Shown: one piece after another, positions 1-64,000 of the stretch
Layout of the letters: every line of letters begins with the position of its first letter
Numbering within the stretch: the stretch's first letter is position 1
Virus record (IMG/VR): IMGVR_UViG_3300045988_154248
Source: a virus
Reading direction: 5' to 3' (one strand)
Length of the DNA stretch: 64,000 bases
Program-made: the position numbers and the translations under genes
Notes under the pieces: model-generated
What the model was told of the DNA's origin: nothing
Databases searched by the model: none
What the model saw: the letters and a program-made list of their open reading frames with translations, nothing else

Positions 1-599
1 GAATAGCTTGATTGTTCAATCCCTACTAAATAATATTGGCTATCACGATTAATAAATATCGGTGATCCGCTTGATCCACTAAAGCATTCCATATCCACAA
101 GGAAACGTTCCAATCCATTAAATTTTGATTTTAGAGGTGTCGCAATAACGCCACTTCGAATAAGTGGAGTGATAAAATTATCAGACTGAAATGATAACGG
201 ATATCCAATCATTAACGCATATTCAATTGAAGATATTGGAAAATCTTCCGTTATAATATCTTCTTTTGTAATCCAAGATATTTTTAGCTTTCCTACATAT
301 TCTGGTGAATCGATTAGATCATTTATTCCAATTACTGCAACGTCATATTGTGGATGTAAATATGGTTGGATACGTATTTCATTGTTTAGAAGATTCACTT
401 GATCGTTTTGCTCAATAGGGACAGAAAACAAAGCGTTTTTCATATTCTCAAATATATGCCTATTCGAGACTAATGCATAATTTTCTCGATTATTTGCATG
501 GTATTTATAGAAAAATCCTGTACCAATTTTACATTCATCATTTTCTTTTAATACAGTAATTTTTGTTACAGTATGAATCAAATTCTCTTTTGTAAGCAT
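1..599 (-). CDS. trypsin-like (chymotrypsin-fold) serine protease; 3' end lies outside the window
   Basis: Manual minus-strand translation from ATG 599-597, with AAGGAG upstream: MLTKENLIHTV... It shows His (VSNRHI), Asp (YDVAVIG) and Ser (CFSGSSGSPIF) catalytic-triad contexts. Confidence 0.7.
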   Translation of the reverse strand, partial: MLTKENLIHTVTKITVLKENDECKIGTGFFYKYHANNRENYALVSNRHIFENMKNALFSVPIEQNDQVNLLNNEIRIQPYLHPQYDVAVIGINDLIDSPEYVGKLKISWITKEDIITEDFPISSIEYALMIGYPLSFQSDNFITPLIRSGVIATPLKSKFNGLERFLVDMECFSGSSGSPIFINRDSQYYLVGIEQSSY

Positions 600-627
600 A
601 TTTTACTTCTCCTTAATTAGAAAGCAG

Positions 628-969
628 GTGATTATTATCAATCAAACAGCAAACAAAACAGATCATCAGGAATCTATACAAACAATACACACAATAGAAT
701 TAACCACTAATGAGTATAATACAATCAAATATTTTTTTGAAAATATGGAGTCTTTATATAACTATGGACTGATTGATAAGGAAATTGTCCCATATAAAAT
801 TTTCTCCAATGCAAAAAATCATTTTATGAAAAAGCCAAAAATTACAATTACTAATTTAAAAATGACAAAAGCTTCAGATACTATTACTCATCTAGTTTGT
901 GGTGATCAAAGTGTTAAATCTGTTTATCAAATAGCTACTTCTCCGTCACAAGAGGATATTGTTCTCTAA
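628..969 (+). CDS. hypothetical protein, opposite strand to the two flanking protease genes
   Basis: A 113-codon open frame in very AT-rich DNA fills the 335-nt gap between the protease genes. It has a GTG start and no clear SD. Confidence 0.3.
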   Translation: MIIINQTANKTDHQESIQTIHTIELTTNEYNTIKYFFENMESLYNYGLIDKEIVPYKIFSNAKNHFMKKPKITITNLKMTKASDTITHLVCGDQSVKSVYQIATSPSQEDIVL

Positions 970-1669
970 TAAAATCAAGTATATAAAACGCATATACTTC
1001 CTGAGAAAGACCAAGACTTTCTTCATACTTCTTTTCAAATTCGTCTGTAGTAATTTTAAGAGAACGTATTTTAGCAGAATGATGTATGCCAAGTAGTTTG
1101 TATTTTTCATTAACTTTGATATAAACTGGGCATCCACTTAAACCTTCTTTGGTATTGGCATAAGTGAAGAATCCGTTTTGAAAGTTGAACTGAATAGATG
1201 ATGCAGTATTTCCTTTAATAATAAAAGGATACGCTAAGATTGTGTACCCTAATGCTGCTTGATAGCCAACGAGATAGACATCTTCCAAATCATTAAAACT
1301 TGATCTGTCATCATTTAAAATAATGTCTGATTCTTCTATAAAATGAAAAATTATATTGTATTTATTCAAGGCCTTGATTATTGTATTTGTTATATCGACA
1401 TAGGCGATATCAAGAGAAGGATGTTTTATAGGAGAGACAGTTATATTAAAAGTTATACCTGACATTTCTTCGTTTTCGTCTATAGTGGATATAACAAAAG
1501 ATATATTCATAATATTTTTGTCAAAACAATGACCGCAAGAACAAAGGAAATATGATTCTCCTTGAGATGTTGCTAATTTTATGATAAAACCAGTAAAAGA
1601 GTGTCTTGGTTCTTCAGTATTATCAGCAATAAATACTGTTGTATATTTCAAGTCATTTACACTAATCAT
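935..1669 (-). CDS. trypsin-like serine protease
   Basis: Triad contexts CGHCF (His), LDIAYVD (Asp) and GLSGCPVY (Ser). A GAGAGGAAAA SD lies before ATG 1669. Confidence 0.7.
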   Translation of the reverse strand: MISVNDLKYTTVFIADNTEEPRHSFTGFIIKLATSQGESYFLCSCGHCFDKNIMNISFVISTIDENEEMSGITFNITVSPIKHPSLDIAYVDITNTIIKALNKYNIIFHFIEESDIILNDDRSSFNDLEDVYLVGYQAALGYTILAYPFIIKGNTASSIQFNFQNGFFTYANTKEGLSGCPVYIKVNEKYKLLGIHHSAKIRSLKITTDEFEKKYEESLGLSQEVYAFYILDFIREQYPLVTEK

Positions 1670-1702
1670 ATCAATTTTCCTCTCTTATGTTTTATGGTTA
1701 TC

Positions 1703-2266
1703 TTAAAAATCATACCCACAATTCTTACAGTGAAATTGTTTGCCGATTTTCTCTGATGCAATGCCAAACATATTTGTAGACAGCATACGTTTGAATATAC
1801 CGATTTTCTCGATATTTGTAGATTGACACACTGGACAGTGAGGTTGGTTGGCAGATGTTGGATTTTGATAGTTGTTCTTTTCTCTATATTGTTTTAACCG
1901 CTCTTCTTCTTCATGACGTCTTTTGTTATATGCATTCTCATCAAATTGATTTTCCACATTAAGATCTTTTAGGTCATTAAGAATGCTTTCTTTGTCACAC
2001 CCGTGATGATTTAACAAATCTACCATTTCATACTTAGTTTGTATAAATGGAACGCGACAATATTTACAGTTAACTCTTCTACAATGACCAGCATAATTAA
2101 TTTCATGAACCCCACATCTCGGACAGATAAAACCTCTAGTAAAATCATTAATATTATTTTCTTCTAGATATTTTTTGATTGGTCGTCCACAATGAGGACA
2201 AGTTTCAGCATAGATGCTAACTTCTCTATCACAATCTGGGCAATATATCAAATTTTGAAATCCCAT
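1703..2266 (-). CDS. multi-zinc-ribbon protein with three CxxC...CxxC units
   Basis: The units are CPDC..CPHC, CPRC..CKYC and CPVC..CKNC. The start is placed at the internal ATG 2266, which has GGAGGA 7 nt upstream, rather than the track start at 2287. Confidence 0.65.
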   Translation of the reverse strand: MGFQNLIYCPDCDREVSIYAETCPHCGRPIKKYLEENNINDFTRGFICPRCGVHEINYAGHCRRVNCKYCRVPFIQTKYEMVDLLNHHGCDKESILNDLKDLNVENQFDENAYNKRRHEEEERLKQYREKNNYQNPTSANQPHCPVCQSTNIEKIGIFKRMLSTNMFGIASEKIGKQFHCKNCGYDF

Positions 2267-2542
2267 ATTACATCCTCCAATGCACATTAAATTAATTACA
2301 TTATATCATAATTATTATATAAATCCAACATTATACAATAATTTTATTCGCAGTTAAAAAATTTAGGTGATTTATTTGGTAGTTTTGGAGAATTAAACTT
2401 ACTGAGAAATAAATATGGAAAAAACGCAACATTTGATACATTAAGCAGTACACTACAACAGTCTTTTAACGAGTCTTTTAAAGTTGGGAAAAATGGAATT
2501 AGTGAATTTTCCACAGAGCAAATTAAAACTAAAGCATCTGTA

Positions 2543-5500
2543 ATGGGATTAAATGATGCGTTGACAAAACAAGCATTATCTCTTGCGAATGACGCTGGTT
2601 TATATCAAAAAGCTGCGGCAGGTAATCTTACATTTAGTAAGGCTATAGAATTAAATATAAATAATGCAAGCGATTTAGTTGATGCCTTGATGAGTAGTAA
2701 TTCTGAAGTCTTAAAAAAATATAAAGATAACGATATTGCTGATATGATAGCTAATTCAGGTGAAAAAGGCAGCGCGGCATATAATGAGTTTGTTAAAGAT
2801 CTCATCGATAAAAATCAAGATTTAGGGGACTCAATCGTTGAATTAGCACCCAAAGTAGAAACTACAAAATCCGCATTTTCTGGTTTATCAAACTATTTTA
2901 AAGGACTTTTTGCTACATTTACAAATCCGATTTTCCTTTTAACGACAGCCGTTACCGTAGGGGTTGCGGCATGGCAAGGCTATAACCAATCTGTCCAGGA
3001 ATCCATCCAGCACACGAAAGACTCAATAGCAGAAATAGAGGAACGTAATAAGTCTATTGACGACAATATCAGTAAAGCACAGGAACTAAGGGATTCCCTT
3101 GATTCCGGTACTCTTACAGAGCAAGAAGCTTATAACACGAAGAGTCAATTGCTTGATATCCAAAGTCAATTATCTGATTCTTATGGAGAACAGGCGGATG
3201 GAATTGATCTGGTAAATGGTAAGCTGGATGAGCAGATCGAGAAGATGCAGCAGCTCAAAGTTGAAAATGCGAAAAGCTGGCTGAATGATTCGGATAATGA
3301 GAAGAATTACGAAAAAGCTAAGAAGAAGATGACCAAAGATGATTATGAGTCATTCTTTGGAAATACACCTACTTTATCTTTACTTGGTAATGCACCAGAA
3401 AAAGCCGACTATACAAATTCAGACGTATATAAAGATGCACTGAAACGTTATCAAAATAGCAAATCCCAGATCGAAGAAATCCAGAAAGCAGCAGAAAAAG
3501 CCGGACTAAAACAGTATACAAGTACAAGCACAGGTCAGTTCCAGCTTGGTTTTGAAAATGAAACAGTAACAGGAGCAGATGAAAAATTAAACTCCTTCCT
3601 CGCTACTGTTAAAGAACTGAAACGGCAGTTTGATGATGAGGGTAAAAATACTGATTACTTTGATAATATCATCAGTTCCGCCGAAGATGCCGAATCTTCT
3701 TATAAGGATATTTTAGACAAGCATCAAGAAGTATATCAAGAGTATCTGAAAAACTCCATGCTTGCAGAGGGTTATGGTAATAATAAGCCAGCCACAGTAT
3801 ACCAGCAATATGCGGATGCTGTAGATAAATATAATGAAGCCCTGCAAAGTGGAGATACATCTAAGGTCGAAGCAGCGAAAACTGCATTAGATGGCGTAAA
3901 AGATTCCGTAGATAATATTGTCAGTAGAGATTCCGGAAAAAAATACAAGGAACTGTTTGATGAGATTGCAGATGGTATTGACACAGCATCCGAAAAAACT
4001 TATGAGTTCAAAGAACGCTTATCCGGTAAAGGTACAGATAAATTAAACAATACTGTGCTTTCTAAGCTCAAAGAGTTGAAGAATTACACAGATATTGACC
4101 TCAAGAGTATCAATCTTGATACAAGTGATGTTGTTGCTGGTAAAGATGCTCTACGCATGGCAGTAAACGAAGCAATGGATCTTGACATTGTTTCCGATGA
4201 TTCTGCTGAAAGTGTGGCAAAAGTTGTTGATCTCTTAACGGATATGGGTATGACGGCAACCGTATCCATGAATCAAGTGGATGATTCCTTCTCAGAAGTC
4301 AATACTACCATTCAGCAAGCACAAGCAAATCTGGAAACGCTCAAGACGATTATGTCTGAATCTGTTTCGGGAGCAGGTATTTCTGCCGATAATGTGAAAG
4401 CATTTAAAGAAATGTTCGGAGATGATGCTGCGCGTGCTTTGGAGAAAACCGCAGACGGTTACCATATCAATCGTGAAGAGCTTGCAAAATTACAGGCGCA
4501 ACAGTCAGAAATGAACAAAGCGGATTATCTTTCCGGTTTGGCAGATCAGCAGGAAGCTCTGAGACAAATCGAGGAGCAGATCGCCGATGCAATGGTAAAA
4601 GGTCAAGATGTCAGCGGCTTACAGGCACAGCGCGAAGGTATTTTGGATAATATTTCCTCTCTGGAGGATCTAGCATATCAGTATCAAACTGCTACTTCTG
4701 CTTATCAACAATGGCAGGATGCTATGTCCGGTGGTGAAGAAGGTAATATGTATGATTCCATCCAGGGTAACATGGAATCCATCAAAGATCTCTACGACAA
4801 AGGACTTGTGGGAGAAAACAAATTCCGAGAGTTTGTTGACCTTATGTCCAATAAGGATCTGACCAATGCCAGTGTGGATGAAATCGTTGCGGCTTATGAA
4901 GAATCCTATCCGAAGATGGAACGTTATTTTACAGAAGGACAGGAAGGATGTCAAGCATTCTTACAAGATATATCCAACCTTAATTCTGAATGGGCGCACA
5001 TGAATGAAGATGGTTCATGGGAGATTAATTTCGGAGTCGGAAACGATCAAGAGATTGCGGATGCATTAGGAATTGATGTGGAAGCTGTACAATCAGTACT
5101 AAGAAAACTGCATGATTTTGGCTTTGACATCGACCTCGATCAGCCGGTTAAATCTTTGGAACAACTAAAGACAGAAGCTCAATCAGCCAAAGAAGCTCTT
5201 GATGGAATGGGTGAAACTTCTCTTGATAGCATCAATTTGGACACAGATTCATTCAGTGAAATCACAGATGATATTGACAAGGTTAAGGAATATATTCAGC
5301 AGATCAATGATGCTGATTTGGAGCCAGAAGTTCGGACAGAGAGACTGGAGCAAGCCAATAATATTCTTGATTATCTGGTACAGAAACAGCAAGAGGCTGG
5401 ACATACAGATATTATCATTGATGCGGATGCAAGTTCTGTCGATCAAAAGATCTCTGATCTGAAGAGTCAACTGGAGCAATTCAGAAACGAAGACGGTACG

Positions 5501-8220
5501 ATTCCTGTTAATGCCGATACACAAGATGCTGTCAACAGTCTGCAATCTTTGTATGCTACGAAGCAAAATCTTGAAAATACACCAGCTATTCTACAGGTTG
5601 ATACTTCGCAGGTTGACGGAGAACTGGGCAATGCGATCGGAAAATTACAGGAATATCAGAATGCTGTAGAGATTCTGAATGCACAGAACACGATGAAAAC
5701 ACAGGGCATCGACATTGATACCACAGATGCACAGCAGAAAGTACAACAGTTGGCAGGACAGCTACAGAATCTTGATGCTGATACGACAGCAAAGTTAGGT
5801 CTTGACGATACTGATTTTCAGTCGAAACTTTCTAATATTGCTACTCATCCGATTGATGTAGGAATAGGGGTAAATCTTGATCCGAATGCTCTTGCCGACG
5901 TCTCTGCAAAGATTTCTGGAATTACGCCAGAATTACTTGTAAAAGCTGGTGTAAACGAAGAGGCGATTGTAAATTATACGCCGAAAGATAAGGACGCTAC
6001 GGTCAAATACAAAGTTGACCATAGTGCGATTGACAGTTATGATCCGGAAGACAAAAATGCTACGGTTACTTACGGTGTGGTTGTTTCTGGACTTGAAAAT
6101 CTACCAGGTAATAAAACAAGAAGTCTGACTTACAATATTAAGACTAATGGTACGGCTCCAAAAGTAAATGGTACGGCACATGCTATAGGAACAGCTCATG
6201 CGGCAGGTACTGCAAGCCGTAATTGGGGGCTTGCTCACAATGAACCACATGCGCTTGTAAATGAATTGAAACCAGAAGCAATCGTTCGGGATGGTAAGGC
6301 GTTTATCTTGAATGGCGGAGATCCTACTTTTGCAAATCTGAAGAAAGATGATGTTGTATTCAACGGTGATCAGACGGAGCAGTTGCTTGAACATGGTTAT
6401 GTTACCGGTTCTCATGCACAACTTGCAGGTGGTGGTTATTCTTTAGGTAGTGCGTTCTCTGGAGGATCGGGAAGATTTAATGTTGGAAGTTCTGGAACAA
6501 AAGCTGATTCTTCCACATGGGAAGACGAAAAGAAACAGAATAATACCAGCCCTAACTCATCTTCTGGTAGCAGTAGTCGTAAAAACAGTGGATCATCTTC
6601 TGGTGGTTCAACTCGATCACCTTCCGGTGGAAGTTCTGGTGGCTCTTCATCCTCTTCTGATGCAAAGTCAACAACAGAAGAAGTAGTTGATTTTATCAAA
6701 ATTATGCTCTCCCGTCTGTCCCGTATGACAGAGCTTGCAACTAATGCAATCGAACGTGCAGTAGGTCTTGCAAATAAACAAGCAGCCGCAGCAGATGCAA
6801 TCGGTAAAGCAACGAATGAAATGGTTCATAACCAACGTGCAGCAGATGCTTATTTGGCAAAAGCTAATAGCATTAGTTTGTCTGATGCTTATAAGAACCA
6901 GATCATGAATGGTAGTATTAATATAGATACCATCACAGATGAAGATCTGAAAAAGAAAATTAGTGACTTCCAAAGCTATTATGAATCTTACTTATCTGCA
7001 AGAGACAATGCGTTAAAGCTCGAAGATAAAATTACCGAACTCGCTGAAAAACGTCTGGAAATCATTGAAAAAGAATATGATGCGATCGTAGACATCAACG
7101 ATGCGATAAAAACCGTAGCCGATTCCAAAATTTCTCTCAACGATGCGCTGGGCGTGGCGATTGACAATCCAGACAATTATGCTAATCTGAATAATTCAAT
7201 CAAAGCACAGGAAGATACTTATAATCAGCTGACGAAAAAGCTTTCCGATTATCAGAAAGAGATGGAGTCTCAACTTTCCAGCGGCTTGATGCAAAAGGGT
7301 TCTGATGCCTATAATTCTGCGCTAAAAAATATTCAAGATTTTACAGCTAAGATTTATGATGCTTCTACCAGCCTTCTTGAACTACGGGATAAATTGGATC
7401 AGATTAAAATTGATACTATCCAGAATGTAATTGACGGAATCAAACGTAATTCGGATATTACGGAGAAATATATTTCTTACCTGCAATCTCAGAATCGTGA
7501 TGTGCCAGAGAATCTATACACTGACCGTATAGATAATAATAACGCTCAGGTACAGCAGAATCTAAAGCAGATGGAAATATACCGGAAGAAACAGGCGGTT
7601 CTTGATGTCAATTCTAAATCGTATCAAGATTATGCAGAAAAGATTCAAACGCTAAAAGAAAATACTTTGGAACTGATTACGGACAATGAATCTCTTCAAG
7701 ATAGTATCTATGAGCTACGATTTAAGCCACTTGACGATGCTATCCAGAAGTACAGTGACCTTGAAGATGAGCTGAAAAGTTTCCGTGACCTTCTGAATGA
7801 TGATGCATTCCTTGATAAGCAAGGACGTATCACGGAAGATGGATTGGCACAGATTGCTCTCTTACAACAGAGTATTGGTACGGCAAAACAAAAAATTGCA
7901 GATTATACCACGGGCCTGCAAAAACTAAAAGAGTCTTATGACAATGGGGTTATTTCCTTAACGGAATATAATGACAAGTCAAAAGATTACCGTGAAGGTA
8001 TTCAAGGTTCGATTGCAGATGTGAAATCATATCAGGACAGTCTGGTTGATCTGTATAAGAATGCTATGAGTACAGAGGTTGATTATCTAACCTCTATTGT
8101 AACGAAGAGACAAGAGGCGCTTCAAGCAAAAGCTGACTATTATTCCTATGATAAATCAATATCCAAAAAGAGCAATGATATTAATGTTATTAAAGCACAA
8201 ATCATGGCTTTAGAAGGGGT
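2543..8220 (+). CDS. tail tape measure protein, exon 1; frame is open upstream to 2342
   Basis: Very long coiled-coil-rich ORF with a TM segment (NPIFLLTTAVTVGVAAW), directly upstream of Dit and Tal. The exon ends at U8220, the group I 5' splice site. The track ORF reads 6 codons into the intron. Confidence 0.85.
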
Positions 8221-8561
8221 GAAATATTTGCTCCTATAAAATCTATTTAATTGCGGGAAGTCCCCATAAGGTTTAATTGGCTACAACGTAACCAGAAACG
8301 GTAGGCGTGAATGCGGTAGAGTTTTAAACTTACAGTCCATTATTAGATAGAAACCATAAAAATAATTAAACTAGGGATAACCGAGTGTGCAAGTCACTCA
8401 GACGCAGCGAACTTCCTAAGTCAGAAATGATATGGAAGACGTTCAGAGACTAACCCATATTGGGTGGCGCAATGCCTTAATGGAAGACTGCAAGCGATTG
8501 GCGGTCGAAAAAATATAGACTATTTGAATATTAAGTGATATTATAATTTTGAGGTGTGTTC

Positions 8562-8577
8562 TTTCCTATAATTAGTG
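8562..8577 (+). promoter_or_regulatory. promoter-like element containing TATAAT, copy 1 of a duplicated 16-mer
   Basis: tttcctataattagtg matches 8793-8808 at 15 of 16 positions. Confidence 0.35.
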
Positions 8578-8792
8578 ATGAACAGATAGAACACAGTGTA
8601 GATACAACCAAAGAGACTCTCGAACACACATATGAGAGAAGTAAGTAGAAGAAAAGACAACGAAATAGAACAATAAAGAAGATTGTGCAAGTTTGTAGAA
8701 GTTATACGAACCATCGTTCGCATGTTTGTGAATTTTGCGAATAGATTTTTCTCTTGGGATTGCATATAATAAAGTCAAGAAAACCGTAAAGT

Positions 8793-8808
8793 TTTCTTAT
8801 AATTAGTG
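8793..8808 (+). promoter_or_regulatory. candidate toxI-toxN promoter -10 region (TATAAT 8798-8803), copy 2 of the 16-mer
   Basis: tttcttataattagtg lies immediately 5' of the first antitoxin repeat. Confidence 0.45.
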
Positions 8809-8906
8809 GTTACGAAGCCATAAAATCGTATTAATAGATGTTACGAAGCATGTAAAAAATCGTATTAATAGATGTTACGAAGCATGTAAAAAATCGTATT
8901 AATAGC
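8809..8906 (+). ncRNA. toxI: type III antitoxin RNA array (ToxI/antiQ-like), about 2.9 tandem repeats
   Basis: Head-to-tail units at 8809-8839 (31 nt), 8840-8873 (34 nt) and 8874-8906 (33 nt) have the form gttacgaagcatgtaaaaaatcgtattaatagat. There are no spacers. A terminator and then toxN follow. Confidence 0.8.
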
Positions 8907-8930
8907 GGAGCTGGTTACAGCTCCTTTATT
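8907..8930 (+). terminator. intrinsic terminator between the antitoxin repeats and the toxin gene
   Basis: Hairpin ggagctg-gtta-cagctcc followed by tttatt. This is the position of the attenuating terminator in ToxIN loci. Confidence 0.7.
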
Positions 8931-8946
8931 ACTATTAGGAGAAAAT

Positions 8947-9507
8947 ATGAAGTGGATTAATGTAGACGAAAAGTATACAGATTATCTTAGAAGTCACGAA
9001 GGAAGAATTCCTATGACCAATTATGGCACAGATAAATACAAGCCATTTTTCGGTGTGCTGTTTGAAACAAATGGTTTGTATTATATTACACAGGTATCAC
9101 ATCCACGGGAAAAACATAAACGCTTGACACAACAAAAAGATTTTTACAAAATATTTGATCCAGATAATACAACAAGATTAATAGCGGTTGTTAATCTTAA
9201 TTACATGTTCCCAATTCCAAAAGAATGTACAAGTGCATTTGTTAAAAAGAATATAGGAACATATCGTACATTTAAATCAGAGAAAGCAAAAAGTCAATAT
9301 ATTAATTTGCTTGATAAAGAATTAAAAGTAATCAATAAAATGGATTTAGGAACAAAAGCATTGCAGTTGTATCATTTAAAATATACAGATCCTAACAGTA
9401 CCGTTTCAAAAAGATGTATTGATTTTAAGGATATGGAAAAATGGGCAAAGTTATATATTGAAACGTTAAATAATACAGAAACTACAGAACAACCCAAGGA
9501 GCAGTAA
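8947..9507 (+). CDS. toxN: type III toxin, ToxN/AbiQ-family endoribonuclease
   Basis: 186 aa, with SD AGGAG before ATG 8947. Recalled ToxN/AbiQ blocks match: MKWINVDEKYTDYLRSHEGRIP, KPFFGVLFETNGLYYITQVSHP, IAVVNLNYMFPIP. Size and repeat-terminator-toxin context also fit. Confidence 0.85.
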   Translation: MKWINVDEKYTDYLRSHEGRIPMTNYGTDKYKPFFGVLFETNGLYYITQVSHPREKHKRLTQQKDFYKIFDPDNTTRLIAVVNLNYMFPIPKECTSAFVKKNIGTYRTFKSEKAKSQYINLLDKELKVINKMDLGTKALQLYHLKYTDPNSTVSKRCIDFKDMEKWAKLYIETLNNTETTEQPKEQ

Positions 9508-9525
9508 ATCTACTGCTCTTTTCTT
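9499..9525 (+). terminator. intrinsic terminator overlapping the toxN stop
   Basis: Stem gagcagta/tactgctc, loop aatc, then ttttctt. Confidence 0.7.
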
Positions 9526-9650
9526 ATACCTCAAATCTTAATTACAATCCCTCAAATAAAATTCAAATAGAAGATATAGTCCCATGCCATACGAAAGTAT
9601 GGGGAGCAGTTATGCTCTTGTCCACGTAGCGAGTGGATGAAAAGAAAATG

Positions 9651-11142
9651 AAATAACCTCGATGCTCAATCTCAAGTTAAGAAATTGAAGCAACAGCTTT
9701 CAGAAGCAGAGCAAGATTTAGCCGATACTAAGCGTGACCATGCAAATGATATGCAGTCTCAAGGTTACGATAAGCTCAGTGAAGATCTGAAAACTTCTCT
9801 TGATGATACCGAGTACGAAATTAGTCATAATGCTGACAAACAGCTTGAGATCATCAATTCTATGCTTGACAAAGCCGTGTCCTCTTATCAAGAAGCATAT
9901 GGCAAAATCAACTCTATCATCAAAAATACTGGCTGGGTAGGTAGTACGGATTTTAACAATACCCAGTCTGATCTAAGCACAGAGACAGGTGTTAAGAATC
10001 AAAATTCCAACGCATCACAGTCTCAGTCCAGTGCAAATAAAAATCCATCCAGTACCGCATCTGGTACAAAAACTGATCCAATCAACAGTAATTCAAAAGC
10101 AAACAGTGATCTTGCGGATCAATTAGTTAAACCGGAAGATACAACGAATCGTAAGGTTGCGGAACTAAAGGTGTCTCCTACTTCTACTACACTGAAAGAG
10201 GGTAAATCCACAAGTATTACTGCTACAATCAGACCGAACGATGCAGCTAATAAGACTCTTGCTTGGAAATCAAGTAATGAATCCATTGCTACTGTATCCA
10301 ATGGTACGGTAAAAGCAAAGAAAGCAGGTTCCTGCACGATCACTGCTACTACTACTGACGGCAGCGGTTTATCTGCGAAAGTATCTGTTAAAGTCAATGC
10401 GAAACCAAAACCACCAAAGCCACAGCCGAAACCACAACCAGCAAAAACTGGTGGAGATGGAATTCCTCGTGTTGGCGATGTCGTAACGTTCACAGGATCT
10501 TATTATAATGATTCCTGGGGTATGGCTCCAAAAGGTAGTAGATTTTCCGGTCAGCCTGGTGCTGTTGTTATTGACTCTTACACGGCTAGGGAATATGGCG
10601 GAAATGGACGTACTACTGGTGATTTTAAGATCCATATCAAGAGTGCGCATGATCCTAATTATAGTGATCTTGGATGGGTGCGTCTTAGCCAGATTAGTGG
10701 TTATGAAAAGGGTACGGATCGTATTCATGGTGATCAGCTTGTATGGACAAATGAAAATAAAGACACCAAACATCATGGCGTTTCAGAATTAATCTATCGC
10801 AAGAAAGATGGTGCTGTCCTTACACCTGTTCAAGATGGAGATTCTATTCTACCAGCAGATTTTGTAAGTAATTTGATTAAATTAAGTGCAATTGATCCTA
10901 AAGAATTCGGTATGAATGTAAGTACTACGCCAAATCTGGTACAGACGAACATTCCTCAAAATATCAGCAATGTTGGAAATGTAACGGTAAAAAATCATTA
11001 TGATTCATTACTCACAGTTGAAGGTAATGTTGATAGGGATGCTCTGCCTGGATTACAGGAAATTCTTGAAAAGTCTTATCAGTATACAAGTAAACAGATC
11101 GTGAAAGATGCAAGAAAAGTTGGTATTAGACCATCAAGATGA
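9651..11142 (+). CDS. tail tape measure protein, exon 2
   Basis: The frame is open from 9652. Joining gt (8219-8220) to a (9651) gives GTA and continues ...ALEGV/NNLDAQSQVKKLKQQL. Exon 2 contains an Ig-like (Big_2-type) segment and a KPKPPKPQPKPQP linker. The two exons total 7170 nt, divisible by 3. Confidence 0.85.
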
Positions 11143-11217
11143 CAAGCTATGGGAGGGTACTGTCAAAGGTACTCTCCTATTTCTATAACTATAACAAAAT
11201 TTTTTGGAGGTGAGAAA

Positions 11218-12306
11218 ATGGCAAAAGAATTTAAAGATTTTACGTTTATGGGAAAGAAACTGAGTGATTTAAGTGTGAAATACGTATCTGTGGATTTTGA
11301 TGGTGATGCAGATGTGAATATGGCAATGGAGAGGGATATGGAGACTGGAGATGCAAATCGTTATAAAGTGGAGCCGAATTACTTTTACGATAAGTGGAAC
11401 GATACATTAGAATTCGAGCTTGATATTATTAAAGATCCATGCAAATTCACGAATCAAAATGATGCAGTAATTACAAAATCCGAACGTCGTGAAATCACGA
11501 GATGGCTAACTTCTTCTCACTTTCCAGAATGGTTAACTTTTTCGGGAACGGGCGATTCAGCAGATGATACAATTCGCTATTTTGGCTGGTTTAATAATAT
11601 CGAATCTTACTCCGTTAATGCTCAAACATTTGGATTAAAATTATATTTTAAATGCACAACGCCCTTTGGTTATACTGATAGTCTCGTAACAAGTGTATCA
11701 TGTACCACATATAAAAATATTTTAATTGCCAACAATAGTGACGAACTGAATAGTTATATCTATCCATCAATTGACATTATTCCAAAAGCAAATGGAGAAA
11801 TATATATCTGTAATATGTCTGATGCGACAATTAATCAGACGGGAACTCTCTCCTCTTCTAATACGAATTATCAGAGTCAACTGGTATCGCTGGTAAACAC
11901 ATATGCAAAATCAAACGCTTGTACCGTAGAATTCACGATTTCAGATTCTACAAAAGATATCGATTGGCATTGTAATAATACGCTCGCAAATTTTAAATTG
12001 GTTGATGTCTATGGTAACGAAACTTATCACACAGTATTTTACCGTACTGATTCCAAAGTATATTACATAATTGAAAATGGATTAATGCGGATGTCTGTAT
12101 CCAAAGATTTAAAAGTATATCTTGATTGTCAGAAACTTACTATTAACGATGAATTAGGGAGAATGGTAACTTACGATAAATTAGGTATTACTGATGTAGC
12201 TTATATGTATTGGCTGCAGCTTTTGAACGGGAACAATTCTCTTCTATTTTATGGTAATTGTGATTTTAAAGTTAAACATATTGAGTCTCGAAAGGTTGGT
12301 GGATAA
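11218..12306 (+). CDS. distal tail protein (Dit-like)
   Basis: Position between TMP and Tal. Start set at ATG 11218 after GGAGGTGAG. The N-terminus MAKEFKDFTFMGKKLSD is typical of siphovirus tail component proteins. Confidence 0.7.
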   Translation: MAKEFKDFTFMGKKLSDLSVKYVSVDFDGDADVNMAMERDMETGDANRYKVEPNYFYDKWNDTLEFELDIIKDPCKFTNQNDAVITKSERREITRWLTSSHFPEWLTFSGTGDSADDTIRYFGWFNNIESYSVNAQTFGLKLYFKCTTPFGYTDSLVTSVSCTTYKNILIANNSDELNSYIYPSIDIIPKANGEIYICNMSDATINQTGTLSSSNTNYQSQLVSLVNTYAKSNACTVEFTISDSTKDIDWHCNNTLANFKLVDVYGNETYHTVFYRTDSKVYYIIENGLMRMSVSKDLKVYLDCQKLTINDELGRMVTYDKLGITDVAYMYWLQLLNGNNSLLFYGNCDFKVKHIESRKVGG

Positions 12307-12308
12307 AC

Positions 12309-15300
12309 GTGAATATAATTTTTAATCGTTATAATGAGCCGATCCAGGGACATGTATATTTAGGAACACCAAATGGTAAAATTCTATGTGCTATTAATGG
12401 AATTGAAGAGAGTACGTTTAAGCTCACGTCAAAATTTAATAATACATTTGAATTGACGTTTGACTTGAATGAAAATATTCTTATTCAAGATGGAAAAGGT
12501 CTTTCTAAATTAGTTCATTCCAATGTATATGATCTTGTTGGATGGCTTATGCGTGTTTATGTCGAAAATGTTGGTTGGTTCATCATGGAACATCCGAAAA
12601 TTACTGACGATGGTATGAAGCAAATCAAAACAATCACATGTCAATCCGCAGAAATCGAGATGCAACAACACGATCTCAAGAATTTTAAAATCAACCAGGG
12701 AACAACAGATTCCTACGAGATGTTAGCAGATAATAATGTGGAGAAAATAGATGATGTAGAATTTGCTAAAGAACAAATCAAATTTCACAATCCTCAAAAT
12801 CCGCAACTTAGTTTGATTGATTTAGCCCTAAAAGCCGCTGGCATGAAAGGCTGGTCTGTTGGGGAAATTGATTCAACCCCAAAAACATATCGGACATATA
12901 AAGATGGAAAATATGTCGAAACTACTACTCTTCTATCTAACGAAATTGGTGCGTTTGATGTTGAGAGTCAGGACTTGTATTCTTTCTTTACACAAGATAT
13001 GGCTAAATATTTTCAGTGTGTATTTGTATTCGACTTTTTGCATATGAAAATAAGTGCTTATCATCCTGAGAATTATGGCAAGAGTACAAACGTAAATATT
13101 AATTTTCGAAACCTGCAACAATCTCAAGAAATAACAGTTGATGATAGCACTTTATTTACACGATATTATGTACAAGGTGCAGATGATCTTGGCATTACTT
13201 ATGTCAATTTTGGTTCAAATTATATTGAAAATATTGATTATTACTTAAACGAAAAATACTTCTCTCCTCTTTTAATTATTAAATATAAACTGTGGAAAGA
13301 AGACTATGAAGAAGCTCGTATATTATATATAGAAGCAACTCGTCAATATAATGAACAAATGAAAGTCGTAACAGAGCTATATGATCGCGTTCCATTGGAT
13401 GATTGTTCTACGGATTGGAGTACTTTTACAGATGATGAATTGAAAGAAGCTCAGGCTAATTACCAGGCACAACTTAAAGGATATGAACAATTTTACGTTG
13501 ATGACGATGGAAATTTCGATGAGAATGCATTAAAAAATTCTTCTGATGCTAATGACTATTATCAGATTAAAAATGTTATTCTTCCATCCATTCAGATTGA
13601 AATGGATAATCGTCAACTACCAACAGATGATGATAATGCCGATTATGTGGATTCTTACAAAACAAATTGGAAATTATATGGTTTGGATGAATTGAAAGTC
13701 AAATTGCAAGAATATAAAAACACTATCGAAACTTGTAAAAAAGGCGGATATGATCAACCATATACAGAGGATTCATCTCATACTAAAGATGTTCACGACA
13801 CAATGTACGCAAAATATCTTGATGCTCAAAACCAATTAGATTCAAATTATGTTGGAGGATGTCAAGAGGCATATGATCAGCGACAATCTGAAATTGATGC
13901 AGCAAACGAGATATTAAATAGTTATAACAAAACTCGTACAGATCTAGTAAAACAGATTTCAAAGGAAACCTGGAGTGGTGTTGTTGCTGCTGATAATTCG
14001 GGATATATTCTCGATGAGGCGGGGAATTATATAACGGATGAAGCCGGTAGAAGAATATATTGCGACACACAAAAGTTACAATTTACAGAGCGTGATCTTA
14101 CCGAGTTGTCAAAAGTGTATTATGACGGAGATTACTCAAATGAGAATATGTTTTTAACAGATTCAGACGACCAAGTATCTGCTATTGATGAGCAACTTAA
14201 GCTTCTAGATGCTGCTATTGACGATTTGTACATAGCATCTCATCCCCAATATCAGTTTACCACATCTCTTGATAATTTCTTAGCCTTGGCTGATTACGAA
14301 GATTATATAAAAAATATAAATCAGGGTGACTATCTATGGTTGACCGTAGATAATAAGGTAGTAAAACTTCGTGTAGTTGAAATACAATATAATCCGCTTA
14401 TAGCAGATAATAGTATTCAAATAACATTTTCTAATATGATACAAGGACGTAGTAGTAGAAATGACTTATCATACGTTCTAAACACACCATCAAATGCAAG
14501 TAAATCTTCCGCATCTGGTTCATCTAATAATTTCTTAAACAATGAAGGGATCACTCTTACAGCAGGCCTCATTCAAAAACTCATTTCCAATGGCGCATTT
14601 AAAAATGGCGTTTCTCAAATAATCAATAATGAATTTGCTGGTATGTTGGCTGGCGGTTCTATTTCGCTAGAAGAACTTAATGCAAAAATCATTAAAGTAA
14701 CCGATTTGTACGGTAAAAATGGATATTTCGAATACCTACAAGCAAAACTTATTACAGCAGGAAGAGTCGTTGCCGACAGTGCTGATTTTAAAGAATTATC
14801 TGCTCTTGCTGCTACCATCAAATCTGCTATCATTGGTGCTTCATCCACGGAGACAGGTATCGTAATTAATCTTACAACTGAAAATGCCACGATGAGCGAA
14901 GCGATGATCAAGGATCTTATTGCCAAATATATCACCGTTAATGAACTTAAAGCTGGCGACATCTATACAAATAAAATCAAGATTTTATCTGAAAATGGTA
15001 CGCTCAGAATTCAAGATAATACGTTCTCAATCTATGATGAAGATGGTAATGTAGTAGTTCAGCTTGGAGAAGATAAAAACGGAAATTACGGATTAATCAT
15101 ATCAGATTCCAAAGGATCTGTCTTGTTAGATTCACAAGGGCTGCACGAGGGTATTGTTCCTGATGATTTCATTAAAACGGATATGATTGCAGATGGTCAA
15201 ATTACAGAATCTAAGATTGACAAGACCACCATGCGTGACTGGACTATGCCTGACGGATCTAAAGTGTTTGATGTATCACATCTTTGGGACGGCGATGATA

Positions 15301-18125
15301 GTTTCGGAAAATCTTATAACACGATCAAATCAACCGTATCTGCGACATCTAAAGAACTTGGAGATTTATCGGACAAAGTAGATCAATTAGGAAATGGTTA
15401 TACTGTTGTTTTATCTAACGAAACCCAAAATATCCCATGTACATCTGACGGAATAACTGCGACTAGTTTTCTTATCGAAATTCCATTCTATGGTTATGAG
15501 GGAATTAAACAGGCAGTATGTACCGTGACTGTTGGTGAATTACCAGATGGAATTACTCTCGCGGAAAATACTGCTGCTACTTCTACTGCACCAGGTAAAA
15601 TCACCTTGAATGTAGCAAAAGGTAAAACACTTGGTAACAAATCTCTTCTAACAGGAACGATTGTTTTTACATGTATCGTTTCAGGAAAGAAAATTTCTAA
15701 AAAATTCACATGGATTAAATCTCTCGCTGGTAAAGATGGATCGCAAGGTATTCCAGCGCCTACATACTATACGTGGATTCGTTATGCAGATACTCCGACC
15801 AGTGGAATATCATCTGATCCAACCAATAAAACATATATTGGTATTGCGTATAATCAGACTTCTCAAACACCTAGTTCAAACTATTCTGATTATCAATGGT
15901 CAAAATTTCGCGGAGATGACGGTGCAAGTATAAAAGGCGATGACGGAAAAACGCTATATGTATGGATTAAATATGCAGATGACGCAAAAGGTACAAATAT
16001 GTCAGATGCTCCCGAAGGTAAAACTTACATGGGTATGGCATGGAATAAATCCACATCAAAAGAGAGTACTAATGCTGCGGATTATTCCTGGTCACTAATT
16101 AAAGGCGCAGACGGTAAAGATGGAAAAACCCCAGTAAAAGGCGTTGACTATTTCGATGGCGTGTCTTCCTATGTATGGATTAGATATGCAACGGACGCTA
16201 AAGGAACTGGGATGACAGCTATTCCATCCACAACAACGGGCTATATCGGAACAGCTACTACTACAACAGCTGTTGCTCCAACAAATGCTAGTGCGTATGT
16301 GTGGGCTAAATATATTGGAGAAAAAGGCGCTAAAGGTGATGGTGGTTATATTCATATTGCTTATGCTAACTCTGCTGATGGAAAGACAGGATTCGATACG
16401 ACAATCGGTACTGGGAAATCTTATATTGGACAGTATACGGATAACATCGAAGATGATAGCACGAATCCAAGCAAATATACATGGAGTTTGATCAAAGGTG
16501 CTGACGGAAAGACATTATATACATGGCTAAAATATGCTGACTCTCCTACTTCTGGTATGTCAGACAGTCCGGCTGGAAAGACGTACATGGGTATTGCTGT
16601 TAATAAAACATCTATAACTGAAAGCAGTAACTATTCTGATTATACTTGGTCGCTGATCAAAGGTACAGATGGAATTAGTGTTAAGGGCGATAAAGGTGAT
16701 ACGGTATATATCTGGGTTAAATATGCAGATGACGCAAAAGGTAATGGCATGTCTGAATATCCAGATGGCAAAAAATATATTGGTCTTGCCTATAACAAAA
16801 CCACCGCAACAGAAAGTAATAATGCTTCTGATTACATCTGGTCGTTAATTCAGGGTGAAGATGCTGTTCTTTATGAAATCGAACCATCTGTTGCAGTAAT
16901 CAAAAAATGCACTCTTGATGTATGTTCTATTACTGACGAATCTGGAAATCGAATTGTTGATGAACAAGGAAGATTTCTCTCTGCTTATTTCTTGACTGAT
17001 TCTCTTTCACCGAACAAAATCACATTTACGGCCTATAAACAAGTCGGAAGTAAAACTCGTGCCATATATGCATGTAGATTTATTATCCAGGAATCTTTAA
17101 ATGGATTATCTTGGTCAACAAAATACACGTCTTCCGAAGACGAAACGAGTGTGTCATACACTCCAAGCACCCTTAAATTACAACAAATTAAGTGTGTAAT
17201 GTATCGTGCTGGCGGCATAACTGAACAGTTAGATTCTCAGACTGTGCCTGTTATTCAAGATGCTGAAGGCTATGATTCTGTGATTCAGACATTTACGGAT
17301 ACTTTTGCATCTGTTGAGTTAAAAGTTGATAACAATACAAAAGCTATTACATTAAAAGCAGAGCAAAAAGATATAACTAATGCTATTAATAATTATGATA
17401 ACACAACAGTTAAGGACATTCGCAATCGCCAAACAGAACAAAAAGTCAATATCGACGGTATTTCAACAAAAGTATCTGATATTGAAACAACTATTAATGG
17501 ATCTGTCGATGGCACAAAAACAGGTCTTATAGAAAAGGTTACGCAAGTAACAACCAAGGCCGGAACAATTGAAGCTAATCTCAAAAATAATTATACCACA
17601 ACTGCAGGTATGAATACACAGATCAGCAACTCAATTGCTGCTAGTGCAGATAAGATTAAGGTCACTCTTGCTGATGGAAAGACGGAATCTACTCTCAAAG
17701 CCGCTTTAGGAGAAATTCAGAAGAGTGTAAAAGATAATGCAGGAAATATTTCAACAGTCACCCAAAAGGCTAATAGCATTGAAACTAAGGTTGCAAACCA
17801 AGGAAATGACATTGCGAATCTTAAAGTTGATGCAAAAGCCGTCGAGACGTTGGTTGGAAGTTCTGCTGGTACAACTGATGTTGTTCAAAAAGCAACAGAT
17901 TTTCGAAAGACGATTACAGATGCTGCCGGAAATGCAAATCTTGCTCTTAGCACCGCGAATTCAAATAAAAATATTATTTCAAACATGAAAGTTGGAGCTG
18001 CAAATACAATTCGCAATTCCAATGATCTTATTTACGATTTATATTTTATGGTTGCCAGTCTACGTGACGAAAGTGGTAATCGCATAGTAGCTGAAAATGG
18101 CGATTATTTAGTTGCATATTATTAA
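12309..18125 (+). CDS. tail-associated (Tal-like) minor structural / fibre protein, 1938 aa
   Basis: GTG start 3 nt after the Dit stop. It has a Tal-type N-terminus, a long coiled-coil region and six repeated WxKYAD modules separated by collagen-like G-x-x stretches. Confidence 0.8.
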   Translation: MNIIFNRYNEPIQGHVYLGTPNGKILCAINGIEESTFKLTSKFNNTFELTFDLNENILIQDGKGLSKLVHSNVYDLVGWLMRVYVENVGWFIMEHPKITDDGMKQIKTITCQSAEIEMQQHDLKNFKINQGTTDSYEMLADNNVEKIDDVEFAKEQIKFHNPQNPQLSLIDLALKAAGMKGWSVGEIDSTPKTYRTYKDGKYVETTTLLSNEIGAFDVESQDLYSFFTQDMAKYFQCVFVFDFLHMKISAYHPENYGKSTNVNINFRNLQQSQEITVDDSTLFTRYYVQGADDLGITYVNFGSNYIENIDYYLNEKYFSPLLIIKYKLWKEDYEEARILYIEATRQYNEQMKVVTELYDRVPLDDCSTDWSTFTDDELKEAQANYQAQLKGYEQFYVDDDGNFDENALKNSSDANDYYQIKNVILPSIQIEMDNRQLPTDDDNADYVDSYKTNWKLYGLDELKVKLQEYKNTIETCKKGGYDQPYTEDSSHTKDVHDTMYAKYLDAQNQLDSNYVGGCQEAYDQRQSEIDAANEILNSYNKTRTDLVKQISKETWSGVVAADNSGYILDEAGNYITDEAGRRIYCDTQKLQFTERDLTELSKVYYDGDYSNENMFLTDSDDQVSAIDEQLKLLDAAIDDLYIASHPQYQFTTSLDNFLALADYEDYIKNINQGDYLWLTVDNKVVKLRVVEIQYNPLIADNSIQITFSNMIQGRSSRNDLSYVLNTPSNASKSSASGSSNNFLNNEGITLTAGLIQKLISNGAFKNGVSQIINNEFAGMLAGGSISLEELNAKIIKVTDLYGKNGYFEYLQAKLITAGRVVADSADFKELSALAATIKSAIIGASSTETGIVINLTTENATMSEAMIKDLIAKYITVNELKAGDIYTNKIKILSENGTLRIQDNTFSIYDEDGNVVVQLGEDKNGNYGLIISDSKGSVLLDSQGLHEGIVPDDFIKTDMIADGQITESKIDKTTMRDWTMPDGSKVFDVSHLWDGDDSFGKSYNTIKSTVSATSKELGDLSDKVDQLGNGYTVVLSNETQNIPCTSDGITATSFLIEIPFYGYEGIKQAVCTVTVGELPDGITLAENTAATSTAPGKITLNVAKGKTLGNKSLLTGTIVFTCIVSGKKISKKFTWIKSLAGKDGSQGIPAPTYYTWIRYADTPTSGISSDPTNKTYIGIAYNQTSQTPSSNYSDYQWSKFRGDDGASIKGDDGKTLYVWIKYADDAKGTNMSDAPEGKTYMGMAWNKSTSKESTNAADYSWSLIKGADGKDGKTPVKGVDYFDGVSSYVWIRYATDAKGTGMTAIPSTTTGYIGTATTTTAVAPTNASAYVWAKYIGEKGAKGDGGYIHIAYANSADGKTGFDTTIGTGKSYIGQYTDNIEDDSTNPSKYTWSLIKGADGKTLYTWLKYADSPTSGMSDSPAGKTYMGIAVNKTSITESSNYSDYTWSLIKGTDGISVKGDKGDTVYIWVKYADDAKGNGMSEYPDGKKYIGLAYNKTTATESNNASDYIWSLIQGEDAVLYEIEPSVAVIKKCTLDVCSITDESGNRIVDEQGRFLSAYFLTDSLSPNKITFTAYKQVGSKTRAIYACRFIIQESLNGLSWSTKYTSSEDETSVSYTPSTLKLQQIKCVMYRAGGITEQLDSQTVPVIQDAEGYDSVIQTFTDTFASVELKVDNNTKAITLKAEQKDITNAINNYDNTTVKDIRNRQTEQKVNIDGISTKVSDIETTINGSVDGTKTGLIEKVTQVTTKAGTIEANLKNNYTTTAGMNTQISNSIAASADKIKVTLADGKTESTLKAALGEIQKSVKDNAGNISTVTQKANSIETKVANQGNDIANLKVDAKAVETLVGSSAGTTDVVQKATDFRKTITDAAGNANLALSTANSNKNIISNMKVGAANTIRNSNDLIYDLYFMVASLRDESGNRIVAENGDYLVAYY
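15750..16865 (+). repeat. six tandem 55-70-aa protein modules inside Tal
   Basis: The pattern (Y/V)xW(I/L)(K/R)YA(D)...GM(S)..P.GK.Y(I/M)G.A.N...ES.N..DY.WS(L)IKG.DG recurs six times in the translation. Confidence 0.6.
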
Positions 18126-18130
18126 TTTTA

Positions 18131-18162
18131 TTACTCCTCATTGATTTGAGGAGTAACTTTTA
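18131..18162 (+). terminator. intrinsic terminator after Tal
   Basis: ttactcctc-attgattt-gaggagtaa followed by cttttat. Confidence 0.6.
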
Positions 18163-18180
18163 TAAGGAGGTAATACACTT

Positions 18181-18666
18181 ATGGCAAGTGATAAAATGTT
18201 AGGTAGTTTTGATCAAAAATCTGCACCAGAAGATAATGATCTTTTGGTAGAATACGATGCTGCTGCATCGAAAGTTAAGAATGTGAAGTTCGGAGGTGTG
18301 TGGAACTGGATAGTTAAGAAATTGACATCCGCCGTAATTAATGAGTTACAAACATCAAGTAAGAATGTAGTGGGGGCTATTAATGAATTAAATAGTAAGA
18401 AAGCGATTTGCACCACTGGTTGGGAAAACGGTAATGCAAAATCTATTTTTGAAATATTTTCGCCAACTTCTCCAAATGGTATTTATAGTTATTATAATAT
18501 TAAAGATATTCCATTTTATCATTCTCCTACAGATGCCTATGTAACAATAATAAAAGGACATGAGTTAATTATTGCTTTTAATGAACAGAGTATTTTTATA
18601 ACAGGAAGTTCAAGAAATACATGGACAAAGGAATGGCATTCTATCAAGCTTGGTATCCTATCTTAA
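18181..18666 (+). CDS. shufflon expression locus: tail-fibre tip protein (constant residues 1-73 plus currently fused cassette A, 88 aa)
   Basis: This is the only ORF in the locus with AGGAGG plus ATG. Site F1 is in frame as L-N-S-K at codons 70-73. The stop TAA 18664-18666 lies inside site F2. The cassette ends ...RNTWTKEWHSIKLGILS. Confidence 0.8.
   Translation: MASDKMLGSFDQKSAPEDNDLLVEYDAAASKVKNVKFGGVWNWIVKKLTSAVINELQTSSKNVVGAINELNSKKAICTTGWENGNAKSIFEIFSPTSPNGIYSYYNIKDIPFYHSPTDAYVTIIKGHELIIAFNEQSIFITGSSRNTWTKEWHSIKLGILS
18388..18399 (+). repeat. shufflon crossover site F1 (TTAAATAGTAAG), forward orientation
   Basis: Exact 12-mer, in frame as Leu-Asn-Ser-Lys in the expressed gene. Confidence 0.8.
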
Positions 18667-18674
18667 ATAGTAAG
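18663..18674 (+). repeat. shufflon crossover site F2 (TTAAATAGTAAG), forward orientation
   Basis: Exact 12-mer. It supplies the stop of cassette A in one frame and the NSK entry of cassette B in another. Confidence 0.8.
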
Positions 18675-19397
18675 ACATTATTACATAATGCAGGTGGTCA
18701 TAACTCTATCTTCAGAGGTAAGAACTTAGGTACATCTTACACATCTGCGATGTCTAAGGCTATTCAGGCGGGTACATTTGATGACCTGTATGTAGGTGAT
18801 TACCTTACAATCAACGGTACTGTATATCGAATCGCTGGATTCAATCTTGGAAAACAGATTGGAGGCAACGCATCTATGGGTAACTGCATGTGCCTCGTTC
18901 CTGACTCTGCTCTGTATAGCGCACAGATGCACAATACGGATAGTGGTCAGTATACAGAAGGTTCTGCTGCAAATACAACAACCGGTGCATATGCAAATTC
19001 TGATATGAGAACCACCAACCTTGCACAGGCAACTCAGAAGATTGTGAACGACTTCGGTTCTACTCATGTAATGTCTTACAGAGATATCCTGCCGAACGCA
19101 ACCGCTAACGGACAGGCTTCTGGATGGGCTTGGTATGACTGTAAAGTTGAACTGATGTCTGAGGTTATGGTGTACGGAACAACTGTATGGGCTAATAGCG
19201 GATATGAAGTTGGATGTATCAACTCTCAGCTCCCACTGTTCGCTCTCGCTCCTGAATATATTCACCGTCGCTTCGTCTATTGGCTCCGTGGTGTTGGGAG
19301 TGCGACTTCCTTCGCTTCTGTGAGCAACGCCGGTTATGCGACCAACACCAACGCTTCTTTTTCTTATGGTGTTCGTCCGTTTTTCTTCGTTAATTAA
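18675..19397 (+). CDS. silent forward cassette B (240 aa), start-less C-terminal module
   Basis: It reads NSK/TLLHNAGGHNSIF...YWLRGVGSATSFASVSNAGYATNTNASFSYGVRPFFFVN from site F2. There is no SD before the in-frame ATGs at 18621 and 18633. The YWLR...GVRP C-terminal pattern differs from the small cassettes. Confidence 0.65.
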   Translation, partial: TLLHNAGGHNSIFRGKNLGTSYTSAMSKAIQAGTFDDLYVGDYLTINGTVYRIAGFNLGKQIGGNASMGNCMCLVPDSALYSAQMHNTDSGQYTEGSAANTTTGAYANSDMRTTNLAQATQKIVNDFGSTHVMSYRDILPNATANGQASGWAWYDCKVELMSEVMVYGTTVWANSGYEVGCINSQLPLFALAPEYIHRRFVYWLRGVGSATSFASVSNAGYATNTNASFSYGVRPFFFVN

Positions 19398-19536
19398 GAT
19401 TTTTACGTGCATAGAAACGGGAATAATAGCTATTGACTGCGGATTTAATTGGTTTATATTTTTCAAGTATTTGATGAGAGAATATGGGAATGTGGTAATA
19501 GAAATTGCCAAAATTTCCCAAGGAGGTAGGTTAATA

Positions 19537-20535
19537 TTGACAAAATTAGAAAATATTCTCGAGCAAATACTTGAAAAATTACAGGATAGCTTAACGCATG
19601 AACAGCTTTCGGAATTAGAAAGCACTATGGTTATTGCATTCCACGGAATCGAGGTACAAGAAGAACACACTCAGTTAGTAACATCAGAGCGTACATGGGA
19701 GAAGATTCTTCGGATGTATTGTGCCGCAAAGCGTGTTGAAAATTGCTCCGAAAGAACTATTAAAGGTTACAGTCGATGCATTATTCAGTTTTTCACGCAG
19801 ATCAACAAGAAAATAAATAACATAACTACGAATGATATTAGATATTATTTGGCATTTTTTCAAGAAACGCATCATACTTCTATTGTATATCTTGATAACA
19901 TACGTAGGTATCTTAATTCATTTTTTACATGGGCTGCGGATGAAGGATATATACAATCAAATCCTATGCGAAAACTCAAGAAAATGAGAGTACCTACTAA
20001 ACTTAAAAAAACATTTTCAGCAGCAGAGATGGAAGAACTTCGTTGCAGTGCAAACTCTCAGAGAGATATTGCAATTATGGAATTTTTATATTGTACTGCT
20101 ACTCGTATTGGAGAGGCAGTTAGCGTTAATCGCTCGGATATTGATTGGCAAAGAAAAGAATTAATTGTTTATGGAGAAAAGGGCAAGAAAGAACGTACTG
20201 TTTATTTGACAGATCGCTGCATTTATCATCTTAAAAAATATCTTGATGAAAGAAAAGATACAAATGAAGCTTTATTTGTATCCTCAAAATCTCCACATAA
20301 GCGACTTGGAGTTCAGGCAATTCAGTCTATGTTGGCAGCGTTAGGTAAAAAGACAAATATTCACGTACATGCTCATAAATTTCGAAGGACGTTACTTACG
20401 GATGCAGGAAAACGTGGTATGCCATTACAAGAGATTCAGGTCTATGCAGGACACGCCAAGCCAGATACAACGATGCAATATGTAATGGTTCAACAAGAAC
20501 GTGTTAAATCGAATTTTATGAAAAATATTGCATAA
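19537..20535 (+). CDS. tyrosine site-specific recombinase (XerC/D / phage-integrase family), candidate shufflon invertase
   Basis: TTG start 19537 lies 10 nt after AGGAGG. Catalytic contexts are ATRIGEA (Arg), HAHKFRRT (His-x-x-Arg) and AGHAKPDTTMQY (His...Tyr). The gene sits between the forward and inverted sites. Confidence 0.85.
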   Translation: MTKLENILEQILEKLQDSLTHEQLSELESTMVIAFHGIEVQEEHTQLVTSERTWEKILRMYCAAKRVENCSERTIKGYSRCIIQFFTQINKKINNITTNDIRYYLAFFQETHHTSIVYLDNIRRYLNSFFTWAADEGYIQSNPMRKLKKMRVPTKLKKTFSAAEMEELRCSANSQRDIAIMEFLYCTATRIGEAVSVNRSDIDWQRKELIVYGEKGKKERTVYLTDRCIYHLKKYLDERKDTNEALFVSSKSPHKRLGVQAIQSMLAALGKKTNIHVHAHKFRRTLLTDAGKRGMPLQEIQVYAGHAKPDTTMQYVMVQQERVKSNFMKNIA

Positions 20536-20689
20536 TTTTTATAAATAGTCTAATAAAAATACCCTTATTTTTTGATCGCCCATTGGACGGTCTATTTATC
20601 GTGTATGTATATATTGATATTTTGCAATTTTGTAGGTTGCATGTTTTTATTCTTGTATTTATATTAAATCCGCAGTCTATAGAATTATT

Positions 20690-20989
20690 TTAACCAAATA
20701 ATAATCCATTCACTTTGTAAAAGGACTCCAATTTGGAGTTTCCGTTAAAAGTAATTTTACCCAAATCTGTATTAATAGCAATACTTGACGTATCGGTATT
20801 TGACGCAGTGAAAGAAAGTAGTTTCATAGACCATTTTGTTCCATAATTGATAACAATCGAAAAATACACACCACTTCCAATATTACCGGAAATCAATAAT
20901 AAACCGATAGCGGTGTCCGATATATTATATTTGATCGTTGCTGTTTTGTCATTTATTGTCGTATTAACGTCTATTGGTTTGATTCTTGT
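20690..20989 (-). CDS. silent cassette R1 (99 aa), start-less
   Basis: The minus strand from site R1 reads NSK/TRIKPIDVNTTINDKTATIKYNISDTAIGLLLISGNIGSG...LLFG*. The frame is continuous from the site. Confidence 0.7.
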   Translation of the reverse strand, partial: TRIKPIDVNTTINDKTATIKYNISDTAIGLLLISGNIGSGVYFSIVINYGTKWSMKLLSFTASNTDTSSIAINTDLGKITFNGNSKLESFYKVNGLLFG

Positions 20990-21001
20990 CTTACTATTTT
21001 A
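20990..21001 (-). repeat. shufflon site R1, inverted (rc TAAAATAGTAAG)
   Basis: Core AAATAGTAA is present. It contains the stop codon of cassette R2. Confidence 0.75.
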
Positions 21002-21247
21002 TTGAGCTGTAAAATATTTCCATTCAGTCCAACTGTCAGTATTTCTTTTTCTTCTGATGGCAATCTTATCATGTCCAAAAGAAAATGCTAATTGAGCGGT
21101 GTAATTACCGGTACCTAAATTCTGTTGGATAACAAAACATGCGTTTGACCCAAGTCCACTTGGTAATCCTATTGGATTAATTTTTGTATCTAATATGGGG
21201 CATTTCGGCGGATTGTTTAGATCAGTGATATTGTTCACATATATTGC
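20999..21247 (-). CDS. silent cassette R2 (82 aa)
   Basis: NSK/AIYVNNITDLNNPPKCP...RNTDSWTEWKYFTAQ*. It shares the W-x-x-W tail motif with cassettes A, R6 and R8. Confidence 0.7.
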   Translation of the reverse strand, partial: AIYVNNITDLNNPPKCPILDTKINPIGLPSGLGSNACFVIQQNLGTGNYTAQLAFSFGHDKIAIRRKRNTDSWTEWKYFTAQ

Positions 21248-21259
21248 CTTACTATTTAA
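21248..21259 (-). repeat. shufflon site R2, inverted (rc TTAAATAGTAAG)
   Basis: Exact 12-mer. The TAG inside it ends cassette R3. Confidence 0.8.
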
Positions 21260-21557
21260 TTAACACTGCAGCAGAAAATCTATATAAAGTATTTTGTGTC
21301 GAACTTCCAATTGTTATTTGACCATCCAGCTCAATTGAACCAAACATACAATACGGATCAGTTGGCATACTTCCTACTTGAAATATGATCTGTGTTACAT
21401 TGATGGCATTAATATCATTTATCTTAGCTAAAACATACTGGATGCCTGTATTTTGTGCAGTCACATAACCTTCTACTATTAATACTTTTCCGTATGAAAC
21501 AGCAGATATATGCCCTTGGTTTGATCCATACAAAATGTCATAACTTTTAATTTCCGT
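21252..21557 (-). CDS. silent cassette R3 (101 aa)
   Basis: NSK/TEIKSYDILYGSNQGHISAVSYGK...FSAAVLIK*. Confidence 0.7.
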   Translation of the reverse strand, partial: TEIKSYDILYGSNQGHISAVSYGKVLIVEGYVTAQNTGIQYVLAKINDINAINVTQIIFQVGSMPTDPYCMFGSIELDGQITIGSSTQNTLYRFSAAVLIK

Positions 21558-21569
21558 TTTACTATTTTA
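21558..21569 (-). repeat. shufflon site R3, inverted (rc TAAAATAGTAAA)
   Basis: Core is present. The AAA codon keeps Lys. The TAA inside it ends cassette R4. Confidence 0.75.
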
Positions 21570-21827
21570 TCTATACGTATATACATAACAACAGAATGTA
21601 AAGTTAATGCTAGTATTCATAATGAGTTTATTGCCATTCAACGTTACAGAATTTATCCTTGAATTTTCTTTTATTGAATAAATATGTCCAGCCGATGCAT
21701 CATAAAATGTTGAAAATAAATATAAAGCACATCCATCATATGGATGAGAAAAAGATAGTAATCCACATGAAAGAGGAACTAATTCTATTTCTTTCACTCC
21801 GTTTTCGAAAGTCGTTCCGATAACAGT
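21567..21827 (-). CDS. silent cassette R4 (86 aa)
   Basis: NSK/TVIGTTFENGVKEIELVPLSCGL...CCYVYTYR*. Confidence 0.7.
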   Translation of the reverse strand, partial: TVIGTTFENGVKEIELVPLSCGLLSFSHPYDGCALYLFSTFYDASAGHIYSIKENSRINSVTLNGNKLIMNTSINFTFCCYVYTYR

Positions 21828-21839
21828 TTTACTATTTTA
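21828..21839 (-). repeat. shufflon site R4, inverted (rc TAAAATAGTAAA)
   Basis: Identical to R3. The TAA inside it ends cassette R5. Confidence 0.75.
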
Positions 21840-22145
21840 TTCTTCTTTCACGATTGCATTTTTTATGTTTTCATAATAGATAATGATAACAGCATTTGCA
21901 TACTGTGGAAAATTTGAAAACTTTACATTTTGTATAGAATCATTATCGTTACACTTTATTGTGACATCACCTGTTTTTAATGTATTATTTATTTTCCCAA
22001 TAGTACCTGTTAAAAATGTTGAACCTCCGAATAACGCGAATGGAGCATATGATATGTCGTTATTTCCTTCTTTATTTATAGAAATAGTTACCGACTTTAT
22101 ATTGGCTCCAGAAGTTCTATATATCAATAAATTATTAAAGACTTG
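21837..22145 (-). CDS. silent cassette R5 (102 aa)
   Basis: NSN/QVFNNLLIYRTSGANIKSVTISINKEGNND...NAIVKEE*. Confidence 0.7.
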   Translation of the reverse strand, partial: QVFNNLLIYRTSGANIKSVTISINKEGNNDISYAPFALFGGSTFLTGTIGKINNTLKTGDVTIKCNDNDSIQNVKFSNFPQYANAVIIIYYENIKNAIVKEE

Positions 22146-22157
22146 ATTACTATTTAA
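22146..22157 (-). repeat. shufflon site R5, inverted (rc TTAAATAGTAAT)
   Basis: Core is present, Lys codon replaced by Asn. The TAA inside it ends cassette R6. Confidence 0.75.
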
Positions 22158-22402
22158 TGCCAATTGCCCCACGTACCATCACTAAAATCATATATTCTTA
22201 TGCTAACATTCCATACAATAGAATATCTCACGGCATATTGTATTTTAATTCCGTCTTGCATAGATCCAATGCAAAATATAAAATACATATTAGCGTCTGG
22301 TTTGTTTAAAGCAGAAGAAAATGCAATAGCAGATTCTCCGATAGGTAAATCATTACAATCTTTATATTTTCCTTCGCCATAAATTTGTTGTAAACACAAT
22401 CT
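22154..22402 (-). CDS. silent cassette R6 (82 aa)
   Basis: NSK/RLCLQQIYGEGKYKDCNDLPIGE...IYDFSDGTWGNWH*. Confidence 0.7.
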   Translation of the reverse strand, partial: RLCLQQIYGEGKYKDCNDLPIGESAIAFSSALNKPDANMYFIFCIGSMQDGIKIQYAVRYSIVWNVSIRIYDFSDGTWGNWH

Positions 22403-22414
22403 CTTACTATTTAA
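22403..22414 (-). repeat. shufflon site R6, inverted (rc TTAAATAGTAAG)
   Basis: Exact 12-mer. The TAA inside it ends cassette R7. Confidence 0.8.
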
Positions 22415-22698
22415 CTTATAGTCACAAGATCAAGGCAGATTAAAAATGCTGCGCTCCATGGACCAAGTGTCACTTTTAATGTTGCCAAAGAAGCATCAAG
22501 TACGGGTGGTGCTGCAGATCCAGTTCCTTTTGATATTTCTGCCACTCCCGATATCCTTCCTGTTATGTATGCAGAGGTATTGCGGTTGTTATCAATTAGT
22601 AAAAACGAAGTCATATGACTGTTTACACCACCCCACTTTACGCTTACTGTTTTGGCAGAGTCATTACTATATATAATATAACTATTGGCATTGAACCG
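22411..22698 (-). CDS. silent cassette R7 (95 aa)
   Basis: NSK/RFNANSYIIYSNDSAKTVSVKWGGVNSHMTSFLLIDNN...LDLVTIS*. Confidence 0.7.
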   Translation of the reverse strand, partial: RFNANSYIIYSNDSAKTVSVKWGGVNSHMTSFLLIDNNRNTSAYITGRISGVAEISKGTGSAAPPVLDASLATLKVTLGPWSAAFLICLDLVTIS

Positions 22699-22710
22699 CT
22701 TACTATTTAA
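22699..22710 (-). repeat. shufflon site R7, inverted (rc TTAAATAGTAAG)
   Basis: Exact 12-mer. Confidence 0.8.
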
Positions 22711-22739
22711 TTAAAGTGAACGAAAATCTGGAAAATTCA

Positions 22740-23005
22740 TTATATTTTCTTCCAAGTACACCAATTGTTTATGTCTGTAATCATGGATCGATAGAAAATA
22801 TTCTCATGGTTTCCAGGTAGGATAATTTGTGTTACTCTACCAATAGATTCTGCAAAAATGAAAACAAAACAATTAGTACAATGTTGTTCTGTTGGCTCGT
22901 TCTTTACTCGTAGATTACCTGATAAATAATATACGTTCGAAGATGTTAAATTGTTAATCAATATCATGCAACGCAATTGCATTTTTCAAAATCTTTTGAA
23001 AACAT
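22740..23005 (-). pseudogene. cassette R8, out of frame with its entry site (frameshifted or decayed cassette)
   Basis: From site R8 the NSK frame reads MFSKDFEKCNCVA and then stops. The 80-codon ORF 22740-22982, which ends ...DINNWCTWKKI like cassettes A, R2 and R6, lies in a different frame. Confidence 0.6.
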
Positions 23006-23017
23006 CTTACTATTTTT
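23006..23017 (-). repeat. shufflon site R8, inverted (rc AAAAATAGTAAG)
   Basis: Core is present. The stop of cassette R9 lies 3 nt away. Confidence 0.75.
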
Positions 23018-23019
23018 AT

Positions 23020-23313
23020 TTATTGCATTGCAAAAAAGAATATCTTTGTTATTGTTTCATCATTAGTAATATGAGATGTAAAGTTCCACCCATTTCCATC
23101 GAGTGAAAAAATAATACCGGATATCTTAATTGATGATTGATCATAAACAATTTTTTGCACTATAGCAGAATAGCCTTTAAGGTGATTTTTCCAACTTCCG
23201 CAGATGTTAAAGATCCCGTTGTTTTGCCATCTTGTCTTAGATATAATCAAATTAATAAGTGATTCAATATCATTGCTTTCCTGTTGTGGAATATTTTTTG
23301 TTTTTGCTTGGAG
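23020..23313 (-). CDS. silent cassette R9 (97 aa)
   Basis: NSN/LQAKTKNIPQQESNDIESLINLIISKTRWQNNG...KIFFFAMQ*. The track ORF 23020-23421 reads through the site and is an artefact upstream of it. Confidence 0.7.
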   Translation of the reverse strand, partial: LQAKTKNIPQQESNDIESLINLIISKTRWQNNGIFNICGSWKNHLKGYSAIVQKIVYDQSSIKISGIIFSLDGNGWNFTSHITNDETITKIFFFAMQ

Positions 23314-23325
23314 ATTACTATTTAA
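23314..23325 (-). repeat. shufflon site R9, inverted (rc TTAAATAGTAAT)
   Basis: Core is present. The TAG inside it ends cassette R10. Confidence 0.75.
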
Positions 23326-23464
23326 CATCATATATGCCAATTTTTTGCGTTTCTTTATTAAATATAACCTGTATATTTCCTGCCTTTTCGGTATAAAAAA
23401 CAAAACCAAATTGATTATCATTCCAAGACTGTATAATGATTTTTTTTATATTAAAGAATGCCGT
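23318..23464 (-). CDS. silent cassette R10 (48 aa)
   Basis: NSK/TAFFNIKKIIIQSWNDNQFGFVFYTEKAGNIQVIFNKETQKIGIYDVK*. Below the ORF-track size cutoff; found by manual translation. Confidence 0.6.
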   Translation of the reverse strand, partial: TAFFNIKKIIIQSWNDNQFGFVFYTEKAGNIQVIFNKETQKIGIYDVK

Positions 23465-23476
23465 CTTACTATTTAA
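23465..23476 (-). repeat. shufflon site R10, inverted (rc TTAAATAGTAAG)
   Basis: Exact 12-mer. Confidence 0.8.
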
Positions 23477-23525
23477 TCCACCAGATGAAACTCTGCTTTC
23501 ATCCTATTTTTGTTCCTCAATTTTC

Positions 23526-23557
23526 CTTGAAAACACTGGGTTTTTTTGAAACCCGTG
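23526..23557 (-). terminator. minus-strand intrinsic terminator between sites R11 and R10
   Basis: The rc reads cacgggttt-caaaa-aaacccagtg followed by ttttc. Confidence 0.5.
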
Positions 23558-23592
23558 AAAGATAATATTGACCATTTTCAATCACTAAGGAG

Positions 23593-24504
23593 GTGATTAC
23601 TATTTATACTTTAATTCAAGAATCTGTTACTGGTCTAAATGGCGAAAAAGTAACTTGTGGACATCTCAGCTGTAATGAAAAAAGCACACTACGTTTAAAT
23701 GATGTTCTTCGGAATTCAGGAGATTATACATTCCAGATGAAAATCAAGGCGAAAGCTGCATCTACTGTTCAACTAAGTATTGGGACATTAACAGAAAACT
23801 TTTCAGTCACTACTTCTTTTCAACAATTTAATAGAGTATGCAAAAATATCAACACTGCTACACATAAATATATCGAAATCACATTTCCTTCAGGTGATTA
23901 TTGGTTCTACAATATGCAACTTGAAATGGGAAACCTCCCAACTGCTTGGTCTTTATGCTTAGACGATTTAAACGATGCAATTGGAGCGCAATCTACATGG
24001 ATCGAACAGACTACGCAAAAAATAAGTTTGTTTGCACAAAAAAATGATGTAAACGAAGCAAAGGCTGAAATGAGGGTCGAAGCAGATGGAATGATTTCAG
24101 AAGCTTTAAAATCTTATGTTACAAGTGATGATTTTGGAGACTATAAAACAGAAACAAAAACAAGATTTGAACAAACGGATAACCAGTTCGGATTTTATGT
24201 ACAAAAAGATACATATGACGGGCTGAACAGTACAGTCAATAATTTGAAATCGAATCAGGAAAATTATTTTCAATTTGATGCAAATGGTTTAAAAATAGGA
24301 AAGAAAAATAATCCATACCAGGTTGTTATAGATAATGAAAAATATCAGATGTTAGGAAATGGACAGCCACTTATGTACATTCAATATGGTGAGCTTAACA
24401 TTCCTGATGTTATTATTACCCATCAGCTTAGAATGTTAGGATATTCTTTTACTCTTGATTCAGCTGGAAATACGAATTGTCAGTTTGTCGGAACGGGAGG
24501 TTGA
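23593..24504 (+). CDS. tail fibre / baseplate protein with an N-terminal CBM-like domain
   Basis: GTG start after AAGGAGG. The motif YWFYNMQLEMGNLPTAWSLCLDD is typical of phage fibre carbohydrate-binding-like modules. A coiled-coil middle region follows. Confidence 0.65.
   Translation: MITIYTLIQESVTGLNGEKVTCGHLSCNEKSTLRLNDVLRNSGDYTFQMKIKAKAASTVQLSIGTLTENFSVTTSFQQFNRVCKNINTATHKYIEITFPSGDYWFYNMQLEMGNLPTAWSLCLDDLNDAIGAQSTWIEQTTQKISLFAQKNDVNEAKAEMRVEADGMISEALKSYVTSDDFGDYKTETKTRFEQTDNQFGFYVQKDTYDGLNSTVNNLKSNQENYFQFDANGLKIGKKNNPYQVVIDNEKYQMLGNGQPLMYIQYGELNIPDVIITHQLRMLGYSFTLDSAGNTNCQFVGTGG
23596..23607 (-). repeat. shufflon site R11, inverted (rc ATAAATAGTAAT), overlapping codons 2-5 of the next tail gene
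   Basis: It matches R5/R9 at 12 of 13 positions (gattactattta). The minus-strand reading gives only NSN/HLLSD*. Confidence 0.6.
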
Positions 24505-24507
24505 TAA

Positions 24508-26352
24508 ATGGGATCATTTTCTACAAACGCTTATGGTGAAGGTCGTTATTATACCTTTACATATTCTACAAGCCAGGATCAAGTCAAAAACACAACAACT
24601 TTAAACTGGACGTTATCGTGTGCAGGTGGTGTATCTTGGTATGCTGAAAGAACTTTAATTCTAACAATTGATGGAAGTAATGTCGTAAGCAAAACAGATC
24701 GTGTAGCTCGTTATGCAGGAAATATCGCGTCAGGTTCTAAAACATTTACACACGATGCAAATGGAAATAAATCTATTTCGGTAAAAATTCAAGCAGCTGT
24801 TGAGACTTCAAGTATCACATGTTCTGGTAGTTCCACTATTACTTTTCCACAGATTAAAAGGAAATCAACTTTTGGAACTGTAAGTGGAAATACAATTGGC
24901 GGTACAGTAACGATTAATATTAATAGAAACAATTCTTCATTTACACATTCTCTTTGGTATAAAGTTAAAGAAAATGGAAGTTGGGTTGAGGCGGTTAAAA
25001 ACGTAGCAACTTCTGGCTCCTTTACTCTTCCAATGTCTATTTGTTCGAGTATACCAAATGATAATAGTGTGTATATCGGCTTATGTATTCAGACATTTAA
25101 CGGAAGTACGGAGATAGGAAACTCCTACTCCTCTATTACTGCTTATGTTCCATTATCTGCTGCACCAACAGTATCATTTACATTAAGCGATAATAAAGGA
25201 TATTCTGGTACATATGGTGGATATGTACAAAACAACTCTGCATTACATATAGCCACTACAGCCACAGCAAATAATTCTGCGACTATCAAAACAATCACAG
25301 TTAAAGCCACCATTAGTGGAACTACGTATACATATTATGGAAGTAGTGTTAATATATCTCTTCCAACATCCGGTACTTGGACAATATCCGTTTCTGCTAC
25401 GGATAGCAGAGGAAAATCAACAACAGCGGCTTCTCAATCAATTACAGTTCTCGCATATAGCAATCCAACAATTACAGCTTTATCGGCAAGACGAACGGAT
25501 TCTTCTGGAAATGCAACATCAAACGGCTCATATTTACAAGTTATATTCTCAGCCACTGCAACAAGTCTGAATAGTAAAAACACAACAACGTTTCAGATAA
25601 AATATAAAAAGAAAAGCGTTTCTTCTTACACTTCCGCCACCCTATCTTCTTATCAAAATAAATATTCAGTTTCTGGTGGTTCATATATTTTCCAAGCAGA
25701 AACATCTTCTGGTTATGATATTCAATTAGTTGTCACAGATAAATTCAAAACAGTAATTTCTCAAACAACTGGTAATTCCGTTTCAAAGGTATTCTCTTTC
25801 TTTAAAAACGGATTAGGTATAGCTTTTGGAAAAGTTGCTGAAGCTGAGGCTATTGCCGAATTTGATTGGAAAATCAAAGCGAATAAAGGATTAACAGTCA
25901 GTGGAACCGATATTAATGTGTTAATTAATAATGCCGTACAGAAATTATATCCTGTAGGGCATATTTTAATGTCTACCAATTCTGCCAATCCATCTACTTA
26001 TTTAGGTTTTGGAACTTGGGTTGCATGGGGATCTGGACGAGTACCTGTCGGTGTCAATTCTTCTGACACTGATTTTAGTACAGTAGAGAAAACAGGTGGT
26101 GCAAAAACTGTTAATGTATCACACTATCATACTGAATCAATCGGAGCAGATTCTGGTTATATGTATTTGTCTGCTGGAGCGAACGGTGGTTTGTTTGGAT
26201 CAGGAGTAAGATCCAATGTTGGGAACATGAGCTGGAAAGGAACTGTCAATACTAGTGCTGTGCGTTTAAATAATACTAATACAGCTGGAAGTACGACATT
26301 AAATAACTTGCAGCCATACGTAACATGTTACATGTGGAAAAGGACTGCATAG
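24508..26352 (+). CDS. tail fibre / receptor-binding-type structural protein
   Basis: N-terminus (GRYYTFTYSTSQDQVKNTTTLNWTL) is like siphovirus DUF859-type proteins. The C-terminus (GTWVAWGSGRVPVG...LQPYVTCYMWKRTA) is like tail-collar fibre tips. Confidence 0.65.
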   Translation: MGSFSTNAYGEGRYYTFTYSTSQDQVKNTTTLNWTLSCAGGVSWYAERTLILTIDGSNVVSKTDRVARYAGNIASGSKTFTHDANGNKSISVKIQAAVETSSITCSGSSTITFPQIKRKSTFGTVSGNTIGGTVTININRNNSSFTHSLWYKVKENGSWVEAVKNVATSGSFTLPMSICSSIPNDNSVYIGLCIQTFNGSTEIGNSYSSITAYVPLSAAPTVSFTLSDNKGYSGTYGGYVQNNSALHIATTATANNSATIKTITVKATISGTTYTYYGSSVNISLPTSGTWTISVSATDSRGKSTTAASQSITVLAYSNPTITALSARRTDSSGNATSNGSYLQVIFSATATSLNSKNTTTFQIKYKKKSVSSYTSATLSSYQNKYSVSGGSYIFQAETSSGYDIQLVVTDKFKTVISQTTGNSVSKVFSFFKNGLGIAFGKVAEAEAIAEFDWKIKANKGLTVSGTDINVLINNAVQKLYPVGHILMSTNSANPSTYLGFGTWVAWGSGRVPVGVNSSDTDFSTVEKTGGAKTVNVSHYHTESIGADSGYMYLSAGANGGLFGSGVRSNVGNMSWKGTVNTSAVRLNNTNTAGSTTLNNLQPYVTCYMWKRTA

Positions 26353-26580
26353 TTATTGTGGTTTATTTAGATACCATTTCATTTCGTTCCAATAATACAT
26401 TAATTGGATTTGATATGATTGATCTTCGATTTCACATTTACATACAAAGCAAATATGAGAAATATATTTATTTTGTGAAATCAAATTCACTGGAATTGCT
26501 CCATAATCTTTGTAACGAAAATATAATGGGATAATCTTCCCGTTGGTATCAAACGATGCAATAACTGGTATAGAAATCAT
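26353..26580 (-). CDS. hypothetical protein (75 aa), opposite-strand moron-like gene
   Basis: Start set at ATG 26580 after AAGGAG. The track ORF extends further upstream without an SD. Confidence 0.45.
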   Translation of the reverse strand: MISIPVIASFDTNGKIIPLYFRYKDYGAIPVNLISQNKYISHICFVCKCEIEDQSYQIQLMYYWNEMKWYLNKPQ

Positions 26581-26711
26581 ATTATAACTCCTTTGTTTAT
26601 ATGTAAAATCAGATATTTGAAAATATTTTACTACCATTATAACAGAAAAGAATGTTAATGTCTCTATTATGATAACTTCAGTTATTGCATAACTTAATAA
26701 AAGGAGAACAT

Positions 26712-27656
26712 ATGAATACGCAAATTTTAAGATTGCCGAATGGCACAACAAAAAATATGTATGTATATCTTATTGGTGAAGATGAAAGTACAATTCAATT
26801 TATTGACCAAGACTATGCCGACATAAAACAATTTTTTGGAACAGAAATTATTGATTATATAGATATTGTTGACGAAGACAATAAACTTCTTGATTCTTTT
26901 AACATTTATCAAAAAGTATCTTCTATCATATGTACTACGGATGTAGTTACAGAATATGAGCCACGTTTGGTACAAGAAGCATATGATGAAACAGTAACAG
27001 ACAAAAATGAAGAAACGGATACAATTACAGAAACAGTTATTCATCATGATGCGATATATCAGGATGTAGCAAAATACAGAACTACAGATGTGATTATTGT
27101 AAAATTAGCAAAACCGTCTATTCGTGAAGAAGTTGAAAATATCAAATCTGTTGTTGGTATCGTAAATACCAATAGCATGAGCCTTGAAGAGTTTCGTGAT
27201 TATTATAAGGAACAAATCGGCAAACAATGTACTGCTGCTATTGAGAGTGGATTAGCTATCGAAACGAGTCTAGGAAAGCAACACTTTTCGTATACTATTG
27301 AAGATCAGAGTAATATGAAAGATCTTGTTATGACGGCTGAATTGACGGATTTTACTCTTCCACTTCCTTATCATGCAAATGGCGAACTTTGTGCTTTATA
27401 TCAACCTACGGACATTTTAAAAATTTATATGTCTTTAAGTGCTAATAAAACATATCATACAACATATTGCAATGTGTTAAACGCAATGATTAAAGATGCG
27501 AAAGATATTGAGTCTATTAAAAAGATTACATATGGTATGGAAATTACGGATGAGAAATATACAGATATTATCAAGACGGTGACTGATTCAAAAGACGCTC
27601 TGCTTGCAGCAGTTGAAAAGAAACTTGAGTCTCTCACTAAAACGGACGTTGCATGA
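26712..27656 (+). CDS. hypothetical late protein
   Basis: ATG 26712 after AAAGGAG. Located between the fibre genes and the lysis genes. Confidence 0.55.
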   Translation: MNTQILRLPNGTTKNMYVYLIGEDESTIQFIDQDYADIKQFFGTEIIDYIDIVDEDNKLLDSFNIYQKVSSIICTTDVVTEYEPRLVQEAYDETVTDKNEETDTITETVIHHDAIYQDVAKYRTTDVIIVKLAKPSIREEVENIKSVVGIVNTNSMSLEEFRDYYKEQIGKQCTAAIESGLAIETSLGKQHFSYTIEDQSNMKDLVMTAELTDFTLPLPYHANGELCALYQPTDILKIYMSLSANKTYHTTYCNVLNAMIKDAKDIESIKKITYGMEITDEKYTDIIKTVTDSKDALLAAVEKKLESLTKTDVA

Positions 27657-28129
27657 TGAGGAAATTAAATCGTATATTTTCTAAAATTCTATGTCATATC
27701 TTTATTTTTCTCCTTTCTGGAACAGTCTATTATGGAATGGAAATCTTATTTAAAAAATCTCATACATCACATTGGTCTATGTTCTTACTCGCAGGTTTTG
27801 CGGGTTTATTTTTTATTGATGGATTAAATGACTTATTTTCATTCGAAATGGATTACTTGCTGCAAATTTTAATCTGTACTATTGCTATCACGGCAGGTGA
27901 ATATGTAGTCGGTATTACTCTTAATCAGAATTATACTATATGGGATTACAGAAACATGCCATTTAACATTAGTGGACAAGTATGTCTGCCGTTTTGTTTT
28001 ATATGGATGTTTTTGTCTGCGATTTTTATTCCATTTTTAGACTGGGTAGAATGGGCAATCTTTGATCATAAACAATCTGAAAAACCTTATTATAAGATTT
28101 TCGGAAAAACAGTTTTTACATTTAAATAA
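27653..28129 (+). CDS. multi-pass membrane protein, holin-like candidate
   Basis: About four hydrophobic segments. The start overlaps the upstream stop (ATGA). It lies immediately upstream of the endolysin. Confidence 0.55.
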   Translation: MMRKLNRIFSKILCHIFIFLLSGTVYYGMEILFKKSHTSHWSMFLLAGFAGLFFIDGLNDLFSFEMDYLLQILICTIAITAGEYVVGITLNQNYTIWDYRNMPFNISGQVCLPFCFIWMFLSAIFIPFLDWVEWAIFDHKQSEKPYYKIFGKTVFTFK

Positions 28130-28149
28130 TTTGATGGGAGGTATCTATA

Positions 28150-29943
28150 TTGGCATCTCCCATTTTTTATGTTGGAGGTGATTTTGTGACAGAAAAAGAA
28201 TTCGTTGAAAAAATAGGTAAGCTTGCCGCCGAAGATATGAAGACAAGTGGAATTTTAGCATCAGTTACTACTGCCCAGGCTTGCTTGGAATCTGGATACG
28301 GAACAACAGAATTGGCAAAGAATGCAAATAATTTATTCGGAATGAAAACAAGTCTCTCTGGTAACACATGGACTTCTGCTTGGGATGGAAAGAGTAAATA
28401 TACGAAGAAAACAAATGAGCAAACCAAAGATGGGAAAGTTTATGTTGTAACTGCTGATTTTCGAAAGTATGCAGATATCCTGACTAGTATCAAAGACCAT
28501 TCCTATTATCTCAATGGAGCGATGAATGGAAAAGTAAAAAGATATGCGGGTTTATCTGGTTGCAAAGACTACAAAACAGCAACGCAGATCATAAAAAATG
28601 GTAGATATGCAACAGATGTTAAATATGTAGATAAAATTTGTAGTTTGATCGAACGATGGGATTTAACTCGTTTTGATAAACTCGGAAGGGAGAATTCGAA
28701 TATGAATATTATTGACGTTACAAATGCAAGCAGACCTTATGTCCCACAATGGGGAAATCAAAAACAATATATTGTAGTTCATTATCTTGGAGTAGCAGGG
28801 CAAAATAATAAAATTAATTCAGATGGATGTGGCGCGCATTACTATATTTATTGGGATGGTACGATTTATAAAGCAGCAGACCATAATGCTATCCTTTGGC
28901 AAGTAGGCACTGCAGGATACTATACTCAAAAACATCCATATGCAAGGAATAGTAACTGTATCGGAATCGAGATGTGTCCTAAGTGTGATGGATCTGGAAA
29001 ATATGCAGAAGATCCAACATGGTATTTTACAGAAGCAACGCAAAATGCTTGCGTACAATTAGTAAAATATTTGATGGGACAACTTGGTGTAGGTGCGGAT
29101 CATGTACTTAGACATTATGATGTTGTTAACAAATATTGTCCTGCTCCATATGTTACTAACAATAAATATAAAACTTCTTGGACATGGAGCGAATTTAAAG
29201 CAAAGCTAGGTTCTACTTCTACTCCTACTGTTGCACCGTCCACACCAGCACAAACAAAAACATATAAAGTTGGTATGTATAAGGTAAATTGTGATCTTCA
29301 TATCAGATCGGATGCAACTGTTAATTCAAAAGTTGTCAATACTATTCGAGATCGTGGCGAGTATACTATAACAGAGATTAAGAATAATTGTTGGGGTAAA
29401 CTAAAATCTGGAGCTGGCTGGATCAATGTTTCGGATGAATATTGTACGTATGTTGGTGTAGTAGCCACTGCAAATAAACCAGTGCCTAAACCAACCGTAA
29501 AGCCAGCTACACCTGTATACAAAGTAGGAAAATATAAAGTTAATTGTGATGCTTTAACAATTAGAAGCGATGCATCCAGCAAGGCAAGCGCAACTGGAAG
29601 CATTCGTGACAAAGGAACTTATAATATCACTGAAATCAAAAATACATACTGGGGTAAGCTAAAATCAGGTGCAGGTTGGATTTGCATTGACAAAGATTTT
29701 TGTACCTATGTCGGTGTTTTGGATAAGCATAGCACTGTTGTAAATAAAGAATTTCAAATTGCAGTTAAGGAAAATGGCATCAGAGTTCGTGCTTCTGCTG
29801 GTCTAAGCGCTAGAATTGCTATTGGTTCTTGCCCTATTGGAACATATACTATCACAGAAACAAAAACTGCTGATGGATATACATGGGGTAAATTGAAATC
29901 TGGTGCAGGATGGATAGCAATTGAATGCTGTGTTAGATTATAA
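28150..29943 (+). CDS. modular endolysin: glucosaminidase, amidase_2 and three SH3-like wall-binding repeats
   Basis: AQACLESGYG..NNLFG indicates a LytD-type glucosaminidase. IVVHYLG...CIGIEMC...HVLRHYDV..KYCP indicates an amidase. The unit YKV(G)..NCD..IRSDA..G.Y.ITEIKN..WGKLKSGAGWI occurs three times. An alternative GTG start at 28186 follows GGAGGTG. Confidence 0.85.
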   Translation: MASPIFYVGGDFVTEKEFVEKIGKLAAEDMKTSGILASVTTAQACLESGYGTTELAKNANNLFGMKTSLSGNTWTSAWDGKSKYTKKTNEQTKDGKVYVVTADFRKYADILTSIKDHSYYLNGAMNGKVKRYAGLSGCKDYKTATQIIKNGRYATDVKYVDKICSLIERWDLTRFDKLGRENSNMNIIDVTNASRPYVPQWGNQKQYIVVHYLGVAGQNNKINSDGCGAHYYIYWDGTIYKAADHNAILWQVGTAGYYTQKHPYARNSNCIGIEMCPKCDGSGKYAEDPTWYFTEATQNACVQLVKYLMGQLGVGADHVLRHYDVVNKYCPAPYVTNNKYKTSWTWSEFKAKLGSTSTPTVAPSTPAQTKTYKVGMYKVNCDLHIRSDATVNSKVVNTIRDRGEYTITEIKNNCWGKLKSGAGWINVSDEYCTYVGVVATANKPVPKPTVKPATPVYKVGKYKVNCDALTIRSDASSKASATGSIRDKGTYNITEIKNTYWGKLKSGAGWICIDKDFCTYVGVLDKHSTVVNKEFQIAVKENGIRVRASAGLSARIAIGSCPIGTYTITETKTADGYTWGKLKSGAGWIAIECCVRL

Positions 29944-30123
29944 TAAATACATGCGTGAAATAAGAAAAGCCACCCTCATCAGGCAGCCAGAAAAGAAATT
30001 TTTCTTTTTTCACCATCATATGAAACAACCGTTTCATCAGTGCAAAAATAGTATATCATATAAGATAAAATGATGCAATAATTTTATGGGGAATATCAAT
30101 TAATTTTGGTATTCCCCATTTTT

Positions 30124-31608
30124 TTACGCTTTTTTATTATTTTTCTGTATTTTTAGATACGTTTCAGGATATCTGTATTGTAGTATATTCATGGCTTTTA
30201 TCATATTTTTTTCTATTACGTGTACCATACCCTTTAATTCGCTATATGAAATATAATCGCTGTCAATTTGATCGACAATATATTTTATTTTATCGACCCA
30301 ATAATCCTCTATTGGTTTTTCTTTTGTTTTAATATACTTATAGCATTGTGGCATATAATAAAAATCATTTCTTCTGATGTCTTGACAAATTTGTTGCATG
30401 AAAGCATTAAATCCTCCTACAGTTAATCTTCTAACTTTGTCAGAATTCTTAAAATATAAGTCAATATAATATTCAATTTTAGGATAATACTTTTTATCTA
30501 ATTCAGAATACCTCTTTCCTTTAGGCGGTATATTCCTACTGCTACTATGTGCATAATTTTGGCTTATTATTTTTTGTTTTTCAACTTCATATTGACCGTT
30601 AATTATTTTACTTACATTACAAGGTAAAATATGATATTGTTTTGCAAGCTTGTTTATGCCGTTATCTTTTGTATACTCTGATCGAATTCTTTCGACTAAT
30701 TCCGAATCAATTTGTTTCGCCGTTTTGCATACAAAAATATCAGATATTTGTATATCTAAAAATAATAATATATGAATTGTTCTAAGTGGATTCGCTTTAT
30801 TTGAAAATATATCTTGCATTTTCTTAATCTGAGAATTCTTTTCTATACTATTCTCTAACAAGTATTGTTCAAAATCATTAATAAATGCTGACTTATGTTG
30901 TAGCCACGAAAGTTGATTTATATACCGTTTTTGAATTAATTTTTTATAGAATACATCAAACATCGTAATACCGTTTTTAAGACTCTGTTTTCTTACTACT
31001 AATTGATATAGGTATTTTGCGGTATTTATTTCACCGATGGTTCCCATATTATACGAATAATCATCATCAATACAATTTTCAGCTGCATGAAAATTAATTA
31101 TTCTTGAATTATTAACATTAATTGACGAATCTTTAAGTTTACATCCGTGAATTACACAAACATTAATTTCTGGAATTTGATGAAAAGCATTCCAATATGT
31201 TTCGTGATATTGCTCTCTATTTTCTTTTGCACATAATGGACAATATTTTAGAAATATTTTTTGATGTTTATGTTTTGGTCTTAATGGAAGATATTCTGTA
31301 AAACTCTTGTCATTTGATATGAACTTTCTCAACGCATCTTCTTTGTTTGATTTGTTTAAAAATAAAGACCAATAGAAAAACATAGTGTGATTATAATATA
31401 AATCATTAACTATATAATTTTTCGACATAAAGGAATACAATGTGTCACTCGGTTCATTCACATAAAATATTTCGATGTATTCATGCGGTTGTTTAAACAC
31501 GATTTCTTTAAAAGATTGATTATTCTGTACATTTATATCTTGTTTCAATCTTGAATACACGCTATAGAATAATTCATGTTCATATATTTTTGGAAAGTAA
31601 TTTATCAT
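30124..31608 (-). CDS. tniQ: TniQ/TnsD-family target-selection protein
   Basis: N-terminus FPKIYEHELFYSVYSRL is the TniQ signature. A zinc motif CPLCAKEN...CVIHGCKL is present. The start overlaps tnsC by 4 nt. Confidence 0.7.
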   Translation of the reverse strand: MINYFPKIYEHELFYSVYSRLKQDINVQNNQSFKEIVFKQPHEYIEIFYVNEPSDTLYSFMSKNYIVNDLYYNHTMFFYWSLFLNKSNKEDALRKFISNDKSFTEYLPLRPKHKHQKIFLKYCPLCAKENREQYHETYWNAFHQIPEINVCVIHGCKLKDSSINVNNSRIINFHAAENCIDDDYSYNMGTIGEINTAKYLYQLVVRKQSLKNGITMFDVFYKKLIQKRYINQLSWLQHKSAFINDFEQYLLENSIEKNSQIKKMQDIFSNKANPLRTIHILLFLDIQISDIFVCKTAKQIDSELVERIRSEYTKDNGINKLAKQYHILPCNVSKIINGQYEVEKQKIISQNYAHSSSRNIPPKGKRYSELDKKYYPKIEYYIDLYFKNSDKVRRLTVGGFNAFMQQICQDIRRNDFYYMPQCYKYIKTKEKPIEDYWVDKIKYIVDQIDSDYISYSELKGMVHVIEKNMIKAMNILQYRYPETYLKIQKNNKKA

Positions 31609-32810
31609 AATTCTACCTCTTCTACAGTAAAAGTATTTTTAATAAGAGTTAAAAGATTACAATTATTAGACTGCGAATGATCATACAAATTCGCAATACT
31701 AATTCCGTCTGGATGTTTAATTATTATATTTTCAACGGGTTTCTTCATGGACGATTTAATCTTTTTTTGTATTCTTTCTGGATGCATGGACGCCGTTTCA
31801 TTATATGATGCATTGAAAATATTAATGTTTAATTCTTCTGTGCCACTCATAATAGCTAGTTCTTGAGCCTTGTAGAATAGCGATACAACCGTTGACGTTA
31901 CTCCATTAGAATGTGAATATAACCAATTTATAAGCTTCTCAGATGGTTCTGTATACTGCTGTACATATTGAAAATGCAACAACTTATTACAGAAATGTAT
32001 AAAAGCATCATCGTAATCCGTTTGTAGATATCGCAATCCAATTGTCCTTCTCTCTAAATGAGGAGCGCTTTCGAACCAATGCAAACATTCCGGTGTTCCC
32101 ACCATACAGATACTAATTCCGCTGCTATTGATGATTTGTGTCAACGATCCAATAAGCTTTTCGCCATTTTTATTGTTGACAACATTCTGAATTTCGTCAA
32201 CAATTAATACGCCAACATGATTTAAACATATTTGACTAACAAAACCAATCAGTCTATCTATTGTATATCGTTGTGCTATTTGCAAATAATCTCCGTCTAG
32301 TGTAGCATCAAGAATACGAACAATTTCTAATAACAGACTTTTTACAGATGAGTCAAATGGGCATTGTACGAGTATAAATGGAGCAATTCTTTGGTACGGA
32401 TCAGTTGTTTCAATAAATTTGTTTCCAGAAATCAATGATATTGCTCTGGTAATAGCACTACTCTTCCCTATGCCAGAAACTCCAATGATTGTAAACGAAT
32501 CAGCACCACCTATAATACCATTATACGTTTGTATGGTGTTTGTTGTATTTTCGATTCTTTGCTGTTTTACCATCATATCATTTTCTTTTTTCTTAATCGA
32601 CCTGAGTAATGCCATATACAATTTATTATATACATCAACAGATAATTGTGATGGAATATAAATATCATATAATTCTGATAACGCCAGAAGACGAGTTGGC
32701 ATTGTTTCATTGGCAATGTTTATATTATAGTTTGGTAATATCTGCAATTGATTTATCAGCTTATCGCCACATAAAAAATCAGGCAATTGTGAAAGTAATT
32801 TACCGTTCAT
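31605..32810 (-). CDS. tnsC: TnsC/TniB-like AAA+ ATPase
   Basis: Walker A GVSGIGKS and Walker B VLIVDEIQN. Operon position lies between the transposase and tniQ. Confidence 0.75.
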   Translation of the reverse strand: MNGKLLSQLPDFLCGDKLINQLQILPNYNINIANETMPTRLLALSELYDIYIPSQLSVDVYNKLYMALLRSIKKKENDMMVKQQRIENTTNTIQTYNGIIGGADSFTIIGVSGIGKSSAITRAISLISGNKFIETTDPYQRIAPFILVQCPFDSSVKSLLLEIVRILDATLDGDYLQIAQRYTIDRLIGFVSQICLNHVGVLIVDEIQNVVNNKNGEKLIGSLTQIINSSGISICMVGTPECLHWFESAPHLERRTIGLRYLQTDYDDAFIHFCNKLLHFQYVQQYTEPSEKLINWLYSHSNGVTSTVVSLFYKAQELAIMSGTEELNINIFNASYNETASMHPERIQKKIKSSMKKPVENIIIKHPDGISIANLYDHSQSNNCNLLTLIKNTFTVEEVEL

Positions 32811-34540
32811 CTTTTAACTCCTCCCCTAGCAATCAATTCAATCTCATTCATCAGATCAATCTTCGCCTGTCGTGCATTGATTTGTTCAGAACGTAGTGTT
32901 GTTTTGCTCTGTTCTTTGATCTGTTCCACTTCATCCAATTTTCTATTCTTATATCTGCTTTCAACCAATTCAAAAGGAATAAACTCGCCCTTCTCTACTG
33001 TCCATACTACAGATACATCATCTGGATCGTAAGCAACCTTAACATCTCCACCTTGCAGGAATCTTTCGGCGCAATCATCCCGTTTATACCGCATCCCATT
33101 TACCACTAGACCACGCCTAGTGAATGTCCCAATGGTACGTGGGAGCAGATATAGGATTATTTTCGCGGTGTCATGCGGGAATGGAATTAAATTTGCGCCT
33201 GGTTGCTGTCTTCCCCATTCCCATATACTGGCTGCATATGGCTTTACTCCGTCTTCGATCATGGATTGTGTGTAAGGGAATCTTTCTATGAGCCGTTGGC
33301 TGTTGTAGTAGATAATACAACGCAGGATGATCTTTTCGAAATCAAACATTGTCAAACAGGCATCCAATCTGTAATCTCTTGCACCTCGTTCTTGGAAGTC
33401 TGGATCAATCACGCCTTTACCCTTAAGAAGAGGTTTATACATGGATTGAATGATGTCAAAGAATTTCTCTACTGCTCCTTTTAACTCTGGCCTGTAAGGT
33501 GGAAGATTTACCATAGTCACACCTGTTTCTGTAATCTGTGCAAAGGATTCTGAAGTATACTCGCGTCCCATATCTGTTACAAAGATAGCTGGCAACTCTT
33601 GCACGTTCCACTGGGATTTTTCTAGTGAGATGCCGAACTTTCTACACCATTCTGTTTTGTCTGTAAGGATATTTTGGAGCAGATGACATAAACTCTTTGT
33701 ATCGTTATTCCATGAGAGAACATAGCCATAACACATACTGCTGTAAGCATCAATACAAGTAGTTAGGATCGGGCGACCTTTTAAGGTTCCTGTCTCGTCT
33801 ATGAGGTAGATGTCACATACAGTTGAATCGAACATACCCGTCCCTATGTTGGTTGCAAACTCACGGATACCATCTCCTAGCAAGGGACGATTGTTCCGCT
33901 GATAATTTGACAGTCCATCTCTGGAAATATAATAAGTTTGGAGCTTCTTGGTTTTCCGGTAAAAGTATCGAAACTGATAAAAGGATGGATGATCGGATAG
34001 TAACTGTCCCATGCTGTCACAATACTTTTCTTTCAGCATCATCTCATATGCTGTAACAAGACTGTTTTGTCTGCGTGTATAGAAGAACTTATTCAATGCC
34101 CATCTCATGTTTTTCTCATCTTTAGTCAGTACCTTTTCTTTCGTATGAACTTTTGGTGCAAGTACAGTGACGGTCTGAAAGATTAGATACTGATACAGAT
34201 AGCGGCGGATGGTCTGCTTACTAATGTTATGCTCCTCTGAGATGGAAGAGATGATGTTTGCAGTTGCTGTACTGTCTCCTAAGTGGTACAGGATTGGTGC
34301 AATCAGAGTGTATCTCTCATGCGCAATGCGCATTTGATCAGATGTAAGCTCCTGTTCGGCTGGTGGAGTGATGTTAAGCGCGTCATATAAATGCTTCTCT
34401 GGCAATGGGGTATATTGCGTTCTGAGCGTCCAGAATGGCATTTTCGGATGGAGACAGTCAATTACAAGGGTCTGGTTATCTGATGTCTTTAAAATTCTGT
34501 AGAACGTGTTATTGATATAGGCTATTTCAGCTTTCTGCAT
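32807..34540 (-). CDS. tnsB: TnsB-like DDE (rve/Mu-type) transposase
   Basis: N-terminal HTH region. DDE contexts are STVCDIYLID, IFVTDMGREY and LKGAVEKFF. A Mu-transposase-like C-terminal region follows. Confidence 0.8.
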   Translation of the reverse strand: MQKAEIAYINNTFYRILKTSDNQTLVIDCLHPKMPFWTLRTQYTPLPEKHLYDALNITPPAEQELTSDQMRIAHERYTLIAPILYHLGDSTATANIISSISEEHNISKQTIRRYLYQYLIFQTVTVLAPKVHTKEKVLTKDEKNMRWALNKFFYTRRQNSLVTAYEMMLKEKYCDSMGQLLSDHPSFYQFRYFYRKTKKLQTYYISRDGLSNYQRNNRPLLGDGIREFATNIGTGMFDSTVCDIYLIDETGTLKGRPILTTCIDAYSSMCYGYVLSWNNDTKSLCHLLQNILTDKTEWCRKFGISLEKSQWNVQELPAIFVTDMGREYTSESFAQITETGVTMVNLPPYRPELKGAVEKFFDIIQSMYKPLLKGKGVIDPDFQERGARDYRLDACLTMFDFEKIILRCIIYYNSQRLIERFPYTQSMIEDGVKPYAASIWEWGRQQPGANLIPFPHDTAKIILYLLPRTIGTFTRRGLVVNGMRYKRDDCAERFLQGGDVKVAYDPDDVSVVWTVEKGEFIPFELVESRYKNRKLDEVEQIKEQSKTTLRSEQINARQAKIDLMNEIELIARGGVKR

Positions 34541-34871
34541 CTGTTACAATCCCCCAATCTTGAACGTGATGGGCAAGCCAGTAGGAATGTGATATGTCCA
34601 GAAGTTTAATTGTAAGTGGCTTGGGCTTGGTCAGATGACTTCGTTCTACGCACTCTCGGACATATTGTGTACCATCCTGTCGGGTGATAAGGAAGTCTGT
34701 GGTATAGTCTTCATCTTCGAGTGGCGCATTGCATTGGAAAGATTGAACAGATGGATCGGTTTCCAGTTTGTCTGCATAAACAGATTGGATGGTATTGTAG
34801 CATCGGCAGATCGTGTCACATTTAGAGAGAGACTTTTTCTCACAGCGTCCTTTGTAGTTTTTCTTGTACAT
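34527..34871 (-). CDS. tnsA: short TnsA-like endonuclease subunit
   Basis: SVYADKLETDPSVQSF...YTTDFLITRQDG...RECV fits the TnsA N-terminal catalytic-domain pattern. It overlaps the tnsB start by 14 nt. Confidence 0.6.
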   Translation of the reverse strand: MYKKNYKGRCEKKSLSKCDTICRCYNTIQSVYADKLETDPSVQSFQCNAPLEDEDYTTDFLITRQDGTQYVRECVERSHLTKPKPLTIKLLDISHSYWLAHHVQDWGIVTDAES

Positions 34872-34892
34872 AGTGTACCTCCTTTGATTTTA

Positions 34893-34990
34893 TGTGTCGA
34901 AAAAGTTACCCAAAAATGAATTATGTGTGTTTCGAAAAGTACCCAAAAATGCTTGTTTTTGGGCGTGTGTAAGAATAAGTACCCAAATCC
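34893..34990 (+). repeat. transposon right-end repeat array (candidate TnsB-binding sites)
   Basis: Three direct units have the form TGTGT-n-GAAAAGT(T)ACCCAAAAATG and start at 34893, 34924 and 34966. Two inverted partial copies lie at 34952-34968 and 34989-35009. Confidence 0.6.
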
Positions 34991-35005
34991 TGTTGTTTTT
35001 GGTAA

Positions 35006-35056
35006 AATCTGGGAAAGCACGAATCCAGTGTTTATGCGGGTTCCCAGATTTTTTAA
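35006..35056 (+). terminator. long-loop hairpin with a T-run at the transposon edge
   Basis: aatctgggaa ... ttcccagatt followed by tttttaat. Confidence 0.35.
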
Positions 35057-35622
35057 TATTTATCATTACACATCCCCAAAAATAGAGTAAAAAATATACT
35101 ATGTTTCAAGGCAACCTCCTTGAGCCTAAAAAGGGCAAAACTGTTGGTTCTGCCGCTGATATGACTATAGAATATTTAATAGATATTTTGACATATATTT
35201 TCGTGTAAACTTTTCCGACCGGAAGGTTTTGTCTATGTTTGGAAAGGGCTGATGAGAAATGGATATGGGATAGATACAAGCAGATGAAATCACAGTTTCA
35301 TCGGAAAATTTCAAAATTGCCAATCCCAAAAACCCAGTATTTAAGCCTTTTTATCTGTGCATAATTTGTTATTAACGTAAAAAAAGACCTCATAACCACA
35401 TTTCTATGGTTACAAGGTCTTCATTTTGTTATTTTTCAATTACTCCGGCTTGTGTCCGGGCTGATGATCGGGGTAAGGGACAGTTGGAAGCTGGTCGGTG
35501 ATCTGTTAGCGAACGGCTAGAGGATCAGTGACTTTGCCCTTTTGAGGATCAACTGGATTGCCCTGGGACATAGAGAAAACCTTGTATGGGGATATTATAA
35601 CCTTGGATTCTCTCCATGTCAA

Positions 35623-36288
35623 CTATCCTACCACTCTAACATCGGCATAATACATACCGGAATTAAGAGCTTCTGAATGGCTGTCAACATAAATATCAAC
35701 GCATCCACTTGGCACTCCACGATCTTCTACAGTGTAGATCTGACCGTTAATTTCTACTTTAGTTCCAAACGGTAAATCAGCCATGGCAACTGTTCTGCCA
35801 GCTACAGGATATGTACCAGATGCCGTTGGACTGCCAGCCCAGGAACCATTGCAGTTTGCACATCCGCAGTAATGAGTGATTCGATATGCACCAAGACTGT
35901 AGCAGGAATAAGAAGTTGTCTCTACGAATTCCGTCTCAATTGGTTCAGCCTGTTGAATAGGCTCTGAGATAAGCGGGGTATCAGAAAGATATTCATTTGA
36001 CATATAGAATACATTATCACCAATCTGTACTTTTGCCCAGTTGCCCTCTGTGATGTCAAGCACCTCTACTGATGCTCCATATGGAAGAGCGCCAATTTTC
36101 TGAGACTCAACAGAATCACCTGTTCGATAATTAAGACCGATGCTAGGTTCAACATATTTAGTCTCTGCATTAGCCAGTGTTGGAGTGAGTAATACGGTTA
36201 GTAGAGTTACAGTAGTTGTTAGTTTTTTCTTAAAATTATTCAATGGTTTAGACCTCCTGACTTTCGTATACTTGGACTTCTTTCGCAA
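35623..36288 (-). CDS. secreted SH3 + 3D-domain (RlpA-like fold) cell-wall protein
   Basis: Signal/TM segment LTVLLTPTLANA. The C-terminus YRITHYCGCANCNG...GRTVAMAD...INGQIYTVEDRG...VDIYV matches the 3D-domain pattern. Confidence 0.65.
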   Translation of the reverse strand: MRKKSKYTKVRRSKPLNNFKKKLTTTVTLLTVLLTPTLANAETKYVEPSIGLNYRTGDSVESQKIGALPYGASVEVLDITEGNWAKVQIGDNVFYMSNEYLSDTPLISEPIQQAEPIETEFVETTSYSCYSLGAYRITHYCGCANCNGSWAGSPTASGTYPVAGRTVAMADLPFGTKVEINGQIYTVEDRGVPSGCVDIYVDSHSEALNSGMYYADVRVVG

Positions 36289-36487
36289 GCTCTGCTGCTA
36301 GTTCACCTTCATAGGTAAAATCAATTGGCTGATTTAGAGCAAGGCTGAAGATACCCATAATGGATTTTGCATCAACAACATATCTTCCAGATACAAGTGT
36401 TGCATCTCCTGGATATTTGCTGACAGTTACGACAAACGCTTTTACTTTATCAACGTTGTCAAGAACGATTTGTTTTTGTAGTTTCAT
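36248..36487 (-). CDS. HPr-fold small protein (paralogue 1)
   Basis: Start set at ATG 36487 after AAGGAG. The motif VVDAKSIMGIFSLAL resembles the HPr Ser46 region. No His15-type motif is seen. Confidence 0.5.
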   Translation of the reverse strand: MKLQKQIVLDNVDKVKAFVVTVSKYPGDATLVSGRYVVDAKSIMGIFSLALNQPIDFTYEGELAAELAKEVQVYESQEV

Positions 36488-36510
36488 TGTTTTGTTCTCC
36501 TTTGCATAAT

Positions 36511-36711
36511 TTATATTTTGCAACAATACCCACATGAGGTATTGGTACATTCATACCATTCTTCCCATCCAGCTCCCATGTAATCATATTTTTGGAACTG
36601 AGGAAGCATAATTGATTCGCAGCGTGGACAAGTTAATATTCTCTCATCCACTGCTGCACATTGAGCATCCCATGCCCAATTTTCTTCTCTATATTGTAGA
36701 TCGTCGTCCAT
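36511..36711 (-). CDS. small Cys-rich protein
   Basis: ATG 36711 is coupled to the dut stop (TAATATG). CPRC...CTNTSCGYCC. Confidence 0.5.
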   Translation of the reverse strand: MDDDLQYREENWAWDAQCAAVDERILTCPRCESIMLPQFQKYDYMGAGWEEWYECTNTSCGYCCKI

Positions 36712-36712
36712 A

Positions 36713-37468
36713 TTAGTTTTTACCTGTACTTCCAAAACCACCACGACTTTTTCCACTTAGCTCTTTAACAGTTTCGAAATGAATTTCTGGCTGTTTTTTC
36801 ATAATACGGAATTGGCAGATACGATCATTTTTATGAATAACTGTATCTTCCATAGCAATTACTGGATATTTCCAACAGTCCTGTGGCCCACTGTAAGAGT
36901 TATCAACGATCCCAATCGAGTTACATTGCATAATCTTAAAATTCTTATATGTACTGCTTCTAGGTGCAATGTGCGCTTCATATCCATCAGGAAGTTTCAT
37001 TCCAACGCCAAGAGAAATAAGTCTAAATTCACCTTTTTTGAGATGTACGTCTTCTGCAGCTCTTAGGTCAATCCAATCACCATTTTGAATAGGTGCGATT
37101 GGTTCTATATCTGCAAAGTATTTAATTTTAATTGTTTCTGTATCCATAGTATTTTTCTCCTCTTCTTTTGTTTTCTTTAGGATTTTTTGATTCATCATAG
37201 TTTTTATGATACGATTAATTTTTCTATCAATCTCTTTTACGATCTTGTTATTACCATATTCTCTGTTGTAATAAGGAACGTAAAGCTGATTGTGGTCTGA
37301 GTCGAACACTTGATAGAATACGTCCTGTTCCTCAAGATCAATATATAGACGAAACTCAATCGTATTTTTATATACACTCCTTCGATAACAGCCAAAGGAG
37401 AATCCATTCTTTCTGAGCTTATTATTGGAGAGATCTGCTACCAATTGATAATTGTTTAAGTCAAGCAT
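36713..37468 (-). CDS. dut: dUTPase with a 107-aa in-frame N-terminal extension; internal SD+ATG at 37147
   Basis: The C-terminal 144 aa carry dUTPase motifs (IAPRSS, GIVDNSY, GGFGSTG). GAGGAG lies 9 nt before the internal ATG 37147. Confidence 0.8.
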   Translation of the reverse strand: MLDLNNYQLVADLSNNKLRKNGFSFGCYRRSVYKNTIEFRLYIDLEEQDVFYQVFDSDHNQLYVPYYNREYGNNKIVKEIDRKINRIIKTMMNQKILKKTKEEEKNTMDTETIKIKYFADIEPIAPIQNGDWIDLRAAEDVHLKKGEFRLISLGVGMKLPDGYEAHIAPRSSTYKNFKIMQCNSIGIVDNSYSGPQDCWKYPVIAMEDTVIHKNDRICQFRIMKKQPEIHFETVKELSGKSRGGFGSTGKN

Positions 37469-38139
37469 ATAGATACCTCCTTGCTTAGATACTTGAGAAA
37501 ATCATCCCATTGTTCCTCAGAATGGATAAATTCTTTACCTTTAAGCATCTTTTTACACATCAGTTTTTTAATTGTCTCAGACTTATATTGTTTCATTTTT
37601 TGCATACGCTCAAAGATGTAATTGGATGTAGCACGGGATATGATAAGAAATTTATCTTTTGGTACATCTTTTACAACCTGTTTATACTGTTCCAGATCCG
37701 ATTCTGGGATTTCATATTTTTGTTTTGGAAGATTTCTGGTTGAGAATGGAGAAATATCTGCTCCATGTGTAGACGCTTTAAGAAGTGTTGCAATGTAAGA
37801 AATGTCTCTTGGATGAAAATGAAATTCAATTTCTTCATCATTTTCCATGATATGTTTTACTGTTCCTTCGGACAATAGTTGAGGATAAAGTTCTTCGTAT
37901 GGGATTTTATCTTCAATTTGAAGTTTATCTAACGCAATTGCTCTAAGAATGTTATGACCTCTTCCAATTGATGGAATGTATGCAACAAGGTCATTTCTGC
38001 CATAATAATAGATTTGATTACCGTATTGACACTTAATATAAATATCATCCGTATCAAGATTTCCTTTATCGTCTCGTGGAAAATCATTTGTATCATGATC
38101 CAGATTAGCCATTAGACGATATGTTCCTTTGTATTTCAT
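37456..38139 (-). CDS. hypothetical protein
   Basis: 227-aa ORF, tightly packed on the same strand, overlapping the downstream start. Confidence 0.55.
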   Translation of the reverse strand: MKYKGTYRLMANLDHDTNDFPRDDKGNLDTDDIYIKCQYGNQIYYYGRNDLVAYIPSIGRGHNILRAIALDKLQIEDKIPYEELYPQLLSEGTVKHIMENDEEIEFHFHPRDISYIATLLKASTHGADISPFSTRNLPKQKYEIPESDLEQYKQVVKDVPKDKFLIISRATSNYIFERMQKMKQYKSETIKKLMCKKMLKGKEFIHSEEQWDDFLKYLSKEVSICLT

Positions 38140-38165
38140 TAGTGGACTTGGCGTAATATCACCTC

Positions 38166-38441
38166 CTAATATTCTTCGTACAGTGTTTCGCTGCTAACTG
38201 GAATTTTATTCTTTTCAGATTGTTTAACTGCTTTAAGAGCTTCTTTTCGATCAAAGAAAATCGTCTTGCCAATATTATCATAGCTGAAAAGATATGCTAT
38301 TTTAGTACGTTTTTCCATGCCACAGAACCATCTATTTTCTTCATCAATAGTACGAATTTTAAGCTCGTATACATCGTATAAGCCTAATGTTGGCATGATT
38401 CTGGCGTAGTATAAAATGTCGTTTTTATGTAGTTGTGTCAT
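38166..38441 (-). CDS. hypothetical protein
   Basis: 91-aa ORF whose start abuts the nrdG stop. Confidence 0.55.
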   Translation of the reverse strand: MTQLHKNDILYYARIMPTLGLYDVYELKIRTIDEENRWFCGMEKRTKIAYLFSYDNIGKTIFFDRKEALKAVKQSEKNKIPVSSETLYEEY

Positions 38442-38989
38442 TAGTTATCCTCATATAAAATAATTTTATTTTGAGCAAGAGTTTTTTGTACATCAATTAC
38501 TCTTTGGTTTGATGATCCACACCAATGTAAAGAGACATCACGTAGTTCTTTTTTGTACCGACCGTCAACAATGACATCACATAAAGAGATTAGTTTTCTT
38601 GTTTGTTTCAGACGTTTATCTCTTTCTGGATTAAAATCACCAGTTATAACAGGCCAGATTAATTGTTCAAATTTGTAGCCTGTGTATAACCATATCGTTT
38701 TATTCGGATATTGTTTTTTGATTTTTTGTGTAATATCTAATACAGTTTCAATATTAGATTCAAACATTGGATCTCCACCACTCCAAGTAATGCCACTAAT
38801 ATAGTCTTTTGATATTTGATCCATAACTTCTTGTTCTGCATCATTATTAAATTCAATGCCACCGTGTGGATTCCAGGTTTGAGGATTTTGGCATTCTGAA
38901 CAATGATGGCTACATCCAGATACCCACACAACAACTCTTAATCCGTCTCCATTATTTTGGTCTGGATATGTAATATTGTGATAATTCAT
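38441..38989 (-). CDS. nrdG: anaerobic ribonucleotide reductase activating protein (radical SAM)
   Basis: CSHHCSEC CxxxCxxC cluster, GGDP motif, adjacent to nrdD. Confidence 0.85.
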   Translation of the reverse strand: MNYHNITYPDQNNGDGLRVVVWVSGCSHHCSECQNPQTWNPHGGIEFNNDAEQEVMDQISKDYISGITWSGGDPMFESNIETVLDITQKIKKQYPNKTIWLYTGYKFEQLIWPVITGDFNPERDKRLKQTRKLISLCDVIVDGRYKKELRDVSLHWCGSSNQRVIDVQKTLAQNKIILYEDN

Positions 38990-39043
38990 ATTTCTCCTAA
39001 CAGGGCTGGAAATAATACATCCAGCCCATATAATATTTAATGA

Positions 39044-41206
39044 TTACATGCTTACCCTGTCCTTGATTTCTGCATTCTTTGCTTCGTTATAGCGAGTTTG
39101 ACCGTGAACTCTTGTAAATCCTAAGTACCCGTTCATTCTGTCAATCTTTGTGATCATCTTACTACCACATTTTGGACAAATATCCATTTCTACTTGCTGA
39201 TATCCGCAATCTTCGCAATAACACATTGCAAGATTTACGCCTTCGTAGAAACCTTTATCCATTGCTCTAAGCACAAGTGTCTTAATTGCTTGTTTGTTGT
39301 ATCCAAGATTATATCTGCAATATTGAATCTTGCCGCCATTAAATAGATTCCAGAATCTTCCTTCCTTATCTTGTTTTTCAATCGGATTCATATCTTCTGA
39401 TACATGGCAATGGAAACTATTGCTTACATATTCTTTGTCGGATACGTTTTCAATAATCCCATAAATTTTACGGAATTGCTCTACCTGCAAACCACAAAGT
39501 GACTCTGCGGGCGTACCGTAAATTGCATATAAAATATGGTCTTCTTCCTTGATTCTGTTTGTGTAATCATTGATATACTGCATGACCTCTAAGGCAAATT
39601 GCCCATCTTCTCTAATAGATTTTCCATTATAAAGCCTCTGAAGTTCATTCAGTGCAGTGATACCATAACTCATTGTCATTGGAGGAAGAATAGATTTAAT
39701 TTTATCATCTGGATTTAGATGTCCACCTAAAAAACCACCTTCACAGAAAGCAACCGGATTAACACTGGCATGAAGCTCTCCAATGTAATCATAGGTTCTT
39801 TTATGTAATCCACGAACAAGTTCAAGATAGTAATCTAATACTTCATAAAAATCTTTTGACTCTCTACGAGCTTTTGCAAGAATCATTGGAAGATGCAAGG
39901 AAACAACCCCAAGATTAAATCTTCCTTTAAAAATTGGTGTATCATTTTCATCTGCTGGATGCATACCACCACGTTCATACCATGGACTAAGAAAAGCCCT
40001 ACACCCCATAGGACTAACCACTTTTTTATATTTTTTATACATTTCTGCTACATATCCATCGCCAGTTAAAGATAACCAATCCGGATACATAGTTTTTGCG
40101 CTGCAATCAATTCCTGCATTAAACACATCTGCACTCGGATATTTATCCGATCCATCACCATGCAATTCTTTGTCATATAGAAATACGATTTTAGGGAACA
40201 ATACAGGACGTTTAAATCCTTTTTTACCCTGTCCGTCCTTATGTACATTAAGAAGCGTAATTGCAGCCATTTTGCCGAATTTAGACGTAGCAAGACCAAT
40301 AGTTATCGTAACGAATGGATAATCCCCTCGACTCGAAGAAACCGAGTTCAATTTATATTCAATTCCTTGCCAACCTTGTTCAAAGTCACGATGTACTTTA
40401 TTGGTTGCATATTTATCTGCTATATCATTGAGTAAATCATTATCGAATTCTGAATCTACACAAAAAGATATGTCTTTAAATTCATCAAAATATTTTCTAT
40501 ATGATTTTTCTGCATATGGTTCAAGAATCTTATCTGCTTCTGGAACGGTAAAACCACCATATTGTTGCGCTGCTGTTGATAAAATAATATCTCCCATAAC
40601 ATCAAAAGCCGTATCCAAATAGTTTGGCTCATTATACCAAATGTTACCCATTTCAAAACCGTTTTTCATAACATCCCCTACGTTAAAAAGGCAACAATTA
40701 ATCGTATCGAGTCGAGCAGACCTATCATGGATATAAATATATCCATCTTTTGCTGCTTGTTTTTCTGCATATGTTAAAAAGAATTTTTTATATAATTCAC
40801 TATTCAGCTCGTTGAAAATCAGGCTTCGCTTCGTTGCAACAAGGGCGCTGTCTGTGTTGGCATTGCTCTTGTCTCCGATGTAGCGGATGGACTGGCTACG
40901 CTCATATACTTTATCCATCATATGTACAAAATCTTTTTTGTAATTCCGATATTCTTTATACATTTTGGCTACTTTTGGGTAGTCTTCTTCCAATACAGCT
41001 TCGACGATATTATGCATATCATAAATTTCGATGCTTGTATCATCATCGTAGTTTTCTTCGATTTCTTCCCAAACATCATTCAGGATTTTTTCATAGTCTT
41101 GATTACTTAGTTCAACCATTGCTCTTCTTGCAGCTTTATTGCAAGCATCAATGATTTTTTGCTCTTGATATTCTTCAATTGTTCCATCTTTCTTTACTAC
41201 TCTCAT
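39044..41206 (-). CDS. nrdD: anaerobic ribonucleoside-triphosphate reductase
   Basis: 720 aa with an ATP-cone-like N-terminus, a C-terminal zinc ribbon (CEDCGY...CPKCGS) and the glycyl-radical motif RMNGYLG. Confidence 0.9.
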   Translation of the reverse strand: MRVVKKDGTIEEYQEQKIIDACNKAARRAMVELSNQDYEKILNDVWEEIEENYDDDTSIEIYDMHNIVEAVLEEDYPKVAKMYKEYRNYKKDFVHMMDKVYERSQSIRYIGDKSNANTDSALVATKRSLIFNELNSELYKKFFLTYAEKQAAKDGYIYIHDRSARLDTINCCLFNVGDVMKNGFEMGNIWYNEPNYLDTAFDVMGDIILSTAAQQYGGFTVPEADKILEPYAEKSYRKYFDEFKDISFCVDSEFDNDLLNDIADKYATNKVHRDFEQGWQGIEYKLNSVSSSRGDYPFVTITIGLATSKFGKMAAITLLNVHKDGQGKKGFKRPVLFPKIVFLYDKELHGDGSDKYPSADVFNAGIDCSAKTMYPDWLSLTGDGYVAEMYKKYKKVVSPMGCRAFLSPWYERGGMHPADENDTPIFKGRFNLGVVSLHLPMILAKARRESKDFYEVLDYYLELVRGLHKRTYDYIGELHASVNPVAFCEGGFLGGHLNPDDKIKSILPPMTMSYGITALNELQRLYNGKSIREDGQFALEVMQYINDYTNRIKEEDHILYAIYGTPAESLCGLQVEQFRKIYGIIENVSDKEYVSNSFHCHVSEDMNPIEKQDKEGRFWNLFNGGKIQYCRYNLGYNKQAIKTLVLRAMDKGFYEGVNLAMCYCEDCGYQQVEMDICPKCGSKMITKIDRMNGYLGFTRVHGQTRYNEAKNAEIKDRVSM

Positions 41207-41373
41207 TTCTCCACCTCCTCATGAATTTCTTCTTTCTTCCAAGTGTAATTGCAGCAGTTATTCATTTGCTCCAATTCTTCATCAGCACTCTTGGAAATTT
41301 TACACAACGACATTACAGTTGTGCAAAACCCAATCCCAAGAACTGCTCCAAGTACCACATAAAGTACACTCAT
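41203..41373 (-). CDS. small membrane protein (56 aa)
   Basis: Manual translation: AGGAGG plus ATG 41373 gives MSVLYVVLGAVLGIGFCTTVMSL... The stop overlaps the nrdD ATG (ATGA). Below the track size cutoff. Confidence 0.45.
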   Translation of the reverse strand: MSVLYVVLGAVLGIGFCTTVMSLCKISKSADEELEQMNNCCNYTWKKEEIHEEVEK

Positions 41374-41386
41374 TATTAGTTACCTC

Positions 41387-41584
41387 CTACCTTTTGATAT
41401 ATCCTTGACCACCATCTCTGCATTTAATACAGATATGGCTACAAGGCGATTCACTGTAATTTGATTGTCTTGTTACAGCTTCAATGATATATTCTCTGTC
41501 TTGTCCTTCGATTTCTACAGTAATAAAATCATCTCCCATTTGTTTTAGTGTACGGCATAGCTCGCCGCTTGTTCCAATATACAA
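41387..41584 (-). CDS. hypothetical protein
   Basis: 65-aa ORF in the gene train. Confidence 0.5.
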   Translation of the reverse strand: MYIGTSGELCRTLKQMGDDFITVEIEGQDREYIIEAVTRQSNYSESPCSHICIKCRDGGQGYIKR

Positions 41585-41602
41585 TGTCTAATTTTCTTCC
41601 TT

Positions 41603-42166
41603 TCATAATAGTAAATGTGCAATATCCGTCCAATTCATTAACCTCTTTCCAGCCCAATCTTTATTCCAACTATAAATATCCCCAAAACAATATTTTTCTT
41701 GAGCATTACTTGTTTCTAACATATGTACCGAATCATCAATAAGAATGCCATCGCTCATATCTATATGTGATTTATCTTTGTATTTTTTCATATTTACACC
41801 AATAAATTCTGGATAGAAAAGATACTGATTAATCCACTGTTCTTTTTGTTTTAAGTTTGGAGAATAACCCATGCTAACAATTTTTACCTGATATACTTTT
41901 CCAAGTTCATCAATAATTTCATGTGCATCTGGCATAAATTCCAGTTCATAAAAGAATCGTGGTGTGTTAAAGTATGTATTAATGTATTCCTTAGATGTAC
42001 AGGTCAATTCTTTAAAATCATATGAGTTAATCTCCCACCAATTAACATGATGGAATTTCTTATAATATTCAAAGTCTTCGTTGTATAGGGACACAATCGT
42101 TTTGATCGTGTCCACTAGCGTATTATCGAAGTCAATATAGATCGTTTTAATATCTGGTCTATACAT
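41603..42166 (-). CDS. 5'(3')-deoxyribonucleotidase (HAD family)
   Basis: DxDxT motif IYIDFDNTLVD. Size and C-terminal pattern are typical of the NT5C-like phage enzymes. Confidence 0.65.
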   Translation of the reverse strand: MYRPDIKTIYIDFDNTLVDTIKTIVSLYNEDFEYYKKFHHVNWWEINSYDFKELTCTSKEYINTYFNTPRFFYELEFMPDAHEIIDELGKVYQVKIVSMGYSPNLKQKEQWINQYLFYPEFIGVNMKKYKDKSHIDMSDGILIDDSVHMLETSNAQEKYCFGDIYSWNKDWAGKRLMNWTDIAHLLL

Positions 42167-42716
42167 TGTTTTTATTCAAATCCTTTCGAATAATGTTTAT
42201 CATTTTTTCTACAGAAGTTTCCAATGACCTGTCATTGAGAATACGATAATCAATTAGATTAGATTTTTCAAAATTGCTGAACGAATCATTTTCTGCAGCA
42301 TAGTTCTGTTTCCATGAATCATAGTCACCACGTTTCTTTGCACGTTCTTCTGCAGTTGTATATGGGGTTGTAATATAGATAGATACTAGACGGACATCTA
42401 TATCTCTTGTTTTGAGTTTAAGTGTATATAATCCGACTGGATCAATGATATAGAAATTAGAATTTAAGATTTGCTCTTTTGTTGCAAAACTGCAATATCC
42501 AACTCGATCTGTATATGCCACCATGTTTGGTTTATATTTTTCAACGTCATCAGGTGAAATAAAAATATGATCTGAATTATCAACTGTTTCGCCTGGTCGT
42601 ATAGATCTGGTTGTATAAGATTTAAGAACCGTCATATTTAATTTCTTAGCAGCTTCTTTGGCAATAGAGGATTTGCCAGAAGAAGTTCTGCCAAGGATAC
42701 AATATAGTGTGTGCAA
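42159..42716 (-). CDS. P-loop nucleoside-monophosphate kinase (guanylate-kinase-like)
   Basis: Walker A GRTSSGKSS and SYTTRSIRPGE, a Gmk-type motif. Confidence 0.6.
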   Translation of the reverse strand: MHTLYCILGRTSSGKSSIAKEAAKKLNMTVLKSYTTRSIRPGETVDNSDHIFISPDDVEKYKPNMVAYTDRVGYCSFATKEQILNSNFYIIDPVGLYTLKLKTRDIDVRLVSIYITTPYTTAEERAKKRGDYDSWKQNYAAENDSFSNFEKSNLIDYRILNDRSLETSVEKMINIIRKDLNKNNV

Positions 42717-42722
42717 AAGGAA

Positions 42723-43343
42723 TCACTCCTCTCCATGTAAACTGTAGAAGTATTCGTTATATAAATCATATCTTTTCTGAATATTTAGCCAATCCATTTC
42801 TTTGTTGTTCTCTCTGAGCCATTTCTGAAAACGGGAAAAGAATCCACACTGTGTAAATTCAGGGCATCCTGCTCTATAAATACAATTTGGAACAAGAATA
42901 TTTGATTCGAGTGGATGATTTTTATGTAATTCAATCTTAAAATCTTCCGCCAATTCTTTTGCTTCATCAGTTGCTGCTCCACATAATCTTTTTCTCCAAG
43001 AATCAATAACATTTTGCATATTTGCATATCCATCAAAATTAACAGGCGCATCTTGTGGTTTTCCTGATCTTGGAATATCATCTTTTAATCTATCATCTCG
43101 TTGAGTACTAATAAATTTTTCAAACTTATGTCTGCTCCATTCTGTACTAACCCAGTATGGAATTTTTTTCCACGACCAATCAAATTCAAGTAATCTAATT
43201 GGCGAATGTTCAGACACAAGTAGTTTACTCATCCATTTTTCTGTGGCATCTTTGTCAGTAAACTCTTTGTTATCTGTAGTTCTGCAATGATTTTTCACTC
43301 GTTTCCAGTCATCATTAATCCAATTAAAAATTGTTATTCCCAT
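42723..43343 (-). CDS. ThyX-like (flavin-dependent thymidylate synthase family) protein, divergent
   Basis: SEHSPIRLLEF and SRHKFEKFISTQRDD resemble ThyX GH-S-E and RHR...S-QR motifs. Start set at ATG 43343 after GGGAGG. Confidence 0.45.
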   Translation of the reverse strand: MGITIFNWINDDWKRVKNHCRTTDNKEFTDKDATEKWMSKLLVSEHSPIRLLEFDWSWKKIPYWVSTEWSRHKFEKFISTQRDDRLKDDIPRSGKPQDAPVNFDGYANMQNVIDSWRKRLCGAATDEAKELAEDFKIELHKNHPLESNILVPNCIYRAGCPEFTQCGFFSRFQKWLRENNKEMDWLNIQKRYDLYNEYFYSLHGEE

Positions 43344-43345
43344 TT

Positions 43346-43600
43346 TTATACCTCCCATAATGTCATATCATTTTTAAAATTATCAAGAACTTTTTCATCA
43401 TCTGTTAAAATCTCCACATACGCAGGTGCGTCAATCGCAACGCTTAGTACACCCATCAGAGATTTAGCATCAAGAACAAGTCTTCCGTGAATATAATTGA
43501 TATCCCAATCTTTATATTCTCCACATTTAGCTACGAATAAACTTGCATTGTTTACTGTTTTAAGACAGATTTTAATTTTGCGATCATTCATATTTTTCAC
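43346..43600 (-). CDS. HPr-fold small protein (paralogue 2)
   Basis: VLDAKSLMGVLSVAI resembles the HPr Ser46 region. It is similar to the protein at 36248-36487. Confidence 0.5.
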   Translation of the reverse strand: MKNMNDRKIKICLKTVNNASLFVAKCGEYKDWDINYIHGRLVLDAKSLMGVLSVAIDAPAYVEILTDDEKVLDNFKNDMTLWEV

Positions 43601-43608
43601 CTTCTTTC

Positions 43609-45642
43609 TTAGCTGATGTATTCTAGGAATTCATCTTCACTCATAATTTTTACACCAAGGCTCTTTGCTTTCGTATTTTTACTTGACGTAGAATTAACAT
43701 CATTATTGATCAATGCAGTAACCTTCTTCGAAATCGATCCAGATACTTTTCCACCTAGAGATTCAATCTTCTCTTTGAGTGCATCTCGATTCTCGAAATG
43801 TTTCAAACTACCGGTAACAACAAATGTTTGTCCCGTCAAATCTTGTCCGCTACTTGTTTTGAGAGATACTTTCTTTGGCGTTTCGAATGTAAATTCTTTA
43901 CCAAGTTCCCACACGTTACTACATTCTCTATTGAAATATTCATCAAGTGAATTAATAATAGAATCTCCAATGCCAGGAATATGAGAAAAGAATTTTGCAC
44001 CTGGATGCGTCATATCTCGTACAAAACTTTCGAATTGATAATCTTCCGCCTCGGCAATAACTTTACTTGCTGTTTTGCCAACAAGAGGAATTGATAATGC
44101 ATATAAAAATCTATCCAGTGTGGTATTTCTGCTCTTTTCAATTGAATCAAATAGTTTGGAAACTGATTTCGAACCGAAACCATCAAGATTTTTCATTTGT
44201 TTTTCGTACTTGGTGAGATAATAGATGTCTTGGATAGAATTTAACCATCCTAGAGAAATGAATTTTTGAATTGTCGCTTCAGATAAACCATCAATATTCA
44301 GTGTGTTTCTACTAACTGCATGAGTTAGTTTGCCAAGTAATTTGCCCTTACATTCAGGGTTTGTACACCATAGAACTTCTGAATCGTTTTCTTTAATGAT
44401 TTTAGTTGGTTCGCCGCATACTGGACATTTATCAGGAATATGAATAAAAGATTTTTCCATATCCTTTTCAAATCCATCTGAAATGAACTCTTCTGCCCAA
44501 CGCAATTGGGGAATTATAAGATTGGCTTTAAATACGCCAATTCTTTGTCCTCTGAATGGACGAGGCATTAGTTCTCGCATGACAGAAATATTATGTAAAG
44601 AAGCTCTCTCTACAGTACTCCCTTCAGTTTCCACAGGTTCAAATACTGCAGTCGGTGTTAGAATACCCGTCTTACCCATTGTGAATTCGATATCTTTCAA
44701 TGTAGTTTCTACGGAATCGTTTTTTACTTTAAATGCGATACCATTCCTGTTGTGGTGTTCTGTACTACCAAGAGACTTACCGTATTCTACATCTTCAAAT
44801 TTAAATACAACCCCATCTTGTGGAAGGTGCTTTTCTGCAGCAAGACTAATAAAATTATCAATTTTACATTGTAGCTCTTCATTTTGATAATACTTTAAAC
44901 CTAATACTTCACACGGAACAATACTAAACCCTAGCTTCCCTGCTTCAAGTAATCTGAAATAAAAACTATCATGTGCTTCATAATCGTTATTGCTAATTGC
45001 TAGAATAGGATCAACTTCTTCTACCACTTCCCAGGCATACCAACTTAGTTTTCTGTCTTTGACGACCGATGTATCCAAACTTGAAAGTGTTCCTGCAGTA
45101 AGATTACGGCTATTTTTATATTCTCCATTTTTATTGATCTCTTCAAAGTCATCAAGCTTGATTAAAGCTTCACCATCGATAACATATTTGCCCTTTTTAT
45201 TAATACGTAGTGGAACATTCATAAACTGTTTTACATGCTGTAAAATATCATTTCCTTCTGTACCATTGCCACGAGATTCCGCCCCGATTAATTCACCATC
45301 TTGGTAAATCAATCTACAACTAATACCATCAAGTTTAATAGAAGCTACAATATCGTGTCCTGCTGCAAATTTTTTGATTTCTTCTACAGAGTGGCATTTG
45401 TCAAGACTTAACATAGGAGTCTCATGTTTTACTTTGATAAGTGATTTTAGTACTGCTCCACCAACTCTATTGACTGGGCTGTTCGGAAATACTGTATTTG
45501 CTTCTTCTTCCAATTGCTTTAATTCAAGTAACTTTGAATCAAATTCGGCGTCACTCATAAGTGTTGTTCCTGATCCATAATAAGAATCTGATGCCCTATT
45601 CAGATCATGAATCAGTTCTTTCATTCGTTTGATCTTATCCAT
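43609..45642 (-). CDS. ligA: NAD-dependent DNA ligase
   Basis: Adenylation motif SIKLDGIS, Zn finger CPVCGE...CTNPEC, HhH region and C-terminal BRCT (TFVVTGSL). Confidence 0.9.
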   Translation of the reverse strand: MDKIKRMKELIHDLNRASDSYYGSGTTLMSDAEFDSKLLELKQLEEEANTVFPNSPVNRVGGAVLKSLIKVKHETPMLSLDKCHSVEEIKKFAAGHDIVASIKLDGISCRLIYQDGELIGAESRGNGTEGNDILQHVKQFMNVPLRINKKGKYVIDGEALIKLDDFEEINKNGEYKNSRNLTAGTLSSLDTSVVKDRKLSWYAWEVVEEVDPILAISNNDYEAHDSFYFRLLEAGKLGFSIVPCEVLGLKYYQNEELQCKIDNFISLAAEKHLPQDGVVFKFEDVEYGKSLGSTEHHNRNGIAFKVKNDSVETTLKDIEFTMGKTGILTPTAVFEPVETEGSTVERASLHNISVMRELMPRPFRGQRIGVFKANLIIPQLRWAEEFISDGFEKDMEKSFIHIPDKCPVCGEPTKIIKENDSEVLWCTNPECKGKLLGKLTHAVSRNTLNIDGLSEATIQKFISLGWLNSIQDIYYLTKYEKQMKNLDGFGSKSVSKLFDSIEKSRNTTLDRFLYALSIPLVGKTASKVIAEAEDYQFESFVRDMTHPGAKFFSHIPGIGDSIINSLDEYFNRECSNVWELGKEFTFETPKKVSLKTSSGQDLTGQTFVVTGSLKHFENRDALKEKIESLGGKVSGSISKKVTALINNDVNSTSSKNTKAKSLGVKIMSEDEFLEYIS

Positions 45643-45844
45643 TTACCGATTTCTCCCCACACATTTCTTTTAAATATTCAAGCAATTCATTGTCTTCCAG
45701 ATAATAAATATCAATATGTTTACATCCATCCAGCCATTTTTTAAAACCATCCCAAAATTGACCAATTCTCCAATCTGGTCTATATGTCATGTGTAATCTT
45801 GTTACTTCATTATAAAAATTATATAATCTATTTGGATCTCTCAT
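45635..45844 (-). CDS. hypothetical protein
   Basis: 69-aa ORF overlapping the ligA start. Confidence 0.5.
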   Translation of the reverse strand: MRDPNRLYNFYNEVTRLHMTYRPDWRIGQFWDGFKKWLDGCKHIDIYYLEDNELLEYLKEMCGEKSVNG

Positions 45845-45861
45845 ATTTTCTTTCCTCTCGA

Positions 45862-46179
45862 CTATTCTGTGATTTCTACAAATGTATTTGTTTCTGGTTC
45901 ATACTTATATGGAAGACCATTTGGCGCAAAATATGGTGATGGTGTTGTTGAAGCTCGACCATATCCAATTGATCCGTTCCAAAAATACACGATTTTTGTT
46001 GTACTATCATAATATAAATATCCACCAATGTTAATTAAATTATCGGTTCCAAGAGATTTTACTGTTACAGTATCGTTCGTTTTTACATTTGCTTGTGCTG
46101 ATTCTACTCTACATCCTGAAAATGATAGTAAAATACTGACACACAAAAATATTAGTAATTTGTTTTTCATAGATTTCAC
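45862..46179 (-). CDS. putative lipoprotein
   Basis: Signal peptide with a lipobox-like LSFSGC. Confidence 0.5.
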   Translation of the reverse strand: MKSMKNKLLIFLCVSILLSFSGCRVESAQANVKTNDTVTVKSLGTDNLINIGGYLYYDSTTKIVYFWNGSIGYGRASTTPSPYFAPNGLPYKYEPETNTFVEITE

Positions 46180-46460
46180 CCATTTTCAAAACTGCTTTTT
46201 AACACACTTTTTTTAATTAATTCATAAACAATATCAAGATAATCTCTTTTATCGCTATATCTGCAATTGACATTTTTATGGATTCTTGGATCGTCCTTTA
46301 TCCAATCATTTTCCCCAAAGTATACATTACTCACAAAAAGCATCTTAGACCCTCGTGCTACACAAAGATAATAACACTCTGTATCTCTTGGCATTCCTTT
46401 ACATTTTTTAAATCCGAATTTTTCAAATTCTTTTGCTGGTACTGTCGGAATTAGCATCAT
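46176..46460 (-). CDS. hypothetical protein
   Basis: 94-aa ORF with a 4-nt overlap to the downstream gene. Confidence 0.5.
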   Translation of the reverse strand: MMLIPTVPAKEFEKFGFKKCKGMPRDTECYYLCVARGSKMLFVSNVYFGENDWIKDDPRIHKNVNCRYSDKRDYLDIVYELIKKSVLKSSFENG

Positions 46461-46893
46461 CTATTACCTTTCTTGTAAATTTATATTCTTCACCAAATTG
46501 ATCAGTTGATTTATAATTCCATCGTCCTAAATTAAACAACTGCTCTTTGTACCCATAACGTTTAAGCCATTTTTTATTAATTCTCTTCTTATGATGTTTT
46601 CTTGCTTGGATTTTCTTGACATACAAAATATTAACTTGATCTGGCGTCTTAGAAAGATCAGCGCTAAGAATTGCTGGATTGATCTTTGATATATTTGCTG
46701 AAAACGAAAGAGTTCTTTCATCTTTTGTAATGATTGGTTTATACCTTATATAATCATGACATTGTTCGACTGTATTTCGTGTTATATTGATCTCTTGTAT
46801 GTCATCAAAGAAACCTATTTTTTTCTTTGATTTTGGGTCTACTATGGTAATCCCACCACATACACGCTCATTCATGCAATAATTAATATTCAT
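46423..46893 (-). CDS. hypothetical protein
   Basis: Start set at ATG 46893 after GGAGAG. Confidence 0.5.
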   Translation of the reverse strand: MNINYCMNERVCGGITIVDPKSKKKIGFFDDIQEINITRNTVEQCHDYIRYKPIITKDERTLSFSANISKINPAILSADLSKTPDQVNILYVKKIQARKHHKKRINKKWLKRYGYKEQLFNLGRWNYKSTDQFGEEYKFTRKVIDDANSDSTSKRI

Positions 46894-47098
46894 TATTCTC
46901 TCCGTCATCTTCTGGTGGAGCAAGCTCCAAACCTAAGATTTGTCCTACTTCATATGCAGCATACGATGTGCCACAAGATTCTCCATCAAAGAAACAATCA
47001 TAATAATTTCCTTCTGAACGCTGTGGTGTAAATCCACATGCATATGGATCATAGTTTTTATTGACCCATTCTTTTAATTTTTCAATAATTTCTTCCAT
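46883..47098 (-). CDS. hypothetical protein
   Basis: 71-aa acidic ORF. Confidence 0.5.
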   Translation of the reverse strand: MEEIIEKLKEWVNKNYDPYACGFTPQRSEGNYYDCFFDGESCGTSYAAYEVGQILGLELAPPEDDGENNEY

Positions 47099-47166
47099 AG
47101 TCGATTCCTCAGTGTATTACCTTATTTTGATTATAATAGTAAAGATAAATGAAACCAAAAATTCAT

Positions 47167-47496
47167 CTAGTCATTACTTAATTTACTTCCTCTCATAATC
47201 CTATAGTATTTTGGCTCATTGTTTGAGTTCCATTGTGTTACATATGGATCTATACACAAATATGCAATCGTGTCAAATTCATCTTTTGTGATTTCTTTGA
47301 AATTATCTTTCTCAATAAATGATGCAAGCATCTTTGATTTTAATTCGAGTGTTGAAAATCCTAAGTACAATCCATATTTTGTTACAATAAAATGCTCTCC
47401 ATCAAACCTCTCGACTTTAAATACTTCTGCTTCCCCATCTTCTCTGTTGAGTTCTCTTTCAAAATATCTTCCTACGTAATTTTCAAAATTTTTCAT
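47167..47496 (-). CDS. hypothetical protein
   Basis: 109-aa ORF. Confidence 0.5.
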   Translation of the reverse strand: MKNFENYVGRYFERELNREDGEAEVFKVERFDGEHFIVTKYGLYLGFSTLELKSKMLASFIEKDNFKEITKDEFDTIAYLCIDPYVTQWNSNNEPKYYRIMRGSKLSND

Positions 47497-47509
47497 CGTT
47501 TTATCTCCT

Positions 47510-48508
47510 TTACTTGTTCTCCATCATTTTTCTGAATTCATAATATTTTTTTGTGTATTCATAAGAATCCTTAAAAATATTTGTTACAGCTTTATATAAT
47601 TTTGGTTCATACTTTTGGATTATTTCTAATTCATTCTCAAAATCTCTGCCATAAGGACAGCCACAGCAACCAGTGCGTTTTAAACCATATTCCAAGTAAC
47701 AATCACTATGAATAATTCCATATGCTTTCTCATAATCTTCTTTATCTGAATTTTTATACCAGAACAAAGGTCTATAATTGTCAATGTCGTTATTATCATC
47801 AAAGCATGATTTGTATGCTGTTGATCTAGCACCACCTTCAGCTTTCCTGATACCTATAATCTGTAAGTCAAATAATTTGCCATCTATTCCATACTTTACA
47901 ATGTTATGCGCAACATTTTTCTTTGCATATTTACAACACTTGTTTGAAATATTAAACGTTGGAGGATTTGCAATCATAAATTCTTTCAACCATTTGTTTC
48001 TTGTAATATTGAAACAACTGTCGTTACCTTTGCTGCAACACCACCATTCCAAGGCAGACTTACATTTTGGATATTTCTTATATAATGTGTCAAAATCTTC
48101 ATCTTCCCATTGAAAATTATGTTTTTGTAATCTTTGGATAAATTCACTGACTTGTTTTGATAAAAACGGTTGTCCATATTCCTTGCAGGACGTTGGAATA
48201 GGTTTTATAGCCCTATAAGAATGAAACGTAATATCATATTTTTCTTCAAGATATTTTAAATGTTCTTTTGTGGCTTGATATTCTAATCCAGTATCAAACC
48301 ATACATAATCTACTTTATTGTCTTTGTCACATCTCCAAACGATATCTAACATCACATCACTGTCTGAACCGCCTGAAATTGAACAAATGATTTTCTCATA
48401 CTTATCATTGTTGATAATTGCCCATGCACGAATCAAATTATCACAAATCGTTTGATTTACAGGACAACCATTTAATAGTTCCTCAATTGTATTAGCTTTC
48501 TGTACCAA
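47510..48508 (-). CDS. PAPS-reductase-family (PP-loop ATPase) protein
   Basis: PP-loop SISGGSDSDVM, C-terminal Cys cluster (CCGCPYG), TTG start after GAGGAAAG. Confidence 0.65.
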   Translation of the reverse strand: MVQKANTIEELLNGCPVNQTICDNLIRAWAIINNDKYEKIICSISGGSDSDVMLDIVWRCDKDNKVDYVWFDTGLEYQATKEHLKYLEEKYDITFHSYRAIKPIPTSCKEYGQPFLSKQVSEFIQRLQKHNFQWEDEDFDTLYKKYPKCKSALEWWCCSKGNDSCFNITRNKWLKEFMIANPPTFNISNKCCKYAKKNVAHNIVKYGIDGKLFDLQIIGIRKAEGGARSTAYKSCFDDNNDIDNYRPLFWYKNSDKEDYEKAYGIIHSDCYLEYGLKRTGCCGCPYGRDFENELEIIQKYEPKLYKAVTNIFKDSYEYTKKYYEFRKMMENK

Positions 48509-48714
48509 TATGTACTTTCCTCACTGAAAAATATTTCATTTCAATGAGGTAAAGCCATACTCTTTAAAAATGAGTCTTGTTCATTTTTTCGTGGGTGTCT
48601 TTTTACGCCACTACCACATCACTTTTTCGATTTATATTAACCAATGATCCGTCTTTTATAAATCATCGTGACAACCTTCGCTGCACAAAGGTATTAAATA
48701 CATATGGTGAAAAG

Positions 48715-49071
48715 CTAACCAATTGGTAGTACAGCTTCGCAAAATCTTTCTATGTTGTTTATTTCACAATTTACCATCTTGTGATTTGGATTATCATTAT
48801 TATAATCTCTCATAAACATATCGAGCCAGAAATCAAAATACTCATCATCTGCACTTGAATCCATTACTGCATATCTATCAACTGTTTTATAATTACCTTT
48901 TTCTGTAAGATAAGATAAATTGACTTTATATACCGGCAATGTAATTTTTGTTTTCAAGAAATTCTTTGGATGTATATTTCTTAGTTTTTCTTTTAAATCT
49001 GAATCATAAATTTCAAATACGTCAATTCCTGTCCTTAGAGAACAGTTTTTAAAAAACTCACTCGGATGCAC
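48715..49071 (-). CDS. hypothetical protein
   Basis: 118-aa ORF, GTG start after AAAGGTGGTG. Confidence 0.5.
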   Translation of the reverse strand: MHPSEFFKNCSLRTGIDVFEIYDSDLKEKLRNIHPKNFLKTKITLPVYKVNLSYLTEKGNYKTVDRYAVMDSSADDEYFDFWLDMFMRDYNNDNPNHKMVNCEINNIERFCEAVLPIG

Positions 49072-49327
49072 TACTTTTCACCACCTTTCAAACTGAATGA
49101 AAAATTAATTTCATAATTAGAAGCACGTTCATTTCCGTACTTCATGAGAGCATCCTTATCCCTGACTACGTGAGGGTTGCGGTTTGTTCCAGAGTATTAT
49201 ATTCTGAATTCACAGGTTCAACTCATACACCCATCGGTTGACTGAAATATTGCTAACAGTCTTCACCTTTACCTTTTCACCATCTCAGACTTTCAGTTCC
49301 TTTCACCGCATTTATCTTTTTATTATT

Positions 49328-49513
49328 TTATTTCCAATTAAAATACGGAGTATATCTTCCACAGAAAAGATTGCAGCATCTTTCCTTATATACAAACTTA
49401 TTATTCTCTAACACACATTCTCTAACCATAGATTTTCCGCACATCGGACATTTCTTTGTGATTTTACTATTTTTATTGCCAATCTTTACTTCATATCCAA
49501 GTAATTCATGCAT
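49328..49513 (-). CDS. small zinc-ribbon protein
   Basis: CPMC...CCNLFC. Confidence 0.45.
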   Translation of the reverse strand: MHELLGYEVKIGNKNSKITKKCPMCGKSMVRECVLENNKFVYKERCCNLFCGRYTPYFNWK

Positions 49514-49535
49514 AAATTAATTACCCCCATGACAT

Positions 49536-50276
49536 TTATTCTCTTATCTCAAATAATTTTTCCACTGCTTTTACACGCTTGTTATTATCAATTGTTCTTT
49601 TTACTTCTTGTTCCCAAATACAATCCCATCCTGAAGGTGCTTTATGTTCACTAACCAGAACAATATTCTTTTCGCTCATTTTTTCCGCCCAATTCCAAAA
49701 TCTATCATAATCAAAGTTTTTGCTTGTACCATATTGTTTTACTCCGCAATATGGAATATCACAGTAGAATAAACAGTCAATTCTATCAGAATATAACTCT
49801 TCATAATCTCCGCATTGGAACAGAATATCTTTTAATCGTGGAATCTGTTCTAATAGGTTTCTTCTTGCTTCATCATAATAATTTCTTTCAGTTCCAGCTT
49901 TTGTACATACAACGCCTGAATATCCACCATCAAAGAATCGTCCGTTATAGCTCGCAAGAAATCCAACTGCTCCAATATACCAGCCAGGATATGTATTTAA
50001 GTCTTTGTTGAAGCATTCTCTTACTTTTGAGTAATGTTCTTTTGTAATAAAATCTGGAAGACTTTGAATCCGATTTAGATTCTTGAATATTTCTATAAGA
50101 TATTTATGATTATCGGATGCAATTTTTGTATCACATTGAATCTTATCAATGATATTGCATCCACCACAGAACGGCTCTATATATGTTTTTATATCATAAT
50201 CTTTTATTCTCTGCTGAATAATCGGAATTATATATTTCGATATTCGAGACTTTGATCCCATGTATTTCATTAACAA
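49536..50276 (-). CDS. dam: Dam-type N6-adenine DNA methyltransferase
   Basis: YMGSKSR N-terminus, FCGG SAM motif and catalytic DIPY. Confidence 0.8.
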   Translation of the reverse strand: MLMKYMGSKSRISKYIIPIIQQRIKDYDIKTYIEPFCGGCNIIDKIQCDTKIASDNHKYLIEIFKNLNRIQSLPDFITKEHYSKVRECFNKDLNTYPGWYIGAVGFLASYNGRFFDGGYSGVVCTKAGTERNYYDEARRNLLEQIPRLKDILFQCGDYEELYSDRIDCLFYCDIPYCGVKQYGTSKNFDYDRFWNWAEKMSEKNIVLVSEHKAPSGWDCIWEQEVKRTIDNNKRVKAVEKLFEIRE

Positions 50277-50339
50277 CTATTAAGAGCAAAGAATTCTTTA
50301 ATGTACGTACAAATCTCATACTCCTTTCGTTAAGTTTGT

Positions 50340-50696
50340 TTATTCAATTAACATGTTTTCCAATTTGTGAATTTCTTCTGTAAGTGAATTAATTCTTTTA
50401 TTAAGCAGTGCGTTAAATCCTTTTATAGCTTCTTTTTCTGTGTCTGCAAAATATCTTGCGTAAAGTGACACACCATTTTTCTTTAAGTCTTTGCCATTAA
50501 CTTTGTATTCATAAAAATATTTATCATTTTTAATTCTTCCTCTTACCGGCTTACACATAAGATTCAAAGCTCTCTCATCTTCTTTATAGGCGAAAGCCCA
50601 AATATCCTTGTTAATTGGTATATTATTAGCATCTTCAACCACACCTTCAAATGGGATGTGGATGTAATATTGATATATTCTTACTGCATAATACAT
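50340..50696 (-). CDS. hypothetical protein
   Basis: 118-aa ORF. Confidence 0.5.
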   Translation of the reverse strand: MYYAVRIYQYYIHIPFEGVVEDANNIPINKDIWAFAYKEDERALNLMCKPVRGRIKNDKYFYEYKVNGKDLKKNGVSLYARYFADTEKEAIKGFNALLNKRINSLTEEIHKLENMLIE

Positions 50697-50717
50697 TTTG
50701 TAGTTCTCCTTTTAAGG

Positions 50718-51482
50718 TTATGTTGCACTCATCATTAATTGTTGATTTACATATTCTGCGATTCTTTTTTGACCAACTTTAAAAATGTCTTCATCTTTTT
50801 CAATACAAATATAATTCCTATTTGTATTCATAGCCGCAATCGCTGTTGTCATGCTTCCTGCACATGAATCCAAAATAAGATCACCAGGATTACTATATGT
50901 TTTGATTAATTCTTCAATCAGAGCAACTGGTTTTTGAGTGCTATGATATGCCGATTTTTGAGTATCTTTTGCAAAAGTCCATATAGATTTTGGGTATCTT
51001 TTAGTAGAATCATAATCAGTCCAACCACTCTCACCATAATTTGTAGTATCTTTGGCATTGACATGATGAGATGCTTTACTAACTTTTCTCTCGTGTCCAT
51101 CTGTCATTTGTGGATTATATGTTGGAGGTTTCTTATAGAAAATACAGATATCTTCATGAGAACGAAGAGGCATTTTCTTCGCATTTAGGAATCCGGTAGG
51201 TTGTGTTTTCTCCCAGATTAGATTATATTTCCAGAGTTTTCGGTTGCTATGCATCAAATCTGCTGTAAACATTCCGTTCGCAAATAGAATAATTGCACCA
51301 CGATCTTTGATAATTCTTTCGTACTGCTCCCATAATGGTTCAAATGGAATAACTGTATCCCATTTATTCCTAGCAGTCTGACCGAAAGGAAGATCCGTAA
51401 TGATGCAATCAATTGACCCATCATCAATTTTTTTCATACATTTAAGACAATCTTCGTTGTATAGTGTGTTTACTTTTAACAT
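50718..51482 (-). CDS. N6/N4 DNA methyltransferase (beta class, ParB-less)
   Basis: DCIITDLPF catalytic motif comes first, followed by STQKPVALIEELIKTYSNPGDLILDSCAGSMTT, the SAM-binding motif. Confidence 0.8.
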   Translation of the reverse strand: MLKVNTLYNEDCLKCMKKIDDGSIDCIITDLPFGQTARNKWDTVIPFEPLWEQYERIIKDRGAIILFANGMFTADLMHSNRKLWKYNLIWEKTQPTGFLNAKKMPLRSHEDICIFYKKPPTYNPQMTDGHERKVSKASHHVNAKDTTNYGESGWTDYDSTKRYPKSIWTFAKDTQKSAYHSTQKPVALIEELIKTYSNPGDLILDSCAGSMTTAIAAMNTNRNYICIEKDEDIFKVGQKRIAEYVNQQLMMSAT

Positions 51483-51623
51483 TTATTATTTGGAGCAAAT
51501 CATGATTTATGCTGCAGCAAATCTCATACTCCTTGTTTTATTTAATATAATGAAAACTAGATGTTTGTAACCATCTAATACCTTATTCTCTTGTCCAATT
51601 GGAAATTTTTGAGCTGAAACGCT

Positions 51624-51851
51624 CTAAGAATTTATTTTGTTTTTATCTTTTACAGGCAAAAGCCATTTTAATCCTGAAAAAGGAATGTGATACAATTTAC
51701 CTTTTTCTTCGTTGTATAAATCAATATTATCAGAATTATAATTTAATAATATTCCAACAATATTTTCTTCACATCCTTTATAGACTTCGAAAGTAACTTT
51801 ATACGTCTTGTTTAAGGCGTTTGAGAAGCAATTATATTTTTGAAATTTCAT
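51624..51851 (-). CDS. hypothetical protein
   Basis: 75-aa ORF. Confidence 0.45.
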   Translation of the reverse strand: MKFQKYNCFSNALNKTYKVTFEVYKGCEENIVGILLNYNSDNIDLYNEEKGKLYHIPFSGLKWLLPVKDKNKINS

Positions 51852-51856
51852 TCGTG

Positions 51857-52072
51857 CTATATTTCCTCTTTATTTAAATCCAAGTTTTTTAATGCTATAA
51901 AATCAATCTCTTTATGTGGCCAAGCTTTAATTAGTTTTTCATTAACATGTTTGCAGCTATCACATTTCCATTTCCATACAAGATCTTTCTCTGGATGTCC
52001 AAAACTGACATAAATATCTTTATATTCTTTACCACAATGATCACACTTTAAATATGTAATAATCTGACTCAC
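51857..52072 (-). CDS. small zinc-ribbon protein
   Basis: CDHC...CDSC. Confidence 0.5.
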   Translation of the reverse strand: MSQIITYLKCDHCGKEYKDIYVSFGHPEKDLVWKWKCDSCKHVNEKLIKAWPHKEIDFIALKNLDLNKEEI

Positions 52073-52076
52073 ACGC

Positions 52077-52310
52077 TTATTCCCCTTTTGCTTTAGTCAT
52101 ATTATGAATCATTTCTAATGCACTTCTAGAATCTTCACCAATATCATTTTGATAAGCAGCATTCTCAATTAATGTTTCAACACATTGTTTTGTAACATAG
52201 ACAAGATTATAATTATTAATCCTACGCACTGTATCTACGTCTTTATCTCCGCATGGCATCGTATAACCAATCAGACGAGATAATACTTCGCAAATAACTT
52301 CTTTATCCAT
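52077..52310 (-). CDS. hypothetical protein
   Basis: 77-aa ORF. Confidence 0.5.
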   Translation of the reverse strand: MDKEVICEVLSRLIGYTMPCGDKDVDTVRRINNYNLVYVTKQCVETLIENAAYQNDIGEDSRSALEMIHNMTKAKGE

Positions 52311-52707
52311 TTATTTCTCCTACAAACATATTTTTATCTCCCAAATGAAGATCTTTACAATCAACAAAATTTTTAGAAGGATCGATCAATCCTGCCAGTG
52401 TATACTGCTCCCAAACCTTTTCCATAGTTTTATATACGATATCGAAGAATACCGGATTACAAATAATACGTTCTTTTCTCTGTATTCTTCTTTTCTTACC
52501 ACATCGCTTAAGAGGAAAACCAAGCCTTTTTAATGTATTATTGTTAAAAATATATAAGAGCTGATCATCCGAAAACTCTTCGCTGTCATATAATTTTCTC
52601 ATCATTTCATTTTGATAAAAGTATCGTTTGATATAATCATGTTTTGATAGATTATCACGCGGCAAGATTCTAAGCTTATTAAATTCTTTCATATAATTTT
52701 CGTCCAT
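52303..52707 (-). CDS. hypothetical protein
   Basis: 134-aa ORF. Confidence 0.5.
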   Translation of the reverse strand: MDENYMKEFNKLRILPRDNLSKHDYIKRYFYQNEMMRKLYDSEEFSDDQLLYIFNNNTLKRLGFPLKRCGKKRRIQRKERIICNPVFFDIVYKTMEKVWEQYTLAGLIDPSKNFVDCKDLHLGDKNMFVGEING

Positions 52708-52713
52708 ATTTCA

Positions 52714-52929
52714 TCACTCCAAATATTCTCTATTCAATCCCGCATCTACCATGATATTCTCTAACGTTTTGTCATCAAAATCATATGCATTTGGATATTG
52801 ATATTGCGCAATACGCCAAACAAGAGAATGGATGACTTCCATAAGCTCGGTTTTACAATCATCAAATCCTTCTACGTATCCAATGTCTTTCCCGTTCATG
52901 TAAGACATTGTTTCATTGCTATCTATCAT
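52714..52929 (-). CDS. hypothetical protein
   Basis: 71-aa ORF. Confidence 0.5.
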   Translation of the reverse strand: MIDSNETMSYMNGKDIGYVEGFDDCKTELMEVIHSLVWRIAQYQYPNAYDFDDKTLENIMVDAGLNREYLE

Positions 52930-53349
52930 TTATAACAATTCCTCCATCTGTTCATCAGAAATCTCTTTATATTCTACTTCATATCCTAGATATTTCAGGA
53001 GATCAATCCAATCATCATAATCAATTCTATGCCCTTCTCTAATGTAATCTTTATAACGAAGAACTGCATAACCATCTACTGTTATAAGTTTAATTTTGTT
53101 GAACGATGTGTATTTTGTTAAATAACTATATTTTAAAAAATATTCTTGTCCAAAAGAATCTTCAACAAAAATTATTGCTGGCGTAGAATTACAATCTACT
53201 TTAAAGTTATAAACCATTTCACCTAATGTTCTATCTTTGTTTCTTTTGTAAATTTTTATACTGTCTAAATCGATATCATGATTGATTGGAACTGTATACT
53301 TATCAATAAAACATGTTATATACGGTATTTTATAATGCATAATTCTCAC
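52930..53349 (-). CDS. hypothetical protein
   Basis: 139-aa ORF abutting its neighbours. Confidence 0.5.
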   Translation of the reverse strand: MRIMHYKIPYITCFIDKYTVPINHDIDLDSIKIYKRNKDRTLGEMVYNFKVDCNSTPAIIFVEDSFGQEYFLKYSYLTKYTSFNKIKLITVDGYAVLRYKDYIREGHRIDYDDWIDLLKYLGYEVEYKEISDEQMEELL

Positions 53350-53621
53350 CTCATTTCTACCTCGCCAAATTGCATTGTATTATCACAAAAAGTTTTCATT
53401 CCACAATATGTTCCGCACAAACCATTTGACTGAACGCCTGTTAATCCGTCACAAGAAAGTCCAATTATGTTTACTAATTCGTCAATTGTATCTTCATTCA
53501 TAAACAAATATGGTTTATATCCGTTCTCAAGTTTATAAATGTGAATCTTTTCATTTAGTTTCATAAAATCTAATTTTTTAGTTGTAATTGTAAATCTATC
53601 AGGTTTCATAGTTTTACTCAC
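53346..53621 (-). CDS. hypothetical protein
   Basis: 91-aa ORF. Confidence 0.5.
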   Translation of the reverse strand: MSKTMKPDRFTITTKKLDFMKLNEKIHIYKLENGYKPYLFMNEDTIDELVNIIGLSCDGLTGVQSNGLCGTYCGMKTFCDNTMQFGEVEMR

Positions 53622-53769
53622 CTCGTTTCTTTCTTTCGATTGCGCGTTGCTCCTTTAATAATTTACAGCTTCCACAATTGCTTCTGTTTTTGCAAAACCA
53701 ACAATTATCATTGTCTAATGTCCACCACCAAGGAGGTTGCGGTCGTTGTTTCCTTTTTACTTTACCCAT
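53614..53769 (-). CDS. small basic Cys-rich protein (51 aa)
   Basis: Manual translation: GGAG plus ATG 53769 gives MGKVKRKQRPQPPWWWTLDNDNCWFCKNRSNCGSCK... Below the track size cutoff. Confidence 0.45.
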   Translation of the reverse strand: MGKVKRKQRPQPPWWWTLDNDNCWFCKNRSNCGSCKLLKEQRAIERKKRGE

Positions 53770-53777
53770 TTATTCTC

Positions 53778-54059
53778 CTATAAAAAATAAACGAATGATA
53801 CCAAATAATGCAAAACTTGATCAGTTACATATGATATTTTTTGATATCTCGCCTTTAGCGGATCAATAATACAGTGTGTCAAAAAAACAACTCCAAGCTG
53901 CCAGGTTAATCCAAAGGCAAGGTAAAATGGTAAACAATACAACGCACAATGTACGAATAAATGATACCAATTACTTCCTTTAGTCTTTGCAATAAAGTCA
54001 CTTTGTAAAACATAATCACCAACCAAATGACAAAACACTAATAAAATTAATTTATTCAT
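53778..54059 (-). CDS. DUF3307-like membrane protein
   Basis: LVGDYVLQSDFIA plus three hydrophobic segments. Confidence 0.55.
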   Translation of the reverse strand: MNKLILLVFCHLVGDYVLQSDFIAKTKGSNWYHLFVHCALYCLPFYLAFGLTWQLGVVFLTHCIIDPLKARYQKISYVTDQVLHYLVSFVYFL

Positions 54060-54104
54060 ATATATTTATTTTCCTTAAATTCTCTAAATGAAAGAGTGAA
54101 TTCA

Positions 54105-54392
54105 TTATTCTTTCTCTAAATATTCTTTCGCTACTGTATTCCAGTCAATTGTATAATTTTGACAATCTCTCCATCCTTCACGACCTACACTACAATCTGT
54201 ATATCCACCTTTAATATGCTCTACATATTTGCATAGATTACAATAATCATTCTGTTTTAATACTTCTTTTAACATCCGGATAGAAATATTATATTCGCAA
54301 CTTTGACACAAATTATCATCAAGTGAGTATGAATGTCCTCGTATTATACAATTTATACATGGGCTATGTATATTCTCTAAATTAATTTTCAT
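54105..54392 (-). CDS. Cys-rich hypothetical protein
   Basis: 95-aa ORF with several CxxC pairs. Confidence 0.5.
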   Translation of the reverse strand: MKINLENIHSPCINCIIRGHSYSLDDNLCQSCEYNISIRMLKEVLKQNDYCNLCKYVEHIKGGYTDCSVGREGWRDCQNYTIDWNTVAKEYLEKE

Positions 54393-54570
54393 TCATCTAT
54401 TCTCCCATTAATTTATAAAATGTGCATCTACTTGTCAGCATTGAAGCTATTACCATCCCATGAATTATAGCTTGTTTGCATTCTTGATTATCTTTGAACA
54501 CTGTTGCATCAATCATCTATCATATTCTTCCGTCATCCCTATGTATAAGCAAGCCAATGAGTAAGGTAAA

Positions 54571-54771
54571 TTATCCATCACTTAATTTCCTTCCACATAC
54601 AGGACAATAATTAATTTTAATATTGCATGTATAATAATCATCGTCACATTTATGCCAGATACAATAGATATTATTTATGTTGTCATATGTAATACAATTG
54701 ATAAACCCTTCTCTGTTAATTGGATGAGTTGCATTCAATTCTAATTCAAGCCCATCTCAAAATTCACACAT
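54571..54771 (-). pseudogene. paralogue of 56900-57079 with an in-frame TGA at codon 5
   Basis: Manual translation: MCEF(TGA)DGLELELNATHPINREGF...INYCPVCGRKLSDG*. The intact paralogue reads MCRYCNY...INYCPWCGRKLTKE. The TGA (54757-54759) replaces the second Cys of the first CxxC. Confidence 0.45.
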
Positions 54772-54890
54772 TTATTTTTAATCCTTTCTGTTGATGGCTG
54801 TTCTACCCTTGAGATGCTGCTATTAGGCTCACATAGTAGATAACTATTTAAACTACACTGTTATACCATCACTCAATTGAAATCGACATT

Positions 54891-55475
54891 TCATGCTCGT
54901 ATTACTCTACAAATACGCTCATATTTGGCGTAAATTTTTCCGTTTTGTTCGTTAGAATACTTTTTTACCAACTCTTTCATTTTCTCGTTAATGTCTTCCT
55001 TATTTACGTCAATTTCATAAGCATATATACATGTTTCGTCATCATATACTTCTTTCATAACTCGAATAAGGTCTACGATTTCAGTCTCTATTTCTTTTTT
55101 CTCATGGTCTTTCTTCCACTGTTTAAGGATTTCAATAACTTGTTCAGGTTTATCTTTTCGGAAATCTTGACACGTTATCTTCCCTTTTACTTTACCAATA
55201 GGACATCCATTAAGGCATTTATGTTCGCAACAAATTTCGCCTAAAATCTTAGTTGCTTCCGCTGCTGTCAATTCGTCTAATAGTTCGAATTCTGATTCAA
55301 AACCAATTCTCCAAACATGTTCATCGCCACAATCTACGTTAAAACCGTCTTGGTAACAAGTAAGACCATCTGTAGAAGGTCTATTAGTAATAATACCAAT
55401 TTTTCCTTCTGCGCCATAACAACCAGTAGTTGCTCTGACAATTTTAATTTTATCTCCAACTTTATATTTCATCAT
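54891..55475 (-). CDS. hypothetical protein
   Basis: 194-aa ORF. Confidence 0.55.
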   Translation of the reverse strand: MMKYKVGDKIKIVRATTGCYGAEGKIGIITNRPSTDGLTCYQDGFNVDCGDEHVWRIGFESEFELLDELTAAEATKILGEICCEHKCLNGCPIGKVKGKITCQDFRKDKPEQVIEILKQWKKDHEKKEIETEIVDLIRVMKEVYDDETCIYAYEIDVNKEDINEKMKELVKKYSNEQNGKIYAKYERICRVIRA

Positions 55476-55492
55476 TCTTTTTCCTTCCTTTA

Positions 55493-55936
55493 TTATCTTT
55501 GCGTTTTTTCATTTTCATCTTCCAACAGTTCAGGATTGTCAAATATGTTGCCTACAGTATGGAAACCATCTAAATCCGCCCAATATCCCAAGTCTTTTCC
55601 GAGAAACTTAATATTGTTCCACTTAATTGCGAAGCATCCGTTTTCATACACAACTGTTCCCTTATACCATCCAACCTGAACAATATCTCCCTCAAAGATT
55701 TTCTTTCCGATCTTGTCGGTCAGCCCTGTGTACTGGCAAACTGTATTCGGGTCAACATTATAAAAACCAATGCCTTCAATGTCCCATTCGTCACAAGCCA
55801 TTCCATTATACTCGGCAATCACCAAATCACCGACAAAAACGTGCCTAGGTTTTTGATAACCATCGTCAAACAAATATCCATCTACCCATTCACCATTATC
55901 GACACGTTTCCCTCTAAAAAGTATTTCTCTATTCAT
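55493..55936 (-). CDS. YopX-family protein
   Basis: The N-terminus ILFRGKRVDNGEWVDGYLF and the C-terminal GNIFDNPELL are typical of YopX domains. Confidence 0.7.
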   Translation of the reverse strand: MNREILFRGKRVDNGEWVDGYLFDDGYQKPRHVFVGDLVIAEYNGMACDEWDIEGIGFYNVDPNTVCQYTGLTDKIGKKIFEGDIVQVGWYKGTVVYENGCFAIKWNNIKFLGKDLGYWADLDGFHTVGNIFDNPELLEDENEKTQR

Positions 55937-56043
55937 AATCTTCTACTGTCTCCATTTTTTTCAGATCCTCAATAAATCAAGATTCATTAATTATCTTTCA
56001 TGAATTTCTCTAGATTTAAACACATACACTTAATTAAGATACT

Positions 56044-56505
56044 TTATGCTTCCATATAATTAAATTTGACAATATCCATAGAATCATCCATCCCTTTTTG
56101 ACTAAGCAGATCGAGAAGATTAGTTCCAAAATGATCATCTTGAATGAAAATCTGTTTTACACCATATCTGGAACACATTTCTATAATAATATCTGCTGCA
56201 GCGTCTGTTTTAGAACACCATTTTGAATATACGATTTCAGCTTGCGGTGCAGACACTGCAATTTGAATATTATTTTTATTTATATTAACATAAAGTGTAT
56301 TATCCATATTTGTGCCAAGCTTTTTACGATTTTCAATGCGTTTCAATCTTTCGCGCTCTTTTGGCGAAATTTCATCATCAATAATTATATCTTCTAAATC
56401 TAATAAACATTGTTTAAACCATCTAGAATCATCTCCCGCTGCTGGATTATATGTTTGCAATTTCTGAATAATCTCTAATGCTTTATTTTCTAATTCTTTA
56501 TTCAT
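56044..56505 (-). CDS. hypothetical protein
   Basis: 153-aa ORF. Confidence 0.55.
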   Translation of the reverse strand: MNKELENKALEIIQKLQTYNPAAGDDSRWFKQCLLDLEDIIIDDEISPKERERLKRIENRKKLGTNMDNTLYVNINKNNIQIAVSAPQAEIVYSKWCSKTDAAADIIIEMCSRYGVKQIFIQDDHFGTNLLDLLSQKGMDDSMDIVKFNYMEA

Positions 56506-56698
56506 CTTTTAGTTTCTTCCTTTCAATTTTTCTATAATATGTGGGTATGGATTTTCACCATACATAGCTACTCACACCCTTCTGCCTAATCAGACCCAGT
56601 ATCATCAGCTATTTCACTGTTTCAGATACCGACGGAATTGAACCGTTAGAGCAACCTATCTGTCATTAGCGTCTACATATTCCGCCACCACACATTAT

Positions 56699-56890
56699 TT
56701 ATTTTAATTCATAACATGAACAAAATATTCTTGGTAAATACTCGACAAACCAATCTTCTATAACTTTATCTTTCGCTTTACATATATAGTGGTCTGGTGT
56801 ATACATGTCCTTGGGTGTTACAAACATATTATATTTACAGTATTTACATCGTCGATGTCTTTTTCTATAGTCAATAATTTTCTTTTTCAT
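56699..56890 (-). CDS. small Cys-containing protein
   Basis: 63-aa ORF, CKYC...CKA. Confidence 0.45.
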   Translation of the reverse strand: MKKKIIDYRKRHRRCKYCKYNMFVTPKDMYTPDHYICKAKDKVIEDWFVEYLPRIFCSCYELK

Positions 56891-56899
56891 AACGATATC

Positions 56900-57079
56900 T
56901 CATTCTTTCGTCAGTTTTCTTCCGCACCATGGGCAATAGTTGATATATTTTTTATCATGAAAAAAATCATCATCATAACTATCCCATGTCATCGTTTCGA
57001 TATCCAAATAATATTCATTAGTCAGTGGATCGATAAAAATTCGATTATCATCAGATTCATAGTTACAATATCTGCACAT
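56900..57079 (-). CDS. small zinc-ribbon protein (59 aa)
   Basis: Manual translation: MCRYCNYESDDNRIF...INYCPWCGRKLTKE*. Below the track size cutoff. Confidence 0.5.
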   Translation of the reverse strand: MCRYCNYESDDNRIFIDPLTNEYYLDIETMTWDSYDDDFFHDKKYINYCPWCGRKLTKE

Positions 57080-57094
57080 TACATAATCACTTCC

Positions 57095-57868
57095 TTATAA
57101 TAGTCTAATAATTTGTTCATATAAGCAAATATCTTTGTCATTAATAGCTTTATTAATATGCATATGCCCAAACAAATGTCTTTTATATTTTGTCGTAACT
57201 TTTATATCTTCTAGATAATTTGTAAGGACATCTGGTTCATATAAATTATTACCACTCATAAGATATAATTCTGACGTCGAAGGACTGTGGGTGATAATAA
57301 AATCGACCATATTGTTATTCTCTTTTAATACATTGATTCCATGCTGCATTTCCTCATCAGTTGGCAATTCCTCTTCCCACCAAGATAAATCCTTAACACG
57401 ATACATATATTTACCTTGTTTATCAAGTTTCTTTGCTTTTTCCTGCCAATTAGAATCATTGTAATCAAGAATGCCATCTTGAATATCATGGCTGCTTGCC
57501 CCACCAAAAGCGAAGAACTTTGTTTCATCAATTGTAAATACTTCTCCTCGTATAAGATGTAATACATGGGTTCTTATCTCATGTACTTTGCCACCATGCC
57601 ATTCTTTTATAGGATAAGTTGAAAGTCTTTTGTGATTTTCATGATTCCCATCTACAAATACTGTTGTAAACGGTTTTTTGTTAAGCCAATCTAACCAGTA
57701 CTTTTCTTGTTTACTTTCCTTATCTCTATTCCAAACAAGACCGAAATCTCCAAGAATAATAACTACATTTTCATCTTTGTTATTAAAAAAATCCTTTTGT
57801 TCGTAGAAACTATTTTTACTTAACCTGGTAGGATCTCCATGTATATCACCAGTCACATATACTGCCAT
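57095..57868 (-). CDS. calcineurin-like metallophosphoesterase
   Basis: GDIHGD, GDFGL, GNHEN and GHMH motifs. Confidence 0.8.
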   Translation of the reverse strand: MAVYVTGDIHGDPTRLSKNSFYEQKDFFNNKDENVVIILGDFGLVWNRDKESKQEKYWLDWLNKKPFTTVFVDGNHENHKRLSTYPIKEWHGGKVHEIRTHVLHLIRGEVFTIDETKFFAFGGASSHDIQDGILDYNDSNWQEKAKKLDKQGKYMYRVKDLSWWEEELPTDEEMQHGINVLKENNNMVDFIITHSPSTSELYLMSGNNLYEPDVLTNYLEDIKVTTKYKRHLFGHMHINKAINDKDICLYEQIIRLL

Positions 57869-57905
57869 AGCTCATCAGCCTTCCATCTTTTATCATCCTG
57901 ACAAA

Positions 57906-58364
57906 TTATTCTTTATCTTCTCTTGCTCTCCATGCTTCCAGAACTGTCAATAATCTTTGTCCTTTTTTAGTTAACCAGCATCCACCAATACTACTCCCAT
58001 GTGTTGTAAAATCTTTGTCATCAAGAATATACATCATGAATTGTAACAGACCATATTGAATGTCGTTATTATAATCAAGCAAAAGATCATTTTTGTATCT
58101 ATCAATAACCTCCTGATAATCAATTTTTGATATTACAAATTCGTTTCGTATATTTAGATATCTTCTTATCGTCTCATATGTAAATTCTGGATTTCCACAT
58201 CCGCATAGACCCAATTCTTCGTGCATGTAAAAATCTAGCAGTGGATCGATAAGACTTTCTTCGTACCATTCTTTTCTATATCCCTTTATGACATCGTTGT
58301 TATATGCGATATTAGATTCTGGATAATTGTCTACAATGTATTCCGCTATTTCACTTAACTTCAT
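57906..58364 (-). CDS. hypothetical protein
   Basis: 152-aa ORF. Confidence 0.55.
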   Translation of the reverse strand: MKLSEIAEYIVDNYPESNIAYNNDVIKGYRKEWYEESLIDPLLDFYMHEELGLCGCGNPEFTYETIRRYLNIRNEFVISKIDYQEVIDRYKNDLLLDYNNDIQYGLLQFMMYILDDKDFTTHGSSIGGCWLTKKGQRLLTVLEAWRAREDKE

Positions 58365-58376
58365 ATTTTTATTCTC

Positions 58377-58613
58377 CTACCACGCAATTTTATATTCTGT
58401 TTCGTTATACTGTGTTGAAGATGTAATTTTGTATCCTAGTTCTTTCAGGTAAGCAATTGTGGCTGATGAAATGTTAGTTTCATCAATCCAACAACTGTAC
58501 TCACCCTTACGCATTGCTGACTCGATTTCAGGCATAATAGACGCTAATTCAGCATCTATTTGCTCTTTGTATGCTTTGTTCGAGATATTTCTTGCTTCTT
58601 GTGCTGTAAACAT
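58377..58613 (-). CDS. hypothetical protein
   Basis: 78-aa ORF. Confidence 0.5.
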   Translation of the reverse strand: MFTAQEARNISNKAYKEQIDAELASIMPEIESAMRKGEYSCWIDETNISSATIAYLKELGYKITSSTQYNETEYKIAW

Positions 58614-58621
58614 ATATTCTC

Positions 58622-59119
58622 CTATTTAAATAAATTCTTTAAGTAATATTCAAAGTATCCTCTGATAAATAATCCAGAATATTTATTGTCTGGCATAAAG
58701 AAGATTGGAATATTGTACTTAAACCATATAGAATGCAGCGAAGCCCAAAATGATTTCTTATTATATTGAGTATCATAATTCCCAGATGCAATATCGGCAT
58801 AAGAACCATTTTCAATCAACAGTACTTTATTCTCTGGTGCCAAACATAGTTCCTTCTCAAATCTATCTCTGCCATTTGTCAAATTACCACTAATTTCTTC
58901 CAGACTGCCCTTGCGCTCCACGACAATCTTTTTATCAAAGTATAATGGTCTTGGAATAGAAAGCTTTTCATTCTGTTCGAGCATAAAACTATAATCACCA
59001 TATGCCAGTGCTTTCTTTTTATATTTGATGTCTTTTCTATCGAAATAATCAGTGATGTGAGAGAACGATTTTTCCCTCGTATCGATCAGAATAACGATGG
59101 AGGAGATTAGTTCCTCCAT
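58622..59119 (-). CDS. ERCC4-type (XPF/Mus81-like) nuclease
   Basis: IDTREK...YGDYSF...VVERKGSLEE matches the ERCC4 catalytic signature. Confidence 0.7.
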   Translation of the reverse strand: MEELISSIVILIDTREKSFSHITDYFDRKDIKYKKKALAYGDYSFMLEQNEKLSIPRPLYFDKKIVVERKGSLEEISGNLTNGRDRFEKELCLAPENKVLLIENGSYADIASGNYDTQYNKKSFWASLHSIWFKYNIPIFFMPDNKYSGLFIRGYFEYYLKNLFK

Positions 59120-59144
59120 CTCTTTATCTGTATATTTGTAATTG

Positions 59145-62100
59145 CTAAATATCTTGAACCACCTCCTCTACATTATTTTTTACTGTGAATTTTCCAAGCC
59201 AAAATTCGAATTTATCCGGAACTTCCTTATATATTTTCTTTCCTGTTTTGGGATCGACCTCGCCCGTTGGTTCTTTTTTATTTTTCTTTTCCAGGGAAAT
59301 TATGTATAGAATTGAACCAAGTTCGAATGGATTACGACTATATTGACTTGTCCACATTTTGACTGTTCGTGTTTTACCGCTATAGATTTCAAATAACTTA
59401 ACATTCACAATAGATTTTTTGATGTCTAATTCAGAAACATAATATAAACGTCTATTCACTTCTGGATCTGAACCACTCACAATTCCAATAATTTCCCTCT
59501 GATTGTCAAGTCTTTCTTTTAAAGTTACTTTTTTGTATGGTATTTTAGAAATTAATTCACATAAGACTTTTTCAGAATCAAGTTTATTAAACTGTTTTGC
59601 TGTCTCATTTCCATATTGAGCAAGTATAACAAATGAGATATTATTTTTCTCTGCCTTATCCTTTGAAATTTGTTTTGCACCTTTTAACAAATCATATAAT
59701 TTTGCAGTCTCAAGCAATGTATTCACATCACCATACTTCTTAAAATAATTAATTCTAATAAGTTTATTGACTATAGTTTTATTGATTGAATTTAGAAACA
59801 GCACATCAAGTACATCAGTAAATGTTTTATATTCCGATGTTCCCAATTCATAAAGAGTGTTAACGACTCCTTCACCAAACCCTTTTACACTTGATAAATT
59901 AGGATATATAATCATATTCTTTTCGTTGATTGTAACTTTTCTATTGTCTGCTCCAAATTCATAATCTCCTAGTTTATATCCCCAAAATTTAATTGCTTCT
60001 TTCACAAGAGCATCAATTTTATCTTTTTTATTCTTCTCTTGATAATGATTAATTGCTACTTCATAAAAAATCTTAGTATGATGAGCTTTAAACCATGCTT
60101 GATAAGCAGAATCACCACCCATGCTATAAGCATGAGGAGAGTTGAAGGCGTACAGGCCAGAAGACTCGATTACATTCCAAACATTATTAAAATTATCTGT
60201 TTTACCAATCTCTTTTTCCCAACCTTTAATTAATCGCTCTTGTAATTCTTTTAACATTTCAGGATGCAGCCTATATTTTTTCTTTGAAATATTTTTAATA
60301 ACACCATATGTTTCTGTCATCTTTAATTGTAAGAAGGATAGTACTTTCATAATTGATTCCTGATAAAGCATGAAATGAGCTGTATCAGACAACAAATCAT
60401 CAATCTTTTTTTCTCCAGTTGTATATGGTTCACGATTTAAAAAAGTACTAAGTAGTGAAGCAAAGCCTGGTCGAATTGCTGCAATAAAACTACTTAATTC
60501 TGCAAGGTTCTGCGGTTTATATTTTTTTACTCGATTGGTAGTAGCTTCTTTTTCGCATTGATTTATACAACACGTAATGCCATTTGCATAAATGTCCCAT
60601 GTCTTTTCATCTCCATCAATCATATGTCTCAGTTCTTCAAACGTAGGAACTTCCTTGCCAATACTATGAAAAAATTTATACGTAAGATATACACTATCTA
60701 CAATAAGAAAATCTTCTTTTACATACCCAAATTCATCAAGATAACCACCTTCAATAGCAGCGCATATAGTTCTTTTCCCAGTCGATTCTGAAACAGCACT
60801 AATTAACCCTACTTCTCTTCGAATGTCTCCGTCAAAAATGAAATGTCCACAAGCATGTACTTTTAAATTGATTGTGATTCCCTGATATTCATTGCTTTGT
60901 TTAAATAAGTCTAAATACTCTTCTGGAATATAATCTTCAACATGAATATCTTCTTTTTCGTCATCATCCGCATATTTCAATGCTTTATTATATTCATCCA
61001 GATATTTAGAGATTTGATTTGCATCTTCTGGGCGTACATCATTTGCTCCCGCATATAACTGCCATGCAGCTTTTTCTTTTAATTTTTCTATCGCCATTAA
61101 TGGATAACATCCATGCTCACCGAGTAATTTTCTCGCTGCTCTTACAAAAGGCTCTTGTGTGGCAACGTTCATGTCAATATCAGGCATTTGTCCTGCAAGA
61201 ACACGTTCTTTCGTTAAAAATCGTTCCGGATAAATTGGAATGTCGGCGTTAAAACGGTCTACAGTAGTAAGTCCCAACAGTTTGTTTGTAATAAATGATG
61301 CAGCACTACCTCTTGAGGTAGTAGTTAAAATTCCTCCTTCGTTATTAACTGCATCATCTATAATTGATTTGCTCGTCAAAAAGTAATCGACTACGCCAGC
61401 TTCCATAACCTGTTTTGCTTCATAACGAATGCCATCAGCTTTTTCTTTAGACTTATCCTTTTCTTTTGCATAAGCCCTATTTAAAATATCTTTATAAATT
61501 TTGCATTTTTCTTTATAGGTTTTATCTTTATAAACACTTGGTATTTTAAATTTTCTATCTAAAACAATTACTTCGCATTCTGATACAAAAACATTGGTGT
61601 TCATAATCGCTCTAAATATTTCCTCTTTATTTAGAACTCCCTGTTCTATAAACCTTTTTATAACCGTCTGAGTATCTGGATAATCAAGATACCATCCCTT
61701 TTCGTCTGGATAATTGATGTTCTTATATTTTAGAATCTGATCACGTTTAATAGAATTTTCTTCTTTAACATAATGACTATCAAGGCCACAGATGATCTGA
61801 ATATTATGTTCTTTTGCAATTTTCAATATTCTTTTATTGAGTTCTTTTTGCTTATCGGTATTGTGATATTGAACTTCAAGAAAAAAATTATCTCCAAAAT
61901 ACTTATGGACTTTCAGCCAAACTTCTTCAGCATCTTCATAATTCCACCCTGCTAAACATGCAGATGTAACAATTACGTTGTCTTTTGGGATATTAAATAA
62001 TAGTTCTAAATCAATGCGCGGTTTATAATAATATCCATCAATGTTTGCCATAGATAAAACAAAATTAATATCACGACGCCCCTCTGCATTTTTTGCTGCT

Positions 62101-62471
62101 ATGATCATATGACAATTTGCTCGGTCTTTTTCTTTTCTATCTTTTACCCAGTAAACTTCCGAAGAATGAATATATTTAAGATGTTCTTTTTCAGCAACTT
62201 TATATACTTGAAATTGATTCCCCTGTGATCCATGCTCTCCTGAGTATAAACACTTTGCACCAAATTCATGTATTCTTTCCGCATATGTTTCTATAGATTC
62301 CGCACAGTCCGGTGTTGATGTGTTACTAAAATCTTTGTGACAATGATAGTTCTCTAAATATAAATTCTTTTCATATTCTTCTGGTGAATAAGGGAATTCA
62401 AATGTCAATGTAGGAATAATTTTTTTTATCAACTCAATATTAGAAATTTTAATCCACCTCCGAAAGTACAT
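59145..62471 (-). CDS. dnaE: DNA polymerase III alpha subunit-like replicase (PHP + DnaE core)
   Basis: 1108 aa with a PHP N-terminus (NYHCHKDFS) and a polymerase core with MPDIDMN. The start is uncertain because it overlaps the recJ-like 3' end by 23 nt. Confidence 0.8.
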   Translation of the reverse strand: MYFRRWIKISNIELIKKIIPTLTFEFPYSPEEYEKNLYLENYHCHKDFSNTSTPDCAESIETYAERIHEFGAKCLYSGEHGSQGNQFQVYKVAEKEHLKYIHSSEVYWVKDRKEKDRANCHMIIAAKNAEGRRDINFVLSMANIDGYYYKPRIDLELLFNIPKDNVIVTSACLAGWNYEDAEEVWLKVHKYFGDNFFLEVQYHNTDKQKELNKRILKIAKEHNIQIICGLDSHYVKEENSIKRDQILKYKNINYPDEKGWYLDYPDTQTVIKRFIEQGVLNKEEIFRAIMNTNVFVSECEVIVLDRKFKIPSVYKDKTYKEKCKIYKDILNRAYAKEKDKSKEKADGIRYEAKQVMEAGVVDYFLTSKSIIDDAVNNEGGILTTTSRGSAASFITNKLLGLTTVDRFNADIPIYPERFLTKERVLAGQMPDIDMNVATQEPFVRAARKLLGEHGCYPLMAIEKLKEKAAWQLYAGANDVRPEDANQISKYLDEYNKALKYADDDEKEDIHVEDYIPEEYLDLFKQSNEYQGITINLKVHACGHFIFDGDIRREVGLISAVSESTGKRTICAAIEGGYLDEFGYVKEDFLIVDSVYLTYKFFHSIGKEVPTFEELRHMIDGDEKTWDIYANGITCCINQCEKEATTNRVKKYKPQNLAELSSFIAAIRPGFASLLSTFLNREPYTTGEKKIDDLLSDTAHFMLYQESIMKVLSFLQLKMTETYGVIKNISKKKYRLHPEMLKELQERLIKGWEKEIGKTDNFNNVWNVIESSGLYAFNSPHAYSMGGDSAYQAWFKAHHTKIFYEVAINHYQEKNKKDKIDALVKEAIKFWGYKLGDYEFGADNRKVTINEKNMIIYPNLSSVKGFGEGVVNTLYELGTSEYKTFTDVLDVLFLNSINKTIVNKLIRINYFKKYGDVNTLLETAKLYDLLKGAKQISKDKAEKNNISFVILAQYGNETAKQFNKLDSEKVLCELISKIPYKKVTLKERLDNQREIIGIVSGSDPEVNRRLYYVSELDIKKSIVNVKLFEIYSGKTRTVKMWTSQYSRNPFELGSILYIISLEKKNKKEPTGEVDPKTGKKIYKEVPDKFEFWLGKFTVKNNVEEVVQDI

Positions 62472-63993
62472 CGCATACTGCTTTTAGTACAAATTTTCTA
62501 CCTAAAAATCCACTATCCAGACTACATACGGCTTCGAATTCATCATTCATAGTGCTATGATCCTCCATATCATCAAATGAACCGTCGAAGTTCCATTTGA
62601 TAATCTGCAAGTAATCATTCGGTTTTAGAACTAAATGCTTATAATCACTCATCTGACCAATTTCGTAATCACAAATATTATCCATATAAGCTCTTACTGG
62701 TTTAAAATTTGTGCCAGAAATACGATCAATCTTTTTGATATTCTCTACTAATCGTCTGGTAATATCTTCGACATCAATTTGAATATCAATGTCAATTGTT
62801 GGTTCTTTAAACTCTGGAAGGTTTGTCTCGACATAAGACAAGAAATTGTTAAGATCTGATTTTTTGATTTGAATACCCGATGCAAGTTCATGCCCATCGG
62901 CTTTTGCATAACCACTATCATTGCAGATTTTTCGGAAATCATCAACACCTACGGCTCTCATAGAACCTGTATATTTTGATCCGACATCTTTCAACACTAA
63001 GATCGGCTTTTGATACTTTTCTAGTAGCTTATTTCCTAATAAACCAGCAATACCATATTGTGTATCAATATATACAGTGATTACCTTTTGATCCTTTTGT
63101 TTCTCACATTGTTCATAAACATTCGGTAGTAAACGCTCCACTTCTTGATTTTGTTCTTCCTTACATTTCTTTAATGCTTTTACATAGGCAAGCACTTGTT
63201 TGTTATTATCTTCTAGAAATGCATTCATAGCAGTTTCATTTTCACCCATACGGTTCGCCGCATTTACAATTGGAGCAACACTAAATGCAATTGCCGTACT
63301 GTTGAATTCAAATCCGCCGACAATCTTCTTAACTGCTGGATTATAAATCTTCTCAAGTCCTTTCGATACAATATAACGGTTTTCCATAACTGTCATATCC
63401 ATCATATCTCCAACTAGACCACATGCCGCAAGATCTACCAATTCATCTGCATAATCTGTAAGAAATTGTTTATCCAAATATTTACAAAATTTCCATACAA
63501 CTCCTGCTCCAGATAATTGTGGGTTGCAATAATCTCTTTGAGAAGAAATAAGAATTATATATTTATCATATGGAATTTCCCGTTTAATTGCATGATGATC
63601 TAAAATAAGCACATCGATTCCTGCTTCTGACAATTCTTTATACTGAATTTCGTCTTCGTCTAAACTATCTACAATAATCAATAAATCTAAAGATGCAAAC
63701 TGCTGTAAATTTTGTCCTTTTAATCCATGCTGTTTACCATTATCAATATATGTAAAAATGTCGTCTGTGAAATGTCTCAAATATCGCGTCATAATCGTTC
63801 CTGAAGTGATTCCATCAGTATCTGTATCAAACAAAATACCAATGTTTTCGTTTTCTTCAATTGCCCGATTAATACGTATGTATGCTTCATCAATTCTATA
63901 TAAAGAATCTAGTGGAAGCAAATCTTCTTCTGTTGGATTTAAAAAATGTTCCGCATCTTGAATTCCTCTTTTTTGAAGAATCGTATTAAACAC
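62449..63993 (-). CDS. DHH-family RecJ-like exonuclease
   Basis: DTDTDGITSG (DHH motif I/II), LILDHH, and a DHHA1-like GHELASG. Confidence 0.75.
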   Translation of the reverse strand: MFNTILQKRGIQDAEHFLNPTEEDLLPLDSLYRIDEAYIRINRAIEENENIGILFDTDTDGITSGTIMTRYLRHFTDDIFTYIDNGKQHGLKGQNLQQFASLDLLIIVDSLDEDEIQYKELSEAGIDVLILDHHAIKREIPYDKYIILISSQRDYCNPQLSGAGVVWKFCKYLDKQFLTDYADELVDLAACGLVGDMMDMTVMENRYIVSKGLEKIYNPAVKKIVGGFEFNSTAIAFSVAPIVNAANRMGENETAMNAFLEDNNKQVLAYVKALKKCKEEQNQEVERLLPNVYEQCEKQKDQKVITVYIDTQYGIAGLLGNKLLEKYQKPILVLKDVGSKYTGSMRAVGVDDFRKICNDSGYAKADGHELASGIQIKKSDLNNFLSYVETNLPEFKEPTIDIDIQIDVEDITRRLVENIKKIDRISGTNFKPVRAYMDNICDYEIGQMSDYKHLVLKPNDYLQIIKWNFDGSFDDMEDHSTMNDEFEAVCSLDSGFLGRKFVLKAVCDVLSEVD

Positions 63994-64000
63994 TTCATCC

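Follow-up and report, generated by a model that had tools for sequence, protein, structure and literature searches.

Tn7 inserts at attTn7, downstream of glmS, by means of TnsABC and TnsD, which are encoded in the order tnsA-tnsB-tnsC-tnsD/tniQ. The element has TGT...ACA termini with repeated internal sites, generates a 5-bp target duplication, and lies in a single orientation with its right end toward the 3' end of the conserved gene, a few tens of nucleotides past the stop codon. Related systems depart from this pattern: the Tn5053/Tn402 elements (tniA-tniB-tniQ-tniR) form replicative cointegrates that a dedicated recombinase resolves, and the Tn7-like V-K systems, in which there is no TnsA cleavage, frequently give cointegrates in which the donor replicon lies between two copies of the element. 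A 2021 survey of 6,549 Tn7-like transposons reported viruses to be without Tn7-like transposase homologues (PMC8649781), and our full-text literature searches turned up no account of a Tn7-type integration module occurring naturally in a phage. Here we analyse a 64-kb stretch of viral DNA (64,000 nucleotides, referred to below as the window) that carries a set of tns genes. Our main reading, to which we assign a probability of roughly 70%, is that a large gut phage carries them as a domesticated Tn7-like integration module, in which tnsABCQ would act in trans on an adjacent mini-transposon.

The block consists of the following genes:

30124-31608, minus strand: tniQ, 494 aa, predicted TnsD-like target selector
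31605-32810, minus strand: tnsC, 401 aa, AAA+ regulator
32807-34540, minus strand: tnsB, 577 aa, DDE transposase
34527-34871, minus strand: tnsA, 114 aa, short TnsA-like protein

An earlier note, made from the sequence alone, had described four translationally coupled minus-strand genes for TnsA, TnsB, TnsC and TniQ. The open reading frames were confirmed, with overlaps of 14, 4 and 4 nt for tnsA/tnsB, tnsB/tnsC and tnsC/tniQ, and the profile searches that were run agree with the assignments. The tnsB product matches the Pfam families rve and Mu-transpos_C, the tnsC product matches TniB (PF05621) and AAA_22, and the tniQ product matches TniQ (PF06527, E 5e-11); the tnsA product matches Tn7_TnsA-like_N with an E value of 9e-5 and a score below the gathering threshold. 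The closest PDB relative of TnsB is Tn7 TnsB (E 1.6e-38), and the closest solved-structure relatives of TnsC and of the N-terminal region of TniQ are Tn7 TnsC (E 4e-18) and Tn7 TnsD (E 3.6e-8), respectively. It can be seen from the alignment that the TnsB triad D238/D323/E358 is intact and coincides with the catalytic D, D and E of Tn7 TnsB, and the identical TnsB protein is present in 43 blocks of the collection. Values of dN/dS fall between 0.04 and 0.21 over the four tns genes (0.07-0.21 for tnsA and 0.04-0.06 for tnsB), pointing to strong purifying selection on all of them. The four are genuine Tn7-family genes.

At the level of single residues the short TnsA could not be matched to Tn7 TnsA by sequence, since searches with phmmer and with a profile both fell short of TnsA; the match was obtained by comparing folds. 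In an AF2 model (pLDDT 94) the 114-aa protein has the fold of the Tn7 TnsA catalytic domain (TMq 0.73-0.78 against 1t0f and 1f1z), and the protein comprises this fold alone together with Cys-rich N-terminal residues, without the C-terminal domain. D59 and E73 are invariant among 35 homologues, and the position of the canonical (D/E)xK lysine is occupied by Val75. The short TnsA family contains more than 450 clusters, almost all of about 110-120 aa. If 5' cleavage by the short TnsA occurs, it would favour cut-and-paste, and if it is absent, replicative transposition would be favoured; the family provides a test case for the choice between these two outcomes in Tn7-like systems.

The earlier note had interpreted the interval from about 30060 to 35075 as a minimal Tn7-like transposon between the lysis and early modules, had likened a repeat array directly upstream of tnsA to a Tn7 right end, and had asked whether the phage serves as its vehicle. 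Read in this way, a self-contained transposon with the array as its right end would have inserted into the phage and would ride on it. Several features accord with this interpretation. The genes encode true Tns homologues in canonical order. The GC content also differs from that of the phage, being 0.44 for tnsA, 0.42 for tnsB, 0.33 for tnsC and 0.26 for tniQ against 0.34 for the window, so that the greater GC richness of tnsA and tnsB that had been judged by eye is real and the mosaic history it hinted at is correct. The array, too, is present. The note was further right in stating that no cas, tnsE or cargo genes are present and that the tniQ stop lies 180 nt from that of the endolysin. What does not hold is the position of the ends, which were located by means of junction contigs as follows:

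34892-35082, minus strand: repeat array, four copies of TTTTTGGG(T/G)A, between the left end and tnsA
35102-35570, minus strand: gene-less mini-transposon of 469 bp, 5'-TGT...ACA-3', ends set by junction contigs
35102, plus strand: left-end terminus, 5'-TGTTTCAAGG
35108-35151, plus strand: two left-end repeats of 20 nt (35108-35127 and 35132-35151), in inverted orientation to those of the right end
35283-35302, no strand assigned: palindrome GATGAAA-N6-TTTCATC, within the mini-element
35383-35422, minus strand: strong intrinsic terminator with an 18-bp stem and a T run, roughly 150-190 nt in from the right end
35521-35564, minus strand: two direct right-end repeats of 20 nt (35545-35564 and 35521-35540), putative TnsB-binding sites
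35570, minus strand: right-end terminus, 5'-TGTCCCAGGG
35594-35622, minus strand: sigma-70-type promoter, TTGACA-17 nt-TATAAT, 12/12 match to consensus

Homology in the host-junction contigs stops exactly at 35570 (L004 and L006) and at 35102 (L034 and L039), which places both termini upstream of tnsA and outside the reported interval. The right-end repeats have the consensus ARGGCAA-N6-TGRNYCT, and the end-repeat motif has just four matches in the 64-kb window, each of them within the mini-element. On the tniQ side no transposon end was found: both repeat types were searched for downstream of tniQ and nothing rose above chance. Between the left end of the mini-element and the start of tnsA, which lies outside it, are 230 nt, and the transposition genes are not between the two ends in any of the lineages examined. 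A metagenome scan found left ends solely beside tnsA or at host sites. The TTTTTGGGTA array at 34892-35082 lies outside the junction-defined element and was never found at a junction. Lineage-specific units occupy the same position elsewhere (GTTTTTGGGAA in seven copies in L027 and GTTTTTAGGAA in L024, with further examples in L168 and L190), and the array more likely serves the tns operon as an operator or promoter.

The note had also proposed alignment with related phages lacking the insert as a way to define the ends and the target duplication. The viral-contig and encoding-contig matches included no such phage, all of them being syntenic; the ends were defined from host junctions and the 5-bp duplication from solo copies in bacterial DNA. 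The block is at the same place in every related phage found, even where TnsB is 50-55% identical and the flanking proteins 30-46% identical. The block is not bounded by ends and none of the related phages found lacks it, and we consider a discrete transposon running from tnsA to tniQ to be extremely unlikely. The occurrence of the same genes at the same place in all relatives is what the note had said would indicate a domesticated module, and yet the mini-element is mobile.

Evidence for this mobility comes from bacterial metagenome DNA, in which the mini-element is found alone, flanked by perfect 5-bp target duplications (GCGTG in L097, CGTGA in L131, and CCCGC in both L096 and L099). The phage-borne copy in the window is flanked by CTCTA on one side and TAGTA on the other and so lacks a duplication, a point that counts against the integration-module reading. 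The right end is always toward the 3' end of a housekeeping gene, at the following distances past the stop codon: 33-36 nt for rlmH, approximately 27-33 nt for asd, 32 nt for a pflB-like (PFL/glycyl-radical) gene, about 16 nt for a proA-like gene and, in related lineages, about 9-12 nt for ppdK. The rlmH insertions are found at 33, 34 and 36 nt downstream, and these three offsets reconstruct a single identical empty site, while the insertion site at the pflB-like gene is within a terminator hairpin. We conclude that the segment 35102-35570 is the actual mobile DNA, and that it has been repeatedly transposed into host genomes with 5-bp duplications; the module is therefore not inert.

A further class of contig joins host and phage sequences through the mini-element. 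At the rlmH site, junctions of the form host, mini-element, tnsA and phage were seen in L004, L006, L077 and L119, and junctions of the form phage, mini-element and host in L091, L117 and L075. The pflB-like site likewise gave the first type in L059 and the second in L034, L074 and L103. Both types of hybrid junction therefore occur at two sites, in independent samples and with independent assemblers, and they carry the matching duplication on their outer flanks. Samples with junction contigs include SRR8371594/SRR8371593, the OJMG01 and OGZV01 assemblies, and ERZ773114. We infer that these contigs represent true junctions of a prophage lying between two copies of the mini-element. No single contig contained both junctions of one prophage, the mini-element was not found twice on any viral contig, and no large contigs were reached when the p91 homologue was used as an anchor. 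The question raised by the earlier note, of whether the phage serves as a vehicle, was well posed.

An alternative that would not invoke phage integration is that the Tns proteins do no more than spread the mini-element among host chromosomes, either as selfish non-autonomous DNA or to deliver a terminator, promoter or RNA beside host genes, and that the hybrid contigs are chimeras. Short-read assemblers can join host and phage copies across a 469-bp repeat, so the hybrids of the window lineage could have arisen in this way, and numerous contigs do terminate within the mini-element, as repeat DNA would. Solo copies with duplications are the sole directly proven product; the phage carries a large set of replication and nucleotide-metabolism genes, which is typical of virulent phages, and the mini-element has a conserved terminator with a strong promoter directed into it. 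Nevertheless, independent assemblies repeatedly show each junction type, with duplications that agree, and the type of phage fits the site. Related lineages, albeit ones other than that of the window, are found integrated in the order host gene, mini-element, tnsABCQ and lysis genes on contigs of 176-300 kb from many samples, and the sacrifice of a donor genome copy to plant 469 bp brings no obvious benefit to a phage. On balance we regard scattering alone as improbable, and continue with the reading of an integration module.

The relatives also bear on target choice. The tnsC and tniQ genes are exchanged together as a cassette among related phages, and the type-2 TniQ (486 aa) is only 22% identical to that of the window. 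Phages with the window type of TniQ are found at rlmH junctions and type-2 phages at the pflB-like site, where L059 has a type-2 tnsC and the opposite junction shows a type-2 phage flank. TniQ type thus tracks insertion site, and exchange of the tnsC-tniQ cassette would be expected to change where the phage inserts. Distantly related phages and other elements, whose TnsA or TnsB is only 50-57% identical, have kept the layout of promoter, mini-element, repeat array and tnsABCQ. In one case an identical TnsA (P0019) was found both on a free, promoter-bearing replicon and in an integrated form downstream of ppdK, and contigs as long as 300 kb contain the P0082 lineage in integrated form. The large integrated contigs of these two lineages speak against assembly chimeras. 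Against GenBank phages there was no nucleotide match, the only matches being 21%-identical tniA genes in Acinetobacter phage bins. The end repeats co-vary with the TnsB lineage (GGGCAA-N6-TGATCC versus GGGCAA-N6/7-TTAGC), and this co-variation, along with the constant adjacency of genes and ends, suggests that the encoded TnsB binds and cleaves these ends. Taken with the correlation between TniQ type and site, the same observations suggest that transposition depends on TnsABC and TniQ.

These relationships are difficult to accommodate if the mini-element is an attP-like site at which a tyrosine recombinase (19336-20535) or host RecA integrates the phage into older chromosomal copies that stem from a Tn7-like transposon of the host, unrelated to the phage genes, with the tns genes being a relic or having some other role. 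The recombinase gene is about 14 kb away and syntenic in some relatives, truncated host copies would supply homology, and the palindrome, with arms that are conserved and a spacer that varies among variants of the mini-element, resembles a recombinase core site. However, the tns genes are always next to the element and are under strong purifying selection, TniQ type correlates with site, and no autonomous element with such ends was detected in host DNA by the scans. The palindrome is scattered across the genome (seven matches in the window against 1.2 expected). The recombinase, the only one of its type in the window, lies amid nine inverted TTAAATAGTAAGAC sites and tail-fibre cassettes, the pattern of an apparent tail-fibre shufflon, and is not at any junction. 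Moreover, the junctions are not of the integrase prophage type but consist of TGT/ACA termini with 5-bp duplications. We therefore consider integration of this kind very improbable. The palindrome was also considered as a tyrosine-recombinase resolution site, a candidate that was dropped on account of the dispersed motif and the shufflon-like array.

For the integration module, we propose that the short TnsA, TnsB, TnsC and TniQ act in trans on the gene-less 469-bp mini-transposon next door. TniQ would recognise the 3' end of a conserved host gene (that of rlmH for the window variant) and TnsC would recruit TnsB, leading to insertion of the mini-element a few tens of nucleotides past the stop codon, in one orientation and with a 5-bp duplication. 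Since the backbone of the donor carries the tns genes, the phage would profit from integration of its whole genome between two copies of the mini-element. Three routes to this structure can be envisaged. We favour, tentatively and at somewhat less than an even chance, replicative transposition giving a cointegrate. A solo 'landing pad' might instead be deposited first and then recombine with a phage copy, which we regard as possible but rather doubtful; cut-and-paste from a concatemer, the unit being the right end of one copy to the left end of the next, seems quite unlikely. The P0019 lineage encodes a serine resolvase three genes past tniQ, as would be expected if cointegrates form. Recombination between the two copies could subsequently lead to loss of the prophage, leaving the solo copies and decayed remnants that are observed in host genomes.

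Transcriptional signals lie both beside and within the mini-element. The promoter begins 1 nt past the stop of an SH3-domain gene and is directed into the right end, and the distant lineages L024, L027 and L192 share it, its -10 box lying 22-23 nt from the TGT terminus. The terminator, which is kept in every variant and in truncated host copies, would be predicted to halt transcripts coming in from the flanking gene or promoter, and a predicted RNA of about 205 nt across the right end (about 35587 to 35380, minus strand) may provide an extra layer of control. Searches of 35100-35620 with ARAGORN and with Rfam, the latter even at E values up to 1, found no tRNA, tmRNA or known RNA that could be a target or cargo. 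A structured RNA from the right-end promoter was considered (fold z-score -3.4) and rejected, as eight variants lack compensatory changes; the terminator alone is supported as an RNA structure.

If the model holds, it would represent a third way to lysogeny for tailed phages, beside site-specific recombinases and Mu-type transposition. At about even odds, in our judgement, the module would belong to a widespread family of gut phages and related replicons in which the classical integrase has been replaced by a re-wired Tn7, the mini-transposon serving as the equivalent of attP, lysogeny being TniQ-directed and probably replicative (with at least 100 kb fused into a safe harbour), and targeting being changed by cassette swap. 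Such modular retargeting by TnsC-TniQ cassettes, natural and spanning rlmH, asd, pflB-like, proA-like and ppdK sites, would then offer compact, protein-guided, site-specific inserters for human-gut Firmicutes, and the module would be a natural counterpart to mini-Tn7 and CAST donor designs with payloads of at least 100 kb.

The module resembles Tn7 in gene order, termini, repeated internal sites, duplication, orientation and distance from the target gene, and three of its proteins have Tn7 proteins as their closest solved-structure relatives. It differs in that its genes lie outside the ends, the mobile unit being a 469-bp gene-less element on a phage carrier, and in having two repeats per end where Tn7 has 3 and 4. 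Its TnsA consists of the catalytic domain only, with valine at the canonical lysine position, its TnsC has 401 residues against 555 in Tn7, and there is no TnsE. With Tn5053/Tn402 it shares a Tn7-related TniA/B/Q core and, in the P0019 relative, a resolvase gene shortly after tniQ; Tn5053 lacks TnsA, targets plasmid res sites and has its genes within the ends, and no resolvase was found in the window. The cointegrate of the V-K systems has the structure proposed here for the prophage, although those systems are RNA-guided through Cas12k, have no TnsA whatsoever and keep their genes inside the element. Like phage Mu (MuA/MuB), the module combines a DDE transposase with a Mu-transpos_C domain and an AAA+ partner for chromosome entry, but the ends of Mu are its genome termini, its insertion is near-random and its transposition doubles as a mode of replication, whereas the ends here lie within the genome, facing each other across 469 bp, and insertion is site-specific and, in our model, TniQ-directed. 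The arrangement follows the same logic as laboratory mini-Tn7, in which helper tnsABCD genes lie outside short ends that surround a payload destined for a site-specific safe harbour, except that this module is natural, phage-carried and conserved over deep divergence, and its payload is regulatory DNA only.

The Tn7-type genes lie on the minus strand, and the features at and around them are as follows.

30124-31608, minus strand: TniQ, 494 aa (ORF, Pfam profile, solved-structure relative)
31605-32810, minus strand: TnsC, 401 aa (same three lines of evidence)
32807-34540, minus strand: TnsB, 577 aa (same three lines of evidence)
34527-34871, minus strand: TnsA-like protein, 114 aa (ORF, Pfam profile, fold match)
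34892-35082, upstream of tnsA: repeat array, four TTTTTGGG(T/G)A units
35102-35570: gene-less mini-element, left end at 35102 and right end at 35570
35422-35383, minus strand: terminator
35622-35594, minus strand: promoter, perfect TTGACA-17-TATAAT

It can be seen that, as the earlier note had claimed, four minus-strand ORFs are present; they have the sizes listed and overlap successively by 14, 4 and 4 nt from tnsA to tniQ. Their assignment to Tns families also holds. In profile searches the 577-aa protein matches rve and Mu-transpos_C, the 401-aa protein TniB/AAA_22 and the 494-aa protein TniQ (E 5e-11), and the nearest solved-structure sequences are Tn7 TnsB (1.6e-38, with D238/D323/E358 aligning to its catalytic triad), TnsC (4e-18) and TnsD (3.6e-8), respectively. 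The 114-aa protein matches Tn7_TnsA-like_N under the Pfam cut-off (E 9e-5), and its AF2 model (pLDDT 94) matches the fold of the Tn7 TnsA catalytic domain (TMq 0.78, E 1.6e-5). Its family comprises more than 450 clusters, nearly all of about 110-120 aa; this short TnsA has no C-terminal domain, D59 and E73 are invariant, and Val75 occupies the canonical lysine position. The four genes are under purifying selection (dN/dS 0.04-0.21 against 84-94%-identical relatives). The GC step seen by eye is real (tnsA 0.44, tnsB 0.42, tnsC 0.33, tniQ 0.26; window 0.34), and the gap from tniQ to the endolysin stop is exactly 180 nt.

These genes had been read as a resident minimal transposon with the array upstream of tnsA as its right end. 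The array is present, but it is not a transposon end. TnsB identical to that of the window is encoded on many metagenomic contigs. On L004 and L006, two such contigs, the match to the window breaks off exactly at 35570 and bacterial rlmH takes its place, in the order rlmH, 33 nt spacer, terminus 5'-TGTCCCAGGGCAATCC.... This terminus bears two direct 20-nt repeats (ARGGCAA-N6-TGRNYCT), and an inverted copy of the arrangement begins at 35102 with 5'-TGTTTCAAGGCAACC; these four matches are the only ones in the 64-kb window. Because of the junction break and the inverted repeat pairs, we conclude that 35102-35570 is a gene-less 469-bp element with TGT...ACA termini. The start of tnsA is 230 nt outside its left end, and a search beyond tniQ found nothing similar to the ends. 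The earlier observations were therefore largely correct, but their reading as a resident minimal transposon was not.

On the minus strand at 35380-35622, the promoter reads through the right end as far as the strong terminator, so that an RNA of about 205 nt is predicted. In distant lineages the promoter is kept, as is its distance of 22-23 nt from the TGT terminus. The predicted RNA has no Rfam match and no covariation except in the terminator. A dispersed intergenic palindrome, GATGAAA-N6-TTTCATC (7 matches against 1.2 expected; 23484, 30019, 35283, 58465 and weaker sites), has one copy within the mini-element and one between the tniQ and endolysin stops. Its arms are conserved and its spacer is variable among mini-element variants, and it may be a regulator-binding site.

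The mini-element transposes. An end-motif scan of metagenome contigs gave 117 loci, and solo copies with perfect 5-bp duplications are found in bacterial DNA at TnsD-type target sites: downstream of rlmH (L097, GCGTG; L131, 1 nt further, CGTGA) and in the terminator hairpin of a PFL/glycyl-radical gene (L096 and L099, CCCGC). The rlmH insertions lie 33, 34 and 36 nt past the stop, and the same empty site is reconstructed from all three, which are therefore independent events. The right end is flanked by the 3' end of asd at about 27 loci, with several offsets, and likewise in a Lachnospiraceae MAG (L040); the 3' end of a proA-like aldehyde dehydrogenase gene is a further flank. These asd and proA-like copies are mostly truncated remnants that keep only the right-end half. 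The same end is directed towards the host-gene stop codon in every case, an orientation shared with the Tn7 right end at glmS. Decayed chromosomal copies 3' of asd and the proA-like gene (L041, L055 and about 40 other metagenome loci) retain only 190-380 nt from the right end, with the terminator among them, and appear to be fossils of past insertions that now provide the gene's terminator.

At two sites, both of the junction types expected of a prophage were recovered; they come from different samples and assemblers, and their outer flanks carry the matching 5-bp sequence.

rlmH site: host gene, mini-element, tnsA, tnsB (L004, L006, L077, L119); phage SH3-gene flank, mini-element, host (L091, L117, L075)
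pflB-like site: host gene, mini-element, tnsA, tnsB (L059); phage SH3-gene flank, mini-element, host (L034, L074, L103)

Such a pair corresponds to a phage genome lying between two direct mini-element copies, from which we infer that the phage integrates. Many contigs terminate inside the mini-element, as expected of a repeat present in several contexts. No single contig carries both prophage junctions, and a short-read assembler could in principle have joined a host solo copy to a phage copy; however, evidence from two related lineages speaks for genuine integration. In P0082 (TnsA 57% identical) the order ppdK, mini-element, tnsABCQ, lysis genes is found in contigs of 176-300 kb, and in P0019 one identical TnsA occurs in an integrated form after ppdK as well as on a free replicon, where it adjoins a Rep gene.

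That Rep gene is of Phage_CRI type, and a serine resolvase lies three genes past tniQ in this lineage (L190-L195), which points to use of this module by non-phage replicons as well, together with a resolvase dedicated to cointegrates. Contig L152 carries a pair of like-oriented right ends; the roughly 7.6 kb that separates them contains rearranged phage structural genes, and asd from another species lies on one side. The contig represents either a misassembly or a defective prophage that has been rearranged. Two independent contigs (L070 and L130) have the left end fused to tnsA at about codon 72, a 441-bp deletion adjoining that end (window 34660-35101) of the kind that intramolecular transposition produces.

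Phages of the L022, L156 and L106 type share TnsA and TnsB with the window at 96% identity, TnsC at 52% and TniQ at 22%; the tnsC-tniQ exchange point is the tnsB/tnsC boundary, exactly at the GC drop. This cassette swap is accompanied by a matching change of site: the rlmH junctions carry the window's type of TniQ, L059 at the pflB-like site has the exchanged (type-2) tnsC, and the opposite pflB-like junction has a flank typical of type-2 phages. Judged from these sequences, the target selector would decide the insertion site.

The earlier note had proposed comparison with related phages lacking the insert; every related phage recovered has the tns block between nucleotide-metabolism and lysis genes, including syntenic lineages with TnsB 50-55% and flanking proteins only 30-46% identical. 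At L024, L027, L168, L190 and L192 the order is right end (TGTnnnAGGGCAA...), terminator, left end, repeat array, tnsA; the arrays are lineage-specific and TTTTTGGGxA-like, and a strong promoter precedes the right end in free forms of this order. Since movement of the ends leaves the tns genes behind, these can persist only through the phage, and therefore have a phage function rather than being a selfish insert. A domesticated Tn7-like integration module is the better description of the region; what moves is the 469-bp mini-element just outside 30060-35075.

The window's only other recombinase is a tyrosine recombinase among tail genes (19336-20535, plus strand). It is flanked by nine inverted TTAAATAGTAAGAC-like sites among tail-fibre cassettes (18380-23480), two on the plus strand (18388, 18663) and seven on the minus strand (21001-23476), beside small minus-strand ORFs, and looks like a shufflon enzyme that swaps tail-fibre C-termini by multiple inversion. 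The 597-aa endolysin gene (as window 28150-29943) is split in the related phages L002, L003, L005 and L007 into ORFs of 183 and 323 aa by an inserted IS605-family TnpB gene (OrfB_IS605/Cas12f-like, 372 aa). In the closely related phages L011-L017 the nrdD/nrdG pair is only 25-29% identical to window 39044-41206 among neighbouring genes at 95-98%, and was therefore replaced within the nucleotide-metabolism module.

The phage Tns proteins would mobilise the adjacent mini-element, and the phage would integrate between two copies of it. We favour replicative transposition to a cointegrate, which would fit the atypical TnsA and the P0019 resolvase; Tn7 carrying a catalytically dead TnsA, type V-K CASTs and Tn5053 are all known to take this route. 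Alternatively, a solo copy could be deposited and then recombine with the phage copy, or, in a concatemer, cut-and-paste could act on a unit that reaches from one copy to the next.

Tn7-like transposase homologues have been reported absent from viral genomes (Benler et al., 2021; PMC8649781), and phage are mentioned for Mu only by Faure et al. (2023; PMC10293859). Neither full-text literature searches nor a 2025 preprint on archaeal Tn7 elements yielded a description of a Tn7-type integration module borne naturally by a phage, or any case of tns genes outside the ends, and nothing similar was found among GenBank phages. The components belong to known kinds; what is new is how they are arranged, what carries them and the role they appear to have.
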